DNA of 64,000 nucleotides. Source: a virus (lineage: Duplodnaviria > Caudoviricetes). Of this stretch, positions 1 through 64,000 are shown piece by piece. The notes beneath the pieces are model-generated. The model ran no database searches. It saw only the letters and a list, made by a program, of their open reading frames with translations, and had not been told where the DNA came from. The stretch's first letter is position 1; each line of letters starts with the position of its first letter. A program made the position numbers and the translations under genes. The stretch lies in the IMG/VR virus record IMGVR_UViG_3300027819_000006. One strand, 5' to 3'.

Positions 1-135
1 CGTATTTGCTGTTTCTTGAGACAGTTTTTCAAATTGCTGTCTTAAAATGCGTATATTGCTTTCTCGTATAAACTTTTTTTCAGTATGCGATTTAACTATA
101 TTTCTGATAAAATTTTCAATACTTTTCATCAACAT
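1..135 (-). CDS. N-terminal part of a gene running off the window (possibly portal protein)
   Basis: Open frame MLMKSIENFIRNIVKSHTEKKFIRES... begins at 135 after a purine-rich RBS. The portal guess rests only on its position downstream of terminase. Confidence 0.3.
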   Translation of the reverse strand, partial: MLMKSIENFIRNIVKSHTEKKFIRESNIRILRQQFEKLSQETANT

Positions 136-304
136 GTTCCCTCTTCAAATTGTTTTCAAATTCTTCAAACATTTTTTTAAGTAATTCTATATGACATTTT
201 TTTGTCTCTATTACTCTATTACAATCTACACAAAAATTTTTACAAATGTATTTTCTAATATATGTTTCTAAAATTTTCAATCATTATTCTCTGCTTAATT
301 GCTT

Positions 305-1999
305 TTACAAAAGCCATCTAAATTCATTTATTGTATCTATTGCGCTTTTATGTTGCAATGGAACTTTTCTTATTACACCAGTATTTGCATCTTTTATTTC
401 ATGTTCTGTGCTCATTACAGAAGCGAAAGATTTAGATTCTTGTCTAAAACTATTTACTAGAGTATGTTGCATTTCTATTGAATTATTGAATTTGACTCCA
501 GCATTTCTAGCATACATTCCAATTCCCAGCGACATGACTAAATCGTCATGAGCATCTTCAGATGCCTGTGGTTTGCCATATAGCATGATAAATGTTTTTA
601 GTTCTTCTAATACTCTGTTAGAGTGCAATATAATTTCTTTATTTCTTATATCTTCTTGCATTTTTGCGATCATTACTGGTCTAGTCTTGCCACTTGTAGT
701 GAAACCAGCAACAGCATTTTTAGAATATATGTCAATAAATTCTTCATCAGTATTCATGTTGACTACAGATAAAGAATCTCTTCTTTTAGAATAGTATACA
801 TTAGGATATTCAGCTTGTATAATATCTTCTAATACTCCAAGACCGTAGCTATTATTTTCTACTACTAATGTTGCTTCATTATATTCTCTACCTACTTCTA
901 TTAACATTTGAGCAAATAGTTCTGGTACAATTTTGCCTTTATATTCTGCTACTTGTTCATATTCTTCTAATTCTATTACGTGAAAAGCTGAAAAATCTGA
1001 AGAATCTCCTTTAGCAACGTCTGCAGATATTGTATATTGTTTGCCAAACTCTGGATCTTTCCAAACCCATAGATGGTTGTCTATTCCTTTTTTGTATAGT
1101 GGGTCTCTGATATATAGTTGGCCTTCACAGAAAGGGTCAAATGATTCTTTGTACCATATTAATGATTTTGGATCAAAAACAGAATTGCCAGACATCAAGA
1201 AATCTGCATCTTGCTCTTGTGCGAAGGCTTGCTCACCGATCTTCGCCTTCATTTCATCAGCCCAAGCTTGATTTCTATCTGGATGATTTTTCCAAGATAA
1301 TCTTATTGGATTGAAAAATTGCAATTTATTTCCTATTTGAGTTTGTATTCCAGATTCTGCTTCTATATATTGATTATAAAACCAACCATTAGCTCCATTT
1401 GGAGTAGACAATATAATACAATCTCCACCAGTAGATAATGTTGGTTGAGCAGATGTCCAAATGGTACGAAAATTTTTTACAAATGCGCACTCGTCTACTA
1501 CTAAAAGACTCAAAGCTTCAGATCTTGCTGCGTCTTTTGTGGTAGAAGAAGCTTGAGCTTTTGATCCATTAGCTAATGCAACAGATTGTACATTTTTTGT
1601 TTTTTGTTCTGGCTTTAACCATTCTGGTAGTTCTTCTAAAAATACCTTTATCTTTGATACAAGATTTGTTGCAACAGATGATTTAGTTGCTACTATATAT
1701 ACTTCTTTGTTAGCAAAAAAGGTTATTAACCAAGCAATATATCCTGCCACTAAAGTAGATATTCCTAATTGTCTACCTTTAAGTATTATATTATATGAAT
1801 GCTCAACAAATGCATTGATACATTCTTTCTGAAAATCCCAGAGAGCAAAGTCAATTAATCCTTTTGTGGGATGGCGCACTTTTCCATAATTTTCAAGAAA
1901 ATAGATGGGATTTTCTCGACATTTTATGTATTCTTCTAATTCTGAATTGTTCATAGAATATTCACTTCTTACATAATATAAATATAATTTGCAAAACAA
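305..1999 (-). CDS. Terminase large subunit (T4 gp17-like)
   Basis: ATPase motifs KGRQLGIST and LLVVDECAF, coupling motif STPNG, nuclease motifs ISADVA and HDDLVMS. True start is probably the internal MNNSEL. Confidence 0.93.
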   Translation of the reverse strand: MFCKLYLYYVRSEYSMNNSELEEYIKCRENPIYFLENYGKVRHPTKGLIDFALWDFQKECINAFVEHSYNIILKGRQLGISTLVAGYIAWLITFFANKEVYIVATKSSVATNLVSKIKVFLEELPEWLKPEQKTKNVQSVALANGSKAQASSTTKDAARSEALSLLVVDECAFVKNFRTIWTSAQPTLSTGGDCIILSTPNGANGWFYNQYIEAESGIQTQIGNKLQFFNPIRLSWKNHPDRNQAWADEMKAKIGEQAFAQEQDADFLMSGNSVFDPKSLIWYKESFDPFCEGQLYIRDPLYKKGIDNHLWVWKDPEFGKQYTISADVAKGDSSDFSAFHVIELEEYEQVAEYKGKIVPELFAQMLIEVGREYNEATLVVENNSYGLGVLEDIIQAEYPNVYYSKRRDSLSVVNMNTDEEFIDIYSKNAVAGFTTSGKTRPVMIAKMQEDIRNKEIILHSNRVLEELKTFIMLYGKPQASEDAHDDLVMSLGIGMYARNAGVKFNNSIEMQHTLVNSFRQESKSFASVMSTEHEIKDANTGVIRKVPLQHKSAIDTINEFRWLL

Positions 2000-2022
2000 A
2001 AAAGTACAATATCAGAAAACAC

Positions 2023-2056
2023 AAAAAGAGCCCCATAAATTAATATGGAGCTCTTT
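2023..2056 (-). terminator. Rho-independent terminator
   Basis: Hairpin AAAGAGCTCCAT..ATGGGGCTCTTT followed by T-run, downstream of the MoxR gene. Confidence 0.7.
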
Positions 2057-2083
2057 GATATTCTATTATAATCTATTTTCTAT

Positions 2084-3340
2084 CTACTTCTTCACAAAGT
2101 GTCTCTGTGCAATTTCTTTTACGATATTTCGATCATCTGTATCAAGCCGTGCATATACCACATTTTCCAGTGCTGTCTTCAATCCCCATTCATTGATCTT
2201 TTTTACAAACATCTTGAGTCTGCGAGTAGAGATTGTGCTAATGATATTTTCTGAAGCATTTGACTTGCGGACATCTAAAATGAATTCCATGATCCTCAGA
2301 GGTGTCACATCTGAAGGTTCATTCAGAATTGCTGTCACAATGTCAATTTCTTTATTTGTATATGACATTTCGAAGAAAGCATTGAACCTGTCAAGAAATG
2401 CTTCATTCAACTGAACTGTGCCTGCAAATTTCTGCTGATTCTCACCAAGTCCAAGAGTATTTGCAGTAGCAAGTACAGCAAAACCATTAGTGGGAGTCAA
2501 GACTTCTCCACCATTATCCATCAGTACGAGCTTTGCATTGTCGTCATCGAGTATAGAATGCAGAGCTGTCAGATAATGTGGGGGAGCAGAATCAATCTCA
2601 TTTACAATGATTGGAGCACCCAGCTTTATAGCCTGAGGAAAAATTCCATAAGCAAACTTTGTAATGTTTCTTCCATTCTCATCTACTGTAGCTTCTTTTG
2701 TTCCAAGAAATGTTGCCTCATCTACTCCTTGAGAAAAATCAATGTCAAAAGGATAGACTCCATCAACACAGAACTGAGGATACATTTCCTTGACAAGCAT
2801 TCTCAGAGCTGTAGTTTTACCACAGCCTGCAGGGCCATAGATATAAACGTGTTCACCATTCTCTACGCATTGCTTGATGTTATTGTAAAACTTTGGAAAA
2901 TAAAATTTGTTAGCATTCTCTTTCTTTATAGCTGTTTTTTCAAGGACAGAAATCAGATCTTCTTTAACCTGTTCAGGAGCAATCTCTACACCTTCAGAAT
3001 TAGTAGGGACAGTAGCAATGATTTTGTCAAAGTCACCAGCATTTATTTTATGGAAATTGCTGGGTATTGTCAGATGAACTGAATCTGTAAATTTTGCAAG
3101 TGGCTGAATCATGAAACCTTTGTACAATCTAGACCTGCTTATAGCTAGACTGTTATGGTTTTTGAGATTTTTACCAACTTTTGGACTAAAAACATTCCTG
3201 TACTTGAACCTATTATTGAGTGAATACTCGCAAATGAAGAATTCTCCATTTGCTTCTGGTATAGCTAAATTCAGCTTGCTATAGACATCAGAGATTTGAA
3301 TTGCCAGTTCTCTAGCAGCATATTTGTCGAATCTAGACAT
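2084..3340 (-). CDS. MoxR/CbbQ/CobS-type AAA+ ATPase
   Basis: Walker A GPAGCGKT, Walker B IVNEID, ATANT, LNEAFLDRF, ISTRRL. Confidence 0.9.
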   Translation of the reverse strand: MSRFDKYAARELAIQISDVYSKLNLAIPEANGEFFICEYSLNNRFKYRNVFSPKVGKNLKNHNSLAISRSRLYKGFMIQPLAKFTDSVHLTIPSNFHKINAGDFDKIIATVPTNSEGVEIAPEQVKEDLISVLEKTAIKKENANKFYFPKFYNNIKQCVENGEHVYIYGPAGCGKTTALRMLVKEMYPQFCVDGVYPFDIDFSQGVDEATFLGTKEATVDENGRNITKFAYGIFPQAIKLGAPIIVNEIDSAPPHYLTALHSILDDDNAKLVLMDNGGEVLTPTNGFAVLATANTLGLGENQQKFAGTVQLNEAFLDRFNAFFEMSYTNKEIDIVTAILNEPSDVTPLRIMEFILDVRKSNASENIISTISTRRLKMFVKKINEWGLKTALENVVYARLDTDDRNIVKEIAQRHFVKK

Positions 3341-3379
3341 TTGAAGAATCTCCTTTGTTTGTAGTAACCATCATTTTGT

Positions 3380-3416
3380 AATGGTTAAATATAAACAATC
3401 TATGTTAGAAAGTAAA
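3380..3416 (-). promoter_or_regulatory. Sigma70-like promoter, repeated motif copy 1
   Basis: TTTACT-17 nt-TATATT followed by TAACCATT. Near-identical copies at 5175, 36968 and 63075. Confidence 0.75.
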
Positions 3417-3421
3417 ACGTT

Positions 3422-5149
3422 TTATGATAAAGATGCAATTAATTTATTCTTGAGATTCTTCAAAAATGATTCTTCAAGATTTTCTACATCTTTTGCATAT
3501 ATAGAATTTTCTTTTCCATAATATTTTTCAATTTTTGTTGACCCACCAAATCCGAATGCAAATAGTTCAATATCAGTTTCATTCATGATTTTATTTACTA
3601 CATGCTTCAGATAATCATGTAACATAATTTTGCTATACTTTTCATTTATAACACCTTGTGGAGTTCCATCTGACAGTACAAATAGAATTTTTTTGTCTAT
3701 AGGACTAGAATTCTTCAACAAATGTTTTGCTGCATATTCAACAGATTCTCCATCATTATTTTCTGTGCTGCTTGGCAAGCCAGGTATTTGAAATTCATAA
3801 TCTGCATGATGAGCAAGTGCTTGAGACATGACATTGGAAATTGCAGAATCAGAATATTTGTCTTTGAAATCATGCATTATTTCATAAAACTTGGGATAAC
3901 AAGAAACATAATTCTTTGATTTGTGACAATGTTTGAATATCCAATCTCTATCTGGATTATCACTCGAAAATCCAATAACAGAAAATTCAATGCCGAGCAT
4001 AGACAAAGACTTGGAAATTATTTTAGCAAGATACAGAGCATTATAGAACCTGCTTTTACCATTTGTTTCTCGAGCAACCATTGAACCTGACATATCTACA
4101 AGAATAACAACTTTTGCATGTATTTTTTCTGTATTCACAACTTTATAGAATGGTGCATCTGTCAAATTGCAAGAAAACAACCCTAACTTGTTTTTAGCAA
4201 TTCTCTTACCTTTTTTGAAACCAGAAAATTTGAATTTGCTAGTCTTTGACCTCAGAATTGTAGCCATGATCTTTGTCATAGTACTTAGTTTAGAATTATT
4301 AGACTTGAATTGATTAGATACAGCATCATTCTTCTTGTACTTGTAGATATAGTCTCCGTCTGTATAGTTAGTAAATTTAGATATCTTCATTGAAGACTTT
4401 GAAATTGTCTTTATATCTTCTGATAATATAGTTTCTATAAGTTCTTTCTCTATATCTTTAGCTATAGCTTCAAGTTTTGTATTAATAAGACTAGTTTTAG
4501 ACTCATCAGAATCAGTTCCGGGAACTGGTTTCATAGAAATTCTTGTGACATACTTCTGTTCCTGCTCTTCCATTTTAATCTTGTCTTTGATAAATTCATA
4601 AATTTCTTTTGAGACATTGTAGACGTCTTGCAAATTTTTGGCCTTTGAAGCCTTGTCAAAATATGGCGAAAGCTCTGAATAGGCTTTCTCTACATCTTCT
4701 GGCAAGTCAAATTTAAAATGTGTTCTGTACATGTATGAAGAAATAGCATTTGCATATTCTGCGCCATCAGTTTTAGTTTCTTTTTCAAGCTTGTGTAAAT
4801 ATTCATTTAAATACTCTTCTCTGAGTGAATAAATATTCAGAGTTTCTCCAGGCTTATCTTGAATTGCATCAATTCTTGCATCTTCCAAACAATTACAGAT
4901 CTGCTTCAACAGCATATTTTTTTTGAACTCTGGAATATAGTCGTTCCATCCGAATGTATACCTCTTGTGTCGAACCTCATGATCAACAAAACCTCGAACC
5001 TTTTTGATATCTTTGTCTGAAATCTCTAGATCATTGATCTGCGGCAAGTGAATGATGTCTTTTTCATCAATATATGCTCCATCTTCTGAATCCCAGTAGA
5101 CTTCTGTATTATCAAGGTTTGCAATTGCTTCTGTTCTTGATTTCCACAT
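3422..5149 (-). CDS. CobT-like protein with N-terminal metallopeptidase-like HExxH and C-terminal vWA domain (MoxR partner)
   Basis: DHEVRH, NCLEDARI, MIDAS DMSGSM, NNDGESV, LFVLSDG; adjacent to the MoxR gene. Confidence 0.85.
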   Translation of the reverse strand: MWKSRTEAIANLDNTEVYWDSEDGAYIDEKDIIHLPQINDLEISDKDIKKVRGFVDHEVRHKRYTFGWNDYIPEFKKNMLLKQICNCLEDARIDAIQDKPGETLNIYSLREEYLNEYLHKLEKETKTDGAEYANAISSYMYRTHFKFDLPEDVEKAYSELSPYFDKASKAKNLQDVYNVSKEIYEFIKDKIKMEEQEQKYVTRISMKPVPGTDSDESKTSLINTKLEAIAKDIEKELIETILSEDIKTISKSSMKISKFTNYTDGDYIYKYKKNDAVSNQFKSNNSKLSTMTKIMATILRSKTSKFKFSGFKKGKRIAKNKLGLFSCNLTDAPFYKVVNTEKIHAKVVILVDMSGSMVARETNGKSRFYNALYLAKIISKSLSMLGIEFSVIGFSSDNPDRDWIFKHCHKSKNYVSCYPKFYEIMHDFKDKYSDSAISNVMSQALAHHADYEFQIPGLPSSTENNDGESVEYAAKHLLKNSSPIDKKILFVLSDGTPQGVINEKYSKIMLHDYLKHVVNKIMNETDIELFAFGFGGSTKIEKYYGKENSIYAKDVENLEESFLKNLKNKLIASLS

Positions 5150-5174
5150 TTTGAAGTTCCTTTCATTATTTTGT

Positions 5175-5211
5175 AATGGTTAAATATAAACAATTTAGCC
5201 ATAAAAGTAAA
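5175..5211 (-). promoter_or_regulatory. Sigma70-like promoter, repeated motif copy 2
   Basis: TTTACT-17 nt-TATATT-TAACCATT upstream of the vWA gene. Confidence 0.75.
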
Positions 5212-5212
5212 C

Positions 5213-5247
5213 AAAAAAGAGCAAACCACTAAAAAATAGTTTGCTCA
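5213..5247 (-). terminator. Rho-independent terminator
   Basis: GAGCAAAC/GTTTGCTC stem followed by T-run on the minus strand. Confidence 0.65.
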
Positions 5248-5269
5248 TTAAAATAGTATGCAACAAATA

Positions 5270-5605
5270 TTAAATTTTTACAGGCCAGCGTGCTCTAAAT
5301 CCTCTTTTTGATATCAAAACATTAGTTATTCTATCAACTAAAAATTTCTTTATGCTCTGCTTTTTGCCAGGAGTTATGTCATAAGCATACAGATAAACTC
5401 CATATTCTCCAATTTTCATTTCGTAGGGTTCAGTTATGCGTAAGCTTGCTGCACCGGACAGCTTTGTATAATTGATATTGATTATCTTCACTTTACTCAA
5501 AGCTTGTCTTATATGAGCTACTATAGCATCAGACTTCATAGTTCCCGGAGTTCTTTCAAACCAGTCTGTAGCTTCTGCAAGATGCTGCTTGTCTATACTG
5601 TTCAT
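5270..5605 (-). CDS. WYL-domain protein
   Basis: ININY..., RITEPY, YLYAYD, KKFLVDRI match the WYL pattern. Confidence 0.75.
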   Translation of the reverse strand: MNSIDKQHLAEATDWFERTPGTMKSDAIVAHIRQALSKVKIININYTKLSGAASLRITEPYEMKIGEYGVYLYAYDITPGKKQSIKKFLVDRITNVLISKRGFRARWPVKI

Positions 5606-5625
5606 TTATTGGAACTCCATTTTAT

Positions 5626-6375
5626 CTAATTTTTGTTTGATACATAAAATAAAGCTATATTTTTGATAAATTCTGCTGCTTTAATAGCATAATAATTGTC
5701 AGTTTCAACAATAACTTCATGACGATTATTATGTTTTAAAATATCTTTTAAATTACTATAACCATCAAAATGCAACTCTAATGCTTCTTTAATTTCATTA
5801 TATATCACATAAATATTAAAATTTAAAATAGTAGCGGGCTTTTTATATTCTTCCTCATGTTTTTCTATATATTCAATAATATCTTTTATCGTTTTTTCTT
5901 CAAATTTTTTATCTTGTTTGCATTTATCTATTAATTTTTGAAATATTCTATTGTGCAGCGTATAAAAATCATCAGTATGTTTTGATTGAAAGTATTTTGA
6001 TCCATCAATTGGGAATACAATATATGGATCACCATATCCAAAACTAACTGTTGCAGATGTATTTATTATACTTGTGTAGCAGAATATACTTTTTTGTCTT
6101 GATGGCAAATGTGAATAATGATTAATTCTATAATATTCTATAAACTCATCTATTCTACTATCAGTATCTATCAACTTTCTTTTACCATTTTTATGTATTT
6201 TATAAGCATTTGAATTTATTCCAGCTGACCTTCTCAATCCTCTAATCAGACATCTATCTATTTCATTAAATGCGTTATAAGCTTCTGAACAATATGTTTT
6301 AACATGAGTGGCAAATTTAGATATCGATATCATTTCATATGTAATGTTTTCTTTTAGTAGCGAAGATAATTTCAT
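5626..6375 (-). CDS. Hypothetical protein, possible ADP-ribosyltransferase-like fold
   Basis: LIRG, SIFCYT, PYIVFP and HEVIV spacing resembles ART strands; MKLSSLLKE leader. Confidence 0.4.
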   Translation of the reverse strand: MKLSSLLKENITYEMISISKFATHVKTYCSEAYNAFNEIDRCLIRGLRRSAGINSNAYKIHKNGKRKLIDTDSRIDEFIEYYRINHYSHLPSRQKSIFCYTSIINTSATVSFGYGDPYIVFPIDGSKYFQSKHTDDFYTLHNRIFQKLIDKCKQDKKFEEKTIKDIIEYIEKHEEEYKKPATILNFNIYVIYNEIKEALELHFDGYSNLKDILKHNNRHEVIVETDNYYAIKAAEFIKNIALFYVSNKN

Positions 6376-6376
6376 A

Positions 6377-6640
6377 TTAATCGTCTAATAAACTATACTG
6401 CGAGAACAACTGAATCAAATCTTTCTCAGTATGTATATTCAGCAGGTCTCCAATAAAAAATTTGACTGAATTAAAGTTCCAGCCCTTTCCAATCAATCTT
6501 CCAGTGATCAGTCCTTTATACTTACTAACAGCTGTAATGTTATCTTTTTGCATTGAGTTCACATATCTTATACATAGTCTCTCAATATCAGACATTGAAT
6601 CTTGAATTTCTATTGTTTCGGCTACTGTTCTTAATTTCAA
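6377..6640 (-). CDS. Hypothetical protein
   Basis: ORF coupled to its neighbours; MKL start. Confidence 0.55.
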   Translation of the reverse strand: MKLRTVAETIEIQDSMSDIERLCIRYVNSMQKDNITAVSKYKGLITGRLIGKGWNFNSVKFFIGDLLNIHTEKDLIQLFSQYSLLDD

Positions 6641-7284
6641 GTGTTTTCTCTATTTAAATCTATCATTAATTCTTCTTTTCTGATAATTTTTGTATCTTCT
6701 GAGAATACTAAAATTTCTTTCTGCTCTTCGTAAGCTATTTCTTCTTTGTGTATAGAATATTGATTTTGACCATACTGATAATATTTCCTCAAACAGCCAA
6801 TCACTTCAACAAATAGCTCTATTAATTCAGAATATGTTCTATTTTCTTTATGATTTTTTACTATATTTTCTAAAAAATCAGTTTTAGCTAATTGTTTCAA
6901 AATATTGTGCACAACTACTATATTTCCATTCATTTTAGCTAAATTTTTACAGATAATGAAACCATAGCTCTTATTGAAAGTTTTATTCAGCTGTTCAGGT
7001 TTTAATATGCTAAAAGAAACAGGCTGAAAGTTTAGATTATGAAAACCTATAGTATGTATATCTTCAATAAATTTAGCATATTCTTTTTCTATTAGATCGA
7101 ACCATCTGTAAACAATCAAATTTTTAGGAAGTTTTATACTAAATTTAGAGCTTGCAACAAGACTTTCATGTCTGAGTATATTTGATAAAGCTCGTCTTCT
7201 TTCTTCGCTGAAAGAATAGACATATTCCAATATTATGTATAGAGCATTTATATCATTGCTGTATAATATATCTTTCAGTTTCAA
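6637..7284 (-). CDS. Hypothetical protein, possible ADP-ribosyltransferase-like (R-S-E) fold
   Basis: LIVYRW, VSFS, EEQKEILV; MKLKDIL leader with TTG start. Confidence 0.45.
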   Translation of the reverse strand: MKLKDILYSNDINALYIILEYVYSFSEERRRALSNILRHESLVASSKFSIKLPKNLIVYRWFDLIEKEYAKFIEDIHTIGFHNLNFQPVSFSILKPEQLNKTFNKSYGFIICKNLAKMNGNIVVVHNILKQLAKTDFLENIVKNHKENRTYSELIELFVEVIGCLRKYYQYGQNQYSIHKEEIAYEEQKEILVFSEDTKIIRKEELMIDLNRENT

Positions 7285-7487
7285 AATTTATCTCTATTTA
7301 AACATTCCATTACATATTCAAAAGCTTTTTCTAGTTCTTTAGCAGCAACTTCAGGTTTAGCATTTATCTTTTTAGCTAATTTGAAACAAGGGTATGAAAA
7401 ATCCCCAAATTTATTCCTTAATTTAGGATCATTTTCTTTTATATCATTCAAAACACTATTAAAATCTTCTTCTATAATATAACTAAT
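7281..7487 (-). CDS. Short ORF resembling the arginyl-tRNA synthetase N-terminal domain (not in ORF track)
   Basis: Open frame ISYIIEEDFNSVLNDIKENDPKLRNKFGDFSYPCFKLAKKINAKPEVAAKELEKAF.... Start uncertain (ATT 7487 or TTG 7451). TGA overlaps the next TTG. Confidence 0.55.
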   Translation of the reverse strand: MSYIIEEDFNSVLNDIKENDPKLRNKFGDFSYPCFKLAKKINAKPEVAAKELEKAFEYVMECLNRDKF

Positions 7488-7537
7488 TATAGTTGTTCTA
7501 TAAATATAATGGAGCTGATAAAAATTGCATCTATTAT

Positions 7538-7882
7538 TGGTGGACCTGGAGAATATCGAAATTCTCGTGTAGTCTATGCTACATAAAAATTGTATTGTAC
7601 ATGCTTTTGCAAATTCTAATTTTTCATTCTGTTATAAAGAATTAGCAAAGTTTATAACAGAATTATTCTTTCTATTTATTAAAAGAAGTGTTCTTATCAG
7701 ATATGAATGATGCTATTCTATTTCCTATCTGCAAAATTTAGATAGCATAGCTGTTTAGCTCTTAAGCAGCTAGTTTGTATTGATTTTTGTCAATTACTAT
7801 TTTGCTGTAAGTTTAAAGAGTTTATAGCAAACTCTGCATGCAATTCTTACTTTACATACCTATCGATTCCAATTTCAGGCCC
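7538..7882 (-). ncRNA. ssrA: tmRNA (complete), tag (A)DKNQYKLAA
   Basis: 5' GGGCCTG pairs with 3' CAGGTCC-ACCA with a G3.U pair; AATCGATAGG D-loop region; GCATGC and AAGCATGTA; T-arm GAGAAT-TTCGAT-ATTCTC; tag ORF GAC...GCT GCT TAA at 7762-7791. Confidence 0.92.
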
Positions 7883-7889
7883 AAAATCT

Positions 7890-8201
7890 TTCCTACTACA
7901 TGCTTTTTGTAGAATTCTACATTTCAACAATATTTTGAATCCCTACAAAGTATAATATTATTGAATTAGATTGATTTCATTTGCATCTATCTAACCAATC
8001 AATGCAAATTATCTCATTTAAATGATATCTCAGTAAAATCTATGAGATAAGACTTTATAGAGACAAGCAGTTTAATCTCCTAAGCTGCTAGTTTGTAGCT
8101 TTGATTGTCATTTAAGACTTTAATCAGCTTTTAACGAAGCCTCTGATTAACTTCGGCATGCAATCATACTAATTATTATCCAGTCGATTATAATCGCCCC
8201 C
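7890..8201 (-). ncRNA. ssrA: Second tmRNA lacking T-arm and 3' acceptor strand, tag (A)DNQSYKLAA
   Basis: 5' GGGGGCGATTATAATCGACTGG; pseudoknot CGAAG/CTTCG plus TTAATCAG/CTGATTAA; tag ORF at 8080-8109; AAGCATGTAG, then runs directly into the next tmRNA 5' end. Confidence 0.8.
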
Positions 8202-8253
8202 GTTATTTTTGATTTGTGTTGATATTTACTTCTGATAGCTTCAAGTTTGTTCT

Positions 8254-9804
8254 CTAAATAAGTACAGTATTTCCATTTGAGTTCAGAAATGTTGTAGTCT
8301 TTTCTGGTCCTTTTGATTCTAATCTTACAGGATTACTCCACAATATAAATATACTGTTGAGAACCTCTTTAGTATCAGCTATATCTAAAGTAATATCTTT
8401 ATCTGTATTATGTTTTAGCAACAGAGTTCCATTTCTACCATAGTTCATATCTACTACTTCTAGATTCGGCCTACCATGATTTGTTAACATGAATAATAGT
8501 TTTTGTTTCACATCTTTGAATTCTTTTGAAGATATTTGATATGTTATACCTTTTGGATCACCTTCTGCAGGTTCAGCTTTTGATTTATCTATTGTAAAAA
8601 GTTTCAGCTGAACACAAAGTTCTCTTGTAAAAAATTCATCTATGAACTCAACATCATTATAATATTTTCTAACTTCAAATATCTTTTCATGTCCAATATT
8701 CAGCTTCTTGTCCCAGTTCTTTTTTGTCTTGTAATCATCACATTCTTCCCATTCTCTGCCGAACTGTCCTTTATTCCATCTTTCTTCAATATCATTCCAT
8801 ATTTCTAGACCTAGTTTGTATGGATTCAAAGATCTAGATGATCCCATGGTGGCAGCATGATGCTCAGCATAATCTATAATTTCTGAATCGTCAAGAATTC
8901 CTCTTTTTGTAAGAATATGACTATGCCAATAACTTGCCCATCCCTCATTCATAATTTTCGTCATTCCTTGTGGAGCAAAGTAATATGCCTCTTCTCTGAT
9001 CATAGACATAATATTTCTCTGCCACTGTTTCATCGGAGCATGTTCAATCAGAAATAGAAGGAGATCTTTATAGGGTTTCTTAAGACTTTTTGCTTCCTCT
9101 TCTTCAAGTTCTTTCTTCTTTTCTTTTTTAAGTTTTTCAATTTCATCATCAGGATTAACAAATTTGTCCATATAAAATTTATCTGCAGAAACTTTAATTC
9201 TGTCTATATTCTGAGATTCTAAATCTATGTTCTTGTCTTCTTGTTCTTCTGGTGCTTTACTCTTTGCCATTAATATTTCATGTCTATCAATGTGTTGTTC
9301 TAAACTTGAGCAGATATCAATGAAATCTTCTACTTCTTTTTCTCCATATAGATCTATATATTGACTTACAATCTTAGCATGATTGCTGAATTGATTGATC
9401 ATTTTTCTATCTGTATTGGAAAACCAGATATTGTTTTTAAAGAAATCAGCATGTCCATAGACATGAGCCATAACTAATTTCTGATCTACTAATGTATTAT
9501 TTGTCATTAGATATGCATATACAGGATCTGTATTTACAACCATCTCTGATATTTTAGATAGACCGTAAAAATATTCTTTGTACATATGAGAATATGATTG
9601 TCCAAATTCCCAGTGAGAATATCTTTCCATGAAACCTGTTCTTGCAGCTATCTGATAAAGATCATCTGGTGAAACCATTTCAAAGACAGTTTTAAAAAAA
9701 TCAAGCTTTTCTTCTATAGCGATATCTTCTATTTTATATTTCCATTCTTTAAGATAATAAGGAAATTTTATTACTTGATCAAATTTATTATATGATTTTT
9801 CCAT
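8254..9804 (-). CDS. spoVR: SpoVR/YcgB family protein
   Basis: HWEFGQSY, SKISEMVVNTDP, AHVYGHADFFKNN, TKIMNEGWASYWH, LNPYKLG. Confidence 0.95.
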   Translation of the reverse strand: MEKSYNKFDQVIKFPYYLKEWKYKIEDIAIEEKLDFFKTVFEMVSPDDLYQIAARTGFMERYSHWEFGQSYSHMYKEYFYGLSKISEMVVNTDPVYAYLMTNNTLVDQKLVMAHVYGHADFFKNNIWFSNTDRKMINQFSNHAKIVSQYIDLYGEKEVEDFIDICSSLEQHIDRHEILMAKSKAPEEQEDKNIDLESQNIDRIKVSADKFYMDKFVNPDDEIEKLKKEKKKELEEEEAKSLKKPYKDLLLFLIEHAPMKQWQRNIMSMIREEAYYFAPQGMTKIMNEGWASYWHSHILTKRGILDDSEIIDYAEHHAATMGSSRSLNPYKLGLEIWNDIEERWNKGQFGREWEECDDYKTKKNWDKKLNIGHEKIFEVRKYYNDVEFIDEFFTRELCVQLKLFTIDKSKAEPAEGDPKGITYQISSKEFKDVKQKLLFMLTNHGRPNLEVVDMNYGRNGTLLLKHNTDKDITLDIADTKEVLNSIFILWSNPVRLESKGPEKTTTFLNSNGNTVLI

Positions 9805-9806
9805 AT

Positions 9807-10931
9807 CTAGTTGCCCTTTCCCAGCATGCTATGTATAACATTATAACAATCATTTCTAGAACTAGCTTTTGTCATTACAGTTTTTTCTTTAAACTCTTTA
9901 TCTTCGCCAAATTTACCAATTAGATGATCTGAAAAATTTTTATAATTTGACATATAAGAATATTGACCAGAAAGCATGCATAAACTTAGCTGATTTACAT
10001 TCGGAAGTATACTTTCTAATATTATTTTTGCTGTCTCTTCATCGTCTTCAGAATTCCAATTTTGATAATCTCCAAAATAAGCACAATAAATATTCCAATC
10101 AACTGAAGGATAAAATGTTCTCATTCTATCATCTAATATTTTAAATGCGCTTGAAATTAATGTTCCGCCTCCAGGAGTTAATTTATAAAATCTCTCCTTA
10201 TCAACTTCTGCAGCTTCTGTATCATGTAAAATATATCTAATATCTACATCATGATAAAACTTTTTTAACCATATTTCAATCCAATAGCATATTGTTTTTA
10301 CTATATCTAATTGTTCATCTGTCATAGAACCGGATACATCCATCATGTAGAATATGACAGCATTATTCATAGGCATAGGTTTAGTTTTCCAAGATTTATA
10401 TACAACATCATCTGTATAAGGTATTATTCTCGGAGATATTGGATTATATTGATTAGATTTAAGTTGTTTAAGAATAGTTTTAAGAATAGTTCTTTTTTTG
10501 TGTCTTAATGTTCGAGGTCCAGTAGAAGCAACAGTATTATATTTGTTTTTATAACCCTTCATCATTCTCTTGCCTTTTGGTAAAATATTAGGCAATGCTA
10601 ATTCTTCTCCTAACATCTCAGCTAATTCTTCTATATTCAATTCTGCATATTGTGAATGTCTGCCTTTTTCGTTACTAGCTTTACCTATTTCTTCTTCATC
10701 TGGATCAAAATCGACTATATCACCAACTTCTCCATCACCTCTACCAACAGAGCCAACTTCTCCTTTACTATATTTTATAGTAGGAATATGAATAGATTCA
10801 ATTGGAATTTTTATGGAATCTTTACCTCTAACAGAATTTATCTCACCATTAATAACTTTCTTTATCTTATCTTTGGCATTCTCACGCAATTTTTTTCTAA
10901 ATCTATCAGCGTCTTGTAAAGTTGAACCCAT
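9807..10931 (-). CDS. yeaH: YeaH/YhbH (DUF444) vWA-domain protein
   Basis: GRGDGEVGD, AVIFYMMDVSGSM, GGGTLISSA; lies between prkA and spoVR. Confidence 0.93.
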   Translation of the reverse strand: MGSTLQDADRFRKKLRENAKDKIKKVINGEINSVRGKDSIKIPIESIHIPTIKYSKGEVGSVGRGDGEVGDIVDFDPDEEEIGKASNEKGRHSQYAELNIEELAEMLGEELALPNILPKGKRMMKGYKNKYNTVASTGPRTLRHKKRTILKTILKQLKSNQYNPISPRIIPYTDDVVYKSWKTKPMPMNNAVIFYMMDVSGSMTDEQLDIVKTICYWIEIWLKKFYHDVDIRYILHDTEAAEVDKERFYKLTPGGGTLISSAFKILDDRMRTFYPSVDWNIYCAYFGDYQNWNSEDDEETAKIILESILPNVNQLSLCMLSGQYSYMSNYKNFSDHLIGKFGEDKEFKEKTVMTKASSRNDCYNVIHSMLGKGN

Positions 10932-10953
10932 TATTTATATCTCTCTTAAACGT

Positions 10954-12945
10954 TTATGAAGTCACTTTTGGATTTGACCTACTCATGATAGAACTTACGA
11001 AATTCAAACTATCAGTTGCACAATTATCGCAATAACCATATTCACTAATTAATCTTCCTTTAACTATATCTATTTTAGCTTGAGTATCTGAATCTACTAC
11101 ACCCGTAACAAGCTGATTAAGTTTAATTGTGTCTTTCTGATCTTCAAACAATTTCAGTTCAAGAGCCATTTGCAATCTTGGATTAGACTTATAATCAAAT
11201 TTCTTTCCGTCTACAGCTAACCCTCCAATATAGTTCATGATTGCAAGTCTGAAATCTCCTTTTCTTTCATCTGGAATATCAATTTTTTCTTCAATTGCTC
11301 GCATCAATCTTTCATCTGGCTCTTCATCTTTACCAGTATATTTATTTTTAACCTTTTCTTTTGAAGTGAAAGCTTTAATATTGTCGATATAATTCTGACA
11401 AATTCTAGCTAAACCTTGATCATCTGCTGCAATAGCTCTCTGAACTTCTCTTTTTACAATGTATTCATACTCTTCTTTTACATCATTTAATAAAGCTCTA
11501 AATTTCTTTCTTGTTTCTGGAGATGAAGTAAGTGAATAAATATCTAAACCTTTGTCTAATTCATTCATTACCATGAATGGGTTAATACATTTGAATTCTG
11601 AATTAACAATTGCATTTGAAATCTTATCTTGAATATATCTTGGAGAAATCCCTTCCATACCTTCTCTAGATTCTGCTTGCATCATTTCTTTTACATGATC
11701 TTCTGTAAATCCAGGTAAAGTTTTACCATTATACAATTTCATTTTCTGTACAATTGATAATTTACCACCTTCAGGATCTCTCAGTCTTGTCAAAACTGAC
11801 CACATTGCTGCAACCTCTAAAGTATGTGGAGCAATATGAGGATCTTTCATATTTTTAAATCTTTTTTCATAAATTTTCATTTCAGAATCAAGAATCTTAA
11901 TATATGGAATATCTACTCGAACAGTTCTATCTCTTAAAGCTTCCATACTCTCGTTTTTTTGCAGGTTTACGAAATCGGAAGCATTACAATGTCCCAAAAT
12001 TACTTCATCAATATCAACATGACTAAATTTCTTGGGTTTTATCTTATGCTCTTGTGAAGCAGTTAATAGATCATAAAGGAATGCTACATCTAATTTGAGA
12101 ACTTCAATCATTTCAATCATACCTCTATTTGCTACACAAAATTCTCCATCAAAGTTGAATGCTCTTGGATCAGAATCTCTACCATATTCAGCAATTTTTC
12201 TATAATCAATGTCTCCAGTTAACTCTGTAGAGTCTTGATTCTTTTCATCTTTTGGTTGAAATGTAGCAATTCCTATTCTATCATCTTCTGAAAATACATA
12301 TTTGAATACTTTAATATGATTGTCATAAATTTTTTCCACATCTCCGCTATATTTAGTCATCAGTTCATTGAAATAAAATCTGCATAAAGGACATAGATTA
12401 CCTAAAGATTTTCCAAATCCAAAAGTTTCTCTATGCTCTAATGGAATTAGATGTAGAGGATCTTCGTGCATTGGACAGACTACTTCAGTCTTATTTTCAT
12501 CATCTAATATCCATTTGAATGAATATACAGCTCCATCATCTTTCTTGCTGTATTCTTGAAGTCCCTTCTTCATTAGTCTAGCAATAGTAGATTTAGATGA
12601 TCCTACTGGCCCATGTAATAGAAAAATTCTACTTTCTGTACCATAACTATTCGCAGCAGATTCAACTAGCTTTACAAGCTTCATTAAATGGGGATCTATT
12701 CCATATACTGCATCTAGACCATCTTCCATAGGATCATCAAAGAAATTATAATGAATTACTCTTTCTTTAAAATGAGTATATTCATTAGTCCCATGAGATA
12801 AAATCATGTCAAACATTCTCTGAAATGCATTTCTATATAACTTTGGATTTTCTTTACATAGATCTATATAATTATTGAAACTCCCCTCCCAGTGCTCCCT
12901 ATCATACTTTGTCTGTTCTAACGCTGAGATAGATTTAAAATCCAT
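10954..12945 (-). CDS. prkA: PrkA/YeaG AAA-type serine kinase
   Basis: [54 protein letters not shown]. Confidence 0.96.
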
Positions 12946-12970
12946 TTTGTTTCACTTTCTCCTATTTTTA

Positions 12971-13669
12971 TTATATGAACTGCTCTATGTAATTTCTATC
13001 TTCTGTGAATATTGGAATTTCATTATCTATTTTCCAATAACCTTCTATTTTAAAACAACACGCTCCTCTTTTAAAACTTGTTATTTCTTTTTCCCAACAA
13101 ACATCAACATCTTCTAATAGCATCTGTTTGACTTCTTTTGTGCTCTTGCTATCTAATTGTTTGTGAGAAAAGTGTTTCTGTCCTAAACAATTTATACTAT
13201 TTCTTTCACAGTCTTTCTGTCTCCAAATGAAATAATTGCAAACTTCTTCTTTGGGTAGAGAAAATACTCTGCAGTCAAAGAAAGCTGTTTGTAGTGGTAC
13301 TTTTAATTTAATAGGTTGCAAATATATATTTGCATAAGCTGTACATAATGAAGCTGCTACAGAAACTATCTTTTGAATATTACCACCAAACCACTGTTCA
13401 GTTTCAAATGTTTCATAGTCTGTCAACAATAAAGAAATTTCATCTGATTGAGTATAAGCTAATTTACAGTTCTGAACTTCACCACACAAATCTAATATTG
13501 TATATTTGAAAGCATTCATTAGATCTTCGTCATACGGCTTTTTCAGATGCTTTGTAAATGTATGGAAAGCCTTGCCATCCAATCTGATAATTGCTGGCAT
13601 TCTTGGAATTAGACGTTGTTCAGTGAAACATTTCTCAAATTTCTTCATGCGATCTGCGATATTTATCAT
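12971..13669 (-). CDS. thg1: tRNA-His guanylyltransferase Thg1-like protein
   Basis: IIRLDGKAFHTFT, YTQSDEISL, FDCRVF, YFIWRQ.D..RN. Confidence 0.93.
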   Translation of the reverse strand: MINIADRMKKFEKCFTEQRLIPRMPAIIRLDGKAFHTFTKHLKKPYDEDLMNAFKYTILDLCGEVQNCKLAYTQSDEISLLLTDYETFETEQWFGGNIQKIVSVAASLCTAYANIYLQPIKLKVPLQTAFFDCRVFSLPKEEVCNYFIWRQKDCERNSINCLGQKHFSHKQLDSKSTKEVKQMLLEDVDVCWEKEITSFKRGACCFKIEGYWKIDNEIPIFTEDRNYIEQFI

Positions 13670-13677
13670 AAAAACTC

Positions 13678-14454
13678 CTATGGATTGAATCTACTACCCC
13701 AATTATTATGGATTTCTTTATGACACTTCCTGCAAAGTATTAATCCATTCAATAAGTTTTCATCTTTTATTCTATCACAATTAGCTAAATAAGCAGCTTT
13801 ATCATCGTCACAATCGAAAACAATATTACATTTTGCTAATTCCTCTTTTATTAATATGACCATAGGAACTATATGATGAGCATCTAATTGTTCTTTGCTT
13901 CCGCATTTTGAACATTTATCATATGCAGCATACATTTTATTGTACCATTTAAATCTTCTACTGACTTCTATTTTAACTTTAACTGTTAGAGTGTGAAATC
14001 TACCACCTTTCCATGCAGTAGCATTTTTGCCGGTCTTGCCTGTTCTCGATATAGACATTTTATTCCTAGTAGCTATAGAATGTTTTTTATGATACATACT
14101 ATTTTTAGGACCAGATGTATCTCTAATTTTTATAGCATTTTGATATTTTTCTGAATTTCTTACAGCATTTCCATGTTCTTTCTTTTTTTCATCAGTCCAA
14201 AATGCTTTAGTTCTTTGAGGAGGATGATTTATGGGAACTATTTTTCTATAACATGGCTGGCATATATCTATATGAGATTGTCTATTTATTTTATTTCCAC
14301 ATTCACACATCATATTATTTCTACAGGGTCCACATATTTCGTATCCACATCTTATAGAATCTTCTTTTAATTCATTATTACAGCTGCGTATTTCACATTT
14401 CATTTTTATCTCCTTGAATATAATAAATATACTCAAGAGAGACAAATGAATCAA
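13678..14454 (-). CDS. HNH homing-endonuclease-like protein with NUMOD3-like motif
   Basis: KKHSIATRNKMS, CSKCG...HHI...LCRKCHKEIH. True start is probably MKCEIR. Confidence 0.8.
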   Translation of the reverse strand: MIHLSLLSIFIIFKEIKMKCEIRSCNNELKEDSIRCGYEICGPCRNNMMCECGNKINRQSHIDICQPCYRKIVPINHPPQRTKAFWTDEKKKEHGNAVRNSEKYQNAIKIRDTSGPKNSMYHKKHSIATRNKMSISRTGKTGKNATAWKGGRFHTLTVKVKIEVSRRFKWYNKMYAAYDKCSKCGSKEQLDAHHIVPMVILIKEELAKCNIVFDCDDDKAAYLANCDRIKDENLLNGLILCRKCHKEIHNNWGSRFNP

Positions 14455-14523
14455 TCGGCCAGAGAATCTTCGATCATAGTAACCTCCTGTTTGTCTTTAT
14501 TTTTAATAAAATAGCAATCAGAT

Positions 14524-14670
14524 TTAATCTAGAAGCAGTTTTTTATTCTCTGTTAATGATTGCTCTTTTATAATTCCAGTACCTAAGCAATTAGGACAGA
14601 TTTCAATCTTTTCTTCTAGTTTTATTACTTTCTTGCCTTCACAGATCTTGCATATGATCACATCTGACAT
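14524..14670 (-). CDS. 48-aa DnaJ-type zinc-finger protein (not in ORF track)
   Basis: MSDVIICKICEGKK...CPNCLGTG. Confidence 0.6.
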   Translation of the reverse strand: MSDVIICKICEGKKVIKLEEKIEICPNCLGTGIIKEQSLTENKKLLLD

Positions 14671-14671
14671 G

Positions 14672-14857
14672 TCATTTTTCCCTCATTAATATGATGATTT
14701 TATCTAATCTTACTACAGTATTTTCAATCACAGTCATGAATTGCTCTATAGTTTGTTCAATGTTTTCTATATCTTCTTTATTATATTCTTTTTCTAAATT
14801 TTTGAATATAGTATATAGCCTGAGTACTTCAATTTTAACTTTGTCTTTATTTCTCAT
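14672..14857 (-). CDS. Hypothetical coiled-coil protein
   Basis: ORF in a tightly packed operon. Confidence 0.5.
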   Translation of the reverse strand: MRNKDKVKIEVLRLYTIFKNLEKEYNKEDIENIEQTIEQFMTVIENTVVRLDKIIILMREK

Positions 14858-14859
14858 TT

Positions 14860-15132
14860 TTAATAGTTATGTAATACATTGATTATAACTTCATCAGGTA
14901 GATTGTCCATATAGATAAAATAGTTGTTCTGAACCACAGATTTTACAAACTGAAAACCATAGACATTTTCTACTACATTTTTAATTTTAGCTTCACCATA
15001 TTCCATTGGAATGACTATTATTCTTTTATTTGTTATGCTTGCTTGTAATATCTTCCATACCAAATCTGGTCTTGTTTTGAACGTTCCAGTATATAGAATT
15101 TCAAAATTATCTCCCCACACTTTCTCTGTCAA
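14860..15132 (-). CDS. Hypothetical protein
   Basis: ORF with RBS in a tightly packed operon. Confidence 0.55.
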   Translation of the reverse strand: MTEKVWGDNFEILYTGTFKTRPDLVWKILQASITNKRIIVIPMEYGEAKIKNVVENVYGFQFVKSVVQNNYFIYMDNLPDEVIINVLHNY

Positions 15133-15145
15133 ACTATTTCTCCAA

Positions 15146-15391
15146 CTAAGTTTGTTCTACAACTTGATTGTTTGCTACTTTCCATTGTTCAGCTGACAAA
15201 ATGATATCACTTGTTTCATCATCTATTCTCATGTTCAGAGGCCAAATACTTTTACACTGATTAGATTTGCCATCTTCAGTTTCTATCCATACAGTGCCCT
15301 CTATTACAGAATCTGGCAAACTATTTAGACAGTTTTTTAGCTGTCTAATTGTGATTCCATTTGAATTTTCTAGTTTTTTGATCTCTTCCAT
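15146..15391 (-). CDS. Hypothetical protein
   Basis: ORF in a tightly packed operon. Confidence 0.55.
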   Translation of the reverse strand: MEEIKKLENSNGITIRQLKNCLNSLPDSVIEGTVWIETEDGKSNQCKSIWPLNMRIDDETSDIILSAEQWKVANNQVVEQT

Positions 15392-15392
15392 T

Positions 15393-15620
15393 TTAACACT
15401 CGAATGAATTTCTTATGAAATGTATCAGATATTCTTTACTAGCTCCTTCAAGCTGCATTTCTTCTGCTTTATCAAGTATCAGTTTAAAATGTGGTCCTGG
15501 CTTAATTCCAAGAGTAATCAGATCATTTCCAGTTACAAGTCTTGGTGCATTAATCTTGTCTTCAGTAAAATCAGGTTCTGCAAGTTTTGCAACCAGAAAT
15601 TTGTAATAGTTATAAACAAT
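15393..15620 (-). CDS. Fragment resembling the C-terminal tail of CCA-adding enzyme/poly(A) polymerase (not in ORF track)
   Basis: ...KINAPRLVTGNDLITLGIKPGPHFKLILDKAEEMQLEG...*; start not defined. Confidence 0.55.
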   Translation of the reverse strand: MVYNYYKFLVAKLAEPDFTEDKINAPRLVTGNDLITLGIKPGPHFKLILDKAEEMQLEGASKEYLIHFIRNSFEC

Positions 15621-15703
15621 TTTGATGCAAAAGTAAATAAAAAGATGCTTCCCATATAAAATAAATATATAAGAAACATCACTTTAAAACATCTGTCTAA
15701 CAA

Positions 15704-18700
15704 CTAAACAATCTTGAAACCATCTACAGAATATCTAGAAATTCTATTAACCTCTTCTTCTTCATGTTTCTCCATCTGATTCAAATAGAAAGCAAATCTC
15801 TCTTCTATATGCTCGTTCAAATCGTAAACTTTATCAGAATAAACTTTCAAATCTGCTGCTTTCTTCTTTGATTCTTCAAAATTCTCGACATGTTTAGATA
15901 TAGCATCTGTCCACACTTTAGGAGCTGTAACACTTACTGCCATGTTTTCAAATCTTAGTTTATCGGGAACAGTTTTCCAGAAGTCATGATAACCTCCATA
16001 ATTGCTGAATACTGGGACTGCTCCATAATACAAAGATTCTATCAGCTTTATCTCTGATTTGCACTCGCTAAATGTATTATGTTCTACATATGCCAAAGAT
16101 ATATCAAACAGAGTATAGAATTTAGCATATTCTTCTAGAGGCAGAGCATCAAAAATTTTTATTCTCTTTGGATCAATACCTGAATATAGTTTCTCTACTC
16201 TGTTTCTATAAGTCAAGCTCTTGTCTTGCAATTCCATTTCTCTGAATTTAGCCTGACCATTCTCGTCATATTGTATTTCTACTTGTGAATCTTTCAATGC
16301 CATACCAGCAAGCACAAATACAGTCTGTGGATATCTGTCATGTATGACTTTTAGAATGGAATACATTTTTCTCAGATCTTCAAAATGACTTGTAAGACCT
16401 GCCCAGCCAATAACAATTTTATTGTCAGTTGAAGGAAACCATTCTGGTAACATTTGCTGTCTAGTATCAGAAATATTTAAATTCCATTGTGGCAGTTGCC
16501 AGTCAAACATATTTCTGATTATATGCACATTCTTATTGAAATTTCCAAATGTTTTACATAGTTTCTCAGTAGTAGTTGTAATAGCATGACTCTTGCTTAG
16601 AGAGTGAATGCTCATTTGATCTTTTTTGCTTGCATCAATTATGTTGCGATGATATCGATTCCATATCATCTCTTATGGTCACCCATAAGTTCAGACTATT
16701 TCTTGTGCTATATTCAAAAGCACCTCTCTGTTTCAGCTTCTCTTGAAGCTTACATTATATAGTCGTTGCACTATCTGTGTTTCAAATATTCAGCTATTAT
16801 GCTGATTACTGCAATAAGAGATATTACAGATAAAGCATATATTAAAATATACTTTCCAAATAGCTCAGAGTTTTCTCAGTGAGATTTTCTCTGAATTAAG
16901 AGAGTTTTTATTATGTGAAGCAATTTAATACCACACATCACGCATCAATTATGTTATCTTAGAAGTTCTTTATCTTCTAATTCTGATAATTTTATTCTTA
17001 TCAGTTCGGACTATATCATCAGTATTGAAATACTGTCTCTTTTTCTTGGATATTTCTATCTAGTCTCTGAACCTTCTATTTTATCAATAGTTTAGCTGCT
17101 GATTAGCATTTCAGCTTTCCAGCAATTTAAGAGATTTTTCATTGAATTATTCAATGCCCCAATTTTTATTCAGGGTGCGTTCTTGGTAAGTTGAATTCAT
17201 TATCTATTTATTTGTTAACTGCAATTTCTTTTATTATAGTTGCAGATCGGACTATTTCATCTAGTTCTATGTCTAGTCTCTGAACCTTCTATTTATATAG
17301 CTTGGCTGCAGATTGTCTCTGTCTGAGATATCCCTGCAATTTATAGAATTTATTGTGGACAATATTTGAATTCTAAAAACTTAATCCACATCATGACAGA
17401 CCCAAGCAGATTTCTCTGTCTTCGGCCACATGTTTACTGCTGATAAAAAATGTGAATGTAAATTTCCACATCTGTGCATTATTATTCCATCTGCTAATTT
17501 GAGATGATTCGGTTGTCATTTATGTTGCGGAATTTATTCGCAATAAGCTGCTGAAAATAATATGCATGGTTTCTTAACTTTTATATTGATTTCTTCGAAG
17601 CTATAATCTCTAAAAGTATGAAAATTAAATTCATCTTCATTTCCAAAAGATCTTTTTAGTGTTGCTTTAGCCTCTTCTAAATCTTTTGCTGCTATAAAAA
17701 TTATACTAAGTGAATAACCTTTACATGCTTTTACTTTAAAATATTTCATAATAAATTCCTCTACAATTTTTTATATTGTTGTAGTTCGGACTATCACATG
17801 ATCTTATAATATACTAAGCTGCTACCATTCAATTTTACCAGATTTACGAACTAATTTGTTGCCATATAGAGTAACTACTAATACATCTTCTAATACTTTA
17901 TATGTTCTTTGTGCAGCGTTTGATTTAAATAATTTCTTAACAGAAGCTGCTTGTTTCTTAGTCATATATCTGTAATTCACCATAAGACCTCCAAGGTTTA
18001 GTCTCTTCTACTGCATTTTCATGCTTGTAGTTTGTTAGCTTTAATTATGTTTCTAATTTGTTTTTTGTCTAATTTATCAGAAGATATTACGCATCCAAAA
18101 TCGCTAGTATTTTTAGTGTCAGGATGTTGATAAATGTGTAATCCAAATTTGTATTTTAAAACATGTTCTAATATCTCTATGTAGCTCATTGGACCTCCTG
18201 CAATTATTTCTTGATTCATAGTCAAAGCCTTTCAATTTAATTACTTAAGATTCTCATTTCTATATTGCTATAGAATGATCCACATTGTCTAGATTTTCAG
18301 TATAAACTAAATTTATCTCATCTCTAAAATTCTTCCACAGTACTCTCATCGGTTCAAAGATTCTGAAATATGCTTTCATGTTAGCTACAATTTTTGATAT
18401 AGTTGTAGTTCGGACTATCATATGATCTTTATGCTTTACCAAGTCTCAGGATCATTTCTATAAAAGTGTACAAATGCTAAAAATATTATAATACATCCTA
18501 GTGGTAAAATTAAACATTTTAGATCTCCAATCGTTTAGTCTCTCAAGCTGCAAAATTGTTTATAAAGCTTCCTGTCTTGATTAAAATATACTTTTTCTAT
18601 TGAAAGCTCTACTAAATTATAAATATATGCACACTTTCTATTATCTTTGGGACATCCTGGATCTTCTGCTTCTAAATATATAAGAGGAGAATATTTATCT

Positions 18701-19309
18701 CTATATATTTTAGCAATTTTATAATCCCAACTTTTGAGCTGTCTTACCTGAACTTCAACCCAAAAAGGCATGTACCTATAGTTCATCATGTTTTGCTTGC
18801 TCCTTGTTGTCTGATTTCTATGATCAGATATTCAAGTGATTAGATTAGATTCTCATTCTATATTATTAGAATGACACCATTTAAAATGTTCCAGTTTCTG
18901 CTTTATGTTAATCTCTAATTTTTTGTATAGTTAGAGTTCGGACTATCATATGATCTTTACAGATTATTAAAATCAAAACCTTCTCCTTTATAATTCTCTG
19001 TACAATATGTCGCAACGAATATTAAAAGAAAAATTATTATTCCGCCCATAAAAATCTCCAATCGTTTAGTCTCTCAAGCTGTATTTAAACTTGTTCCTTG
19101 TTGTCTGAATTTTATTCAGATATTCAAGTGATTAGATTAGATTTTCATTCTATTGCTTATAGAATGCCGCCAGAATTTAACGGAGTGCTAAAAACGATAC
19201 AGCGCTTAGATCGATCGATGCTAGATGGATTAGTGAACATTTGTTTCAACTTGTTTCTTTCTTCAGCATTTTTATAGTTCAAATGCTCTTCTACATTTTC
19301 TTCTGTAAT
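15704..19309 (-). CDS. GT-B glycosyltransferase, 7 exons interrupted by six group I introns (446 aa spliced)
   Basis: Exons 19309-19180, 18900-18886, 18372-18291, 17516-17384, 17204-17172, 16945-16930, 16635-15704 total 1341 nt in frame: ...STPSETGTSYFRIFEP...HDVDDNEFNLPRTHPMRDVWYASKKDQ...IGWAG...KSEIKLIE. Probable ATT start behind AAGGAG. Confidence 0.88.
16636..16929 (-). mobile_element. Group I intron 6 (294 nt)
   Basis: P1 GUGUGGU/GCUUCAC; AAUCAGCA; GCAACGACUA; AAGAAAUAGUCUG; ends AACAUAAUUG; splicing restores the TAT codon. Confidence 0.88.
16946..17171 (-). mobile_element. Group I intron 5 (226 nt)
   Basis: P1 CCCU/GGGG; AAAUUGCUGGAAA; AAUCAGCAG; UUCAGAGACUA; GAUGAUAUAGUCC; ends AACAUAAUUG. 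Confidence 0.92.
17205..17383 (-). mobile_element. Group I intron 4 (about 179-180 nt, very compact)
   Basis: P1 GUGGAU/GUCCAC; AAAUUGCAGGGA; AAUCUGCAGCCAAG; UUCAGAGACUA; GAUGAAAUAGUCC. Confidence 0.9.
17534..17749 (-). CDS. 71-aa ORF looped out in a 3' helix of intron 3
   Basis: Flanked by complementary GAGGAATTTATT / AATAAATTCCGC. Confidence 0.55.
   Translation of the reverse strand: MKYFKVKACKGYSLSIIFIAAKDLEEAKATLKRSFGNEDEFNFHTFRDYSFEEINIKVKKPCILFSAAYCE
17822..17983 (-). CDS. 53-aa basic ORF inside intron 3 (not in ORF track)
   Basis: GGAGG then ATG; MVNYRYMTKKQAASVKKLFKS...KIEW. Confidence 0.5.
   Translation of the reverse strand: MVNYRYMTKKQAASVKKLFKSNAAQRTYKVLEDVLVVTLYGNKLVRKSGKIEW
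18019..18225 (-). CDS. Small ORF inside intron 3
   Basis: ORF track; AGGAGG before internal ATG (MSYIEILEH). Confidence 0.5.
   Translation of the reverse strand: MTMNQEIIAGGPMSYIEILEHVLKYKFGLHIYQHPDTKNTSDFGCVISSDKLDKKQIRNIIKANKLQA
18373..18885 (-). mobile_element. Group I intron 2 (513 nt), core nearly identical to intron 1
   Basis: P1 ACAU/GUGU, P10 AUG/CAU, same P3 and P7 strands as intron 1, ends AACAUGAAAG. Confidence 0.92.
18535..18789 (-). CDS. 84-aa ORF inside intron 2 (no homing endonuclease motif seen)
   Basis: ORF track; AAGGAG upstream within the intron core. Confidence 0.55.
   Translation of the reverse strand: MMNYRYMPFWVEVQVRQLKSWDYKIAKIYRDKYSPLIYLEAEDPGCPKDNRKCAYIYNLVELSIEKVYFNQDRKLYKQFCSLRD
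18901..19179 (-). mobile_element. Group I intron 1 (279 nt)
   Basis: P1 CCGU/GCGG with U.G at the 5' site; P10 UUCUG/CAGAA; P3 UCUAAUC/GAUUGGA; P7 GAGACUA/UAGUC; ends AACAUAAAG. Confidence 0.92.
18957..19049 (-). CDS. 30-aa hydrophobic mini-ORF inside intron 1
   Basis: GGAG-6 nt-ATG; MGGIIIFLLIFVATYCTENYKGEGFDFNNL. Confidence 0.45.
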   Translation of the reverse strand: MGGIIIFLLIFVATYCTENYKGEGFDFNNL

Positions 19310-19356
19310 GTTAGTTCTCCTTATTTAAATGTTTAACATCTATTTATTTTATAAAA

Positions 19357-19390
19357 CAAAAACAAAGCAATTTAAACTGCTTTGTTTTTT
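19357..19390 (-). terminator. Terminator-like hairpin
   Basis: AAAAACAAAGCA / TGCTTTGTTTTT inverted repeat. Confidence 0.6.
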
Positions 19391-19448
19391 GCTGAAATAT
19401 GATGCCGCTACATCTATTTCGTTACTACATCTTCTCTTGGAAGATAAG

Positions 19449-19892
19449 CTATTTAACTTCTACTTCTACTTTATCTACTGGTTTTGGAATTTCATCTGTA
19501 AATTCTGTGATTGAAATAGAATCTAAATCTACTCTGCACTTACCTTGCAGAATCAGTTTCAATTTTGTTGCAGATTCTCCACACAGCATTCTACAATCAT
19601 TACCAAATTGTACATATAGAAAATCATTATTTACGTGAGCATTTGTAATCTTGTTTAAGTCTAATATAGAATCATTGACTTTAACAAAATAAGGTTTAGC
19701 ATTATCGACCAATATCTTCAATTCATCTACTACTCTATTAAAATCTTTATTCTGTGATTTAATATCTATGTTTTGTTTAATGATAGTCTCATCTAGCTGC
19801 TGATTAACTGATTTCTGATTTTTGAGTTCTAATTTTATCTTTTCTAATTCTTCTTTCAACTGTTTTACATCTTCTTTCTTTTTACCCAACAT
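19449..19892 (-). CDS. Hypothetical coiled-coil protein (paralog of 19926-20321)
   Basis: Shared FV.V.D..IDLNKI motif. Confidence 0.6.
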   Translation of the reverse strand: MLGKKKEDVKQLKEELEKIKLELKNQKSVNQQLDETIIKQNIDIKSQNKDFNRVVDELKILVDNAKPYFVKVNDSILDLNKITNAHVNNDFLYVQFGNDCRMLCGESATKLKLILQGKCRVDLDSISITEFTDEIPKPVDKVEVEVK

Positions 19893-19925
19893 TTGTAAGT
19901 TCCTTTTTAAACAATATTAACTGTT

Positions 19926-20321
19926 TTATTTAGTAGTTCTTTTTAATTTATTAGCAATTGCTCCGTAATATTTTTCAGCAATACCATTAACTAATATAAT
20001 TTCTATATTCTCTTCATCTAATACTTTATTTGATTTCACTGTGCATATTTTATTTAAATCTATTGTATTGTCTTCTACTGACACGAAATGGTTCTCATTC
20101 TTACAAGTTATTAATTTCAATTCATCTATCACAGCATATAATGCATCAAATTCTTTTTTAGATAACTCTTTTTCTTTTAACCTATTCTGTAATTCTTTTA
20201 TAATGTCAGATTGTATTGCAAATAGACTATTCACACGCTTCAGTTCTTTTTCGATACTTAACAGATCTTCTTTTAATATTTCGATTTCTTCGTTCTTGTC
20301 GCTTTGTCGCATAAACAGCAT
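19926..20321 (-). CDS. Hypothetical coiled-coil protein (paralog of 19449-19892)
   Basis: Shared FV.V.D..IDLNKI motif. Confidence 0.6.
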   Translation of the reverse strand: MLFMRQSDKNEEIEILKEDLLSIEKELKRVNSLFAIQSDIIKELQNRLKEKELSKKEFDALYAVIDELKLITCKNENHFVSVEDNTIDLNKICTVKSNKVLDEENIEIILVNGIAEKYYGAIANKLKRTTK

Positions 20322-20333
20322 ATGTATTCTCCT

Positions 20334-20618
20334 CTAAATAGTGTTCACAATTGCTTTATAGTAGTTGTTTGTATCCTTTCTGATAAAAATTTTGTATTTG
20401 TCTCTATAATTATATATTGTCTCATCTTGATCTGATACTCTTCTAGCTTTACCTTGAAACACATGAACATTAATTTTTTCCAAAGCAAATAGAGCTGATT
20501 GATAACTCATAGGTCCAGACTGCACTTCTTTGTCATTGACTTTAAAAAGTGTAAGTTTTGCATCTCCTCTCATCAGTTTGAGAAGAATTAGATCTGTGAT
20601 TGCTTCAGATAAGTTCAA
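20334..20618 (-). CDS. Hypothetical protein
   Basis: Packed ORF. Confidence 0.55.
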   Translation of the reverse strand: MNLSEAITDLILLKLMRGDAKLTLFKVNDKEVQSGPMSYQSALFALEKINVHVFQGKARRVSDQDETIYNYRDKYKIFIRKDTNNYYKAIVNTI

Positions 20619-20619
20619 T

Positions 20620-21048
20620 CTATTTCTTCTCTAATTCATATACAGAAGTTATGCAATAAGCAACAGTTCTATTTGTTTGCTGTCCCATTGCTCTAAAATC
20701 TGTGTCTACATGTTTTACACTGTATCCAGAATGTCCTTTTTCTCTCAGTACTCTTGGAATATCTTTTGCAATTTCATCCATCTCATCTTGCATGCTCTTC
20801 TGAGTATCTGTATAGTTTGCCGGAGCATACCTCTGAGTCTTTAAAAGCATTTTAGATCCTTCAAACTTCACATTTACTTCTGGGATCTTTGCTACATAGT
20901 TTCCGACAGTTTCTATAGCATCTCTGACACTAGTATCTTTGACTCTGTTTGGAGACTTGTCATATACATCTCCTACAGCTTTTCTGACATCTTTTTTGAT
21001 ATTGTAGTCATCTTTTGGTATGAAATCTGCTGCTTTTTTTGCTGGCAT
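20620..21048 (-). CDS. Hypothetical protein
   Basis: Packed ORF. Confidence 0.6.
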   Translation of the reverse strand: MPAKKAADFIPKDDYNIKKDVRKAVGDVYDKSPNRVKDTSVRDAIETVGNYVAKIPEVNVKFEGSKMLLKTQRYAPANYTDTQKSMQDEMDEIAKDIPRVLREKGHSGYSVKHVDTDFRAMGQQTNRTVAYCITSVYELEKK

Positions 21049-21050
21049 TT

Positions 21051-21305
21051 CTATTTAAGCTCCATGTGTGAATCTGTTTCTTTTAAATATTCTTCTACTT
21101 CAAAATAGTGAGGATTAAACTTTTTAAAACAATCTCTGCACATACCTAATATTGCGTAATATTCAGAGTCATCTGCATCCATCAGTTTATTGCATCTTAT
21201 ATTGGTATCAGGATCTAGACATGTGCAATACCATTGCCTGATATCTGAATCTTCACTTTTTCTTTCAATTAGTTTGTAACCTGATTTTTGTGTTACAGTT
21301 TTCAT
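21051..21305 (-). CDS. Small Cys-rich (Zn-binding) protein
   Basis: CTC..., RCNKL, GMCRDC; similar to the adjacent ORF. Confidence 0.55.
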   Translation of the reverse strand: MKTVTQKSGYKLIERKSEDSDIRQWYCTCLDPDTNIRCNKLMDADDSEYYAILGMCRDCFKKFNPHYFEVEEYLKETDSHMELK

Positions 21306-21556
21306 TTATCTGATTTTTCTAATGGGAAGAATTTGCCTTCGTCTAAGTGGTTTTTTCTAGTACATTCTTCACAAGCTCCAAACTGACTAAAAAATTGTGC
21401 TGACCATCCCGTCAGTAGATTACCACATTTTTTACCATGTTCATCGACTCTGTCGCAAAAAACTGGAGAAATAGGTTTGTGATTTTCTTTTATAGTGCTC
21501 ATGTTGCTGTGCCATTTTTTTGTTTTATTTATTGGCAATCCTTGAAAGTTTTCCAT
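21302..21556 (-). CDS. Small Cys-rich (Zn-binding) protein
   Basis: FCD..., KCGNL, GACEEC. Confidence 0.55.
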   Translation of the reverse strand: MENFQGLPINKTKKWHSNMSTIKENHKPISPVFCDRVDEHGKKCGNLLTGWSAQFFSQFGACEECTRKNHLDEGKFFPLEKSDK

Positions 21557-22428
21557 TTGCTATCCTTTTTTAAATCTTCATAGAACAATATATAATATAT
21601 GTTTTCTAAATTATATTTTTCTAGAAAGTTTTTTATTTTAATTTTATTACACTCTGTTAAATATCCTTTGACTTCTTCTATTCTTATCAAATTATCATTC
21701 TCATCATAAATAAAGAAATCAGGAGTATATGTAGTTCCTTCTAATCTATATGTTATTTCTTCATACTTCCAGTTTGCAGATATAGAATCTAAAAATTGAG
21801 CCCTCTCTAATTCATAAGAAGATTTCAAATAATAATCTCTATATTCACTTTTTATATATCGATTTTTTATATTTGGGCTAACTTTTCTGCTCTGAACTAT
21901 CTTAACATTTCTATCGAACCACATCTCTTCAGCTTTTTCAACACCATATTCAGCTATCCACATATCTTTTACTGATACACCAAACATCCCATTCATAGAG
22001 CCAGTTAAACTCCAAGTTCCATTTTTCTTTTTACTTTCTTCTGATTTTGTAGTAATTTTTATCATAGTTTCTTTAGAATGGCGATGTCCAGTCATAGGAG
22101 GTATCTGTTGCAAACGTTTATCACGTCTTTCTTTTGAATCATAGACATGTTTTTTACAATATCCGTATTTATTCGGATTAATCCTTTTATTACAGCCTTC
22201 ATGTTTGCATATTACTTTTCTGTCATCAAAATATTTTCGCTTTCCATAGTTTGGACCATGGTGTCCTATACAAATGTAACATCTCAAAACTTTATTACTA
22301 ACGATATTATTCAGACATTGATTGCAATATTTATCTATATTGCTACAATATAAGCAGAAACTATATTCTTCAAATTGCATAGAGCGTTTATTACATTTGC
22401 TACATTCTCTGATAATTTCTTGTATCAT
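21529..22428 (-). CDS. Free-standing endonuclease-like protein (Zn ribbons, NUMOD3-like, PD-(D/E)xK)
   Basis: CxxC repeats, GHRHSKET, KSSYE...YTPDFFI...EEVKG. Confidence 0.75.
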   Translation of the reverse strand: MIQEIIRECSKCNKRSMQFEEYSFCLYCSNIDKYCNQCLNNIVSNKVLRCYICIGHHGPNYGKRKYFDDRKVICKHEGCNKRINPNKYGYCKKHVYDSKERRDKRLQQIPPMTGHRHSKETMIKITTKSEESKKKNGTWSLTGSMNGMFGVSVKDMWIAEYGVEKAEEMWFDRNVKIVQSRKVSPNIKNRYIKSEYRDYYLKSSYELERAQFLDSISANWKYEEITYRLEGTTYTPDFFIYDENDNLIRIEEVKGYLTECNKIKIKNFLEKYNLENIYYILFYEDLKKDSKWKTFKDCQ

Positions 22429-22607
22429 TTATCCTCTCCAACTAAAGTTAAAGGGCTTCAGCTGAGTTGGCAGCTAATTAAGAGGTAATTAATCTCAAGC
22501 CCTGGTTATTATTTTTATTCTTCAGGTTTTGCTAGTTTTTAAATTTTTCTTCCAACCTCTAGTTTTTCTGATAGGAAGTCCAAGCTCTTCTGCTATATTA
22601 TTTTTTT

Positions 22608-22925
22608 TCATACTCTTCTTTCTTCGAATGTTGTGTATTTTGGAAATCTTTTATAATCTTTGTTCATCTTGTAGTCATTATACCACCAACTCTTTATTTC
22701 TGTATTCACTCTATCTAGTCCATGTTGCTCTACATATTCTTTAAATCCAAAATTGTCTTTGAACCCATCATAGCTACTCTTCATATCCATAGATCTAAAT
22801 ACTTCTGCAATCTTTGTGATAGTAGCTTTTCTATCTCTTTTTTGTAGCATAGCAAGAGCTATATAAGCTAGTTCAGAGAAAGAGTTAGTTTTAGTAGATT
22901 CATTTAGAATATTTTTTAATTTCAT
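22608..22925 (-). CDS. Hypothetical protein with MKLKNILNE leader
   Basis: ORF behind a promoter-like AT motif. Confidence 0.55.
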   Translation of the reverse strand: MKLKNILNESTKTNSFSELAYIALAMLQKRDRKATITKIAEVFRSMDMKSSYDGFKDNFGFKEYVEQHGLDRVNTEIKSWWYNDYKMNKDYKRFPKYTTFEERRV

Positions 22926-22971
22926 ATATTAAATTTAATCAATCTCAATGTAAAAGTAAACAGCTAAATAT

Positions 22972-25900
22972 CTATGCATGTACATTTCCAAATTGTGGAG
23001 TCCATACAAAAGCTCTGAATGCAGATGCTGAACCTGTAAATCCACCAGCATTATAAATTCTAATCCATCTATATGCACCATTCCCTACGTATGCAGAAGC
23101 CGTAATATCTCCAACACTAATCCAGTTTCCTTCAAAATCTGTAGCAGAAGCAGAAGCTTGATTAAATCCAGATGCATTGCTTGTAGGTTTGAAGGAGAAA
23201 TTAGTTGGATGAACATAGTGCCCAGCCTTTGCTTCGTCAAATGGATTGCTATTATTTACTTGCAGAATGAATGTTGTTCCAGATGCAGGTGCAGCTGTTC
23301 CATTTGGAATTATCATTGTCCAAGCATTTGTATTAATATATGCAAAATTTGTTGCAGTATTTGTTGATTGCATGATATTGGCAGACAGTGATTTTGCAGA
23401 AACATCGTCAATAATTCCACCACCTGTAGAAGATCCAGTCATTAATGCAGACACTGCATCTACTATAGCTCCACCTGTTGGAGATACTAAACTAAAACTG
23501 ATATCATCTACATAAGAAGTATTAGTTATTCCATTTAGAACAAAGTTGAAATCATCTAATATTACACCGCCAGTTACAGATTGTTGAGCTAATGTAATAG
23601 AATCTATTTGAGCTGTTGGACCATTTACTTTTACGAATGTTCCAGTAACTGTATCAATATAAGCTGTTACAGAATTGTCTGTAGATTCGCCAAGCCACAC
23701 CCAAACTGTTGAAGCAGTATTAGCCCAAGTCAGAGATAATTTCTCATATGCAGCTGTTACAGTAGAAGTTGTACTTGCTTGCCAGTTAGTTCCCCCTGAA
23801 TTGGGTCCTACTCTCATTACTACTTTACCTGCTGTTGGTCCTTCTACATATACAAATGCAGATACAGCATAATCAATACTTGTAGATAAGCTAGTCAATT
23901 GTTGAGCTATTACAGAAGATAAACCAACATTTGATACATATCTAATTTGTTGTGATGAAGATCCTGCATTTACTGGAGTGGCTGTTCCTGCTCCTGACAA
24001 TGAAAATGAAGTTACTTCTGTCGCAGATACTGCGTCTAGATATACTAAACATGCTGTTGCAACGTTAGCATTTGTTATTGTGACCCAAACATTTGAAGCT
24101 GTATTAGTCCAATTTACAGTTTTGAGTGTATATGTAGCTCCAGTTACAGATAAAACATTACTTGTAATAGATCCAGAATCTGCAGAATTTGCTTTAATTG
24201 CTAAGGTTACTGCTAATCCATTACCGCTATTTGTAGCATTTAAGTTTTCAATTCTTAATAATGCAGATAAACTATATGTTGCATAAACATCTAATCCTGT
24301 AAGATTTGTTGCAAAAGCACTTGTTGAAGTGGAGTTCAAAGGATATCTTAAAACTTGAGCAGATAATCCTTCATAAGCTCCAGCTCCGGAAGTTATAGAA
24401 GCTGTAATCGTTGCATTTGCTACCCAACCTGAAGCAACATTGCTTGCATCAAATCCTTGTTGAAATCCAGAGTTAGAAACTATATTTGAAACTGCATAAT
24501 TTCTAATTGTAGAAATCCATCCATTTCCTATACCATTTGTAAATCCATTTTCAAATGTTCCAGATCCAACAATTGCAGTTTCTGGAGTAATTGTATCTGT
24601 TACCCAAATCCATAATGAAGTGGCGGTATTAGTCCAACTAAATGCAGTATTTGTATATGCTCCGGTTACAGTAGCAGTTGTTGAAGCTTGAAAATCCTTT
24701 GCTCCAGAATTAGGTCCAACTCTTAACATTAATTTATGCATTTGTAAAGCTGTTGTTGAAGCTAAGAAATTTATGTAAGCACTAACAGCATAGCTTACCC
24801 AAGGAGTTAATCCTGTAATATTTTGTGATAGGGCTTCTGTTTCATCTGCTGTTGAACTAAATATTAATTCTTGCGCTTGAGTTCCAGAATATGGAGCTGT
24901 TGATCTTTGAACAATTAATCCATTTGAGCTCTTTAGCCAGCTTGCCGCTAATCCATTCGTAAATGTTGATTCAAAAGTTCCATTTGCTATTTGATTAGTT
25001 GTATTGCCTTTATATCTTGATCCAACCCACATCCAAATACTATTAGCACTACTATTTACTGTGGTTGTTAAAGTTTGTAAAGCTGCTGTATTTGAAGCTG
25101 TCATTGAATTAGTCCAATCTTTTCCTCCAGAATTTGGCCCTAATCTAATATATGTGTCATATACTCCTGAAGTATTTAAGCTAGCTAATTGAGCACTTAC
25201 AGTTACAGAATAATCAGATAATGAAGATAATCCTGTAAGATTTTGTGTAAATATTTGTGTTTCATTGGCATTTGTATCCCAAGCTAATCTTTGAGCAGAA
25301 ACACCCAAACCAATAATCGTTGTTTCAACAGATCCAGTGATTCCAGAACTTGATCCAGACCAAGAATTTGCAAAACCTCCGTTATAAGCTCCTTCAAATC
25401 CAGAATTTGAAATAATATTTGTTGTACTTGCTCTGAAATCATCAGTAACCCAAACCCACACTGAAGTTGCAGTATTTGCCCAAGATAATACTAAAGCTTG
25501 ATATGCTGCCGTAGAAGAATCAGATGCAGTTGCAGATGCTTGCCAGTCTCCAGCTCCAGAGTTAGGTCCTACTCTAAATACTAAGTTATGTTGTTTGAAT
25601 GCACTTAAATTATTTGTTCTTACCCAAGCTGTTGCAGAATAATTGTGGTTTGTACTTAAACCTGCAACATTTTGAGCAAATGAAGCTACACCAGATGCAG
25701 CAGTTTTAAAAGCCAATAACTGAGAAGATACTCCTCCATGAACTATCGTCCCATTTGCTTGTGCAGACAGAGAAGAATTTGGAGAAATTATCCATCCTGC
25801 TTCTATACCATTTGTATAAGCAGCTTCCATATCTCCATTAGCAACCATGCTAGAAGTACTTCCAGTATAAGAAGCAGTAACCCACACCCAAACATTAGAT

Positions 25901-26769
25901 GCAGTGTTAGTCCAGTTTACAATCATTCCAGAGAACGATGCAGTAGCTGAATTTACAGCACTAGATGAAGCTTGAAAATTTGCTCCACCACTATTAGGTC
26001 CGACTCTTAAAGTTACTACATAATCACTAACAGCTGTCGATGTTGGAATTCTAATATTTGCTGAAAGTGAATAATTTTGATTCGGCACTAAATTTGTAAT
26101 ATTTCTTGCAAATGCCTGTGTTCCGTTTGCATTTGTATCCCATGCAAGTCTCTGAGCAGAAGTACCAGCATGAACAGTTGTAGTTTCAACAGTTGCTGTA
26201 ATTCCACCAGCAGAAACACTCCATCCTGGAGCGACACCATTTATATATCCTCCTTCCATGCTACCACTCAAAACTACATCATTATTATTTCTTCTAATAG
26301 TAGTGAACCACAGCCAGACACTAGAAGCAGTGTTAGACCAAGTTACTATCAATTGCTGAAATGCTGCTGTATTTGAAGCTGTTGCTGAAGCTTGATAATT
26401 TGTACTTCCAGAAGCTGGACCTACTCTAAATACTAAATCATTCAATTGAGATGCAGAAAGAGTCAATATTTCTACCCAGGCTGTTGCTCCATATGTATTA
26501 TTTGTATCTAGTCCGTTTAATTGTTGAGCAAATCCTATAGTTCCGTCTGCTGTAGTTGCCCATGAAATATTTTGAGCAGAAGTGCCCCCATGAGTTACAC
26601 CTGTATTGATTGTTGCAGTAACACCATGACCGGGAGTAGCAGAAATTATCCATCCTGGAGCTATACCATTTGTAGCAATGCCTTCCATATTGCCACTTGC
26701 TACTCTGTCGGCAGTATCTCCTCCGAAAACTAATTGTGGAGCTAATACTACTCTGTCTGTGTTGAACAT
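22972..26769 (-). CDS. 1265-aa Ser/Thr/Ala-rich protein with tandem CBM-like beta-sandwich repeats (probable virion appendage)
   Basis: About seven roughly 150-aa repeats: NG.(F/M)E..., A.GW, RVGPNSG, W.NTA..VWVW. Confidence 0.7.
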   Translation of the reverse strand: MFNTDRVVLAPQLVFGGDTADRVASGNMEGIATNGIAPGWIISATPGHGVTATINTGVTHGGTSAQNISWATTADGTIGFAQQLNGLDTNNTYGATAWVEILTLSASQLNDLVFRVGPASGSTNYQASATASNTAAFQQLIVTWSNTASSVWLWFTTIRRNNNDVVLSGSMEGGYINGVAPGWSVSAGGITATVETTTVHAGTSAQRLAWDTNANGTQAFARNITNLVPNQNYSLSANIRIPTSTAVSDYVVTLRVGPNSGGANFQASSSAVNSATASFSGMIVNWTNTASNVWVWVTASYTGSTSSMVANGDMEAAYTNGIEAGWIISPNSSLSAQANGTIVHGGVSSQLLAFKTAASGVASFAQNVAGLSTNHNYSATAWVRTNNLSAFKQHNLVFRVGPNSGAGDWQASATASDSSTAAYQALVLSWANTATSVWVWVTDDFRASTTNIISNSGFEGAYNGGFANSWSGSSSGITGSVETTIIGLGVSAQRLAWDTNANETQIFTQNLTGLSSLSDYSVTVSAQLASLNTSGVYDTYIRLGPNSGGKDWTNSMTASNTAALQTLTTTVNSSANSIWMWVGSRYKGNTTNQIANGTFESTFTNGLAASWLKSSNGLIVQRSTAPYSGTQAQELIFSSTADETEALSQNITGLTPWVSYAVSAYINFLASTTALQMHKLMLRVGPNSGAKDFQASTTATVTGAYTNTAFSWTNTATSLWIWVTDTITPETAIVGSGTFENGFTNGIGNGWISTIRNYAVSNIVSNSGFQQGFDASNVASGWVANATITASITSGAGAYEGLSAQVLRYPLNSTSTSAFATNLTGLDVYATYSLSALLRIENLNATNSGNGLAVTLAIKANSADSGSITSNVLSVTGATYTLKTVNWTNTASNVWVTITNANVATACLVYLDAVSATEVTSFSLSGAGTATPVNAGSSSQQIRYVSNVGLSSVIAQQLTSLSTSIDYAVSAFVYVEGPTAGKVVMRVGPNSGGTNWQASTTSTVTAAYEKLSLTWANTASTVWVWLGESTDNSVTAYIDTVTGTFVKVNGPTAQIDSITLAQQSVTGGVILDDFNFVLNGITNTSYVDDISFSLVSPTGGAIVDAVSALMTGSSTGGGIIDDVSAKSLSANIMQSTNTATNFAYINTNAWTMIIPNGTAAPASGTTFILQVNNSNPFDEAKAGHYVHPTNFSFKPTSNASGFNQASASATDFEGNWISVGDITASAYVGNGAYRWIRIYNAGGFTGSASAFRAFVWTPQFGNVHA

Positions 26770-26863
26770 GTTTTAAATTTCTCCATTCATTTATTTCGCA
26801 TAATTAAAAAATAAGAACACGTTTAAATTTCAAACTTTTATTCTAATATAAATATATTGGAGC

Positions 26864-26899
26864 AAAAAAAAAAGATCATCTCATTAGAAATGATCTTTT
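26864..26899 (-). terminator. Rho-independent terminator
   Basis: AAAGATCAT/ATGATCTTT stem followed by long T-run on the minus strand. Confidence 0.75.
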
Positions 26900-26926
26900 A
26901 ACATATTCAATTTTATAATTGTCTAA

Positions 26927-27727
26927 CTAAAATAATACATAGATTAATCTTAAAGTAGCAAATTTATTCATGTATTCAACATTTGCATCATAGTGTTTTC
27001 TCAATCTAACAGATGAGCTAACATATAGACTATTAAATTTACCTATATATGAATTGAAATCTTTGATTCTTAAATAGACTACTGGCATAATAACTGATTT
27101 ATACGAATTGTCTGTACTTATCAATCCTCCAAATCCTAATGAGAATCTTTTTTCTGTATTCAGTCTTGATATGTTGAGTTTAATATTTGAAAATCTTGAC
27201 CTGTCATAGTCTAATCTTGCTACTTTTAGACCTTCTGGAGTAGAGCTAACTATTAGATTTAATTCTACAGGATCTTCTGTTATAAACACATTTTCTAAAC
27301 TAGATTTGAAATTGCTAAAATTTGAATTTGTGTCATAATGAAATGAAGAAACTATGTTTGATTGCAATCTCAACCATTTAATTTTCTGATCTATAGAAGA
27401 AGTGAATTCTACATTTCTATTTACAGTATCTCTTTTTACTATGACTATAGTGTCAGTTTTGATTTCTTTGACATATATTGGAATTACATCCATAGTTATT
27501 TTAGACACTTCTTCTAGTTTCTCTTGGTTCTTTTTCAGTACAATTTTCAAGCTATCTGTTATAAGCTTGTTCAGCTTTCTTTCATTTATAATTTGCACCA
27601 CAGTAGCAGTAGAATCTCTAGTATATTTTTCTTTGTATGATCTACCTATTTCTCCCTGAATCAATTTCTGAACAAATATTACACTAAGTATTGATGCTAT
27701 ATAAATTATAATCCACTTTTTCATCAT
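26927..27727 (-). CDS. Hypothetical membrane-anchored/secreted protein
   Basis: N-terminal KKWIIIYIASILSVIFV hydrophobic segment. Confidence 0.55.
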   Translation of the reverse strand: MMKKWIIIYIASILSVIFVQKLIQGEIGRSYKEKYTRDSTATVVQIINERKLNKLITDSLKIVLKKNQEKLEEVSKITMDVIPIYVKEIKTDTIVIVKRDTVNRNVEFTSSIDQKIKWLRLQSNIVSSFHYDTNSNFSNFKSSLENVFITEDPVELNLIVSSTPEGLKVARLDYDRSRFSNIKLNISRLNTEKRFSLGFGGLISTDNSYKSVIMPVVYLRIKDFNSYIGKFNSLYVSSSVRLRKHYDANVEYMNKFATLRLIYVLF

Positions 27728-30700
27728 TCAATCCTCACTTCTGAAAATCCTTCTTTATTTCTTTCAACATGGATAAAATGATCCATGCTATCTTGCAGTT
27801 CTGTTATATGAGAAATACATATTACAGTCTTGAATATACTTTTTAGATGATCTAATAGAGAAGATAGATTTGATAGATGTTCGGTATCTAGAGAAGAAAA
27901 TGCTTCATCTAAAAAGAAAATATCAGATTTAGGTAATACAGAAACTTTTGATAAAGCAGTTCTTATTGCTATAGAGGCAACTATTCTTTCCATGCCAGAA
28001 CCTATTTCTATATTTCTTTTGTCTCCTTCGCTGTTCTCTATGTATATAAATATACTCTGACTATCGTCTATTTCCAAATAGATGTTAAAATCTACTGTAG
28101 TAGCTAATACTTTTTTGATCTCTTCATTAATTGATGGAATTGCTGATTTAATGATCTCTAGCTGTATACCATCTTTTGACAGAGTAGAAGTCAGCATACT
28201 ATGAATTTTAAAGCTATTTTCAATTTCTCGTACTTTTTCTACTGATTCTCTAACATCTTTTATCTTTTGTTTGACAGATCCTAATTCTATATTCTTTTCT
28301 GTTATGAACTGATTCAGATTCTTTATCTTTGATTCTAAGTTATTTAAATTCAGTTCATTTTCTTCTATATTAGCATGTATTTCATTATTCAGTTGAATGA
28401 TGTCTTTGTTAATTTCATATACTTTAGCTTTATCTTCTAGTTGTAGCTTTATATTCTTTTCATATTCTAATATCTGCTCTTCTTTTTTCAGTTCTGTTTC
28501 TTTATGCTTGAGATCACTTTTAGCATATTCAATTTTACTTGCTACTTTATCCAGTAGCTTCAGCTTGTCTTCATACTCTGTAAATTCATCAATTTTTGAG
28601 CTGACATCTTCTATGTTTGTTTCTATATCTGTTTTACTAATTTGAATAGATGATATTTTAGAATCTGACTCAAATGCATCTTTCAGAAAATTACATTTTT
28701 TGCACAATTCAGATGTTTTGAACCAATCATGAGCATTTAAATTTTTAGCATATTTCTGATTTATTTCTAAATCTTTTATAGTAGATGTTCTTTTGCTTTC
28801 CTGTTCTTTTAAATACTTTCTCAGCTTATCTAATAGTTTGTTCTGTTTTATCAGAAAATCTCTATCTTCTTCTATCAGCTTGCTGAACTCTTCTATTGAT
28901 TCATTTAGAAACACTATACTTTTGTTAATATTTTTCTTATTGTTTGTTATAGAATCAATCTTTTCTGCTACCAATTTAAGCCCTAATTCTATATTATCTA
29001 TATTAATACTATCAATATTTTTTAACTGGTGCTTCAAATTATCAATACTAGAGACTGTTCTATTCTTCTCTTGATCGATAGTTTCTTTTAAATCAGAGCT
29101 TTTGTCTATAATATCTGAAAGATCTACTTCTTCTTTTATTAGATTTTGTTCTAGAGCTAGATAATCATTATTTTTATAATGACTCAATATACTTTTCAGA
29201 TTATTAGTATTATCTTTTACTGTAGCATAAAGTTCTTCAATTATGTCAATACCAATAAATTTAGATAGCAGTATTTTTCTTGCAGACTGACTTTCATCTA
29301 TAAAACAAGTTAGATCATTTTGAAGTCCGAATGTGGTCATTCTGTGCTCTTGGAATCCACCAATCAGATCTCTGATAATCTTTTCTATTTCAGATGAATT
29401 GCTTTCACCTCCAATATCTATTATTTTGCCATCTTTTATTTCAAATAGACTGACTCTGCTTCTAGCTTTATTTTCAATCTTCTTGTAGTTTCTTTTAATT
29501 AGATATTTTTTGCTATCTAGAATGAATTTTACTTCTATATCTGCATCGTCTAATCTTTTATTTATTACATCTGCTAAGTTTCCTTTGCTAGTTCTATCAG
29601 ATTGATTGAATAATCCGCACAATAGCGAAGACAACATGCTACTTTTGCCTTGCATGTTTGGCGAGAACATTCCAACAAGACCATTCAGATTATTGAAATT
29701 AACAGAATTATCTGCTCCATATGAAAATGTATTAGAGAAATTCAATTCTTCTATTTTTAGTATTTTTCCATAGTTCTTTGTATGAATATCTATTGCAGAA
29801 TAATAGTCTGAATGAAGTTTTAGAACTTGCTGAACAGCAGTAGCATCTTGATCTTTCAAATATTCTTTAATTAGATCTTGCTGATTATTTATGTTAGTTA
29901 TATTATAAGATATTAAATTGTTTTTTTTACTGCTACTAGAATCGAATTCTTGCTCAATAGACAAAGATAATGGATTGAACTGTAGCTTTATATGGTTCTC
30001 TATCTCTTTTACTTTAGTGGCATTGCATTCAGAATGAAGAATTAATCTGATATATGGATTTTTTGATATGTCTTTGAAGTCGTATTCATATATGTTCTCT
30101 ATATTATCTTTATCTATATGATATGTATGAAATCCATAGTCATTCTGTAATTTGACAAATTTACAAGTTTTTTCAACTATGTTCCAAGCTAAATATCCTT
30201 TGTCTCTGCTTTCTCCCTGGTTGTTCTGTAGAGTTGCTCCTGAAAATCCTATATTAGGATGTCCTTCTTTATCATATCTTAAGAATTGTTGTTTATGTAT
30301 GTCTCCTAAGAATGCATAGTCATAATTCTTAAACAGAGACAAATCAGAAGTACTATTCATAGTAAATCCAGTGTCTGTCTTAGAATTATTTATAGGACCA
30401 TGAAACAAAGCTATATAAGTTTTATCATCTTCTCTTTTAAAATTGATAGGATAGTTTGCTACATCAGTCAAAGAAAATATTCCATAGACTACACTATTAG
30501 AAACTTTAACTAACTCTGATCTTTCATATAAAGTAGTTTTATGTTTAGTATCTATTATTTCTACTATAGGTTTTATAGAATTCAATCTATTCTGCTGATT
30601 TACTACTAGATCATGATTGCCACAAATAATATCTAGATCAGCACAGTTTCCTAAATTTGTCAATAGCTCTATAGCTAATTTAACAGATTCAGGAGATAGA

Positions 30701-30861
30701 TGATTCTTAGAATGGAATAGATCGCCTACTAAAACTATTCTATTGGGTTTCTCTATTTTTACAGCTTTATATAGATTTTCAAAAACTTGTCTGAACTCAG
30801 TATGCCTCTTGTAAAGAGGTAAATGAAGATCTGCGATGTGAAGAATTCGTTGAATGTCCAT
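27724..30861 (-). CDS. Fused SbcD/Mre11 nuclease + SbcC/Rad50 ATPase
   Basis: HIADLH, GDLFH, GNHD, LGDIH, then Walker A SPNMQGKSS, coiled coil with CxxC hook, SGME, FFLDEAFSSLD, ISH. Confidence 0.92.
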   Translation of the reverse strand: MDIQRILHIADLHLPLYKRHTEFRQVFENLYKAVKIEKPNRIVLVGDLFHSKNHLSPESVKLAIELLTNLGNCADLDIICGNHDLVVNQQNRLNSIKPIVEIIDTKHKTTLYERSELVKVSNSVVYGIFSLTDVANYPINFKREDDKTYIALFHGPINNSKTDTGFTMNSTSDLSLFKNYDYAFLGDIHKQQFLRYDKEGHPNIGFSGATLQNNQGESRDKGYLAWNIVEKTCKFVKLQNDYGFHTYHIDKDNIENIYEYDFKDISKNPYIRLILHSECNATKVKEIENHIKLQFNPLSLSIEQEFDSSSSKKNNLISYNITNINNQQDLIKEYLKDQDATAVQQVLKLHSDYYSAIDIHTKNYGKILKIEELNFSNTFSYGADNSVNFNNLNGLVGMFSPNMQGKSSMLSSLLCGLFNQSDRTSKGNLADVINKRLDDADIEVKFILDSKKYLIKRNYKKIENKARSRVSLFEIKDGKIIDIGGESNSSEIEKIIRDLIGGFQEHRMTTFGLQNDLTCFIDESQSARKILLSKFIGIDIIEELYATVKDNTNNLKSILSHYKNNDYLALEQNLIKEEVDLSDIIDKSSDLKETIDQEKNRTVSSIDNLKHQLKNIDSINIDNIELGLKLVAEKIDSITNNKKNINKSIVFLNESIEEFSKLIEEDRDFLIKQNKLLDKLRKYLKEQESKRTSTIKDLEINQKYAKNLNAHDWFKTSELCKKCNFLKDAFESDSKISSIQISKTDIETNIEDVSSKIDEFTEYEDKLKLLDKVASKIEYAKSDLKHKETELKKEEQILEYEKNIKLQLEDKAKVYEINKDIIQLNNEIHANIEENELNLNNLESKIKNLNQFITEKNIELGSVKQKIKDVRESVEKVREIENSFKIHSMLTSTLSKDGIQLEIIKSAIPSINEEIKKVLATTVDFNIYLEIDDSQSIFIYIENSEGDKRNIEIGSGMERIVASIAIRTALSKVSVLPKSDIFFLDEAFSSLDTEHLSNLSSLLDHLKSIFKTVICISHITELQDSMDHFIHVERNKEGFSEVRIE

Positions 30862-31762
30862 TAAGTTCTTTCTTTACTCTAGTTGTAATGTCATATTCAA
30901 TTAAATTGTGCTCTACTGCTTCAAAAGCTTTGTTTCCAAGATCAGCTATATCTTCTTTTATGTTAATCCAATCTACATAGCTAACTTTGATTCCATAGTT
31001 ATAGAAATCATCAGACATCTTTAAAGCTTTATCTTCAGCATCAGGATCTAGACATATTGCTACATCTGTTTCATTTTTTATGATCATTTTAAACAATCTA
31101 GACTTTGTATTTAGAGTAGATCCTAATAGTGGCACAGCATTGCTGTCTAGAACCATATAGTCAAATATGCCTTCTACTATATATAATCTTTTAGACCAGT
31201 CTATATTCCACTCATTGAAAATAATTTTAGTCTTATCCTGTTCAAAATTGATGTATGAATTATTCTTTCTAATAGATCTTGTAATGTAGTAGTTCAGATT
31301 GAAATTTTTGTCATATGAGGGTATGAGTATTCTTTCATTCAAGATGTTGTAGTGAATGTTATATTTCATAACATTTTCTTGCTTTACATTTCTACTTACT
31401 ACATAGTTATATGCAGCAGAATATAGTTTGCTTTTCTGTTTATGATACAAATTTTTATAGTTGTCTGGAATATATGGCTTTTTGACTACTTCTTTTTTGT
31501 TGTCAAAAACATTATCTATATCTCCAGCAATTTCTTTTCTTATTCTTTTTGCTACATCTGCTCTACCAGCTTTTCGAAGTATAGAATAGATGTTTCCTTT
31601 TTCGTTGCAACTCCAACAATGAGCAACAAATTTTTTGACATTGATCACTAGATGAGGTCTTGGATGTTTGCAAAAAGGGCACATAAAAGTTATATCTTCT
31701 TTGATGTGATAAGATTCTGGCTCTCCAAACACTTCAACTAAGTTTTTGATCAAGTCTGTCAT
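30797..31762 (-). CDS. dnaG: DNA primase (Zn finger + TOPRIM)
   Basis: CPFC...CWSC, YIVEGIFD, CLDPDA. Confidence 0.88.
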   Translation of the reverse strand: MTDLIKNLVEVFGEPESYHIKEDITFMCPFCKHPRPHLVINVKKFVAHCWSCNEKGNIYSILRKAGRADVAKRIRKEIAGDIDNVFDNKKEVVKKPYIPDNYKNLYHKQKSKLYSAAYNYVVSRNVKQENVMKYNIHYNILNERILIPSYDKNFNLNYYITRSIRKNNSYINFEQDKTKIIFNEWNIDWSKRLYIVEGIFDYMVLDSNAVPLLGSTLNTKSRLFKMIIKNETDVAICLDPDAEDKALKMSDDFYNYGIKVSYVDWINIKEDIADLGNKAFEAVEHNLIEYDITTRVKKELNGHSTNSSHRRSSFTSLQEAY

Positions 31763-32312
31763 TTCGATGTTCTTCTATATATGCTAAACTTATTACAATA
31801 GAATCTGTCACGTCTGCTGCTTGGTTAATCCACTTGTTTTTGTTTTTATCAAATAGATTTTCCAAATTAAACCTTGCAGTAATTTTTTCAAATGCAAAAT
31901 CTTTAGCTTTTACACCTTTTGGCACTTTTTCATTCAAAGCTAATTTTCTTGCATGCAATACATTTATATGTTCTGGTTTGATACCAAAAATACAATAGCA
32001 CCTGTAAGTTACTAACATGTTGAACTTAGCAAGTGCTATGATTGTACTGATTCTTGATCCTCCGAATACAAATTTGCTCATTATATCTTCTATAGCTATA
32101 TGGTCTATAGAATGCTGCTGTTTCAAATCATTGAAAACTTTATCTACACTATCAATTTTTTCGTATACATCTTTGCATTTTGAAAGATTGATGAAATCAC
32201 ATAGAAGCAAACTTCTGTTTTGATCTAAAATGCTATATCCAATAGTAAGAGTTGAGATGTCAAGACCTAATATCAAACTATTCTCCACACTAAATCCTCT
32301 TCTCCATTCCAA
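31734..32312 (-). CDS. RuvC-like Holliday junction resolvase
   Basis: ILGLDISTLTIG, IAIED, D..DSIVI. Confidence 0.8.
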   Translation of the reverse strand: MEWRRGFSVENSLILGLDISTLTIGYSILDQNRSLLLCDFINLSKCKDVYEKIDSVDKVFNDLKQQHSIDHIAIEDIMSKFVFGGSRISTIIALAKFNMLVTYRCYCIFGIKPEHINVLHARKLALNEKVPKGVKAKDFAFEKITARFNLENLFDKNKNKWINQAADVTDSIVISLAYIEEHRNDRLDQKLS

Positions 32313-32944
32313 ATTCTTACAATTCTATATCCATTTCTTTTTGCTAAATTGTTTTTATATATGTCATTATCAGTTCCGAATGGATAATTATGATAATATT
32401 TTCCATCTACTTCCACCAACATGTTAAAATCTGGTAGATAAAAATCAAATGTTCTTGTTTCTATTCTTTTTTGTTTAACATAGTTAATATTGCTCTCTAT
32501 CAATATAGATTCTACTTTTAATTCTGGTTTAGTGTCACAAAATTTTGCAGGTATTTTTCTATTACCATTTTCATAACTTTTTTTATTTCCTTCTGATATA
32601 TTTTTTTTCCCTTGCTCAGATACTTTTCTACCCTTAGTTTTAATAGACATGTTCTTTTTTTGTTCATCTGTCCATTTATTTCCATAATTAGAATTTTTAT
32701 CTCCAGTTCTAAGTTTAGCTGCTTTTGAAAGTTTCTTTATGCTTTCTTCTGAAAAGGTCCTTCCATAAAAAGAATTTTTATCTCCAGTTCTAAGCTTTAG
32801 AGCTTTGATCTTACCTTCTCTACCACATTCTTTAGAACAATATTTTTTAAATATATTTTCATAACATTTAGCATATTTGCAATATACTATAAATTCTAAA
32901 TTACAATTGGCACATATAAAGCTTTTAGGTATTAATACTCTCAT
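32273..32944 (-). CDS. NUMOD3-repeat + Vsr/DUF559-like endonuclease
   Basis: Repeated KLRTGDKNS, TKPE, FDFYL...VEVDGKYYH, IVRIW. Confidence 0.8.
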   Translation of the reverse strand: MRVLIPKSFICANCNLEFIVYCKYAKCYENIFKKYCSKECGREGKIKALKLRTGDKNSFYGRTFSEESIKKLSKAAKLRTGDKNSNYGNKWTDEQKKNMSIKTKGRKVSEQGKKNISEGNKKSYENGNRKIPAKFCDTKPELKVESILIESNINYVKQKRIETRTFDFYLPDFNMLVEVDGKYYHNYPFGTDNDIYKNNLAKRNGYRIVRIWNGEEDLVWRIV

Positions 32945-33026
32945 TCTATTCTCCTTTTATAATAAATATAAAGAGAGAATAGAAAATTACATCAAGTTAA
33001 ATACATCCATCCCACAAACTAAAATA

Positions 33027-33476
33027 TCATTCCTCCTCTATTTTCATCTTCACTATGTCAGAAGATTTAAAGAAAGAAGCGACTGGAGGCTCTTGTTTTT
33101 TAACTAAAGATGGATTTGACATTTCAATAAGTCTTTTAGGTCCAACACCTCTTTCATTTAGAATTCTCATTAAATCAGATTCTTTTGTAGATTCATCTTT
33201 TTCATCATCAGATGAAATATCTAATATCTTGGGTATTGTACCTAATAGTTTTGTAATGTTGTCTGTAGCTTTTTGTGCAATCTCAAGATATGAAGCGGGT
33301 TTATCTCCATTCATAAATAGACCCTCATCATCATCAATCATAGCTTTATATTCTTTAAAAGTACTTAAAGCTTCATTTCTTTCTTCTAGAGCATTTGTTA
33401 CTACTATCTTAAATATATCTTCTAGTGTTACATCTCCATAGAGCTTAATACTCTTTACTTCTTCTACATTGTTCAA
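33027..33476 (-). CDS. Hypothetical protein
   Basis: ORF track. Confidence 0.55.
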   Translation of the reverse strand: MNNVEEVKSIKLYGDVTLEDIFKIVVTNALEERNEALSTFKEYKAMIDDDEGLFMNGDKPASYLEIAQKATDNITKLLGTIPKILDISSDDEKDESTKESDLMRILNERGVGPKRLIEMSNPSLVKKQEPPVASFFKSSDIVKMKIEEE

Positions 33477-33491
33477 AATACTTCTCCGATT

Positions 33492-33797
33492 TTAATTTTC
33501 TTCATTTTCAATGTCATAATTCTCATTGACATTTTTAAGATAACCATTAATTTCTGCTAATCTATGAACAAAATCTTGTATGACTGGGTCATTGCTATAT
33601 ATTTCTCTGCTAAGTAAATCATTACAAGCAATTCTAAAATCTCTAAACATTGGAATAAGAGAATCTAAATTTAATTCTCTTTCTTGTGAATAGTTTAGAG
33701 ATCTATTCAGAAGAATACCAAGTAGAGTATTAATTCCAATACTTATTATCAGACAAATAATTAGAATGATCATGTTTTCTCCACAAACGTTATCCAA
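33492..33797 (-). CDS. Small membrane protein
   Basis: N-terminal hydrophobic helix. Confidence 0.55.
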   Translation of the reverse strand: MDNVCGENMIILIICLIISIGINTLLGILLNRSLNYSQERELNLDSLIPMFRDFRIACNDLLSREIYSNDPVIQDFVHRLAEINGYLKNVNENYDIENEEN

Positions 33798-34411
33798 GAA
33801 TCAGTGAAACTCAATAATCTATATAATTTATTCTTAGAATATAAAACTTCTTTATTTTGATTTTCTGGAACATAAAGTCCATCATGATGTAAAATGCTAT
33901 CATATTCTTGATTTGATAACTTTACACTACTCTGCATCAATATTCTAACACTTCTCTGAGCATGAGTAAGTCCATCTTTCAGTTCTTCATTCCATTTATA
34001 CATCTCTCCAAGTTTATTTCTTCTCCACTCATCATCCTGGACTATGTATTGAGGAACTCCGTCTAGAGTTCCTATCTTGCCAATATCATGAAATAGTCCA
34101 CATAATATAAGACTACTTTTTGAAACATCTTCATCATCTATAGATAGAGCAGAATGCATTTTCATCAAAAGTTTAGTCTGCTCTACTGAATGCATAACCA
34201 ACCCGCCAGGATATGCTCCATGATAATCTTCTTTTGTAGAAGCTGGACATGAAAAATATCTGTCTCCAATAGATTCTAGCATTGCTTCAACTGATTCTTT
34301 TCTGTCATCTAGCATAGAAATCAGTCCATATGTAGCATTAACGTATTTCTCTACATCAATTTTCATGTTTCTCTTTCTTTCTTTATCTATATATTTTTTG
34401 AAATCTGACAT
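33770..34411 (-). CDS. HD-domain phosphohydrolase
   Basis: PAS...YHGAYPGGLVMHS, LFHDIGKIG, HHDG. Confidence 0.88.
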   Translation of the reverse strand: MSDFKKYIDKERKRNMKIDVEKYVNATYGLISMLDDRKESVEAMLESIGDRYFSCPASTKEDYHGAYPGGLVMHSVEQTKLLMKMHSALSIDDEDVSKSSLILCGLFHDIGKIGTLDGVPQYIVQDDEWRRNKLGEMYKWNEELKDGLTHAQRSVRILMQSSVKLSNQEYDSILHHDGLYVPENQNKEVLYSKNKLYRLLSFTDSWITFVEKT

Positions 34412-34415
34412 ATAG

Positions 34416-35024
34416 TTATTTTTCTAAGAATAGATTACACTGATGAATTTCAAAAGCTTGTTTGCATGTGTTTTTACATGTCTTGCATAGCTTTGCTTCT
34501 TTTATCCAGAAATAATAGTTTGATACTTCTTCTAGTACTTTGTTATAATCTATCTCTGTAAATTCATCTGAAACTTTGAGTCTATATATTAGCTTCCATC
34601 CAGTATCTGTTTTCTCTAATATATCTCCAACGTTGAAACTTATATTTTCTTCTGCAAGTTCACTTTTTGATAATCTGTAGAATGTCTCATTTAAAAAGTC
34701 TAATAAGATATAACCTCTTTTTATTGGCACATTGAAAAAGAAGTCAGAAACTTTAATGCATAGAAGAGTAGTCTTTATGTCAAATTTTTTATACTCTAAA
34801 TAGATAGGTTTCAAATTAGTGTTCTTTGAATCACGTTTCTGTTCATTTATGATTTCTTTATGAGCACTTTTAAATTTAGAGACTACACTTTTAACATTTT
34901 CTGTAAAAAATCCACTTCTCAGACTATAAAAATGACTCTTGACAGCTTTGTTTTTTGAATCTACTGGATGCACATCTATTAATTCTAATCTATCCACCAG
35001 TGTGGTACTGTTCTTCTTGTCCAT
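34416..35024 (-). CDS. Hypothetical protein
   Basis: ORF track; C-terminal CxxCxxxC. Confidence 0.5.
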   Translation of the reverse strand: MDKKNSTTLVDRLELIDVHPVDSKNKAVKSHFYSLRSGFFTENVKSVVSKFKSAHKEIINEQKRDSKNTNLKPIYLEYKKFDIKTTLLCIKVSDFFFNVPIKRGYILLDFLNETFYRLSKSELAEENISFNVGDILEKTDTGWKLIYRLKVSDEFTEIDYNKVLEEVSNYYFWIKEAKLCKTCKNTCKQAFEIHQCNLFLEK

Positions 35025-35455
35025 TTTGCTAAATGTCTCTTTTCTTTGTTGTAGTAGTTTCTATATGATTCAACAGCATTTTCTGTTTTGCAATAATCAG
35101 GCATGCATAGAGGAACAGATGTTAGCTCTTCTGAATCAAATTTCAGCAAACGTTTGTTGCTATCAACCCATTCTAATATTTTAGAACAAGCATGAATCTT
35201 GCCATATCTAAAAGTGTATTCATAACATATGTTCTGTGCTAATTTTAACAATAGATTAAAATTTTTTAAACTGTGTCTACACCATTTAGAGCAAGGATGA
35301 TTTTTATGTACTAATTTGTATGGAGCTTCTAAATTCTGCAACCAGAAAGCTGAGCATAACATCTGACAACTTTCAATCTGCATTTTAAGAATGTGGCGGT
35401 CAACATAGAATCTGACCGCCAATTCAGGATTTTCATCTAGATAGAATACATTCAT
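34985..35455 (-). CDS. Pyrimidine-dimer DNA glycosylase (DenV-related family)
   Basis: MNVFYLD, D.HILKMQIESCQML, HKNHPC..W, EYTFRYGKIH, YRNYY. Confidence 0.8.
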   Translation of the reverse strand: MNVFYLDENPELAVRFYVDRHILKMQIESCQMLCSAFWLQNLEAPYKLVHKNHPCSKWCRHSLKNFNLLLKLAQNICYEYTFRYGKIHACSKILEWVDSNKRLLKFDSEELTSVPLCMPDYCKTENAVESYRNYYNKEKRHLAKWTRRTVPHWWID

Positions 35456-35459
35456 CTGT

Positions 35460-36257
35460 TTAGAATCTTACTTTAAATCCATTACCATAGAATTGAATCT
35501 TATCATCATGCTTCTTATGTCCAAAAATCAGAGCATCAACAATATTCATTGCATAGATGCCCGCTGCCACATAAGTAGCTCCTCTGCGATAAGTCTTCCA
35601 ATCCTGTCCCTTGAAATTATTTTTCTCAAGTACATAGCAAGTGCCTGCTGCTAGACCTGCAAGAGTTGCTGTAGTTGCATAGAATACTCCTGGTCCAACT
35701 CTACCCTGTCTGATCTGTCCCCATCCAGGATATACAGCACTATGGACAACTGCATCGAATCGATATGCAATTCCCTTGCCTACACTTGCAATAAGAGAGG
35801 GACTATTCTTCTGCTTCTTAAATAGAATATAGTAATGCTGAGCAGCCTTTCCATTCTGAGCAGAAACTTCTGTATAATCAGCAACAAAAGCCAACCCATT
35901 CAATTTTGCTGCATTAAATACGACTGTAGCTTCTGTGGCAAGACTCTCTGCTTGAGCAGTAACTTTTACATAGTCTACAAGATTATCAGTCGATCCTTGC
36001 TGTGTTGCCATAATATATTTACGTACAGCATCTACACGAGCTTTCAGCTTTGCTTGCTCATAATTGACATCAATTGCATCTCCTTTATAATAGTCAAAAT
36101 AATCACTATTGGGAAGTGCATAAACCCATTTAGGAGCTGTAATTACATTAACTACTGTATTTTGATTTTGCTGAAAATTGTAATATGGTTGAGCATCTGT
36201 CTTTGAAGAAACAAAAACTGTCAGCATAAGTGCTGATGCAACAATAAACTTTTTCAT
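35460..36257 (-). CDS. Secreted/membrane protein with C-terminal SAV.PGWGQ motif
   Basis: Signal peptide MKKFIVASALML; SAVYPGWGQ followed by hydrophobic helices. Confidence 0.6.
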   Translation of the reverse strand: MKKFIVASALMLTVFVSSKTDAQPYYNFQQNQNTVVNVITAPKWVYALPNSDYFDYYKGDAIDVNYEQAKLKARVDAVRKYIMATQQGSTDNLVDYVKVTAQAESLATEATVVFNAAKLNGLAFVADYTEVSAQNGKAAQHYYILFKKQKNSPSLIASVGKGIAYRFDAVVHSAVYPGWGQIRQGRVGPGVFYATTATLAGLAAGTCYVLEKNNFKGQDWKTYRRGATYVAAGIYAMNIVDALIFGHKKHDDKIQFYGNGFKVRF

Positions 36258-36269
36258 CTGAATTCTCCT

Positions 36270-36941
36270 TTAGCGTTTTAATCGTTTCTCAACTATGTCA
36301 TTACGCTTCTTTTTATATTCTTCAGGCATAATTTCATCTTCTGCATTTTCATCTAGCAATTCATCTTCTAATTTTACTGCTTCTTTACCTATTGCATCAG
36401 ACCATAGATCTTTATATTTTAACTTTAAGCATTCTATTTCTAATGCCAATTCTTTTTTTTCTTTCTGTCTGTTTTTGTTTGTTTGTTTCAGTAACCTTTT
36501 CTTTTCGCACTCTTCCTCCTTTCTAAGATCATTTAATGCTTGACACCTGTCTAAATCTAATTTAAGAACTTCTATTGTAGCATCATCGTCTAAAAATAAA
36601 CATTTAGTTGTTGCATATCTATCTTTACTATATTTTCTATATAGAAAAACATCATAACAAGAACTTCTATTATTTATAACTGATAGAAATTGATAAAAAT
36701 CATTTTTAGTAATCTTAAATTTATATAATTCATGGCTAATCAAAAAATTTACGTTTCTGTCGGAGAAAATATCTAGCTCTACATAGTGGGCTAAACATTT
36801 CTTCCAATTTTTACCACCATAAAATCTGTTTACAATTCCAACTTTTGCTATTGAACCTGTAACATAGTCACCAAATTCTAGCTGAGCAATTTTATGTTTA
36901 ATAGAATGATCTATAATCTCGTTAGTATAGAGCCATTTCAT
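36270..36941 (-). CDS. Hypothetical protein
   Basis: ORF directly behind the repeated promoter. Confidence 0.55.
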   Translation of the reverse strand: MKWLYTNEIIDHSIKHKIAQLEFGDYVTGSIAKVGIVNRFYGGKNWKKCLAHYVELDIFSDRNVNFLISHELYKFKITKNDFYQFLSVINNRSSCYDVFLYRKYSKDRYATTKCLFLDDDATIEVLKLDLDRCQALNDLRKEEECEKKRLLKQTNKNRQKEKKELALEIECLKLKYKDLWSDAIGKEAVKLEDELLDENAEDEIMPEEYKKKRNDIVEKRLKR

Positions 36942-36967
36942 GAGTTATATCAACCTTTCTTTTTATA

Positions 36968-37002
36968 TAGTTAAATATAAACAATCTATGTTATAAAGTA
37001 AA
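36968..37002 (-). promoter_or_regulatory. Sigma70-like promoter, repeated motif copy 3
   Basis: TTTACT-17 nt-TATATT with ATAGATTGTT spacer as in copies 1 and 4. Confidence 0.72.
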
Positions 37003-37005
37003 CAA

Positions 37006-38139
37006 TTATTTCACAATTATACCAATATTTTTTATATAATCATATCCATGATCAAGTAGCCATTTTTTCATCTTTTTACTTACCCATATTTCTGATATTG
37101 TGGCTGATAGCTTTCCTGTATCTACTATAACTTCATTTTGCCCATGAAACTGAAATTGTTTCTTAGTTTCATAACTCAATTCTGTAAAATCTATTATAAC
37201 TTGTTCTGGTTTTATACTTGTGCACACTAAAAAATTTATAGAATTTAAAGACATAGTGAATGTTTTTGCTATTTGTGGTGTAGTGCTCCAAGAAGATTCT
37301 TTACCTCTAGATAATAATATTTTGTTGCCGACATAAATATCTTCTATATTTTTTAATCCTATATATTTTTTTATTTTTTTTAAAATATATTCTATAGTAG
37401 CTTCTTCGTAACTTACTATATCATCAATATCTAATCCGAATCCTCTATATATTTTTTTTGATTCATATTGCTTTGATAAATTTGTTTTAAGCCACTCTTT
37501 TACACCTTTATTCATTTTTACTTCTGCACTGTTTGTATATTTTTTCAATTCATCCACTACAAATTTAGGGAATTCTATATCTATATTTGAATCTTTTGAA
37601 AATCTTTTTAGCATCCCATCTATTAAAGTTAAATTGTTTTTTATTTTTTCAAAATCAGCCCACATAGTAGGATGCTCATCATTTATTGTTTTGTAATTTA
37701 TAAATCCATCATAATAATTTAAAAATTCTTCAGAAATTCTTTGCATAATTTCATTTGTAATATTTAAATTTCCCATTTTGAGTTTTTCATATATATATGT
37801 TATCAGTGATTCATTGTCTATATCGAGATTATAATATGATTTTATATTTTCAGACTCTATTATGTTTTTGTTTAAAGCATTTCTAAATTCTCTAATATTT
37901 TTTATGTCGAATAAATTCAAGATTTTATCAGATTTATAAATAAAATTATATGATGGTCTAGCCATTGAAAAACTAGCAATATTTTTTTTAAAAGACATAT
38001 AATCTTTTTTGTCCACTATTTGTATATATTTTCCTAATTCTAGTTCATAATTCTGTAAATTATCAATTGATGATTTTAAATAAATATATGAATATCCAAT
38101 TTGGTGTTCTATCAATAGTTGTTTTAATCTCAATTTCAA
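37006..38139 (-). CDS. Probable ADP-ribosyltransferase-fold protein (C-terminal domain)
   Basis: IYRGF, SSWSTTPQIAKTF, QNEVIV (R-S-E); MKLRLKQLLIE leader. Confidence 0.6.
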   Translation of the reverse strand: MKLRLKQLLIEHQIGYSYIYLKSSIDNLQNYELELGKYIQIVDKKDYMSFKKNIASFSMARPSYNFIYKSDKILNLFDIKNIREFRNALNKNIIESENIKSYYNLDIDNESLITYIYEKLKMGNLNITNEIMQRISEEFLNYYDGFINYKTINDEHPTMWADFEKIKNNLTLIDGMLKRFSKDSNIDIEFPKFVVDELKKYTNSAEVKMNKGVKEWLKTNLSKQYESKKIYRGFGLDIDDIVSYEEATIEYILKKIKKYIGLKNIEDIYVGNKILLSRGKESSWSTTPQIAKTFTMSLNSINFLVCTSIKPEQVIIDFTELSYETKKQFQFHGQNEVIVDTGKLSATISEIWVSKKMKKWLLDHGYDYIKNIGIIVK

Positions 38140-38166
38140 TTTTCTCCATTAAAAATTATATTCGTA

Positions 38167-38388
38167 TTAAACATGTTCATCTACATTAGTTTTAATAGAA
38201 TTCATACTTGCTAATTTTTCATTGACCATCTCTAATTCTTGTCCATAATTGTTTAATTGTATTACAAGTTTCTTGACAAGATTTTCTGTTTCTACTACTC
38301 GTTTATGTAGAGCAATCAGAACCTCTGTGGGTTCAACTTCATCTGGTCGTATACCATATTTGTTAATTAGCATTATTTTCTTCAACAT
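38167..38388 (-). CDS. Hypothetical protein
   Basis: ORF track. Confidence 0.5.
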   Translation of the reverse strand: MLKKIMLINKYGIRPDEVEPTEVLIALHKRVVETENLVKKLVIQLNNYGQELEMVNEKLASMNSIKTNVDEHV

Positions 38389-38857
38389 CCTTTGCTACGA
38401 TTGTTAATTTTTTAGTATTCTTTGTCATCATATCTATAGTACTCAGTTTACTATTTCTTACTTTTTCATTTCTATGCAGTATAACAGAATCTATGCTATA
38501 AGTTCTTGAAGCACCATTTGGATCAACTACAGTTACAGCTTTATCACTTACTCCCATCAACTTAAAATAGTCATTATTCTTGTATCCAGCTACTTCTAAT
38601 ATTGCTCCAACATCTTCTAGTTTTGGAGTCAGCTCTTTTGGATAATCTTTATATACTTCAAATTTTCTGCCATACAGCCATTCTTTTTCAATAGTTTCTA
38701 GTTTGCCATATTTGACAGTTTTGTGAAATTTACTCTGTCTTTTCTTTCTGGTTTTTTTAGATGCAGTATCAGTTTTTACAACTTCTTCATTAGCTGCAGT
38801 AACAACTTCTTTTGCTTTATTTTTAGATTTATTTTTGCCACCTTTTCTTCTACCCAT
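38363..38857 (-). CDS. Basic hypothetical protein
   Basis: Lys/Arg-rich N-terminus. Confidence 0.55.
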   Translation of the reverse strand: MGRRKGGKNKSKNKAKEVVTAANEEVVKTDTASKKTRKKRQSKFHKTVKYGKLETIEKEWLYGRKFEVYKDYPKELTPKLEDVGAILEVAGYKNNDYFKLMGVSDKAVTVVDPNGASRTYSIDSVILHRNEKVRNSKLSTIDMMTKNTKKLTIVAKDVEENNAN

Positions 38858-39236
38858 CTAGTTCTCCTTTGGGTTCATTGATGACAAAATTGAATTTATA
38901 GCCTTCAGATTCTGTTTTAATGATCTGTATATCAAATTGAGCTAATAGATTCATCAAATTGCCTTTGCAACCTTCCCACATAATATACAAAAGTCTGTTG
39001 AATTCAGAATTGTCTTCATCTTTATTCGACAGACTTATGATATTTGATATGATTAAACAACTTTTATAGACATCAGAATTTACTAACTCTTCTTCTGACA
39101 TCTTTTCATCTATTTTGTTTCTTAATACATCATAATAATTGTTTAAACGTGCTCTGATTAGATTCAATCTACTGTTTAGAGTATCTTCGGATATATCTAT
39201 CAGATTGTCTAATTCTTGTTCGAGATCTTCTTCCAC
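38850..39236 (-). CDS. Hypothetical protein
   Basis: ORF track. Confidence 0.5.
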   Translation of the reverse strand: MEEDLEQELDNLIDISEDTLNSRLNLIRARLNNYYDVLRNKIDEKMSEEELVNSDVYKSCLIISNIISLSNKDEDNSEFNRLLYIMWEGCKGNLMNLLAQFDIQIIKTESEGYKFNFVINEPKGELDG

Positions 39237-39344
39237 TTAAAATGATCCTTTCTATTTTTTTGAAAACTTTTAAAAGCTGAAATATGAATTCTGCTGCTAC
39301 TAACCAGTTGCTTTAAGGGAGACTGCAGCATCACAAATCAGCTT

Positions 39345-39875
39345 TTAAAAGTTCTCATTATTCTCGATTCCATCATGCACCTCGTATTGTTTAGTCTCCT
39401 TATTGAATACAAGATGTGTCAGTTTTTCCTCTTCATATGCATCAAAATTATTTTCGTCAGCAGAATAGTTGACAGAACTTCTCTGTAAAATGCTTCTGAT
39501 TTGTGTCAGTTTCAGAGGCACAAAAAATGTAGGCAGAGCGGGATTTATCAAAATATTATCTAAAATGCTGACAGTCTCAGGATTTAACATAGTCTGTAAA
39601 TACATCAAAGATAGATTGGCACAAACTATATGTTCACCAAAATTATTCAGTAATAGTTTTCTATTTCTGTTCATGAAAGCATGAGCTATATTGAAATCTG
39701 TAAATGCTACTATTCCATAAGAATTATTCACTCCAACAGTTAGCAGGGCTGTACCAAATAGATTGCCGATGAACCACAGCTTGTTGTTGTTCTTAGATAT
39801 TTTGTCTAATACGATTTGAGCAGATAATAATCCAGGTTTACTTTCTATTTCGTCTGTCGTCATTTTTAATATCAT
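39345..39875 (-). CDS. Hypothetical protein
   Basis: ORF track. Confidence 0.5.
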   Translation of the reverse strand: MILKMTTDEIESKPGLLSAQIVLDKISKNNNKLWFIGNLFGTALLTVGVNNSYGIVAFTDFNIAHAFMNRNRKLLLNNFGEHIVCANLSLMYLQTMLNPETVSILDNILINPALPTFFVPLKLTQIRSILQRSSVNYSADENNFDAYEEEKLTHLVFNKETKQYEVHDGIENNENF

Positions 39876-39985
39876 CTATAAAATCCTCTGTAATATTATA
39901 AATATACTACTAAGTTTTAAAAAAGTACATTTTCACAATAACATAATAACAATAAACTATAAACACTTTAGTATACATCTGTATA

Positions 39986-40942
39986 CTATTGTTTGTTTAA
40001 ACTTCTCAACACAAAATTGGTATATGGATTATGTTTTGAAATCATAATACCTATAAAACTCTTACTAATTTGTTTTTTATATTTCAATTTTGAATAACAT
40101 ATTAATAATTCTACTATATCTTCAATAAATTTATTATCATGATGCTTGAAATCAGGATTATCATTGTAATAACATAAAAATCTATTATACTGTTCAATTT
40201 CTTTTAATTCATCAATCCAAGAAATCATTTTGCTACTTTCAAAATTCATCTTATTTTGAATTGTTGTTTCTACATCATTTATTTGTTGTACTTTTTCAAA
40301 TTCTGTTTCATACAAATGTAAACTATTAACTATATGTGTATATGTTCCAATTTCTATTCCTAATTCTGTAGCAAACATCTCCTGTATCATTGTAAAATTA
40401 AACAAATCATTTGGAAATCCAAAATATATATCATTACTTCTCATGTGAGAAATCATATTAAGTTTATTATTTCTTATAAAAAATTGAAAATCAATTGTAC
40501 ATGGCACATCTTTAGTATTAATGAAATCTATTTGTGGGTCCAAAATAGTCATGACTGCTTGACGTGTGTCAATATCTTTCAATTTATTCAAAACATATTC
40601 AAATTGATCTATATTTCTATTTCTCAATCTTTTTCCATATGCACCATGTAATGTTCTGCCATTATCAGAATATTTTAACATTTTAGAATTATAGAATGTC
40701 AACATTTTTAAATCATCTTGGCCAGACACTATCCACAACCATTCTGCAATAGAAAATGCCATATTCATATTTCTAATTGTGTCATAAAATATTCTATCAT
40801 GTGGATTATTAACTATTATTGTACATGGAGATATTTCTAATGTATTCATCCCTCTTGGAGAAACTTTTTTACCATGTTCAAAAACATTGTCTATTACTTT
40901 TTTATATCCTGTAGATATTCCATCAATTTCAATAATTTTCAT
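39986..40942 (-). CDS. Thymidylate synthase superfamily enzyme of dCMP hydroxymethylase type
   Basis: GAYGKRL, DTRQAV, PCT, MRSNDIYFGFPND (Asp at the ThyA Asn177 position), SLHLYE. Confidence 0.8.
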   Translation of the reverse strand: MKIIEIDGISTGYKKVIDNVFEHGKKVSPRGMNTLEISPCTIIVNNPHDRIFYDTIRNMNMAFSIAEWLWIVSGQDDLKMLTFYNSKMLKYSDNGRTLHGAYGKRLRNRNIDQFEYVLNKLKDIDTRQAVMTILDPQIDFINTKDVPCTIDFQFFIRNNKLNMISHMRSNDIYFGFPNDLFNFTMIQEMFATELGIEIGTYTHIVNSLHLYETEFEKVQQINDVETTIQNKMNFESSKMISWIDELKEIEQYNRFLCYYNDNPDFKHHDNKFIEDIVELLICYSKLKYKKQISKSFIGIMISKHNPYTNFVLRSLNKQ

Positions 40943-42129
40943 ATGTCACTTAAATTTGTTAGAATTTTATCTAATTTATTTATGACGATCTCAGAAGAAT
41001 AATTTGATAAATAGAAATTTTTTACATTTTCTATTGTACAATCATATGGATGATTAACATAATAACATATTTTTTTAACATAAGATTGTATATCTTCACA
41101 CAACCCACTATAATTATCTGGTACCATTTCTTTGTATCCTGAATGATTTGGAAGAATAACTATGTAATTAGATAATATACTTTCTGCTATAGACATAGAC
41201 CAACATCCACCATTATTTGAAAATGTAGATACAGACATGTTGCATTCTTTTAAAACTTTATTGTATTCTTCTCTAGATAAGTTATTTTTAAGAATTATTT
41301 TAATGTGTTTTGTGTCTTTTAATGGTATATCATTTCTAGATGATAATTTACCACTAACATCTGTAAATATTACTTCTATTTTATTTTCTAAAAATTGTTC
41401 TAATTCTATTAAAATGTTTAAAAATTTTTTGAAAGCATCATCATAATACCTCATTGTAGAAATTCTATGATTATATAAAATTTTAATATCTCGATTATAT
41501 CCTGAATTAAAAAGATTTTCTTCATTTATAATTGGTTGAACCGCAAACAATTTATCAAAACAACTTTCATCTTTATTTCTTAACATCAATGGAAAAGTTT
41601 TAATAAATTGTTCTTTAATTTGTAAAATTGCAAATTTAGAATTGCATAGATAAGCATCAGACAACAACAATCCTTCAAGTTGTCTAATAAAATATGGACA
41701 TCTTGCATCTATTTTTGAATATTCATATGTATCTATCCAATGATTATATGCAACTACTTTAATTTTGTCTATTAATTTTTCTTCCAACAACAATGTTTTC
41801 CAGTTATTTACTAATGTGGGATTGTTTTCAAATATAATATCAGGTTGAAATTCTATGATCATGTTTGAATATTTTTCTGAATCCCAATCATATCTAGAAC
41901 TGAATACTCTTTTATTAAAATTTGTCATAATGAATGAAACATTTTCCGCATGAACATACTTACTTCCATGTGGTATCAAAATTAGAAATTTGTATTTGTT
42001 TGGCAAATATTTATTACAACCATTAACTATATTAGTGAAAAAGTTAAAATTAGAATCATTCTCTAAAAGAAACTCATGTGTATCTTTTGATATACAACTA
42101 AGTTGAGGGTTCCACAATATTGTTTTCAT
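40939..42129 (-). CDS. GT-B glycosyltransferase-like protein
   Basis: ILYNHRI, LSREEY...L, W.MSIAE, PNHSGYKEM. Confidence 0.7.
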   Translation of the reverse strand: MKTILWNPQLSCISKDTHEFLLENDSNFNFFTNIVNGCNKYLPNKYKFLILIPHGSKYVHAENVSFIMTNFNKRVFSSRYDWDSEKYSNMIIEFQPDIIFENNPTLVNNWKTLLLEEKLIDKIKVVAYNHWIDTYEYSKIDARCPYFIRQLEGLLLSDAYLCNSKFAILQIKEQFIKTFPLMLRNKDESCFDKLFAVQPIINEENLFNSGYNRDIKILYNHRISTMRYYDDAFKKFLNILIELEQFLENKIEVIFTDVSGKLSSRNDIPLKDTKHIKIILKNNLSREEYNKVLKECNMSVSTFSNNGGCWSMSIAESILSNYIVILPNHSGYKEMVPDNYSGLCEDIQSYVKKICYYVNHPYDCTIENVKNFYLSNYSSEIVINKLDKILTNLSDI

Positions 42130-42653
42130 TTAGATTTGTCAACAATAAATTGCATTATTTGACTTATTTCATCTGATAAACACTCAGAATCAGTATACAA
42201 TTTTATTGTATTACATTTAGTCCAAATATAAAAATCTTTCTTGTACATATCATGCAACAATTTTATGTTGTCTTTATTAACAAATTCATCATCATATTTA
42301 TACTTCATTCTCAAACAAATTATAATAAAAGTATTTAATTCACTAAATTTTTTGTCTACTAATTCTAAAATTTCTTCATTGGTTTCTCTATTAAACACTT
42401 TTGAATAGACATACTCTGACGGAAAAGCTCTATCAAATATTACAGAGGTATTAGTTTGTTTCAAAAAATCTACAATATATGTTTGATCATATATCATAGC
42501 ATCTTTAAAATTAAATTTGTTATCTGTAAACAGTGTTTTTTCTTTAATTTCATCTAAAGATCTTTTGAACACCGGAATGTTTAATATTTCAGACATTCTA
42601 CTTGCAATTGTAGATTTTCCTACTCTGTCTGGACCCTCAAAAATTAATATCAT
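42126..42653 (-). CDS. Deoxynucleoside monophosphate kinase
   Basis: IFEGPDRVGKST, IFDRAFPSEYVY. Confidence 0.85.
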   Translation of the reverse strand: MILIFEGPDRVGKSTIASRMSEILNIPVFKRSLDEIKEKTLFTDNKFNFKDAMIYDQTYIVDFLKQTNTSVIFDRAFPSEYVYSKVFNRETNEEILELVDKKFSELNTFIIICLRMKYKYDDEFVNKDNIKLLHDMYKKDFYIWTKCNTIKLYTDSECLSDEISQIMQFIVDKSK

Positions 42654-42932
42654 CTAAACCTCTAGTTTTGGTACATTAACCATTTCACTTCTAGATTTTG
42701 TTTGATCATAATAATGTCTAATTTCAAAATGAGATTCACTAATATCTTCTATAAATTTTTTTATAGCAATTTCTCTATTACAGTTTCTATTTGATAATAT
42801 TGAAACTTCTTGTTTGTTTTTAAATATTACTGTAGTGTCTATATACTTTATATAACAAATATATTCACCATATGCATATTGTATATTAAATGTTATATCA
42901 TCTCTAGTATCAATAAATTGTTCTATTGTCAT
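42654..42932 (-). CDS. Hypothetical protein
   Basis: Packed ORF. Confidence 0.45.
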   Translation of the reverse strand: MTIEQFIDTRDDITFNIQYAYGEYICYIKYIDTTVIFKNKQEVSILSNRNCNREIAIKKFIEDISESHFEIRHYYDQTKSRSEMVNVPKLEV

Positions 42933-42936
42933 AATT

Positions 42937-43989
42937 TTATAAAAATACCTTTTCAGTTATAGATGAATTTTGAGAAGCTTGTAACCAATCATCATAATTC
43001 CAATTAGCTACATTATATCTATCACACATTTTACAAACACTTTCTTGTGCATTATATACTCTATTTCTAATTTTCTTTGCTCTTTCAGATATCCAAATTT
43101 TATTTATGTCTTCTTGTAATACATTTCCCATTACAATTGATGGATCTCTTATAAATGAACCATTGTCCCGAGCCATTCTACAACAATTTAGAATATCTCC
43201 ATTTGCATCACAAAATATATGAACCCATGGCATTATACAAAGTGGTGGTGTTTTTCTATCCAATAAACTTATAAAACTTTTAATATTAGTTTTATATTTA
43301 GTTTTAACACAAAGTGCTTCATCTACATATTCTTTAACTTTATTCTTATCTATATTATTTACCTGCAACTCTGACCAAGTATGTAATGGATAAAAATTAT
43401 TTTCAATTTCTAATTCTTCATTACACATTGTTAATATATCTTTCATCTCATGTATGTTGACTGTAGATATCGTAGAATTACACCGTATTCTTAAGTTTGG
43501 ATTATATTCATTCTTAAGTTTATTCAACAGTTTAATATTTTCTTTTACAGATTTAAGTGTATTTACTCCTCTAGTAGCTGTATATATTTTTTCAGATGCT
43601 CCATCTATAGATATAGAAATCCAATTAGAATTTATTACGAATTTTTCTGTGTTAAATCTACTACCCCACAAACATGCAGTAAGTGTGCCTGTACCCAATC
43701 CAATATTGTGAGCAGTTTCTAAAAATTCGATAAAATTTTCATGTGCAGGAGGATCTCCGCCTGAAAAAACTACAGTATTTGCAGGATTAAAATTAGCCCA
43801 TTGAATTATGTTTAATACAATATCTTTTGGCAGTTTTACATCAGGCCAATCAGGTTTACGACATCCTATACATCTTTGATAACATTTATTTAGAATATTA
43901 AGTTGTATTGATAGTGGTAGATATGTATTTGTAGATTTTGTTTCTATAGCATTTTTAATATTTTTATAATATGGATACAATTTGTCCAA
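42937..43989 (-). CDS. Radical SAM protein with SPASM/twitch domain
   Basis: CYQRCIGC, FSGGDP, SIDGA, C..PW...GD...CC, MGNV, CKMC. Confidence 0.9.
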   Translation of the reverse strand: MDKLYPYYKNIKNAIETKSTNTYLPLSIQLNILNKCYQRCIGCRKPDWPDVKLPKDIVLNIIQWANFNPANTVVFSGGDPPAHENFIEFLETAHNIGLGTGTLTACLWGSRFNTEKFVINSNWISISIDGASEKIYTATRGVNTLKSVKENIKLLNKLKNEYNPNLRIRCNSTISTVNIHEMKDILTMCNEELEIENNFYPLHTWSELQVNNIDKNKVKEYVDEALCVKTKYKTNIKSFISLLDRKTPPLCIMPWVHIFCDANGDILNCCRMARDNGSFIRDPSIVMGNVLQEDINKIWISERAKKIRNRVYNAQESVCKMCDRYNVANWNYDDWLQASQNSSITEKVFL

Positions 43990-43990
43990 T

Positions 43991-44836
43991 TTATTTCTCC
44001 AGTGTATTGTAAACTTTTTTCATATTTTTACGATACAAATCAATATCATTACCTTGTCTCATTATATATGATGGGTGAAATATTTTTGCAATTCTATAGT
44101 CTTTAAATAAATTACTGTTGCATATTATATCATGTACAAAATTTCCCAAACACACAATAAATTCAGGATTTAGTATATGTAATTCTTTTTGTAAATATTT
44201 TAAACTGTTGTCCAAACGTTCATCTAATATTTTATCTTCAGGAAACACTCCACATTTAAATATATTTGTATACCAATTTTTAGTACCAAATACTAGATTA
44301 GACAATATTCTAAACAATAGACAATTTTTGCCTTGAGTATATACTCTTGTTTTTGTATTGTAATAAGTATTTGACTCATTCGATAATCTAGATTTACTTG
44401 GAGCTTCACCTATAAAAACATACCTTGGATGTAAAAATCCAGATGGCAGTGAAACATCGCCTTTGTCAAATTTTGTGTCAATGTAATATTCTTCATTATA
44501 ATACAGTGACCAAATATTTGTCAAATTTAATATATCATTATCACATGACGTTGGTAATGTAAGAAATGGATAAATGTTAAATTTTGTTATATCACCATTA
44601 TTATATAAAAAACATAAATCATGTTCATTTGTTAAAATTTCTTTATTTTCTAATTTCCAATGACAAAAATTGAATTTTTTAATCAGATAGTCTTCAAATT
44701 TACATAATTTATCTCTACCATTATTTCTTTTAAATTCTAACAATTCTTGTATATTTGTATTTTGTATATCAATAACACTATTAGTTGTTATCAGTTTCAT
44801 TTCTTTGCAACATTTTTTTGTTGTTTTTAGTAACAA
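43991..44836 (-). CDS. Uracil-DNA glycosylase family 4-like protein
   Basis: FIGEAPS, YTNIFKC, LNPEFIVCLG, FHPSY. Confidence 0.75.
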   Translation of the reverse strand: MLLKTTKKCCKEMKLITTNSVIDIQNTNIQELLEFKRNNGRDKLCKFEDYLIKKFNFCHWKLENKEILTNEHDLCFLYNNGDITKFNIYPFLTLPTSCDNDILNLTNIWSLYYNEEYYIDTKFDKGDVSLPSGFLHPRYVFIGEAPSKSRLSNESNTYYNTKTRVYTQGKNCLLFRILSNLVFGTKNWYTNIFKCGVFPEDKILDERLDNSLKYLQKELHILNPEFIVCLGNFVHDIICNSNLFKDYRIAKIFHPSYIMRQGNDIDLYRKNMKKVYNTLEK

Positions 44837-45719
44837 TGTTGAATTGTTTCAATATTGGTATATATAATTTTTTATTACTTCCAGCTGCATAATGTATCAT
44901 TACAGGTGCATTTAACATTTTCTTTTGTATTTTTGAAGTATCTTTTAATTTGGTTAAAATTAATCTTACTTCACCGTTTTCATAAGTAAACTTATTGTTA
45001 TTGTCTTTGATTATTTTTTTAAAATACCAATTCCAAAATTGATCTGCAAAAAAAGATTTTGAAACATAACCATCTTTTTTATATCCATTTTCATATTTGT
45101 AATAGTGTTGTTTAAATATGTTCATTAAAAAATCATTGGCATAAAATTTATTAAGATAGTCAATCATCCTGTCTTCAAACGTATATGTAAATGTTCCTGC
45201 ACCAAGTGTATCTGAGTTATATTCATCAACTGAAATGTCTAATTCAAATATATTTCTATATTCATAAAACTGTTGTGGAATATTGTTTTTATCATATTTA
45301 TTAAACGGTACACGAATAAATGCATTGTCATATTTAAATAATAAAGAAGCATCCTGATATATAACAATATCATCATCTGTCATAACTATCTTGTCTGTCT
45401 TGTCACTGAAGTATATTGGTATCGTAAATTGTGAATTATATCTATAGTAATTAAAAAACAACTTTGCATCTATGTTTAAAGGATTTAATTTACTAATTGC
45501 TTTTGTGTCGATGTCTTTAGAATCATATATACAATAATTATTTTTTATAGAACTACATTTACTATTCATAATCATTTTATCTATTTCTTTTCTTTTGTCC
45601 ACATTTCTAGTATCATTTACAAAATGAAATAACACATTGTTGTCTGTTTCTTTGGGATATTTATATAGTAATAACTCTAACATATCCATATCATTTTGTA
45701 ATATAATTAAATCTTTCAT
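44781..45719 (-). CDS. GT-A glycosyltransferase-like protein
   Basis: IVMTDDDIVI (DxD), DQ motif, IHYA. Confidence 0.55.
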   Translation of the reverse strand: MKDLIILQNDMDMLELLLYKYPKETDNNVLFHFVNDTRNVDKRKEIDKMIMNSKCSSIKNNYCIYDSKDIDTKAISKLNPLNIDAKLFFNYYRYNSQFTIPIYFSDKTDKIVMTDDDIVIYQDASLLFKYDNAFIRVPFNKYDKNNIPQQFYEYRNIFELDISVDEYNSDTLGAGTFTYTFEDRMIDYLNKFYANDFLMNIFKQHYYKYENGYKKDGYVSKSFFADQFWNWYFKKIIKDNNNKFTYENGEVRLILTKLKDTSKIQKKMLNAPVMIHYAAGSNKKLYIPILKQFNIVTKNNKKMLQRNETDNN

Positions 45720-48037
45720 TTGTTTCCGTTTAAAAGATTATCTATGTTCATTATTGAAAAATCAGCTTGATCTTGGGTATATTTCCATGTTTTGAATCCC
45801 AACATTATTTCATTCTTATCATTTTTGTAAAATCTTATTAAATACAATCCATTCAATATCAAATTTTTTATGAATGAATACAATCCTGTAAATATTGGAA
45901 ATGACAATTTTGTATTATTCATATCACTTACTTGAATAAATGCCATATCATTTTTGTTTTTATCTTTCATTTCTCTTTTACTATCTATTTTTACCACTAC
46001 ATATGCTTCCTCATCTTTTGAATTTTGAAATTCTTCAAATTCACATATATTTAAATCTTTAAAAAATGAACATGATGTTTTATGTATTTCATAAAATTCT
46101 ACAATTTTTTTGGCTTGTTTCATCACTTTTACTTCACTTTGTTTGTTTATGAATAAAACATTGCCATACAATTCTTCCTCAAAAATTGATAGTTCATCAT
46201 TAGTGAATTCTTTTACAGCTAAATTATCAGCATCTTTTTCAAATCTATCATGATTTGAAATATATCTTTTTTTTCTTTTTTCATTGTTTTCTGAATAAGA
46301 TGAACCATATAACTCTAATTCATGTATTAATTTATTTCTATTTTCAGTCCCATGTAAAGAATCAAATGCACCAAGTTTAATCAAATTTATGATATTTTTA
46401 TTACCACATTTTAAATTTCTATACAAAAAGTCTCTGAAAGATTTATAATTACCATTTTTTTCTCTATCTTCTATGATAACTGTAGGAGATTTTTCTCCCA
46501 TGCCCTTTATTTTGCTAAATGGTAATCTTATAGAATTTTGTTCAATACTAAATTCTAAAAATGAATTGTTTGTATCCGGTTGTAATATATTAATTTTAGT
46601 ATTTCTTATTTCTTTTACAGCTGTAACAAAATCCTCTTTACCACTATATGATAATGTAGCTGTATAAAATTCAAGCGGATAATGTGTAGCAAGATATGCT
46701 GTTTGATATGAAATCATGGAATAGCTAAAAGAGTGGGCCCGATTGAAAGAGTACCCTGCATGATTCATTATTTTTTTCCACAAATCTTCTGCAACTTCCT
46801 TTTTACATCCATTAACAATTGCATTGCTTACAAATTTATTTTCAAACTCTTTCCATTCTTTGTGAACTTTTTCCATGTCTAAAGACTTGCTTCTTTTAAC
46901 AACAGATTTTCTAAATGCATTTATTTCTGGCCAGGTAAATCCGCCCAATTCTTTACATAAAATCATAAAATCATCTTGAAAACATACAATAGAATATGTT
47001 TCTTTTAAAACTTTTTCTATAATTGGATGTTCATATGCAATCAACTCAGGACTATGTTTTCCTTTTGCATATTCATCCAGCATTCCAGATCTTAATGGAC
47101 CAGGTCTATATAATGCAGCTATAACAGCAATGTCTACAAAACAATCAGGTATTATTTTTTTTGCTAATTTTCTAATACCATTCTCTGTAAATTGAAATAT
47201 GCCACAAAAATTTCCATCTTGAAAAACATGTTTAAAAACTTGTTGATCTTTTATGTCTATATTATTTGGATGAAATCTTTTTACTATTTCTTTGTAGTCA
47301 ATACATTCTTTTTTTGATATTAATCTATATGTATGGTCCAAAACTCTTAATGTACTTAATCCCAACACATCAAATTTTAAAAATCCAAATTCAGACAATG
47401 TTTTAGATGCTACACCTTCAGTATAAGCAGTTTGCATCACTCTTTTACCATCATCTCCAGCAGTAGATTGTAATGGCATTTTTTTATATAAATCATCAGC
47501 AATACATATACCAGCAGCATGTTTACCCAATGATCTATTTTTACCAAACAACACTTTAAATGTTTCTTCAATACCATCAGCAGATTTAACAAAATTAACA
47601 AATGTTGGTGAATATTCTGACAATTCATCAAATCCTATTTTAATCGTAGATTTGTCTTGATCGTTGTTGTCATGATATATTTCAGATAATTCTATAGAAA
47701 TATTTTTTGTAATTTTATTCATTTCTTCAAATGAACGTCCATATATTCTACCAATATCTTTTACTAAGTTTCTATAAGAAAATGTACCATATAAACTTAC
47801 TTGAGCAACATTATCTTCATGATATCTTTGTTTTAGATATGTTTTTATTCTATCTGGATATTCCCAATCCATGTCGATATCTGGAAGTTCTGAATTGTGT
47901 GAAATTATATATGTATTTCCGAGTTGAGATATTTGATATGAATGGACATTTTCAATTTCTAAATCATATACAATTCCATCATAATCTATTTCTTCTATAG
48001 ATGAAACTTTATGAAAATTTACATTTTCAATATCCAA
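45716..48037 (-). CDS. dnaE: DNA polymerase III alpha, C-terminal part, with N-terminal split-intein C-fragment
   Basis: VYDLEIE...ISHN then SELPDIDMD, GKHAAG, KFDVLGL, FQF, ALYRPGP, YSFNRAHS. Confidence 0.95.
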   Translation of the reverse strand: MDIENVNFHKVSSIEEIDYDGIVYDLEIENVHSYQISQLGNTYIISHNSELPDIDMDWEYPDRIKTYLKQRYHEDNVAQVSLYGTFSYRNLVKDIGRIYGRSFEEMNKITKNISIELSEIYHDNNDQDKSTIKIGFDELSEYSPTFVNFVKSADGIEETFKVLFGKNRSLGKHAAGICIADDLYKKMPLQSTAGDDGKRVMQTAYTEGVASKTLSEFGFLKFDVLGLSTLRVLDHTYRLISKKECIDYKEIVKRFHPNNIDIKDQQVFKHVFQDGNFCGIFQFTENGIRKLAKKIIPDCFVDIAVIAALYRPGPLRSGMLDEYAKGKHSPELIAYEHPIIEKVLKETYSIVCFQDDFMILCKELGGFTWPEINAFRKSVVKRSKSLDMEKVHKEWKEFENKFVSNAIVNGCKKEVAEDLWKKIMNHAGYSFNRAHSFSYSMISYQTAYLATHYPLEFYTATLSYSGKEDFVTAVKEIRNTKINILQPDTNNSFLEFSIEQNSIRLPFSKIKGMGEKSPTVIIEDREKNGNYKSFRDFLYRNLKCGNKNIINLIKLGAFDSLHGTENRNKLIHELELYGSSYSENNEKRKKRYISNHDRFEKDADNLAVKEFTNDELSIFEEELYGNVLFINKQSEVKVMKQAKKIVEFYEIHKTSCSFFKDLNICEFEEFQNSKDEEAYVVVKIDSKREMKDKNKNDMAFIQVSDMNNTKLSFPIFTGLYSFIKNLILNGLYLIRFYKNDKNEIMLGFKTWKYTQDQADFSIMNIDNLLNGNK
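47894..48037 (-). other. Split intein C-fragment (48 aa)
   Basis: Block F VYDLEI, block G SHN, +1 Ser. Confidence 0.92.
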
Positions 48038-49138
48038 TTTTCACCTTCTTTGATGTAGACATTATCATTTAAATTTTTCATATGCCATTTATGTTTGTTG
48101 GCACACAAACTATTGCAATATGTTTTTTTCTTAGAATTTTTCGTAACTTTACCAATAAGAAAATATTCATTACATCCAATACATCTTTTATAATATTGTT
48201 TTTCTAAATATTTTATTGAATCTTCATATTTTAATTCTAAATTTGATATTACATTTATTAACTTGGAATTTACAAGTAATTTATAAAAATCATTTTGATA
48301 TATAACTTTCAAATTTTTTATAAAATTATTTTGTATATATTGATATTTTTTTTCTATTTCTTCTGTTTTAAAGCCCTTCAGTTCTATATATTCATCTTCA
48401 TCTATTATATAAAAATCAGGAGTATATGATTTGAATCCAATATCAAAAGTTTTAGGATGAAAAACGTAATTTTTATTAATATAAATAAGATATCTTATAA
48501 AATTTGCTTCAAAACTTGAGTGACACAATTCATTAATATCATCTCTATAACCAATAAATCCTCTTGAATATATTTTTATTTGTCCATTTGATTGAGCTAA
48601 AAATTGACATTTTCTAGAACAAAATCTTTTTTTTGCAGATGTTTTTTTTATCTATCCTTATATTAAATTATTACAAGATATATATTCACATTTTTTTTCT
48701 ATAGTACTTTGTTGTATTTTATTATTTTTGAATGTTTTTTTACACTCTGTGGAACAAAATTTTTCAGCAGCCATGACTCTTTTATTCAGCTTAGATATAT
48801 AATAAGTTATCCCACAATTTTTACAAATTACTTCTAATTTATTATATTCAAATTTTAATTTGTTCAAGATAGTTGTATTTATATCTACAAATGTTTGAAC
48901 AGCATTTAACATAAATATCATTTTTGTATATTATAAATTTATTTTTGCAAACTATACATTCCTTTTCTATTAATATTGCATTTTGTAAATTGATATCTAT
49001 TAAACTTGTATTTCTATAATTTTTAGTACATTCTATTGAACAACAATTAACATTACCAATTGTATCAAATAAACTTTTACAATTTAAGCATTTTTTCTGC
49101 ATTTTTTCACCTGTTTGAAAGATTATATAATATATCAT
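48019..49138 (-). pseudogene. Zn-ribbon-repeat PD-(D/E)xK endonuclease between the dnaE halves, broken into three ORFs
   Basis: CxxC..CSxxC repeats; SSFEANF, YTPDFY, IELKG; disruptions near 48850 and 48650. Confidence 0.7.
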
Positions 49139-49166
49139 TCAAAGCAAAAAAATACAAAAAAAATAT

Positions 49167-49445
49167 TTATTTTTTTACCTCAACTAGATAATCGTTTAAT
49201 GTGATATCACATGCTAATTTGTATTCAATTTTATCTTTATTATATACTAATAATCTATGATTCTTTGTACATATTATAAAATCATCATGATATTTTATCT
49301 TCAAAAGCTTTTCTTTCTTGTTGTATTTAAAAACATTTTTTACTATATCTTCACTATTTATATTTTTTACAATGTCATTCTTAATTACTTTATTAATTTG
49401 TTTTACAGAATCATTCATCATTATTTTTGTAGTTGGTACCAAACA
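49167..49445 (-). other. Split intein N-fragment (92 aa)
   Basis: Block A CLVPTTKI, block B ICTKNHRL, then stop. Confidence 0.92.
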
Positions 49446-50774
49446 TCTACCTGGACTTAGAAATCGTTCAAACATAATATCATATTTAATAGGATCCAAA
49501 GCTATTATATCTAACAAATGAAGCAATAAAGATCCCCCACCTGATCCTCTTCCGGGTCCTGCTAATTGATTCTGTAAACCATATTTATAAATATCATAGA
49601 TTATATAAAAATATGTTCCCAAATTTCTTTCTTGTATTGTACTTATTTCAGTCTTTAATCTATCTACATATACTTTGTTTACATGTAAATTTCTATCTTT
49701 CAAATTTTTTATAGCAACTTTAGTCAAAATTTGCATACATTCTTCTTCAGACAACTCAATATTGTTTTCATCATATACAACAGGTATTTTTAAAGATCTG
49801 TCTAAATGTATTGTGTCTATGATAGTAGATAGTTGGAATGAGTTATCTATGGCTTCTTCTACATTTATCTTGTTTATATCTTTTGAAAATATACTAGCAG
49901 AAGATAGTATTTCTTCTGCACTCTTCAAATAAAGATTTTCACATTTAAATTCATCATTAACAAGTGTTTCATTATCTAATTTTGTTTTTTCTAGTTCTTC
50001 ATCTGTCATATTCATCATTTTATTACCCTCAAGCATCTTAAGTATATCATAAATTTTATGATGCTCTTGTTTAATATAATGAGAATCTGTAGTAACTATA
50101 TAAGGTATTTTTAAAAATTTATTTATTTTCAACAATATCTTGTTGTATGTATCTTGCCATGGTATTTCATTAAATTGTAATTCTAAAAAGTACCTATCTC
50201 CAAATACACTTTTCCACCATTCTACTTCTTTCACAACATTATTTATATTTATATTTTTGCCATCTGTAGAAGCAATTCTACTAATTGGTCCTGCAATACA
50301 AGAGCTTGTAGTTATTATACCTTCATTGTATTTTTCTAGTAATTTTTTGTCTATTCTTGGTTTTCTATAAAATCCATATTTATGTGATAAAAAATTGAGT
50401 TGAAATATATTTTCCAACCCAACATTATTTTGTGCCAATAATACTACATGTGCATAACTATTTACCTTTTTTCTTCTACCTTTTAATTCTTCTTTGCTTA
50501 AAGTTTCTTTTAATTCATCTAATTCTTTTCTATCATTTGCATTTTTTTCCAAATCATTTACTAAATATGCTTCAATACCAAAAATGTGTTTAGTTACAAA
50601 ATTGTTCTTTTCTGCAGCTGTATAAAAATCAGCTATACCATTAAGATTACCATGATCTGTTAGTGCAATTGCATCTATATTTTTATCAATAGCAGTTTTT
50701 ATAATTTCTGCAGGTTTTGCAAGTCCGTCCTGAATACTTGCATCTGAATGATTGTGAATAGATGCATATTTCAT
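49167..50774 (-). CDS. dnaE: DNA polymerase III alpha, N-terminal (PHP) part, ending in split-intein N-fragment
   Basis: IHNHSD, LTDHG, TTDSHY, GRGSGGGS, FERFLSPGR then CLVPTT...CTKNH. Confidence 0.95.
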   Translation of the reverse strand: MKYASIHNHSDASIQDGLAKPAEIIKTAIDKNIDAIALTDHGNLNGIADFYTAAEKNNFVTKHIFGIEAYLVNDLEKNANDRKELDELKETLSKEELKGRRKKVNSYAHVVLLAQNNVGLENIFQLNFLSHKYGFYRKPRIDKKLLEKYNEGIITTSSCIAGPISRIASTDGKNININNVVKEVEWWKSVFGDRYFLELQFNEIPWQDTYNKILLKINKFLKIPYIVTTDSHYIKQEHHKIYDILKMLEGNKMMNMTDEELEKTKLDNETLVNDEFKCENLYLKSAEEILSSASIFSKDINKINVEEAIDNSFQLSTIIDTIHLDRSLKIPVVYDENNIELSEEECMQILTKVAIKNLKDRNLHVNKVYVDRLKTEISTIQERNLGTYFYIIYDIYKYGLQNQLAGPGRGSGGGSLLLHLLDIIALDPIKYDIMFERFLSPGRCLVPTTKIMMNDSVKQINKVIKNDIVKNINSEDIVKNVFKYNKKEKLLKIKYHDDFIICTKNHRLLVYNKDKIEYKLACDITLNDYLVEVKK

Positions 50775-50786
50775 GATAAACCTTTC

Positions 50787-51152
50787 TTAATATTTTTCAT
50801 CAACTCTCTTGTTATTTTTATCATTTTTACTTATATACAAATTAGTAATTTTATCTGCATCAATATTAGACAATATTAACAATTCTAAAAATAGATGTAG
50901 TGCATCAACTAATTCTTCTTCATATTCTTCTCTATTAAAATCTTTTATTTCAGATACTCTATTTGGTCTATTTTTTAAATGATATATTGCTTCAAATAAT
51001 TCTTGTGTAATATGAAAAACACATTCTCTTACAGTCTTTACATCATTTTTTACAGATAAATCTAGTGGAAATTGTGGAAGAAATCCAAGATTTACATATC
51101 TTTTCATTAATTTTGTTTGTAGATTAAACAACATGTCTAATTTGTCACTCAT
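50787..51152 (-). CDS. MazG/dimeric dUTPase-dCTPase-like nucleotide pyrophosphatase
   Basis: QELFEA, EEELVDALHLFL, N..R.. Confidence 0.8.
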   Translation of the reverse strand: MSDKLDMLFNLQTKLMKRYVNLGFLPQFPLDLSVKNDVKTVRECVFHITQELFEAIYHLKNRPNRVSEIKDFNREEYEEELVDALHLFLELLILSNIDADKITNLYISKNDKNNKRVDEKY

Positions 51153-51155
51153 CTA

Positions 51156-51647
51156 TCATATCTCCAGTTTAACTGTTTCAACATTATATTGTTTTAAAAA
51201 ATCTAACCCCTCTGTTAAACGGTATTCTTCTAAATATTTAAATATTTTAATTCCAGATGCTACCAATAATCTTGCACACGATATACAGGGAGTCATAGTA
51301 CAATAAATTGTTGAACCAAAAACAGAAACTCCTTGCATGTTAGAATATGATATTGCATTTTGTTCAGCATGTATTGCACGTAAACAACTATTTTGACTAT
51401 CTTTACCACATATGCTTTCACCATTCTCTAATTCTATACAATTTATATCACCAGAAACAGGACCATTTATTCCTAAAGATATAATCCTATTGTTTTTTAC
51501 TATCAAAGCAGCCTGTTTAGTTTTTGCACAACTAGATCTATAGGATACTATTTTAACTATAGATGAAAATATGTCATCCCATGATGCTCTAGATTTTTCA
51601 TATTTTTTATCTAGTTGTTCAAATAAAAATTTGTTATCAAATAACAT
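51156..51647 (-). CDS. dCMP deaminase
   Basis: IHAEQNAI, PCISCA. Confidence 0.92.
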   Translation of the reverse strand: MLFDNKFLFEQLDKKYEKSRASWDDIFSSIVKIVSYRSSCAKTKQAALIVKNNRIISLGINGPVSGDINCIELENGESICGKDSQNSCLRAIHAEQNAISYSNMQGVSVFGSTIYCTMTPCISCARLLVASGIKIFKYLEEYRLTEGLDFLKQYNVETVKLEI

Positions 51648-51649
51648 TG

Positions 51650-52072
51650 TTACTCTTGAAATATAGTTTTTGTGTTTTCATCATATACTACTTTACCAGT
51701 TTTCATATTAATTATTTGATTTTCTTTAGTGATATATTTTAATAATTGCCCATTAGAGCAATGTCTAAAAATTTCATGTATAGTTTTATATTTTTTAGCC
51801 AAAGTCTGTATAGTTCCTTCAAACTGAAGACCTGCACTGCTATAGTTAGCTTTCTTGTTGTGAGCTTCCTTTTCAAATAAATTAATGATTCTTTCTGAAC
51901 TCAATTGCTTACTTCTCCACTTATCATGATTTGTAGGATCTGTTTTTGTTGCTCTATTATGTAATTCTCTATCTATTCCGCTTAAAGAATCTGTCTCGTA
52001 TTTTGTATCGATGCCAGCATAATGTTCAGCTTTCTTAATAACTTCTTTCAACAGATTCCTATTCATTTTCAT
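51650..52072 (-). CDS. Hypothetical protein
   Basis: ORF track. Confidence 0.5.
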   Translation of the reverse strand: MKMNRNLLKEVIKKAEHYAGIDTKYETDSLSGIDRELHNRATKTDPTNHDKWRSKQLSSERIINLFEKEAHNKKANYSSAGLQFEGTIQTLAKKYKTIHEIFRHCSNGQLLKYITKENQIINMKTGKVVYDENTKTIFQE

Positions 52073-52079
52073 ATCCTTT

Positions 52080-52625
52080 TCAGATTAAGAATTGTGAAAA
52101 TCTTTTGAATTGAGAATTTATCATTATGTATCTTAAATGCGTACCATCTCTTCTGCTAACTATATATGGAAGTTTTGTAAATGCTACTTTAGGTTCTATG
52201 TAACCTACTTCTATATAATTAAGTTTTCCATCCTCTTTTAATAAAATCGAGAGTGCGTATAAACTGGTGTCTTTAAAATAGTCCTTTTCGCTACCAATAA
52301 AAATTCTAATTTTGTTTTCTTCTATCAGTGGGCATTTTAAATCAATATTCTTTCCATTTTCATCTATAAAATCAATACCATTTCTGTCGAATTCACTGCC
52401 TCTTTCTGGCTGTATGATATCACCATTTCTTTTCTTCTTGTACATGACTTCGCCTAAAATTCCTACAGCAAAACTCTCTGTGTTAACTCTATCAGGATAT
52501 TTTGTCTTAACTACTTTTGAAGCCTCATCTATATCTTTTTTTGTTACTCTCAATCTTTTGCTACTTAATATGATCTCGTGCAATTTGCTGCTCAAAAGTG
52601 TTCTCCAAATGTTATAGTTTTTCAA
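52080..52625 (-). CDS. Hypothetical protein, possible PD-(D/E)xK nuclease
   Basis: GILGE, GIDF, IDLK. Confidence 0.45.
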   Translation of the reverse strand: MKNYNIWRTLLSSKLHEIILSSKRLRVTKKDIDEASKVVKTKYPDRVNTESFAVGILGEVMYKKKRNGDIIQPERGSEFDRNGIDFIDENGKNIDLKCPLIEENKIRIFIGSEKDYFKDTSLYALSILLKEDGKLNYIEVGYIEPKVAFTKLPYIVSRRDGTHLRYIMINSQFKRFSQFLI

Positions 52626-53360
52626 ACATCATCACATATTCATGTTTGAAAAGTAAAGTTCCCCAAGCTAAAGACCTGTATGTTCTTAACGGTTCATTTT
52701 TACTATTTTGTGTTTCTCCAAAATCTTTCACAGCTACAAACGTACATTTATATCCATTATTCTCTATTATATCTGCTAGTTTACTTGATAATCTATACCA
52801 AGAAGACTTGTAATAAACATCGCCGATAACTAAACATATTAAAGATTCTGCATCTGTAAAAATGTTTATATTTTGTATAACAGAAGAAAATTTAACTAAA
52901 AAATCTTCAACAGAATAATTACTTAAATCTAATTCATCTTCAGAAAATTTTATAATATTTGTATATGGAGGATGTAACATCACTAAAGATGGTTTTATAA
53001 TATTTTTTCATGCATCATTTTTACTTCAGCTATATTAGATATGTCACATTTAATTATAGAGTCTCGAGTTGGATTCAAATCTGAAGATATGCATTTTCTG
53101 TTTAGTTTTTTACAAACATCTATAGTTGTTCCAGATCCAGCAAATGGATCAAATACTGTATCTCCTTCTTTTGTAAATCTTATCACTGCTTGCTTAACTA
53201 TGTCGGGATGGAAATTACCATGAAATTTATTATCTCCACAATTGTCTCTATCTACAAATTTTCCAATCCATATAGATGAAATCCAGATAATATTATCTTT
53301 AATTTGTTTCCAATTATTTTTAATATCAGCAGAAGTTTTCTTATGATATTTTGTTAACAT
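52612..53360 (-). CDS. N4/N6 DNA methyltransferase, one gene split by a frameshift near 52990
   Basis: VFDPFAGSGTT in the first ORF and HPPY in the second; one extra A in an A6 run joins them. Confidence 0.82.
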
Positions 53361-53367
53361 TTTTTAT

Positions 53368-53799
53368 TTATTCTAACCCTAGTTCATGTCTTGTTTTAAT
53401 CAGATCAATCCTTTTCAGCTTATTTTCTTCTGACAAATCTTCATATCTACTCTCATTAATGTCAAAATTCTTAACATCAAAAAGTGTTCTGCTGTCATTC
53501 ATGCATACTATTAGATACTCATCGTTATCAGTTTTGTAGTGCAGACAAAGACCTCCTATTCCATTCTCATCATGCGATGGAAATATTTTTTTAAAACAAG
53601 AAAATTCTATTTTTTCCATTAATACTAAACAATTGCTTATAGCAATTCTATTTGGATGTTCAAAATCGCCATCCCAAGTTTCTTTAAAGTTATTGTATAG
53701 AGCTTCTACTCTTTCTTCATGAGATAAATCATCAGTATTCAGTGTGAGATTGTCTTTGTTTATCACTTTATTCTCTCTATGAACATTTTGAATAGCCAC
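53368..53799 (-). CDS. Hypothetical protein
   Basis: ORF track. Confidence 0.45.
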   Translation of the reverse strand: MAIQNVHRENKVINKDNLTLNTDDLSHEERVEALYNNFKETWDGDFEHPNRIAISNCLVLMEKIEFSCFKKIFPSHDENGIGGLCLHYKTDNDEYLIVCMNDSRTLFDVKNFDINESRYEDLSEENKLKRIDLIKTRHELGLE

Positions 53800-56677
53800 A
53801 TGATATGCACACGCTGCAGCCGTTCTCCAATTTTAAACTTTTAGTATAACATTTAGGACAATCTAAATAGTTTAAAATTATTGTGGTTTTTTCATCAAGT
53901 TTAGCTAAATAATTTTTTATATTTTTCTTCTCTTCTTCATCTGTTATTTCTTCTGAAGAATAGCATGTAAGATTTTTATTTGAAATATCTGATTTTATAG
54001 CATCTATATCTTTTTCAGTCAAATTGTTTACTTTTTTTCTACTAACAAACATGTCTAATGCTACACTGATTGCTTTTGAAACAGAGTTCATATAATGTCT
54101 ATTATCATTACAATCATACCACCATACTCCCTGATTAGGAGATTCTATCTTCTTCAGATGGTTTATGATAAAAGTCATGTCTTCTGTTCGTCTCATTAGA
54201 GCAGATAGCAATATAGAGATAGTCTTTACATCTGTGTCATCTTTGCCATGAGAATTTACAAATATTTCAAATGGTCTGTTAGGATTGTCAGTAAAAGAAT
54301 TGATTGTTATGTATAAGTTTCTGTCAGGATCACATGGGATTTTGTAAGTTTCTCCTTTCAGAACTCTATCTCTTTTCTTTTTCTTTTCAGGTTTTGTAAC
54401 AACTTTTTTCTCAGTATCCAACAAATTCCAAAACTCTTTGTTCACAGCTTGCTGTATATCTGTATCTAATGGTTTACTATTTTCTATCAAATTTTCTGCA
54501 ACTTTATTCATTTCTTCTAACATCTTTGATTCTATGCCTGAAAGTATTTCATCTGAAGAATTAGCAGCTTCTAAAGTTTGTACTATTTTATCTAATTCTT
54601 CTGTGTTATCTTTCATTATTCTCATTTTTTCATTGAATTCTTTTTCTGTTTTCAACCCTTTGTTTTTGAATTCATCAGATATCAAAACTCCTTCTCTAGA
54701 TCCTTCTCTATATACTGTTATAGATTTTAATCCATCTTTCCAAGCTTGTCTATATATCTGATCTACAATGGCTACTGGAATATCATTTTTTAAGGACACA
54801 GTACTAGATATACTATTATCAATATATCTCTGAACGACTGACTGCAATTTAACTCTATAGAATGGATCTATATCGTGAGATGTTATTACATAATCTGGAA
54901 GTTTTGAATAATCTTCAAATAATTCTTTAATAACTCCAGGATATGTTTTAAACTCTTTGAAAGTTTCGCCATCAGCTTGTCTAACTCTTCTAGCATAAGA
55001 TTTAGCGAACAGAGGTTCGATTCCCGAAGACACTCCGACAGTCATGTTATTTTTTTCTTCACAGCCATTCCTGCAAATTATAGAGCCAGTCCCAACAGGA
55101 GCTACAGTAGTTAAAAATGAATTTCGAATGCCAAATTCTTTTAAAGTAGCTACTATATTAGATTCTATTCCACAATTAGTAGAATGATCTTCTATCCATC
55201 TTTGTACAAATTCAGATTTAGACCATTTTTCAAAATTGAATAATAAGAAAGATTTCTTTTCTTTTGCTAGTTCTACAGAAGTTTCATAAGCTGAATTTCT
55301 AAAAGTTTTCATTACTTCTTCAGTGAATTTTAAAGCTTCTTCAGAATCATATTTTATTTCTAATCTTATCAAACAATCTGCTAACCCTGTTATTCCTAAC
55401 CCTATTCTTCTTTCATTTAAAACAGTTTCTTCTTGCTGAGGTAAAGCATGTTTTCCTTTATTCCAGTCTATTACATTGTCTAAAAATCTTACAGCAATTT
55501 TAACATCTTTAAAGAAAGAATCAAAATTGAATTTATGTTTTTCAATACCAGCTACATTTATGCCAGTTATATAAACATATTTACTTAAATTCATATGTCC
55601 AAGATCACATGCAGAAAATGCACCTAAGAATTGCTCTCCGCATGGATTGACTGATATAGCTGGATTACAATACCATAGAGCATCATTTCTTCTATGATTA
55701 TCAATCAGCAGAATTCCTGGTTCTGCATGCTCATGAGCATTTCTAATCAATTCATCCCAAATATCTCTTGCTTTTACTATTTTAATTATCTTTGGATTAT
55801 CAGAATCTATTGGCCATTTTTGTACAAAATCCGTATCATTTTCAACAGCTTTCATAAATTCATCTGTTATCATCACAGAAATATTAGCATGCTCTACTAA
55901 CTTATACAGATTATTTCTATTTTTTTTATCTTCTTCATTGACATAATCTATTTTGCCCAATATTTTCTTTACATTAATGAATGACAAGATTGATGGATTC
56001 TGGACACTCATCGTGAGCATCAGAGCTCCTCTTCTTAGTTTCTGATGCACTGTATGTGTAGATTCAGACATCAAATTCATAAAAGAGCATGGTCCTGGTG
56101 AGAATCCACCAGAATTTTTAACCGGCATTCCTTCTGGTCTTAATACATCTAGAGAAGTTCCTACACCTCCAGTTGAACGAAAAACAACTGCCGACTCTTT
56201 TAGCCAAGTATAGATACCTTCTAAAGAATCAGCCGGTATTTTGTATTTATTTAATACAGAATCATCAAATGCATTACTATAATCTATTAATTCAAATTTT
56301 TCATCTGTATCTATATACCATCTTTCCCAATCTATTGTTTCTCGAATTGGTATAACATAACAATTCATTGCTGTTACTTTTTCATCTCTTCCAAGAGCAT
56401 AGTTTATTCTACCACCTGGTATAAATTTCCAATCATCTAATAGATTATAGAATTCGTTATACCAGTGTTTCACTCTTGAATCTATAGAATTAGCTGTTTG
56501 TTCTCCATATTCTCTTTCAATATTTGCTGCAGCACTAGCTAGTCTTTTCCACATATCTGAAGGATGATTTTCATTATCCATTAGATATTTATCTATTAGA
56601 ACTTGGCTAGCTAATTCATCTCCATTGTAGTAGTCTAAAATCTTATTATATCTATCTTGTTTTTGCTCTTCAGTCAT
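53777..56677 (-). CDS. nrdJ: Class II (B12-dependent) ribonucleotide reductase
   Basis: PGGRI, NCYV, NPCGE, TVAPVGT, SSGIEP, YREGSR, C-terminal CPKC...C..CG. Confidence 0.95.
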   Translation of the reverse strand: MTEEQKQDRYNKILDYYNGDELASQVLIDKYLMDNENHPSDMWKRLASAAANIEREYGEQTANSIDSRVKHWYNEFYNLLDDWKFIPGGRINYALGRDEKVTAMNCYVIPIRETIDWERWYIDTDEKFELIDYSNAFDDSVLNKYKIPADSLEGIYTWLKESAVVFRSTGGVGTSLDVLRPEGMPVKNSGGFSPGPCSFMNLMSESTHTVHQKLRRGALMLTMSVQNPSILSFINVKKILGKIDYVNEEDKKNRNNLYKLVEHANISVMITDEFMKAVENDTDFVQKWPIDSDNPKIIKIVKARDIWDELIRNAHEHAEPGILLIDNHRRNDALWYCNPAISVNPCGEQFLGAFSACDLGHMNLSKYVYITGINVAGIEKHKFNFDSFFKDVKIAVRFLDNVIDWNKGKHALPQQEETVLNERRIGLGITGLADCLIRLEIKYDSEEALKFTEEVMKTFRNSAYETSVELAKEKKSFLLFNFEKWSKSEFVQRWIEDHSTNCGIESNIVATLKEFGIRNSFLTTVAPVGTGSIICRNGCEEKNNMTVGVSSGIEPLFAKSYARRVRQADGETFKEFKTYPGVIKELFEDYSKLPDYVITSHDIDPFYRVKLQSVVQRYIDNSISSTVSLKNDIPVAIVDQIYRQAWKDGLKSITVYREGSREGVLISDEFKNKGLKTEKEFNEKMRIMKDNTEELDKIVQTLEAANSSDEILSGIESKMLEEMNKVAENLIENSKPLDTDIQQAVNKEFWNLLDTEKKVVTKPEKKKKRDRVLKGETYKIPCDPDRNLYITINSFTDNPNRPFEIFVNSHGKDDTDVKTISILLSALMRRTEDMTFIINHLKKIESPNQGVWWYDCNDNRHYMNSVSKAISVALDMFVSRKKVNNLTEKDIDAIKSDISNKNLTCYSSEEITDEEEKKNIKNYLAKLDEKTTIILNYLDCPKCYTKSLKLENGCSVCISCGYSKCS

Positions 56678-57025
56678 CTATTTCTCAGTTTTAAAAGTTA
56701 GTATATAGTCAAAATCATTTCTGTCAATGTGTTTTATTGTAAATTCTCTTAAAGCTTTTGCTCCTAATTCTATTTCATTTACAACATATCCTGTAGGATC
56801 TAGTGATTGCATTTTTATATTTCTTGAATCATGCATTAATATGTATTCTGTGAGAATGCATTGAGCAGCATAATCTATTAAATCGTATAGAGTTATGCTA
56901 TTAAAAATATTTGGCAAACTTCTTGTAAATCCTACAGGTTTATCATCTATGAATAGAAGATATCTGTTTTTCTTTGCAGACTCATATTGAGCTACATTTT
57001 CACTTGTCATTTTTAATCTGCTCAT
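56678..57025 (-). CDS. Possible divergent tail-tube (gp19-like) protein
   Basis: KKNRYLLFID, ITLYD, LDPTG.VV pattern seen in large-phage tube proteins. Confidence 0.4.
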   Translation of the reverse strand: MSRLKMTSENVAQYESAKKNRYLLFIDDKPVGFTRSLPNIFNSITLYDLIDYAAQCILTEYILMHDSRNIKMQSLDPTGYVVNEIELGAKALREFTIKHIDRNDFDYILTFKTEK

Positions 57026-57419
57026 TCAATTCTATAAAGAAAAATTTAGCTGCGCTGATCAAGTTCATAAAAGATTTAGCTTTGAATGTTAGAACTGACT
57101 GCTCATCAGCAAATAAACTTTTTCTTTCTACTAACTGTCCATCTTTTTTAATATGTTCTGGAATGCTCACAACTTTTAAATACCATACATCTTCGAACAT
57201 TTCTGAAGCTCTGCCCCAGGGTTCAAATTCTTGTTTAAAGCTTATTTCGAACTCATCTAATGTTTGATATTCATGCCTAAGAACTCTATATTCCATCATC
57301 AATCTTTTTAATTCTGTCACAGGCAAATATTCTTGTTTATCAGACATGTAGCGATCAAAATCATTATTTCTTTTACTCTGCAAAGAATTAACTTTTGAAT
57401 CTATGTCTGAAACTTTCAT
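57000..57419 (-). CDS. Hypothetical protein
   Basis: Packed ORF. Confidence 0.55.
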   Translation of the reverse strand: MKVSDIDSKVNSLQSKRNNDFDRYMSDKQEYLPVTELKRLMMEYRVLRHEYQTLDEFEISFKQEFEPWGRASEMFEDVWYLKVVSIPEHIKKDGQLVERKSLFADEQSVLTFKAKSFMNLISAAKFFFIELNEQIKNDK

Positions 57420-57640
57420 ACACCATAAATCCTCTCTTGAGTACCGCTTTCATGAGTAACCCATAGCTCAAATTCAATTTTCTGGTTGAATCTGGGTTTT
57501 GAATTATTCTTCATCTCTTGACATATTCTTCTCATTTTTTCTTCTGAAGTCTTGTGTTTTGGTGCAGACATAACTACAGAAGTAGAAATACCTTCTAGTC
57601 CATCATATAAAATTTCATTTATGAAAAATCTTGCATTCAT
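57416..57640 (-). CDS. Hypothetical protein
   Basis: Packed ORF. Confidence 0.5.
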   Translation of the reverse strand: MNARFFINEILYDGLEGISTSVVMSAPKHKTSEEKMRRICQEMKNNSKPRFNQKIEFELWVTHESGTQERIYGV

Positions 57641-57812
57641 CTATTACTCCTTATTAATTCTACATTGATACAAAAAATAATGCAAATAATAGCCAAGCTA
57701 CACAAGCCAATATCTTTGATAAAAATGATACTAGATGCAATATATTCATGCAAACTATCGGCCACCCTAATAGCCAGACTAATATCGTTAGTGCTTTGAA
57801 ATTTTTATCCAT

Positions 57813-58052
57813 TTAATATTTCCCTTTATTGCTAAACCAGTTTCCGACCCAGTTAAACATTACTTTTCCAGTATATAGTCGTGTGCATTCTGTATTTCCG
57901 CAATTATTACAATATGGAATAACTTTAGAAGCATCTTTTATTCCTTTACCTTTATCAGAACTCCACTCATCATATTCTTTGAAAGACATTTCAACTTCCC
58001 ATATTCTTTTGCATTTATTGCACTGAAAATCATAAATTGGCACAAAAATCAA
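57813..58052 (-). CDS. FmdB-type zinc ribbon protein
   Basis: PIYDFQCNKC...CNNCG. Confidence 0.85.
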   Translation of the reverse strand: MIFVPIYDFQCNKCKRIWEVEMSFKEYDEWSSDKGKGIKDASKVIPYCNNCGNTECTRLYTGKVMFNWVGNWFSNKGKY

Positions 58053-59452
58053 TCACCTCTATCTGCTTTGAAATCATCATAGAGCTTACCCAATTTTGCT
58101 CTAACAGTTTGTTGGGGATCTAAATATTCTGAACTACTCTGATCTTGTCCTTGTTCATTGATTTCATTAGTTATATCTATAAAGCTTGTAGCTGTATCTA
58201 TAAAAACATTATATATCTGACCATCTTTACCGATTCTATTTTTAGCAATATATAGTTTGCCATGATTTGTCAATTTATCTTTCAGACTTCTTGAAAAACT
58301 CATTACGAAATCTGCAACTTGAGCTTTAGCATAAGATTCACCAATTCTGTCTAAAGTTATTATTTCCTCATTATTTCCCATCCTATTACTCTGAGAAGCA
58401 CTCAAGATTGGGAGTTGCAATTCACCAGACATCCTTCTCAAATCTTCATATATTGCCTCTACTTCAAATCTTTTCTGTTCATATCCCCTTTTTGAAAGCA
58501 TTAAATCTGCATAATCTACAATCACTAATCCTGGTTTAAAACCCGATGAAAGCAATCTTCCTAAGTGAAATCTAAGAGTATTTACAGTAGCAGATTTAGT
58601 AGGATATTCTTTAATAATTAATTTGCCACCTTTAAACTGACTTAATTTTTCTTCCGCTTCTTCAGCTCTTTCTCTGATTTTCTTTATCGGAATTCCTGTA
58701 ATTCTTGCATCATATCTATTTCCAATATTTCTTTCAGATAATTCAAAACTATAATGAACTACATCTATACCAGCTTTCAGAGCACCATATCCAAGATTAA
58801 TTAACCAGAAACTTTTGCCCCCACCAGTTGGAGCTAATATTATAGCAAGTTCTCCTCCAGCAAATCCACCATCTAGACAATCTATATCATCTAGTTGTTT
58901 GAATCCTGTAGGTACTGCTTTTCTAATATTTATTTGAGTTCTAATATTCAACCCTTCAAAATAATCATGCCCTAAATCTATACTTGTTCCAATTTTTAGA
59001 GCATCTTCTACTGTCTTGAATATTTTTTCAAATCTTGAATCATCACCAGTTTTCAATAAATCAACAGATCTTAATATAGCATGTTCCATTGATTTATTTT
59101 TGCAGAATTCAAAAACTTTATCTTTAGTCTGTTCTAATTCTTTTACATTCACTTTATGCTCTATATCAAATAGAGCTTTTAAAATCAATTCTTTTAGATC
59201 ATCATCTGGATAATATGCTATTTCTACTTTTACTGCATCAAATGTTGGTAAACATTGATATTTTTCGTAGTACTTTTTAATCTCATTCCATATTACTTTA
59301 TGAGGTTCAGATCCAAAATATTCAGATTTTAGAACTTCATATACATTATCAAAAAATTTAGCATCTGTTAGTGCACTTTGTAAAGTTTTTGTTTGAAAAT
59401 CAATTCCAAACATTGAAAATGTATCATAGTGGTTAGACATCAAGTTCTCCAA
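58049..59452 (-). CDS. dnaB: DnaB-like replicative helicase
   Basis: APTGGGKS, SFELSE, IVDYADL, SASQSNR, AKNRIG. Confidence 0.93.
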   Translation of the reverse strand: MENLMSNHYDTFSMFGIDFQTKTLQSALTDAKFFDNVYEVLKSEYFGSEPHKVIWNEIKKYYEKYQCLPTFDAVKVEIAYYPDDDLKELILKALFDIEHKVNVKELEQTKDKVFEFCKNKSMEHAILRSVDLLKTGDDSRFEKIFKTVEDALKIGTSIDLGHDYFEGLNIRTQINIRKAVPTGFKQLDDIDCLDGGFAGGELAIILAPTGGGKSFWLINLGYGALKAGIDVVHYSFELSERNIGNRYDARITGIPIKKIRERAEEAEEKLSQFKGGKLIIKEYPTKSATVNTLRFHLGRLLSSGFKPGLVIVDYADLMLSKRGYEQKRFEVEAIYEDLRRMSGELQLPILSASQSNRMGNNEEIITLDRIGESYAKAQVADFVMSFSRSLKDKLTNHGKLYIAKNRIGKDGQIYNVFIDTATSFIDITNEINEQGQDQSSSEYLDPQQTVRAKLGKLYDDFKADRGD

Positions 59453-60550
59453 AATGTGTTATTGTTCTTCGAATATCCATATTGCCAAGATGTATCAAAA
59501 TCATAAAAAGTATCTATCCATTTATCTACTTTCTGTTGAGATAGATCATCTTCTACTGTTAAATATCTTGTTGTAACTGCATTGAATGTTGGTTCTACTG
59601 AAAATGTTTTTTCTATTGAGTCTATTGCTGCGAGGCTTATATTTGGTTCAAGAAGCTGTATAAGTTCTTGATTTTGTTGAAGTGTTGCTATATTTTCTTC
59701 TGTTATGTACTTTTCATATCTCTTATTTATTTTGCTCTCCTGTTTAGCATATTGTACAATATCGTTGATCTCATATTTTCTTTCAGAAGACAGAAATGGA
59801 AAATCTTTCAACACTGTTTTCTCACCTACTCTTGGTATTCCTTTGATATTATCAGCATCTCCAGTAAAGCATTTTATTATGATATAATTCTGAGGATAAC
59901 ATTTAACATAATTAACTAAATAGTTGTATGTGATTATTTCACCATATGTTTTTAAATTATCCCCTTTCTTATTTAAAACTGGAGTTGCTTCTTTTGTTAA
60001 ATCTTTTCCAATTGCTATATTCCCATCTAATATGTCGTTTGCTAATATGTTTCTTTTTACTGGTCTCAACAATTTAGTATGCTTATCTATTAGCTGATAG
60101 TAATCTCTATCAGTAGATAGAATTATTTTTTCATAATTGCTACTTTTAAATACTTTGTTACAGCTATATGCTATGACATCATCTGCTTCTAGATAGTCTA
60201 TACTGAACTGGTAAAATGGAAATGAATTGACATATTTTTTCAATCTTATCAATTCACTTTTTATTGCTGCTCTTTCAACATCTGGATCAGTAAACATTTT
60301 TCTATTAAATCCTGAACTTTTGCGCCCTGCTTTATATTCTGCTAATAGTTTTCTTCTTCTTTCTGCTGAACCCTTGCCTTCCCAATAGAAACATACTATA
60401 TCAGGTTTTAATCTATTCATAACTCCTAATATGCTATCTATAGAAGTTATATATCCTCCTGTATGTTCACCATTATCATTACATAGAGAAGAAGCGCAAA
60501 AATTTCTAAAAAAAAAGGTTCATGCTATCAATTAACAGCACTGTTTTCAA
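59440..60550 (-). CDS. 5'-3' exonuclease / RNase H (FEN-like), frameshifted in a T9 run near its 5' end
   Basis: TTG start at 60550 gives KTVLLIDSMNL; EADDVI, STDRD, GDADNIKGIPRVG. Removing one T at 60508-60516 restores the frame. Confidence 0.88.
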
Positions 60551-61404
60551 TTATATTATTCTCCATTCTTTATGAATTTCATTATCCCAAATACGTATCA
60601 ATTTATATCCATACTTTTTTGCTAACTGGTTTTTATATTCATCATTTTTCATTATTTCTTGCCACATCTTAGGTCTACATTCTTCATATCTAGCATGCCA
60701 ACAACAACCATCTAATTCAATCAATGTATTATAATCAATTAAAAATCATAACATTTATTTTCTAATCTATATTGCTGTTTGAAATTTATGTTCATACTTT
60801 TTAATATTTCTTTAACTTCTAGTTCTGGCTTAGATATCGATACATTATGGTGAGTAGATAAATAATTCAATCTAGCATCTGACATTTTAAGCTTAGATGC
60901 TTCAGAATGTGCTCTTCCATAAGCAGCTGATAATTCACCAGTTAGGCCATACTGCGAATGATTTTCTCCTCTCAGATGATCATTACAGTACTGATCCCAT
61001 ACTTTAACTCCTTCAACTTCTCCGAATGTTTTAAATATAAAAGATTTTTGACTGTGATGTTTACTTCCTTTCTTCATATTAGCTTTATGCTCTTCAGTTT
61101 TCTCCTTTCCTTTCATTGAAAGACTGATTTTATTTCTAGAAAAATCAGAAGTTATTTCAGCTAATTCAAATTTTGTTAAATATTCAGCTGTTGTCATATT
61201 ATGTTTATCTAACAAGTGTTGAGCATTTACTCTTCTGAATTTTTCATGACATATTAAGCATTCGACAGTTCTTTCTATATCATTTATTTTATTTTCTGCT
61301 TTTATTTCAGCTTGACAATCTTTACATATTCCACATTTATTTGTTACTCCTAATGGTTTAATTTTACATACAGAGCATCTTTCATTATTCTTAAATCCTC
61401 TCAT
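60551..61404 (-). CDS. NUMOD-type + Vsr/DUF559-like endonuclease, frameshifted at about 60741
   Basis: SKPE...YDF, then in the shifted frame LIELDGCCWH...LIRIWD to stop at 60551. Confidence 0.75.
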
Positions 61405-61757
61405 CTTATTTCTCCAACTAACAAACCAATTAGTGACGTCCTAATAGGTAGACCTACAGGCTAATTGGTTTGTAATATATTTATATTTAAGCCTATTAGA
61501 ACGTCATATATAAATATACTATGAGAAATAAAAGAATTACAAATTATGAGAATCTACTAAAAGTATTGTTCTTTTTGAATTGTTGTCCATTAAACTCCTT
61601 GTATTTATAAATATCACTTTCAAAGCTTATAAGACATGAAGAACAAACTAAAATGGTAACCATTTTTAATTAAAATAGTTACTATTTTAAAACAAATTGT
61701 CTATTCATTTATGACTGAGGATACTCATTTAAAAAATCAACATTATCAGATATTTCA

Positions 61758-62315
61758 TCAACTATAAATTTGATCACATGAATGTCCTCTAAATGTTTGA
61801 GCTTCTTTTTCATACCATTCTTCTGGATGAGTCAAAAAAGAATTTGGTATAGAAAATCTTCTATCTACTCCATATTCTTTATCTTCATACAGATAATCAA
61901 ATGCTTCTTTATAAGACAATCCTTCAGACAGCTTCTGATTAAAATCTTCTCTCAATGGAATACTAGAATTTGATTCACCCTTTACAGGTCTTGAAGCTAA
62001 TTTATCAGAATTTCCATCAATTTTTTCACCACATTCATAGCAATAAATACATTTATCTATTGTATTGATGAAAAAACTGACATTCAATTTGCTATATAGA
62101 TGATTAGCTATATCACTTGTTGCAGTGTACAAATATTTTCTACTTGTCCTTTTTATTGCTAGTGCTTGAAAATAGCATGATTCATAATGCCATTTTCTGT
62201 GAAGATCTCTAAGTTGGTAATCTTGTAGTTTCATAGTTTTAACAATTTCATAAAAATACCCATGCTCATCATAAATGGCATGCCAGAAGTGAATACTGAA
62301 AAGAATGTGATACAA
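61758..62315 (-). CDS. Hypothetical protein
   Basis: ORF track. Confidence 0.5.
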   Translation of the reverse strand: MYHILFSIHFWHAIYDEHGYFYEIVKTMKLQDYQLRDLHRKWHYESCYFQALAIKRTSRKYLYTATSDIANHLYSKLNVSFFINTIDKCIYCYECGEKIDGNSDKLASRPVKGESNSSIPLREDFNQKLSEGLSYKEAFDYLYEDKEYGVDRRFSIPNSFLTHPEEWYEKEAQTFRGHSCDQIYS

Positions 62316-62677
62316 ATTATGGCTGAGCTTGTATCGCCAAAACGCATCTTGTTCAGTAATTAAATTAGCTTTCTATCTCTCAAACAATTTAGAAATAAAA
62401 TAATCGCTGGGCCAAATGCTGCATACACAAAAGAATAAATTAATCCCCATTGATGGCTCATGCTATAGAAAAATAACAGAGCATATAGAATAGCATTGAG
62501 AGCACAATAATATCCTGAGTACATTATTCAGCCCTTCATATCAAATGTAGACTCATACATAGTTCTCATCTTAGCATCTATGAAGCTCTGAGATGACCAT
62601 AGAACAAACTTAAGTCTTTGTTTATATAATCTATTTAACTTAGCTTTATAGTTGATCAGATGTACATCTTTGATCAT

Positions 62678-62866
62678 CTAGTTAACTATGGTTAACATAG
62701 CTACAACTTCATTGTTATGCAAGAATACTTTGTAGTCAGAAATTGTTACATTTTCCATGTGCACATTGTTGTGATTCTTTACTCCAAAATCTAAAATTCC
62801 ATTCATTCTCTGTGTTAACTCTTCGTAGTTTTTACATTTCAGTTGCAGATAAAAAGTGCTGTTCAT
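62678..62866 (-). CDS. Hypothetical protein
   Basis: RBS AAGGAG. Confidence 0.5.
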   Translation of the reverse strand: MNSTFYLQLKCKNYEELTQRMNGILDFGVKNHNNVHMENVTISDYKVFLHNNEVVAMLTIVN

Positions 62867-62885
62867 TTATTCTCCTTTCTGAGTG

Positions 62886-63035
62886 TTAATTTAGATCAAC
62901 TCCTACAACATCGACAGGATAACGTGCAATATTCACTACAACCTTCTTCCGAGGATTCAGTTTAGAAGACTTTGTCATCTGAACAATCTTCATGCCGTTG
63001 ACAATTGTTTGTGAGAAATGGATATTTGTAGCATT
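62886..63035 (-). CDS. Small hypothetical protein (start re-called at MNATN)
   Basis: AGGAG before ATG at 63035; the upstream part of the tracked ORF overlaps the promoter. Confidence 0.45.
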   Translation of the reverse strand, partial: NATNIHFSQTIVNGMKIVQMTKSSKLNPRKKVVVNIARYPVDVVGVDLN

Positions 63036-63074
63036 CATTTTTTTAAGTCTCCTATGTGTTAAGTTGTTGCATTC

Positions 63075-63111
63075 AATGGTTAAATATAAACAATCTATGT
63101 TCAAAAGTAAA
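63075..63111 (-). promoter_or_regulatory. Sigma70-like promoter, repeated motif copy 4
   Basis: TTTACT-17 nt-TATATT-TAACCATT. Confidence 0.75.
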
Positions 63112-63117
63112 CAGTTT

Positions 63118-63567
63118 TTAATTCCACAGTGCTCTAAAATATATTGCAAAATTCATTAATCCTTCATTTATTATTTTTTCATTAGCTTCGAACAACTCTT
63201 GTGAAAAATGTCCATCTACATAGTCTATATCAAAATGATCATCTTCTCTTTTAATCAGTTCAAATGCTTCTATCATAGATTGCAATTTATCTTGCCATTC
63301 AGCAGAATATTTTACATCTCTTTCTTTTGATTCTTCTGTAGTCAGCTTTTGAGTGTCGTTATAATCAGAGAAAAAACATCCAGGAATTGTAGCATCTCCA
63401 TATTTCTCTTTAAATAATTTCAGCTTTGGAAGTACAAACTCTACTATAGCATGATCTAAATTCCAAATCTGAATATCTGAATAGCCTCTGAATGTTTTTT
63501 GTAGAAACATTTTGATTCTAAATTTATAGTCTGATATAGTATAAAGTATTCTATGTAAATGTATCAT
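63118..63567 (-). CDS. Conserved-looking phage hypothetical protein
   Basis: WNLDHAI..FVLPKL..F, W...L..MIEAF, G...F..YF..LW. Confidence 0.6.
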   Translation of the reverse strand: MIHLHRILYTISDYKFRIKMFLQKTFRGYSDIQIWNLDHAIVEFVLPKLKLFKEKYGDATIPGCFFSDYNDTQKLTTEESKERDVKYSAEWQDKLQSMIEAFELIKREDDHFDIDYVDGHFSQELFEANEKIINEGLMNFAIYFRALWN

Positions 63568-63818
63568 ATTAGATCCCTCTGATGTAGGTCTTCAATTTCT
63601 TCTCTTGTCAATCGTTTCAACACACATTTCGGAATGCCTTCTTTGCAGTTTCCATTCATATAGAAAGAAGCTTCTTTTAGGTAAGCTTTCTTGTCTATTA
63701 ATGGTAAGTCATCAAAACCTGTATATTCTGCTAACTCATTAATGCTCCACAGTCTATCTTCTCTTTTATCTTCTTCAAACATTATCTGAGCAAATCTTTG
63801 TACAGAAAGTTGAGACAT
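63564..63818 (-). CDS. Hypothetical protein
   Basis: RBS AAGGAG. Confidence 0.5.
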   Translation of the reverse strand: MSQLSVQRFAQIMFEEDKREDRLWSINELAEYTGFDDLPLIDKKAYLKEASFYMNGNCKEGIPKCVLKRLTREEIEDLHQRDLI

Positions 63819-63833
63819 TCTGAAAATCTCCTT

Positions 63834-64000
63834 CTATGAAAGAGGTTCATATACTACTATTCTACATTCACAATCTGAAAGTGTTAACTCGATTTGTTCT
63901 TTAACTGTTTTCCATTCTAAATTGCCTAATCCACAGCCTAATGCTGGAATTGCTATTGATTCAATATTTAACCTGCTCATTTCAGCTTTCATAGCAGTCA
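63834..64000 (-). CDS. C-terminal end of a macrodomain protein (partial)
   Basis: SIAIPALGCGLGNLEWKTV...VVYEP. Confidence 0.8.
   Translation of the reverse strand, partial: TAMKAEMSRLNIESIAIPALGCGLGNLEWKTVKEQIELTLSDCECRIVVYEPLS

What the first reader, a model, noticed from the sequence alone, without database searches (positions are those of the whole stretch)
17204..17383. Ultra-compact group I intron (about 180 nt), possibly ending in A instead of G
Seen: intron 4 has all core elements in 179-180 nt with almost no P8. The frame and the HDVDD motif need exon 5 to begin GAT at 17204, and P10 (UAUU/GAUA) supports this. The preceding base is A and only one G is present, while the G-binding G-C pair in P7 looks normal. 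Known: group I introns almost always end in omega-G, and the Azoarcus model intron is about 205 nt. Inference: either a rare omega-A intron or a lost G (GG read as G) in the assembly, given other indels in this window. The small size holds in either case.
Basis: partly seen in the sequence, partly recalled or inferred. Interest (0 to 1): 0.65.

Follow-up and report, generated by a model that had tools for sequence, protein, structure and literature searches.

The report
Minimal phage intron ending in A
A 179-base self-splicing (group I) intron in a phage sugar-transferase gene is real and unusually stripped down, and in this assembly it ends in A instead of the near-universal G, which is either a rare natural exception or a one-base lesion or error that only raw reads or cDNA can settle.

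Summary
Window 17383-17205 (minus strand, 179 nt) is a genuine group I intron, the fourth of six in a phage glycosyltransferase gene. It reaches Rfam's Intron_gpI gathering score (51.4 vs 50 bits) when a small region is searched.

It has P1 with a U.G wobble, P3, P4, P5, P6, P7 with a normal G-C guanosine-binding pair, and P9. It has no P2, no P7.1/P7.2 and no P8; three bases stand where P8 should be.

Twenty-three intron-free homologues have an invariant DDNE motif. Only the junction 17384|17204 restores it, so the last intron base is A17205. The only same-length pair with canonical U...G ends gives D121Y and breaks the U.G wobble.

P10 is the longest of the six introns: 4 contiguous pairs plus a 7-pair extension.

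The sequence is one step from a canonical G|G junction in two ways, G-to-A at omega or loss of one G. I found no twin of this intron elsewhere, so a true omega-A, a fresh lesion and a consensus error stay open. Long intact ORFs argue that assembly indels are rare here.

A P2-less, P8-less core recurs in ribonucleotide-reductase introns of other phage contigs, which end in G. Omega-A has a precedent in hexacoral mitochondria. This scan had already noted the same stretch on an overlapping window of the same genome.

The parts
17205..17383 (-). Intron 4 of the glycosyltransferase gene: a 179-nt group I intron with no ORF
   Evidence: Boundaries from tblastn of intron-free homologues and from listing all in-frame splice pairs. 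Rfam RF00028 scores it 51.4 bits, E 5e-12.
17384..17389 (-). P1 5' strand, the last six exon-4 bases GUGGAU. U17384 is the U of the U.G wobble.
   Evidence: Pairs base by base with intron 24-29, GUCCAC.
17355..17360 (-). Internal guide sequence, P1 3' strand (intron 24-29, GUCCAC)
17361..17373 (-). P10 guide inside the 23-nt P1 loop. UAUU (intron 20-23) pairs with exon +1..+4. GAAUUCA (intron 11-17) pairs with exon +6..+12.
   Evidence: Pair list. RNAduplex gives -7.5 kcal/mol for the 7-bp extension. Chance estimates: 2.4% for the contiguous 4 bp, 5% for a further 6-bp Watson-Crick helix.
17343..17348 (-). P3 5' strand UUCUAU (intron 36-41). It follows P1 after six bases, so there is no P2.
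   Evidence: The Rfam alignment pairs the same bases.
17265..17270 (-). P3 3' strand AUAGAA (intron 114-119)
   Evidence: A 6-bp Watson-Crick match arises by chance in 3.2% of random 19-nt segments.
17285..17339 (-). P4-P5-P6 domain (intron 45-99): P4 UUGCAG/CUGCAG, P5 UCUC/GAGA, P6 CUAU/AUAG closed by CC/GG
   Evidence: Found by the unconstrained MFE fold and by the manual model. Matches the Rfam consensus.
17274..17280 (-). P7 5' strand G-[A]-GACUA (intron 104-110). G106 is the G of the guanosine-binding G-C pair.
   Evidence: The position corresponds to Tetrahymena G264-C311 (from established knowledge).
17249..17254 (-). P7 3' strand UAGUCC (intron 130-135)
17255..17264 (-). Linker CUA plus J8/7 GAUGAAA (intron 120-129). 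This is where P8 should be.
   Evidence: Rfam aligns 0 nt to its 59-position P8 block. The only GACUA...UAGUCC pair within 30 nt in the window is this one.
17219..17245 (-). P9 hairpin CUGCAA/UUGCAG with a 15-nt A-rich loop (intron 139-165)
   Evidence: The loop starts CUAUA as in introns 1 and 2.
17205..17218 (-). 3' tail UUAACAAAUAAAUA. The last base, A17205, occupies the omega position.
   Evidence: The five sibling introns end AACAU(A/G)A(A/U)(A/U)G or AACAUAAAG.
17172..17204 (-). Exon 5, a 33-nt micro-exon encoding DNEFNLPRTHP. G17204 is its first base.
   Evidence: 100% identical to P0022 residues 121-131. Invariant DDNE.

Best explanation
Window 17383-17205 (minus strand) is a genuine, ORF-less, minimal group I ribozyme intron. 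Its core sequences resemble phage IA-type introns.

Exogenous G would attack after U17384, the U of the U.G wobble in P1 (GUGGAU/GUCCAC). The freed exon 4 would then be ligated to G17204. That base is held next to P1 by an unusually long P10 (4 + 7 bp).

The ribozyme keeps P3, P4-P6, P7 with a normal G-binding pair, and P9. It has dispensed with P2, P7.1/P7.2 and P8.

The nucleotide at the omega position is A17205. My preferred reading is that this A is real and the intron still yields at least some correctly ligated mRNA, with P10 rather than omega-G fixing the 3' splice site.

Shown: the sequence, the helices, the family match, the splice junction demanded by protein homology. Inferred: that splicing actually occurs at A|G, and how efficiently.
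For: Family match: Rfam Intron_gpI 51.4 bits, above its gathering score of 50, E 5e-12. P3, P4, P5 and P7 are all paired in the alignment.

Splice junction:
- P1 has U.G exactly at the junction that homology requires.
- D120-D121-N122-E123 are invariant in 23 homologues of 42-69% identity.
- Only 17384|17204 restores the motif.
- The spliced CDS is an open 446-aa frame that keeps 69 of 71 invariant residues.
- The other five introns, mapped the same way, all have U(-1) and a terminal G. The mapping method is therefore sound and the gene looks maintained.

P10: it is contiguous with P1 and totals 11 bp. The siblings have about 5, 3, 3, 1 and 1 bp by my reading of the sequences.

Viability of the stripped core: a P2-less, P8-less core exists in other phages. 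Family B introns in a ribonucleotide-reductase gene score 78.8 bits with 1 nt in the P8 block, and splicing restores NPCGE in all six loci, which carry four distinct intron sequences.

Assembly quality: ORFs in the window are long and unbroken, so assembly indels are rare.

Precedent: natural omega-A introns that give ligated mRNA exist, in hexacoral mitochondrial ND5-717 (PMC8146996, PMC6545197).
Against: - Omega-G is nearly universal. By established biochemistry, from memory, omega G-to-A mutants of the Tetrahymena and T4 td introns are strongly impaired in exon ligation.
- The G-binding pair here is an unchanged G-C, so nothing visibly compensates for an A.
- The sequence is a single event away from a canonical G|G junction, either G-to-A at 17205 or loss of one G. 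Family A and B introns do have G|G.
- A related glycosyltransferase-gene intron (L145) ends AAAUAG|, which is the tail this intron would have if G17204 were omega.
- No relative carrying the same intron was found, so the A cannot be shown to be conserved.
- The helices are short and AU-rich. P3 alone has a 3% chance expectation and the P10 extension 5%.
- An alternative hairpin (intron 3-46) sequesters the guide sequence and the P3 5' strand in the MFE fold.
- A P9.0 pairing argument for A179 as omega holds for some relatives only. It fails in family B and in introns 1 and 2.
Confidence: 0.45

Rival explanations
1. Consensus or assembly error. The true sequence has a canonical omega-G, either ...AAAUAG|GAUAAU (one G of GG dropped) or ...UAAAUG|GAUAAU (A called for G). 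The intron would then be an ordinary, if very small, group I intron of 179-180 nt.
For: - Either one-base correction makes everything canonical at once: omega-G, a contiguous P10, and the reading frame.
- Relatives show both tails: AAAUAG| in L145 and UAAAUG| in intron 3 and the L015 family.
- G|G junctions occur in families A and B.
- Earlier unchecked notes of this scan list several one-base frameshifts elsewhere in this genome.
Against: - The site is not a homopolymer run.
- The 64-kb window has long intact ORFs (1265, 1045, 966 and 773 aa). I found no split Pfam domains in the overlapping ORF pairs tested. The per-base error rate therefore looks very low.
- The frameshifts noted elsewhere are mostly in selfish nuclease genes, where real decay is expected.
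Confidence: 0.2
2. Real but crippling lesion. A recent omega G-to-A change, or loss of one G, has blocked exon ligation or moved it to G17204. That would give a -1 frame product ending in a stop in exon 7. On this reading the glycosyltransferase is a fresh pseudogene in this phage.
For: - The G-C binding pair is unchanged, and omega-A mutants are defective in model introns (established knowledge).
- G17204 lies directly next to the omega position and could slip into the G site.
- Using it gives ...HDVD-IMNSTYQERTL... and then a stop (read).
- Two otherwise invariant residues are changed, T37C and P113A.
Against: - The rest of the gene is intact: 69 of 71 invariant residues, six introns with intact cores, no other stop or frameshift.
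- A null allele at consensus level would have to be very recent or neutral.
- The strong P10 argues that the 3' splice site is actively specified.
Confidence: 0.25
3. Both splice sites lie one base downstream (17383|17203). The intron then ends in G17204 and the protein reads HDVDYNEF.
For: It is the only same-length, in-frame alternative with U(-1) and a terminal G.
Against: - It replaces D121, invariant in 23 homologues, with Y.
- It puts a U.U opposite the guide sequence instead of the U.G wobble.
- It leaves a one-base gap between P1 and P10.
Confidence: 0.05

Closest known systems
Phage group I introns of subgroup IA2 (T4 td, nrdB, nrdD/sunY; Staphylococcus phage Twort orf142)
   Same: - Located in a phage protein-coding gene.
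- R and S core sequences (GGUUCAGAGACUA ... AUAGUCC), J3/4 AAA, and P7 with a bulged A and a G-C binding pair.
- Several introns crowd one gene, as in Twort.
- More than half of viral group I introns are IA2 (PMC11835236).
   Different: - No P7.1/P7.2, the IA-defining peripheral helices.
- No P2, no P8, no ORF.
- About 70 nt shorter than Twort-type ribozymes (size from memory).
- Terminal base A.
Azoarcus pre-tRNA-Ile intron (205 nt, subgroup IC3)
   Same: Compact, ORF-less, and lacks most peripheral domains (PMC13168695). It is the usual reference for a minimal self-splicing intron.
   Different: - Azoarcus has P2 and P8 and ends in omega-G (from established knowledge).
- It sits in a tRNA anticodon loop.
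- Intron 4 is 26 nt shorter and lacks both helices.
Hexacoral mitochondrial ND5-717 group I intron
   Same: It ends in A where G is otherwise universal, yet perfectly ligated ND5 exons are seen in RNA data (PMC8146996, PMC6545197).
   Different: - It is an organellar intron with a giant gene-bearing insertion in P8.
- It is vertically inherited, and the A is conserved across an animal subclass.
- Here P8 is missing, the host is a phage, and conservation of the A cannot be shown.
Uncharacterised P2-less, P8-less introns in phage ribonucleotide-reductase genes (family B: L025, L079, L090, L169, L170, L179)
   Same: - Same layout: P1, short linker, P3, AAA, P4 ... P7, 3-nt linker, P3', 5-nt linker, J8/7, P7'.
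- Near-identical P4'-P6-P7 sequence (CAGCAGCCAAGC...GAAGGUUCAGAGACUA).
- The same J7/9 GAU.
   Different: - 267-273 nt long, with an enlarged P5 region and extra P9 helices.
- Rfam score 78.8 bits.
- All end in G followed by G.
Sibling intron 5 of the same gene (17171-16946, 226 nt)
   Same: Lies 33 nt downstream. The P6-P7 segment (AAUAGAAGGUUCAGAGACUAGA) is nearly identical.
   Different: Has P2, a hairpin between P7 and P3', a 6-bp P8, an extra P9.1 hairpin and omega-G. Its P10 is only about 1 bp.

Membership tests
Group I introns (Rfam RF00028) | Covariance-model score at or above the curated gathering score | tested here: met
   51.4 bits against a gathering score of 50, E 5e-12, when 16600-17420 is searched. 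The intron was missed in the whole-window and 12-kb searches because of speed filters.
Group I introns | P1 formed by the 5' exon and an internal guide sequence, with a U.G wobble at the 5' splice site | tested here: met
   GUGGAU/GUCCAC, with U17384 opposite G24. This coincides with the exon end fixed by protein homology.
Group I introns | Scaffold domain P4-P5-P6 and catalytic helices P3 and P7 forming the P3/P7 pseudoknot | tested here: met
   All are present and canonical in the manual model and in the Rfam alignment.
Group I introns | Guanosine-binding G-C pair in P7 next to a bulged nucleotide | tested here: met
   G104-[A105]-G106 ACUA / UAGU C134 C135. G106-C134 sits at the position of Tetrahymena G264-C311 (positional equivalence from established knowledge).
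Group I introns | P8 helix as part of the P3/P9 catalytic domain (PMC3984707) | tested here: not met
   Only 10 nt lie between P3' and P7'. Rfam aligns 0 nt to its P8 block.
Group I introns | Terminal guanosine (omega-G) | tested here: not met
   The last intron base required by the invariant DDNE motif and by P1/P10 is A17205.
Group I introns | Self-splicing by two G-dependent transesterifications | not testable with these tools
   Needs an in vitro splicing assay or cDNA.
Subgroup IA2 (phage type) | Peripheral helices P7.1 and P7.2 between P7 and P3' | tested here: not met
   Only 3 nt (GAC) lie between P7 and P3'. Sibling intron 5 has one such hairpin.
Natural omega-A group I introns (ND5-717 type) | The terminal A is conserved among relatives, and ligated exons are seen in RNA | not testable with these tools
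   No relative with this intron in IMG/VR, JGI metagenomes or GTDB genomes. No RNA data.

The most novel reading that the evidence does not exclude
A free-standing 179-nt phage ribozyme that lacks P2 and P8 and carries A at the omega position still self-splices accurately. It would select its 3' splice site through an 11-bp P10 rather than through omega-G binding. This would be the first omega-A group I intron outside hexacoral mitochondria, and the smallest natural group I intron with an otherwise complete catalytic core.
Probability: 0.35. Interest if true: 0.75.

Novelty: new variant of a known kind. Interest (0 to 1): 0.55.

Why it matters
Group I ribozymes are textbook models, and P8 and omega-G are treated as fixed parts of the catalytic design.

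A natural intron that works without P2 and P8 in 179 nt would lower the known size limit for this fold. That fold would include P1, P3-P7, P9 and P10. It would also give a smaller scaffold for structural work and for engineered trans-splicing or circular-RNA tools.

If the terminal A is real and tolerated, 3' splice-site choice could rest on P10 alone in a bacterial-virus intron. Until now that has only been suggested by one organellar lineage.

The P8-less ribonucleotide-reductase introns found alongside show that losing P8 is a recurrent, viable solution rather than a one-off decay product.

If instead the A is a lesion or an error, what remains is a very small but otherwise ordinary phage intron.

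Tried and rejected
Searches that gave nothing useful:
- Whole-window Rfam search at gathering score, and a 12-kb search at E 10: no Intron_gpI hit. This was a filter effect; an 821-nt search finds introns 4, 5 and 6.
- No whole genome is held for the window.
- Cultured-phage collection, by DNA and by protein: only a 70-nt intron-core match to Staphylococcus phages and glycosyltransferases of 25% identity or less.
- IMG/VR with the protein, an alignment of it, and P0004: 31 homologous genes. All are intron-free at this site except L145, whose intron sits at another site.
- GTDB genome contigs: nothing.
- JGI metagenomes, pattern for a short P7-P7' spacing plus this intron's J7/9-P9 start: three unrelated introns, all with P8.
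- nhmmer of the intron against all fetched loci: only weak core matches.
- Paper searches for a 'smallest group I intron' and for P8-less introns found nothing relevant.

Arguments I dropped:
- A P9.0 covariation argument (J7/9 GAU with the two bases before omega). It holds in the L015 family and introns 5 and 6, but not in introns 1 and 2 or in family B.
- Other G residues as omega. All give stops, frame loss or deletions of invariant residues.
- Deletion remnant of an intron-5-like ancestor with a fortuitous P3. This is possible for the origin of the intron. However, both P3 strands differ from intron 5 and still match 6/6, and P8-less relatives splice in frame.

Full report
WHAT IS THERE

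On the minus strand, a glycosyltransferase gene runs from about 19309 to 15704 and is interrupted six times. I mapped four intron-free homologues (P0006, P0022, P0024, P0030) onto the window with tblastn. This places ...CHDVD up to 17384 and DNEFNLPRTHP from 17204 to 17172, the latter 100% identical to P0022.

The sequence between them, 17383-17205, is 179 nt. Its last base 17205 is A, and 17204 is the only G at the junction. I joined the seven exons in a script. The result is a 1341-nt open frame of 446 aa that keeps 69 of the 71 residues invariant in 23 homologues.

IS IT A GROUP I INTRON?

Yes.

Rfam's Intron_gpI model was silent in the whole-window and 12-kb searches. That was a filter effect. 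On 16600-17420 it reports:
- intron 5 at 61.8 bits;
- intron 4 at 51.4 bits (gathering score 50, E 5e-12);
- intron 6 at 38.5 bits.

My base-by-base model, in intron numbering where window coordinate = 17384 - n:
- P1: exon GUGGAU with GUCCAC (24-29), U.G at the splice site.
- P3: UUCUAU (36-41) with AUAGAA (114-119).
- J3/4: AAA.
- P4: UUGCAG/CUGCAG.
- P5: UCUC/GAGA.
- P6: CUAU/AUAG, closed by CC/GG.
- P7: G-[A]-GACUA with UAGUC-C.
- P9: CUGCAA/UUGCAG with a 15-nt loop.
- Tail: UUAACAAAUAAAUA.

The unconstrained MFE fold finds P4-P6, P7 and P9 on its own. The intron's MFE has z = -2.7 against shuffles.

G106-C134 lies next to the bulged A, at the position of the Tetrahymena G264-C311 guanosine-binding pair (established knowledge). 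It is unchanged.

WHAT IS MISSING

P3 starts six bases after the guide sequence, so there is no P2. The review PMC3984707 notes that P2 is absent in some introns.

Only GAC separates P7 from P3', so there is no P7.1/P7.2.

Only ten bases (CUA plus J8/7 GAUGAAA) separate P3' from P7'. Rfam aligns none of its 59 P8 positions. The same review lists P8 as part of the P3/P9 catalytic domain.

Sibling intron 5, 33 nt downstream, has a near-identical P6-P7 segment. It does have P2, a hairpin between P7 and P3', and a 6-bp P8. Both P3 strands of intron 4 differ from those of intron 5 and still match 6/6. A Watson-Crick match of that kind arises by chance in about 3% of random 19-nt window segments.

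IS A P8-LESS CORE VIABLE?

I scanned IMG/VR for the R and S core motifs with a short spacing. Two further lineages turned up in which a 3-5 nt linker replaces P8.

Family B comprises six loci in a ribonucleotide-reductase gene, split at NP|CGE:
- The introns are 267-273 nt.
- Their layout is the same as here: P1, linker, P3, AAA, P4.
- Their P4'-P6-P7 sequence is very close to intron 4.
- Splicing restores ...NPCGEALL... in every copy.
- P1 shows a G-C to A-U compensatory change between variants.
- All end in G followed by G.
- Rfam scores one of them 78.8 bits, with the P2 block deleted and 1 nt in the P8 block.

Family A sits in an nrdD gene and looks the same by eye. Rfam did not report it at E <= 0.001.

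So loss of P2 and P8 is a recurrent natural design. Intron 4 is its smallest form because it also lacks the enlarged P5 and P9 regions.

For scale:
- The Azoarcus intron is 205 nt (PMC13168695).
- Most group I introns exceed 200 nt, although degenerate fungal ones of 56-81 nt are reported (PMC3160393).
- A homologous glycosyltransferase gene in L145 has a 203-nt intron at another site. It keeps P8 but has no P9.

THE TERMINAL BASE

D120, D121, N122 and E123 are invariant in 23 homologues of 42-69% identity.

I listed all in-frame splice pairs within +-15/+-25 nt. Only 17384|17204 restores HDVDDNEF.

The only same-length pair with U(-1) and a terminal G (17383|17203) has three defects. It gives D121Y. 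It places U.U instead of U.G in P1. It leaves a gap between P1 and P10.

The other five introns, delimited the same way, all have U(-1) and a terminal G. The method is therefore not at fault.

P10 supports the same site. Exon +1..+4 (GAUA) pairs with intron 20-23 directly beside the U.G pair. Exon +6..+12 (UGAAUUC) pairs with intron 11-17, at -7.5 kcal/mol. That makes 11 bp, against about 5, 3, 3, 1 and 1 bp in the siblings by my reading. Chance expectation is 2.4% for the contiguous part and about 5% for the extension. This is suggestive, not proof.

HOW TO READ THE A

The sibling tails are AACAUAAAG, AACAUGAAAG, AACAUAAAUG and AACAUAAUUG (twice). The IMG/VR introns that share this intron's AUAGUCCGAUCUGCA segment end CUAACAUAAAUG.

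Intron 4 reads AACAAAUAAAUA|G. It can be aligned in two ways:
- As UAAAU-A, with a G-to-A change at omega.
- As AAAUA-G, the tail of L145, with one G of a G|G junction lost.

Either way the sequence is one event from canonical.

I could not obtain reads, a second assembly or a relative with this intron:
- No genome is held.
- Scans of IMG/VR, JGI metagenomes and GTDB genomes found no twin.

Against an assembly error, the window's ORFs are long and unbroken and no Pfam domain is split between overlapping ORFs. The site is not a homopolymer.

Earlier notes of this scan list a handful of one-base frameshifts elsewhere in the roughly 270-kb contig, mostly in nuclease genes (not checked by me). Suppose all of them were errors or lesions. 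The per-base rate would still be about 1e-5 to 1e-4. That is no larger than a rough prior for a tolerated non-G omega, given one known lineage, hexacoral ND5-717. That lineage gives perfectly ligated mRNA (PMC8146996, PMC6545197). This is order-of-magnitude reasoning only.

Against a working omega-A, the G-binding pair is not altered. Omega G-to-A mutants of model introns are poor at exon ligation (from memory). G17204 could also slip into the G site and give a -1 product.

VERDICT

The compact, P2-less and P8-less group I intron is established; I put that part at about 0.9.

The terminal A is a fact of the assembled sequence. Its biological standing is open:
- Real and at least partly functional: about 0.45.
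- Real but crippling: about 0.25.
- Consensus error: about 0.2.
- Shifted sites giving D121Y: about 0.05.

The same stretch was already noted by this scan on an overlapping window of the same genome.

Noticed in passing
L025, L079, L090, L169, L170, L179 (e.g. L025:12780-13060): Family B: 267-273-nt group I introns split a ribonucleotide-reductase gene at the NP|CGE motif. Like intron 4 they lack P2 and P8. Rfam scores one 78.8 bits with 1 nt in the P8 block. All end G|G.
   Followed up: partly
L154, L156-L160, L164, L166-L168, L172, L176-L178, L180 (e.g. L158:8250-8800): Family A: introns near the C-terminal end of an nrdD-like gene (...CPKCGS..ITKIDRI | NGYLGFTRVHGE...). They also appear P2-less and P8-less, with 17-18 nt between P7 and P7'. 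Many come from one sample with 90-186-kb contigs. Rfam did not report two of them at E <= 0.001.
   Followed up: partly
L145:2081-2283: A homologous glycosyltransferase gene carries a 203-nt group I intron at a different site (TPS|RTG). It has P2 and P8 but no P9; it ends UAGUCCACAAAUAG. This is another sub-205-nt phage intron, made small by losing a different module.
   Followed up: partly
window 19282-19322 (minus strand): The glycosyltransferase frame opens at ATT 19309, seven bases after AAGGAG. Homologues align from there. The first standard start (TTG 19282) would drop nine aligned residues. A possible ATT start codon.
   Followed up: no
P0001 and P0002 (homologues): Two longer homologues (719 and 812 aa) carry intein domains (PF14528, PF14890) inside the same glycosyltransferase. 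This gene family is therefore invaded by inteins as well as introns in other phages.
   Followed up: no
window 17338-17381 (intron 3-46, minus strand): The MFE fold puts the guide sequence, the P10 guide and the P3 5' strand into one long hairpin (5 + 7 + 5 bp, including UAGAAUU/AAUUCUA). That hairpin competes with the active fold. It could be a folding trap or a switch.
   Followed up: partly
window 1-64000: Method note. Rfam searches of the whole window, and of 12 kb at E 10, report none of the six introns. An 821-nt search reports three, two of them above the gathering score. Compact AU-rich introns are lost to the speed filters.
   Followed up: yes
window 17052-17063 (minus strand), intron 5: Intron 5 has a GAUAGAAAUAUC hairpin between P7 and P3' (a P7.1-like element). 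Its 5' half matches the P3' segment of intron 4, hinting that the two neighbouring introns share ancestry.
   Followed up: partly

Follow-up and report, generated by a model that had tools for sequence, protein, structure and literature searches.

What does a large phage make with a thymidylate synthase (ThyA) homolog, a kinase, two glycosyltransferases, a radical SAM enzyme and a UDG-like protein, all encoded in one operon beside its DNA polymerase? The question arises from a window of 64,000 nucleotides, the whole stretch of DNA analyzed here, which belongs to the 272-kb genome of a large uncultured groundwater phage. The DNA of the operon is known solely from Illumina-derived contigs of groundwater metagenomes. 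We consider it probable that the operon is a cytosine-hypermodification module, in which T4-type pre-replicative synthesis of 5-hydroxymethylcytosine (hmC) is combined with post-replicative glycosylation and a radical tailoring step.

Organization of the operon

Seven translationally coupled genes are located on the minus strand, 3' of a split dnaE gene. Their order after dnaE is GT8-like GT-A, family-4-UDG-like protein, radical SAM enzyme, 92-aa ORF, dNMP-kinase-like P-loop protein, GT4-like GT-B and ThyA homolog. A preliminary description had placed tightly coupled genes directly downstream of dnaE, and all seven ORFs were found at the coordinates given there, with junctions that overlap by 4-20 nt or are separated by gaps of 0-4 nt. 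Its family calls (ThyA, GT-B, dNMP kinase, radical SAM/SPASM, UDG4-like and GT-A) were likewise upheld by profile searches and structure models. The operon and its neighbors are as follows.

39986..40942, minus strand: ThyA-family enzyme, predicted dCMP hydroxymethylase (5-hm-dCMP synthase); Pfam Thymidylat_synt, phrog_5131
40939..42129, minus strand: GT-B fold, GT4-like glycosyltransferase, candidate hmC-DNA glycosyltransferase; AF2 and Foldseek
42126..42653, minus strand: P-loop kinase, putatively dNMP-kinase-like; AAA_28, phrog_761, PDB YorR and dGK
42654..42932, minus strand: 92-aa ORF without family match
42937..43989, minus strand: radical SAM enzyme with twitch/partial-SPASM auxiliary-cluster domain; Radical_SAM and SPASM
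43991..44800 (ORF to 44836), minus strand: UDG-superfamily protein; Pfam UDG
44781..45719, minus strand: GT-A fold, GT8-like glycosyltransferase with DDD motif; ESM-Atlas model
45716..50774, minus strand: split DnaE polymerase (N half 49167-50774, C half 45716-48037); alignment to sister-locus DnaE
50787..51152, minus strand: all-alpha NTP pyrophosphatase (dUTPase_2/MazG-like), candidate dCTPase/dUTPase; PF08761, phrog_12184
51156..51647, minus strand: dCMP deaminase; PF00383

The split DnaE is the replication context of the operon. Both halves align to the unsplit DnaE genes of the sister loci L001 and L006, and between them there are small ORFs and an endonuclease-like ORF. The 92-aa ORF had no family match in profile searches, and its homolog is present in L006/L018 only (34% identity). 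A GGAG is placed 7 nt 5' of the TTG start of the radical SAM gene.

A ThyA homolog with the signature of dCMP hydroxymethylases

The ThyA homolog (Thymidylat_synt, E 8.6e-29; phrog_5131, E 3e-74) includes RSNDIYFGFPND. Diagnostic residue rules have been published with experiments (PMC13326640), and the protein bears the dCMP-hydroxymethylase signature described there, 143 D, 146 C, 169 D and 177 D. In E. coli numbering the protein has D at 143, C at 146, T at 147, M at 165, D at 169 and D at 177, and T4 gp42 is identical at all these positions, whereas the dUMP hydroxymethylases of SPO1 and SP10 differ by 147N, 165N and 177N. The earlier claim that Asp in place of ThyA Asn177 marks a cytosine-specific hydroxymethylase therefore holds, and more strongly than it was made, as positions 143, 147, 165, 169 and 177 all match T4 gp42. 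The enzyme is thus predicted to be a dCMP hydroxymethylase of the gp42 pattern, not of the dUMP pattern. This signature is common to all ThyA homologs of the module, and direct inspection of L026 and L027 showed it there as well.

A related route leads to glycosylated 5-hydroxycytosine in phages RB69, DLP3 and RL38J1, through a ThyA-homolog 5hodCMP synthase, a dNMP kinase and DNA arabinosyl- or hexosyltransferases (PMC13326640). Common to this route and the module are N177D and L143D/E in ThyA, a cognate dNMP kinase and, besides several DNA glycosyltransferases, NDP-sugar genes of the phage, but neither a radical SAM enzyme nor a UDG is reported for that pathway (PMC13326640). In addition, the D169N substitution that marks 5-hydroxy-dCMP synthases is missing from the ThyA homolog, and every member of the module retains Asp169, so that the predicted handle is CH2OH and not OH. 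Over its length, the ThyA homolog resembles the SPO1/phage G clade (37-46% identity) more than gp42 (23%).

Kinase and nucleotide metabolism

T-even phages make glucosylated hmC with the T4 gp42 dCMP hydroxymethylase, the gp1 dNMP kinase, the gp56 dCTPase, the cd dCMP deaminase and alpha- and beta-glucosyltransferases. The operon and its surroundings are like this pathway in the gp42-type active-site signature of ThyA, a kinase, a gp56-like pyrophosphatase, a dCMP deaminase and GT-B glycosyltransferases. This supports the initial reading of glycosylated hmC synthesis and the expectation that such phages pair the hydroxymethylase with a kinase, a dCTPase and sugar transferases, here two in number. 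There are also differences from T4: the kinase is YorR/TMPK-like and not gp1-like, the main glycosyltransferase is GT4-like, the polymerase is DnaE, and a twitch radical SAM enzyme and a UDG-like protein are added.

The pyrophosphatase (PF08761, E 2.6e-6; phrog_12184, E 1e-16) is 30% identical to T4 gp56 over the last 64 aa of the latter (pairwise E 3e-7), and the dCMP deaminase matches PF00383 (E 1.7e-15). Both genes adjoin the polymerase upstream of dnaE, across from the operon, where a MazG/dUTPase-like gene and a dCMP deaminase had been noted before. The kinase matches AAA_28 (E 7e-7) and phrog_761, 'thymidylate kinase' (E 2.5e-13), and its family profile finds YorR (1.8e-6) and deoxyguanosine kinase in the PDB. 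The motifs GxxGxGK and DRxxPSE are invariant in the family. These similarities are weak, and the protein is called dNMP-kinase-like in a putative sense. It is found at the radical SAM loci throughout, except in the P0007 context, where the kinase was not identified.

Glycosyltransferases and sugar genes

The GT-B protein matched Pfam Glycos_transf_1 below the threshold only. Its AF2 model (pLDDT 82.7, pTM 0.85) has as top Foldseek matches in the PDB MshA, BshA (GT4), glycogen synthase and PglA (E about 1e-14, TM 0.65-0.7), and matches in BFVD phage glycosyltransferases, including those of SP-15 and RL2RES and a 'DNA alpha-glucosyltransferase'. Orthologs occur in five other loci (39-46% identity). 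For the GT-A protein no sequence match was found in Pfam, PHROG, NCBIfam or PDB; its ESM-Atlas model aligns to Glyco_transf_8 clusters with TM 0.57-0.63, and the DDD motif is kept in both orthologs, in L006 (62%) and L024 (27%).

In the lineages examined the module is always adjoined by a glycosyltransferase, either GT4-like or T4 beta-GT-like, the latter in L026. Some modules carry inserted sugar or phosphonate genes: UGDH and an epimerase in L004, aminoethylphosphonate genes in L001 and a UDP-galactopyranose mutase in L026, which may be compared with the NDP-sugar mutase inferred for RL38J1 (PMC13326640).

The radical SAM enzyme

The radical SAM enzyme (Radical_SAM, E 3.5e-11; SPASM, E 2.4e-11) belongs to a family with invariant C36x3C40x2C43, SGGDP and auxiliary cysteines C251, C269, C270, C319 and C322. 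The auxiliary pattern, C...Gx4C...Cx2C, is like that of one-cluster twitch enzymes. The best solved match of the AF2 model (pLDDT 88) is BlsE (7vob; Z 25.8, rmsd 3.2, 299 of 327 residues aligned, 15% identity), followed by DesII (Z 23.5), SkfB (Z 23.1) and CteB (Z 22.1). BlsE is a cytosylglucuronate decarboxylase, and like DesII it acts on a nucleoside or nucleotide sugar. With these as the closest solved relatives, the likely substrate is the base-proximal sugar or its NDP donor, or the hydroxymethyl-cytosine nucleotide. However, the lead of BlsE and DesII over the RiPP maturases SkfB and CteB is small and the identity to BlsE is low, so the type of chemistry is not fixed by these matches. 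In addition, glycosyltransferase type and sugar genes change by lineage while the radical SAM enzyme is constant, which argues against a role bound to one sugar.

The match to BlsE suggests another product, a cytosyl-pyranoside small molecule like mildiomycin or blasticidin, with no modified DNA base at all. ThyA would have the role of MilA, the UDG-like protein would stand for MilB as the N-glycosidase that frees the base, a glycosyltransferase for MilC (linking the base to glucuronate) and the radical SAM enzyme for the decarboxylase BlsE/MilG. The four enzyme roles do map onto the Mil/Bls pathways (PMC3715490; MilA residues, PMC13326640), and L004 has a UGDH. MilG, moreover, acts on hydroxymethyl-cytosylglucuronic acid, a sugar conjugate of 5-hydroxymethylcytosine downstream of a ThyA-family hydroxymethylase (PMC13326640, PMC3715490). 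We nevertheless hold this reading to be extremely improbable. BlsE is an enzyme of an antibiotic cluster and its sequence match is limited to the radical SAM core (E about 1e-7), whereas the module is always within a replication and nucleotide-metabolism block, beside a polymerase, a dNMP-type kinase, a dCTPase-like enzyme and a dCMP deaminase. The UDG domain has the fold of a DNA enzyme and not every module has one, peptidyl-tailoring genes are absent, and ribosome-targeting nucleosides would also hit phage translation. The linkage differs too, the sugar of CGA being N1-linked and that of the operon presumably O-linked at C5-CH2OH.

The only radical SAM enzyme demonstrated to date to introduce a modification into DNA is found in the thymidine hypermodification system of the phages M6 (Pseudomonas) and ViI (Salmonella), which uses a dUMP hydroxymethylase, 5-HMUDK, aGPT-Pplase and the radical SAM protein gp53 (PMC8989533). 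A pathway of the M6/ViI/PhiW-14 type moved to cytosine would share the ThyA-family hydroxymethylase followed by post-replicative tailoring, with hmC as the base that enters the DNA. The kinase would phosphorylate 5-CH2OH in DNA as 5-HMUDK does, the UDG-like protein would flip the base and substitute the phosphate (the role of the HhH-fold aGPT-Pplase), and the radical SAM enzyme would remodel the group as gp53 does. The players do correspond, namely a ThyA homolog, a P-loop kinase, a protein of DNA-glycosylase fold and a radical SAM enzyme, and the aminotransferase and phosphonate genes of L001 could supply the appended group. We consider this route quite improbable, since the kinase has a DRxxPSE/TMPK-dNK-like motif and its best PDB matches, YorR and deoxyguanosine kinase, are nucleotide or nucleoside kinases, and none of the seven operon proteins matches a helix-hairpin-helix glycosylase-type or aGPT-Pplase-type family. 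The predicted target of the operon is cytosine, not uracil, and its radical SAM enzyme is twitch/SPASM and BlsE/DesII-like, while gp53 is SPL-like and SPL is only the 41st structural match (Z 10.3). Furthermore, no module lacks a glycosyltransferase, in keeping with a free hydroxyl that becomes O-glycosylated, and several lineages do without the UDG-like gene.

The UDG-like protein

The UDG-like protein matches Pfam UDG (E 2.7e-12), and its family profile matches the S. tokodaii UDG 4zbx (E 1.4e-10). The ORF spans 43991-44836, but translation probably begins at the ATG at 44800, for a product of 269 aa, the length of the database gene call. An N-terminal domain of ~115 aa precedes a family-4-like UDG domain without the Fe-S cysteines; no Cys quartet is conserved across the five aligned orthologs. 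Conservation in all five extends to GEAP(G/S), the stacking Tyr and the TN and HPS motifs, within which GEAP, T-N and H-P are invariant. All family-4 pocket residues are retained and the base-recognition residue is Asn (uracil-type), not Asp/Glu.

Brig1, which excises alpha-glucosyl-hmC, shows that a UDG-fold enzyme can accommodate this base (PMC11078745). The S. tokodaii family-4 UDG, reported as the closest structure for Brig1 (PMC11078745), is also the match of the C-terminal domain of the operon protein, which retains the stacking aromatic residue and the HPS motif. However, Brig1 is a host defense protein that reads the base with Glu147, where the phage protein has Asn, and the latter has the extra N-terminal domain and no Fe-S cysteines.

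The UDG-like gene accompanies about two thirds of the module lineages. It is missing beside the module in 4 of ~12 (L003, L020, L027 and the P0007 context), one of which is a 2-kb contig. Fusion of UDG domains to phage polymerases is common, as in viral DnaE-UDG and PolA-UDG clusters, so this protein may belong to replication and not to modification. The pathway might then be a plain T4-like one to glucosyl-hmC, with the UDG-like protein (a replisome uracil/hmU glycosylase) and the radical SAM enzyme (repair, cofactor or metabolite chemistry) as unrelated passengers. The uracil-type Asn, the full catalytic motif set, the modules without the gene, its position immediately 3' of the polymerase in L001, L021 and the P0005 context, and the mixed functions usual in phage early operons would agree with this. 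We regard it as rather unlikely: UDG and radical SAM genes are adjacent, often with an 8-nt overlap, in the window as in L004, L007 and the highly divergent L024, and the distribution of the radical SAM gene speaks against a passenger.

Recurrence of the module

ThyA (Asp177), kinase and radical SAM enzyme occur together in about 12 independent metagenomic phage lineages of DnaE or PolB type, and because the same set recurs in this way the gene combination is not due to chance. The loci are L001, L003, L004, L006, L007, L026, L027 and the P0005 context; the P0007 context has radical SAM and ThyA genes. The radical SAM gene adjoins kinase and ThyA (ThyA in P0007) in every ThyA-bearing lineage examined, whichever of the two unrelated polymerases is present and at identities as low as about 30%, and its family is otherwise missing from 50,697 GenBank phages. 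No relative of the GT-B, kinase or UDG-like protein was found among these records either. The first impression that the combination matches no characterized pathway agrees with literature searches, which found none.

Proposed pathway

Most likely, cytosine in the phage DNA is replaced by sugar-decorated 5-hydroxymethylcytosine. The ThyA homolog would convert dCMP to 5-hydroxymethyl-dCMP. By analogy with T4, the adjacent dNMP-kinase-like protein would make the diphosphate and host NDP kinase the triphosphate, while the gp56-like pyrophosphatase and the dCMP deaminase would drain dCTP, so that the phage DnaE would insert hmC for C. After replication, the GT4-like GT-B may add a sugar to 5-CH2OH, which the GT8-like GT-A may extend; the folds are those of the models, and hmC is the putative acceptor.

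The radical step by the twitch enzyme, which T-even phages do not have, is the least certain. It could act on the base-proximal sugar or its NDP donor (decarboxylation, dehydration or oxidation), or on the hydroxymethyl-cytosine nucleotide, e.g. by oxidation of CH2OH. A radical SAM enzyme of this kind is used by no known DNA-modification pathway, and the final base is therefore probably not yet described. The UDG-like protein may present the modified pyrimidine as a base-flipping partner, or may serve as a uracil/hmU glycosylase linked to replication.

Gene organization of the operon

The minus strand of the window carries all genes from 39.3 to 51.7 kb, among them the seven genes of the operon, which follow a split dnaE and adjoin one another with overlaps of 4-20 nt or spacings of 0-4 nt. 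The radical SAM (rSAM) gene starts at a TTG codon, with GGAG 7 nt ahead, within the 3' end of the UDG-like gene. The preliminary description had reported tightly coupled genes for a thymidylate synthase (ThyA) family enzyme, a GT-B glycosyltransferase (GT), a kinase, a radical SAM protein, a UDG-like protein and a GT-A directly downstream of dnaE; its account of the sequence is borne out by the gene order, strand, coordinates and tight junctions. A scan for promoters and terminators gave nothing better than shuffled sequence. Groundwater or sediment metagenome contigs (Illumina-based assemblies) are the sole sequencing-run sources of this DNA, and no RNA dataset is among the runs containing the stretch.

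Genes of the operon and of its upstream neighbourhood: coordinates in the window, strand, product and basis of assignment
51156-51647, minus, dCMP deaminase (PF00383, E 1.7e-15)
50787-51152, minus, all-alpha NTP pyrophosphatase (PF08761, phrog_12184)
49167-50774 and 45716-48037, minus, DnaE in two halves with small ORFs in between
44781-45719, minus, 312-aa protein, GT8-like GT-A candidate (ESM-Atlas model match, DDD motif)
43991-44800/44836, minus, UDG-like protein (family-4 UDG match)
42937-43989, minus, radical SAM/SPASM protein (PF04055, E 3.5e-11)
42654-42932, minus, 92-aa ORF
42126-42653, minus, P-loop kinase, 175 aa (AAA_28, phrog_761)
40939-42129, minus, 396-aa protein, GT-B (AlphaFold model, GT4-like matches)
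39986-40942, minus, ThyA-family protein, 318 aa (Thymidylat_synt, phrog_5131)

A predicted dCMP hydroxymethylase

The ThyA homolog matches Pfam Thymidylat_synt (E 8.6e-29) and phrog_5131 (E 3e-74), and its closest relatives in cultured phages are gp319 of Bacillus phage G (46%) and the experimentally established dUMP hydroxymethylases of SP10 and SPO1 (37-39%). It was aligned with five orthologues and with E. coli ThyA, T4 gp42, SPO1 gp29, the SP10 enzyme and phage G gp319, and the columns diagnostic for substrate and product were read, in E. coli ThyA numbering, by the rules of a 2026 study (PMC13326640). According to these rules, N177D denotes a dCMP substrate, L143D/E a hydroxymethyl and not a methyl product, and D169N is the mark of the newly discovered flavin-dependent 5-hydroxy-dCMP synthases. 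The catalytic Cys146 is found in the window protein and in all five aligned orthologues. Asp177 is present in the window and in the metagenomic loci L001, L003, L004, L006 and L007, as in T4 gp42, while the dUMP hydroxymethylases of SPO1 and SP10 and E. coli ThyA have Asn177. Every aligned ThyA homolog of the module (the recurring set of ThyA(Asp177), kinase and rSAM genes) has an acidic residue, Asp143, in place of Leu143, and all of them keep Asp169. The module enzymes also share T147 and M165 with T4 gp42, whereas Asn occupies 147, 165 and 177 in the dUMP enzymes. The same signature residues, including Asp177, occur in the more distant orthologues of loci L026 and L027.

From this pattern at positions 143, 146, 147, 165, 169 and 177 we predict that the ThyA homolog is a dCMP hydroxymethylase. 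A 5-hydroxy-dCMP synthase of the RB69 gp48 / DLP3 gp80 type is ruled out by the retention of Asp169, Asn169 being absent, and residues 143, 147, 165 and 177 rule out an ordinary thymidylate synthase or a dUMP hydroxymethylase.

In phage G (L010:1311-7047, JN638751), gp319 is annotated as a thymidylate synthase, yet it has D at 143, T at 147, M at 165, D at 169 and D at 177. Its neighbours include gp313, an 'alpha glucosyl transferase', the dCMP deaminase gp317 and a DnaE-like polymerase. Given this dCMP hydroxymethylase signature and these neighbours, phage G may contain glucosyl-hmC (hmC, 5-hydroxymethylcytosine) in its DNA.

Conservation of the module among phage lineages

The genomic context of twelve lineages was examined and their proteins were compared by BLAST. 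ThyA(Asp177), kinase and rSAM genes occur together in every lineage with enough DNA visible, both in phages with DnaE (the window, the P0005 context, L006, L001, L026 and L027) and in phages with PolB (L003, L004 and L007). The module is compact, with four to seven genes in about a dozen lineages. A GT adjoins it in every lineage; its type varies and is mostly GT4-like. In L026 (10274-12451) the GT4-like GT-B is replaced by a 351-aa GT that has weak similarity to T4 beta-glucosyltransferase (24% over 134 aa), and the 298-aa GT of the L027 module is weakly similar to that of L026. Eight of the 12 lineages have the UDG-like gene, often with an 8-nt overlap with the rSAM gene, and it is missing in L003, L020, L027 and the P0007 context.

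The accessory genes inserted in the module differ between lineages. The PolB-type locus L004 (6792-8674 and 16477-19003) has a UDP-glucose dehydrogenase (UGDH), an NDP-sugar epimerase/dehydratase and three more GTs (Caps_synth, GT7C-like and GT10-like), suggesting an oligosaccharide on the base. The L026 module (10274-12451) carries a UDP-galactopyranose mutase. Between the UDG-like and rSAM genes of L001 (3461-9918), L002 and L021 there is a complete-looking 2-aminoethylphosphonate set, composed of PEP mutase, TPP decarboxylase, class-V aminotransferase, methyltransferase and a 604-aa NTP-transferase/phosphodiesterase fusion, which hints at a phosphonate-decorated DNA base in modules of the L001 type. 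The variation of these inserts from one sister phage to the next (phosphonate genes, UDP-Galf mutase and UGDH) points to a set of bases that are related but not identical.

L024/L025 (1453-7466), on a virus-like contig binned with a 'Promethearchaeota' MAG, is related only very distantly, its rSAM being 25% identical. Next to DnaE it has GT-A, UDG, rSAM, N6/N4 methyltransferase, GT-B and kinase genes, and its UDG has Fe-S cysteines and a QNPG motif. The 14.4 kb of L024/L025 show no ThyA homolog. A U32 'peptidase' gene overlaps the GT-A gene by 4 nt and is translationally coupled to it; the best NCBIfam match of the protein, a weak one (E 5e-10), is TrhP, a prephenate-dependent tRNA U34 hydroxylase. 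The U32 protein could catalyze an oxygen-independent hydroxylation of a DNA pyrimidine.

Close homologues of the rSAM number 13 in a collection of 5.8 billion proteins, none from isolated organisms, although one contig comes from an NCBI assembly, and a profile search of 1.84 billion representatives returned 185 clusters at E <1e-30. Blastn of the operon for cultured-phage relatives gave only short ThyA matches, and when 50,697 phage records were searched by tblastn with the GT-B, rSAM, kinase and UDG-like proteins, matches were marginal or absent. In IMG/VR, a single-protein query found nothing and a profile query only the L007 contig, and a metagenome scan added only L018, L020 and L021. The literature search found no paper on a ThyA-rSAM(SPASM)-GT module or on a phage rSAM with ThyA, hmC or UDG.

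The radical SAM enzyme

The rSAM protein matches PF04055 with E 3.5e-11. In 14 homologues the motifs C36-x3-C40-x2-C43 and S76-G77-G78-(D/E)-P80 are kept, with variation at the D/E position, and there are five further conserved Cys (C251...G264x4C269(C270) and C319x2C322). The CX5CX3C part of the seven-Cys SPASM motif (CX9-15GX4C...CX2CX5CX3C...C) is missing from these 14 homologues. The pattern presumably corresponds to a one-cluster, twitch-like domain as in BtrN, and the twitch family NF033640 matches residues 250-324. Distant homologues that are fusion proteins carry extra domains that were uninformative.

A model of the rSAM (pLDDT 88) was aligned against about 48,000 PDB representatives. 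The top match was BlsE (Z 25.8, rmsd 3.2, 299 residues, 15% identity), followed by DesII (Z 23.5), an enzyme with a TDP-sugar substrate, next by SkfB and CteB, which are RiPP maturases, and then by PqqE, MoaA, anSME and viperin; Foldseek returned the same set. BlsE is the cytosylglucuronate decarboxylase of blasticidin S and MilG its mildiomycin counterpart, their substrate being a sugar conjugate of cytosine or 5-hydroxymethylcytosine (PMC3715490). The mildiomycin conjugate stems from the product of MilA, a CMP hydroxymethylase of the ThyA family (PMC3715490, PMC13326640). This parallel is suggestive. However, BlsE leads unrelated rSAMs by only 2-3 Z units at 15% identity, and its sequence-profile match (E 9e-8) is limited to the core; because of the small margin and the low identity, we treat BlsE/MilG as a lead and not as an assignment.

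M6 gp53, a relative of spore photoproduct lyase (SPL), is the one rSAM known so far to introduce a modification into DNA (PMC8989533). An SPL-like enzyme of this type is ruled out, as SPL ranks 41 among the structural matches (Z 10.3), and the TIGR03916-type 'DNA modification/repair rSAM' is absent from the NCBIfam matches.

Kinase, glycosyltransferases and UDG-like protein

The kinase gave weak matches that agree with one another: AAA_28, phrog_761 ('thymidylate kinase') and, from its profile to the PDB, SPbeta YorR and deoxyguanosine kinase. The P-loop is invariant and a DRxxPSE motif resembles that of thymidylate kinases; no relationship to T4 gp1 was detectable. We infer that it may be the dNMP kinase required for modified dCMP. 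The 92-aa ORF was considered as a RiPP-like substrate and rejected, since it has a homologue in one sister phage only and nothing speaks in favour of such a role.

An AlphaFold model of the 396-aa protein, built from six orthologues, has a GT-B fold (pLDDT 82.7, pTM 0.85). It has at least 500 PDB matches with E <1e-3, of which the best 50 are almost all of the GT4 type, and the best solved ones are the GT4 enzymes MshA, BshA, PglA and glycogen synthase (E ~1e-14, TM 0.65-0.7). Phage GTs are matched among viral models, for example from Bacillus phage SP-15 and Rhizobium phage RL2RES, as is a 'DNA alpha-glucosyltransferase'. Position 316 is acidic throughout (Asp in two members, otherwise Glu), and Glu334 is conserved as well. 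The score against Pfam Glycos_transf_1 is 17.8 bits, under the 26.4 cut-off. For the 312-aa protein, searches of Pfam, PHROG, NCBIfam and PDB gave no sequence-family match, while the ESM-Atlas model of the exact sequence (pLDDT 0.62) has TM 0.57-0.63 to GT8-family GT-A clusters. Its DDD motif is kept in a 62% identical orthologue (L006) and in one of 27% (L024).

The C-terminal 150 residues of the UDG-like protein correspond to a family-4 UDG, and the family profile matches the Sulfolobus tokodaii enzyme (4zbx, E 1.4e-10). Its NCBIfam scores, 32 and 29 bits, are far under the cut-offs of 125 and 250. Motif A reads GEAPS in the window protein and GEAPG in its relatives, motif B, H-P-(S/A), is conserved, and all five aligned orthologues keep the aromatic residue at the stacking position and the base-reading Thr-Asn. 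In these five orthologues the Fe-S Cys quartet of family-4 UDGs is lacking: there is no CxxC, and the sole invariant Cys is C229 in a CLG motif. The orthologues also share an N-terminal domain, conserved and about 115 residues long. The S. tokodaii UDG, an archaeal enzyme, is likewise the nearest structure to Brig1. This glycosylase of bacterial defence removes alpha-glucosyl-hmC and reads the base with Glu, not Asn (PMC11078745); the window protein, in contrast, retains the Asn. The UDG-like protein may be a helper that flips the base, or else a uracil/hmU glycosylase linked to replication. The latter is favoured by the retained Asn and by the recurrent fusion of UDG domains to phage DnaE and PolA polymerases (Atlas); in favour of the former, its gene is coupled to that of the rSAM again and again, L024 included.

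Proposed pathway

Phage DNA hypermodifications determine how restriction, CRISPR and glycosylase-based defence turn out, and they are a source of new DNA chemistry and of enzymes for biotechnology. To our knowledge, the known cytosine routes begin with hmC (T-even phages), 5-hydroxyC (RB69) or TET oxidation, and proceed by direct group transfer. The hmC part of the pathway proposed here is well supported by sequence and by analogy with the T-even phages: as in these, a hydroxymethylase and a kinase would act together with dCTP removal, and glycosylation would follow after replication. The NTP pyrophosphatase at 50787-51152 shares 30% identity with the C-terminal part of T4 gp56. Thymidine hypermodification by a 5-HMUDK and an aGPT-Pplase is ruled out by the cytosine signature of the ThyA homolog, the resemblance of the kinase to nucleotide kinases and the lack of a match of any operon protein to an HhH glycosylase or aGPT-Pplase family. 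The M6/ViI-type system has a dUMP-specific hydroxymethylase, a 5-hmU DNA kinase and an HhH-fold aGPT-Pplase.

The rSAM is much more likely to be part of the modification pathway than a passenger, because its linkage to hydroxymethylase and kinase is invariable, the enzymes closest to it in structure are nucleoside- or nucleotide-binding, and the sugar genes around it are variable. It may tailor the sugar, on DNA or as the NDP-sugar donor, in a manner like BlsE or DesII; the UGDH of L004 fits a glucuronate that is decarboxylated later. Alternatively, it may act on the hydroxymethyl-cytosine nucleotide or the base itself, an option that we do not rank below the first, because GTs and sugars vary while the rSAM is constant and usually beside the kinase.

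There is a realistic chance that the module, a variant of the known hmC-type pre-replicative pathway, yields a new DNA base. To a broader reading we give slightly less than an even chance: the hydroxymethylase, kinase and twitch rSAM would form a new class of cytosine hypermodification, in which hmC or a sugar attached to it is remodelled by the radical enzyme and then elaborated by lineage-specific GTs, furanose or uronic sugars and, in one lineage, 2-aminoethylphosphonate. The products would be undescribed bases, possibly phosphonate-bearing, and in the distant relative the U32 protein of the TrhP/RlhA hydroxylase family may replace the ThyA homolog as the source of the hydroxyl, independently of oxygen. 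If true, a conserved rSAM step in an hmC pathway would be a new reaction type in DNA modification, and the enzyme would be the first of the SPASM/twitch type in DNA base modification and only the second rSAM, from a different subfamily, in DNA modification as a whole.

Other features of the region

In the split DnaE (window 45716-50774), the approximately 1.1 kb between the ORFs contains Cys-rich small ORFs and a 169-aa endonuclease-like ORF. DnaE is unsplit in sister phages (P0005 context, 1182 aa; L001; L006), and that of L006 seems to bear an insertion. A 310-aa ORF of L001, similar to the homing-endonuclease-like ORF at 21529-22428 of the window, is flanked by two pieces, possibly the halves of the decarboxylase gene. 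In the window, a 121-aa ORF (52995-53360) matches N6/N4 DNA methyltransferases in their C-terminal part only (profile positions 129-215 of 221); it may represent a fragment or one part of a split gene. The large subunit of a ribonucleotide reductase (53777-56677, 966 aa) has a TSCPD domain at its C-terminus. Mobile-element-like genes are abundant in the window; one more is the NUMOD3 and Vsr/DUF559-type endonuclease ORF at 32273-32944, which has a weak paralogue at 60739-61404.
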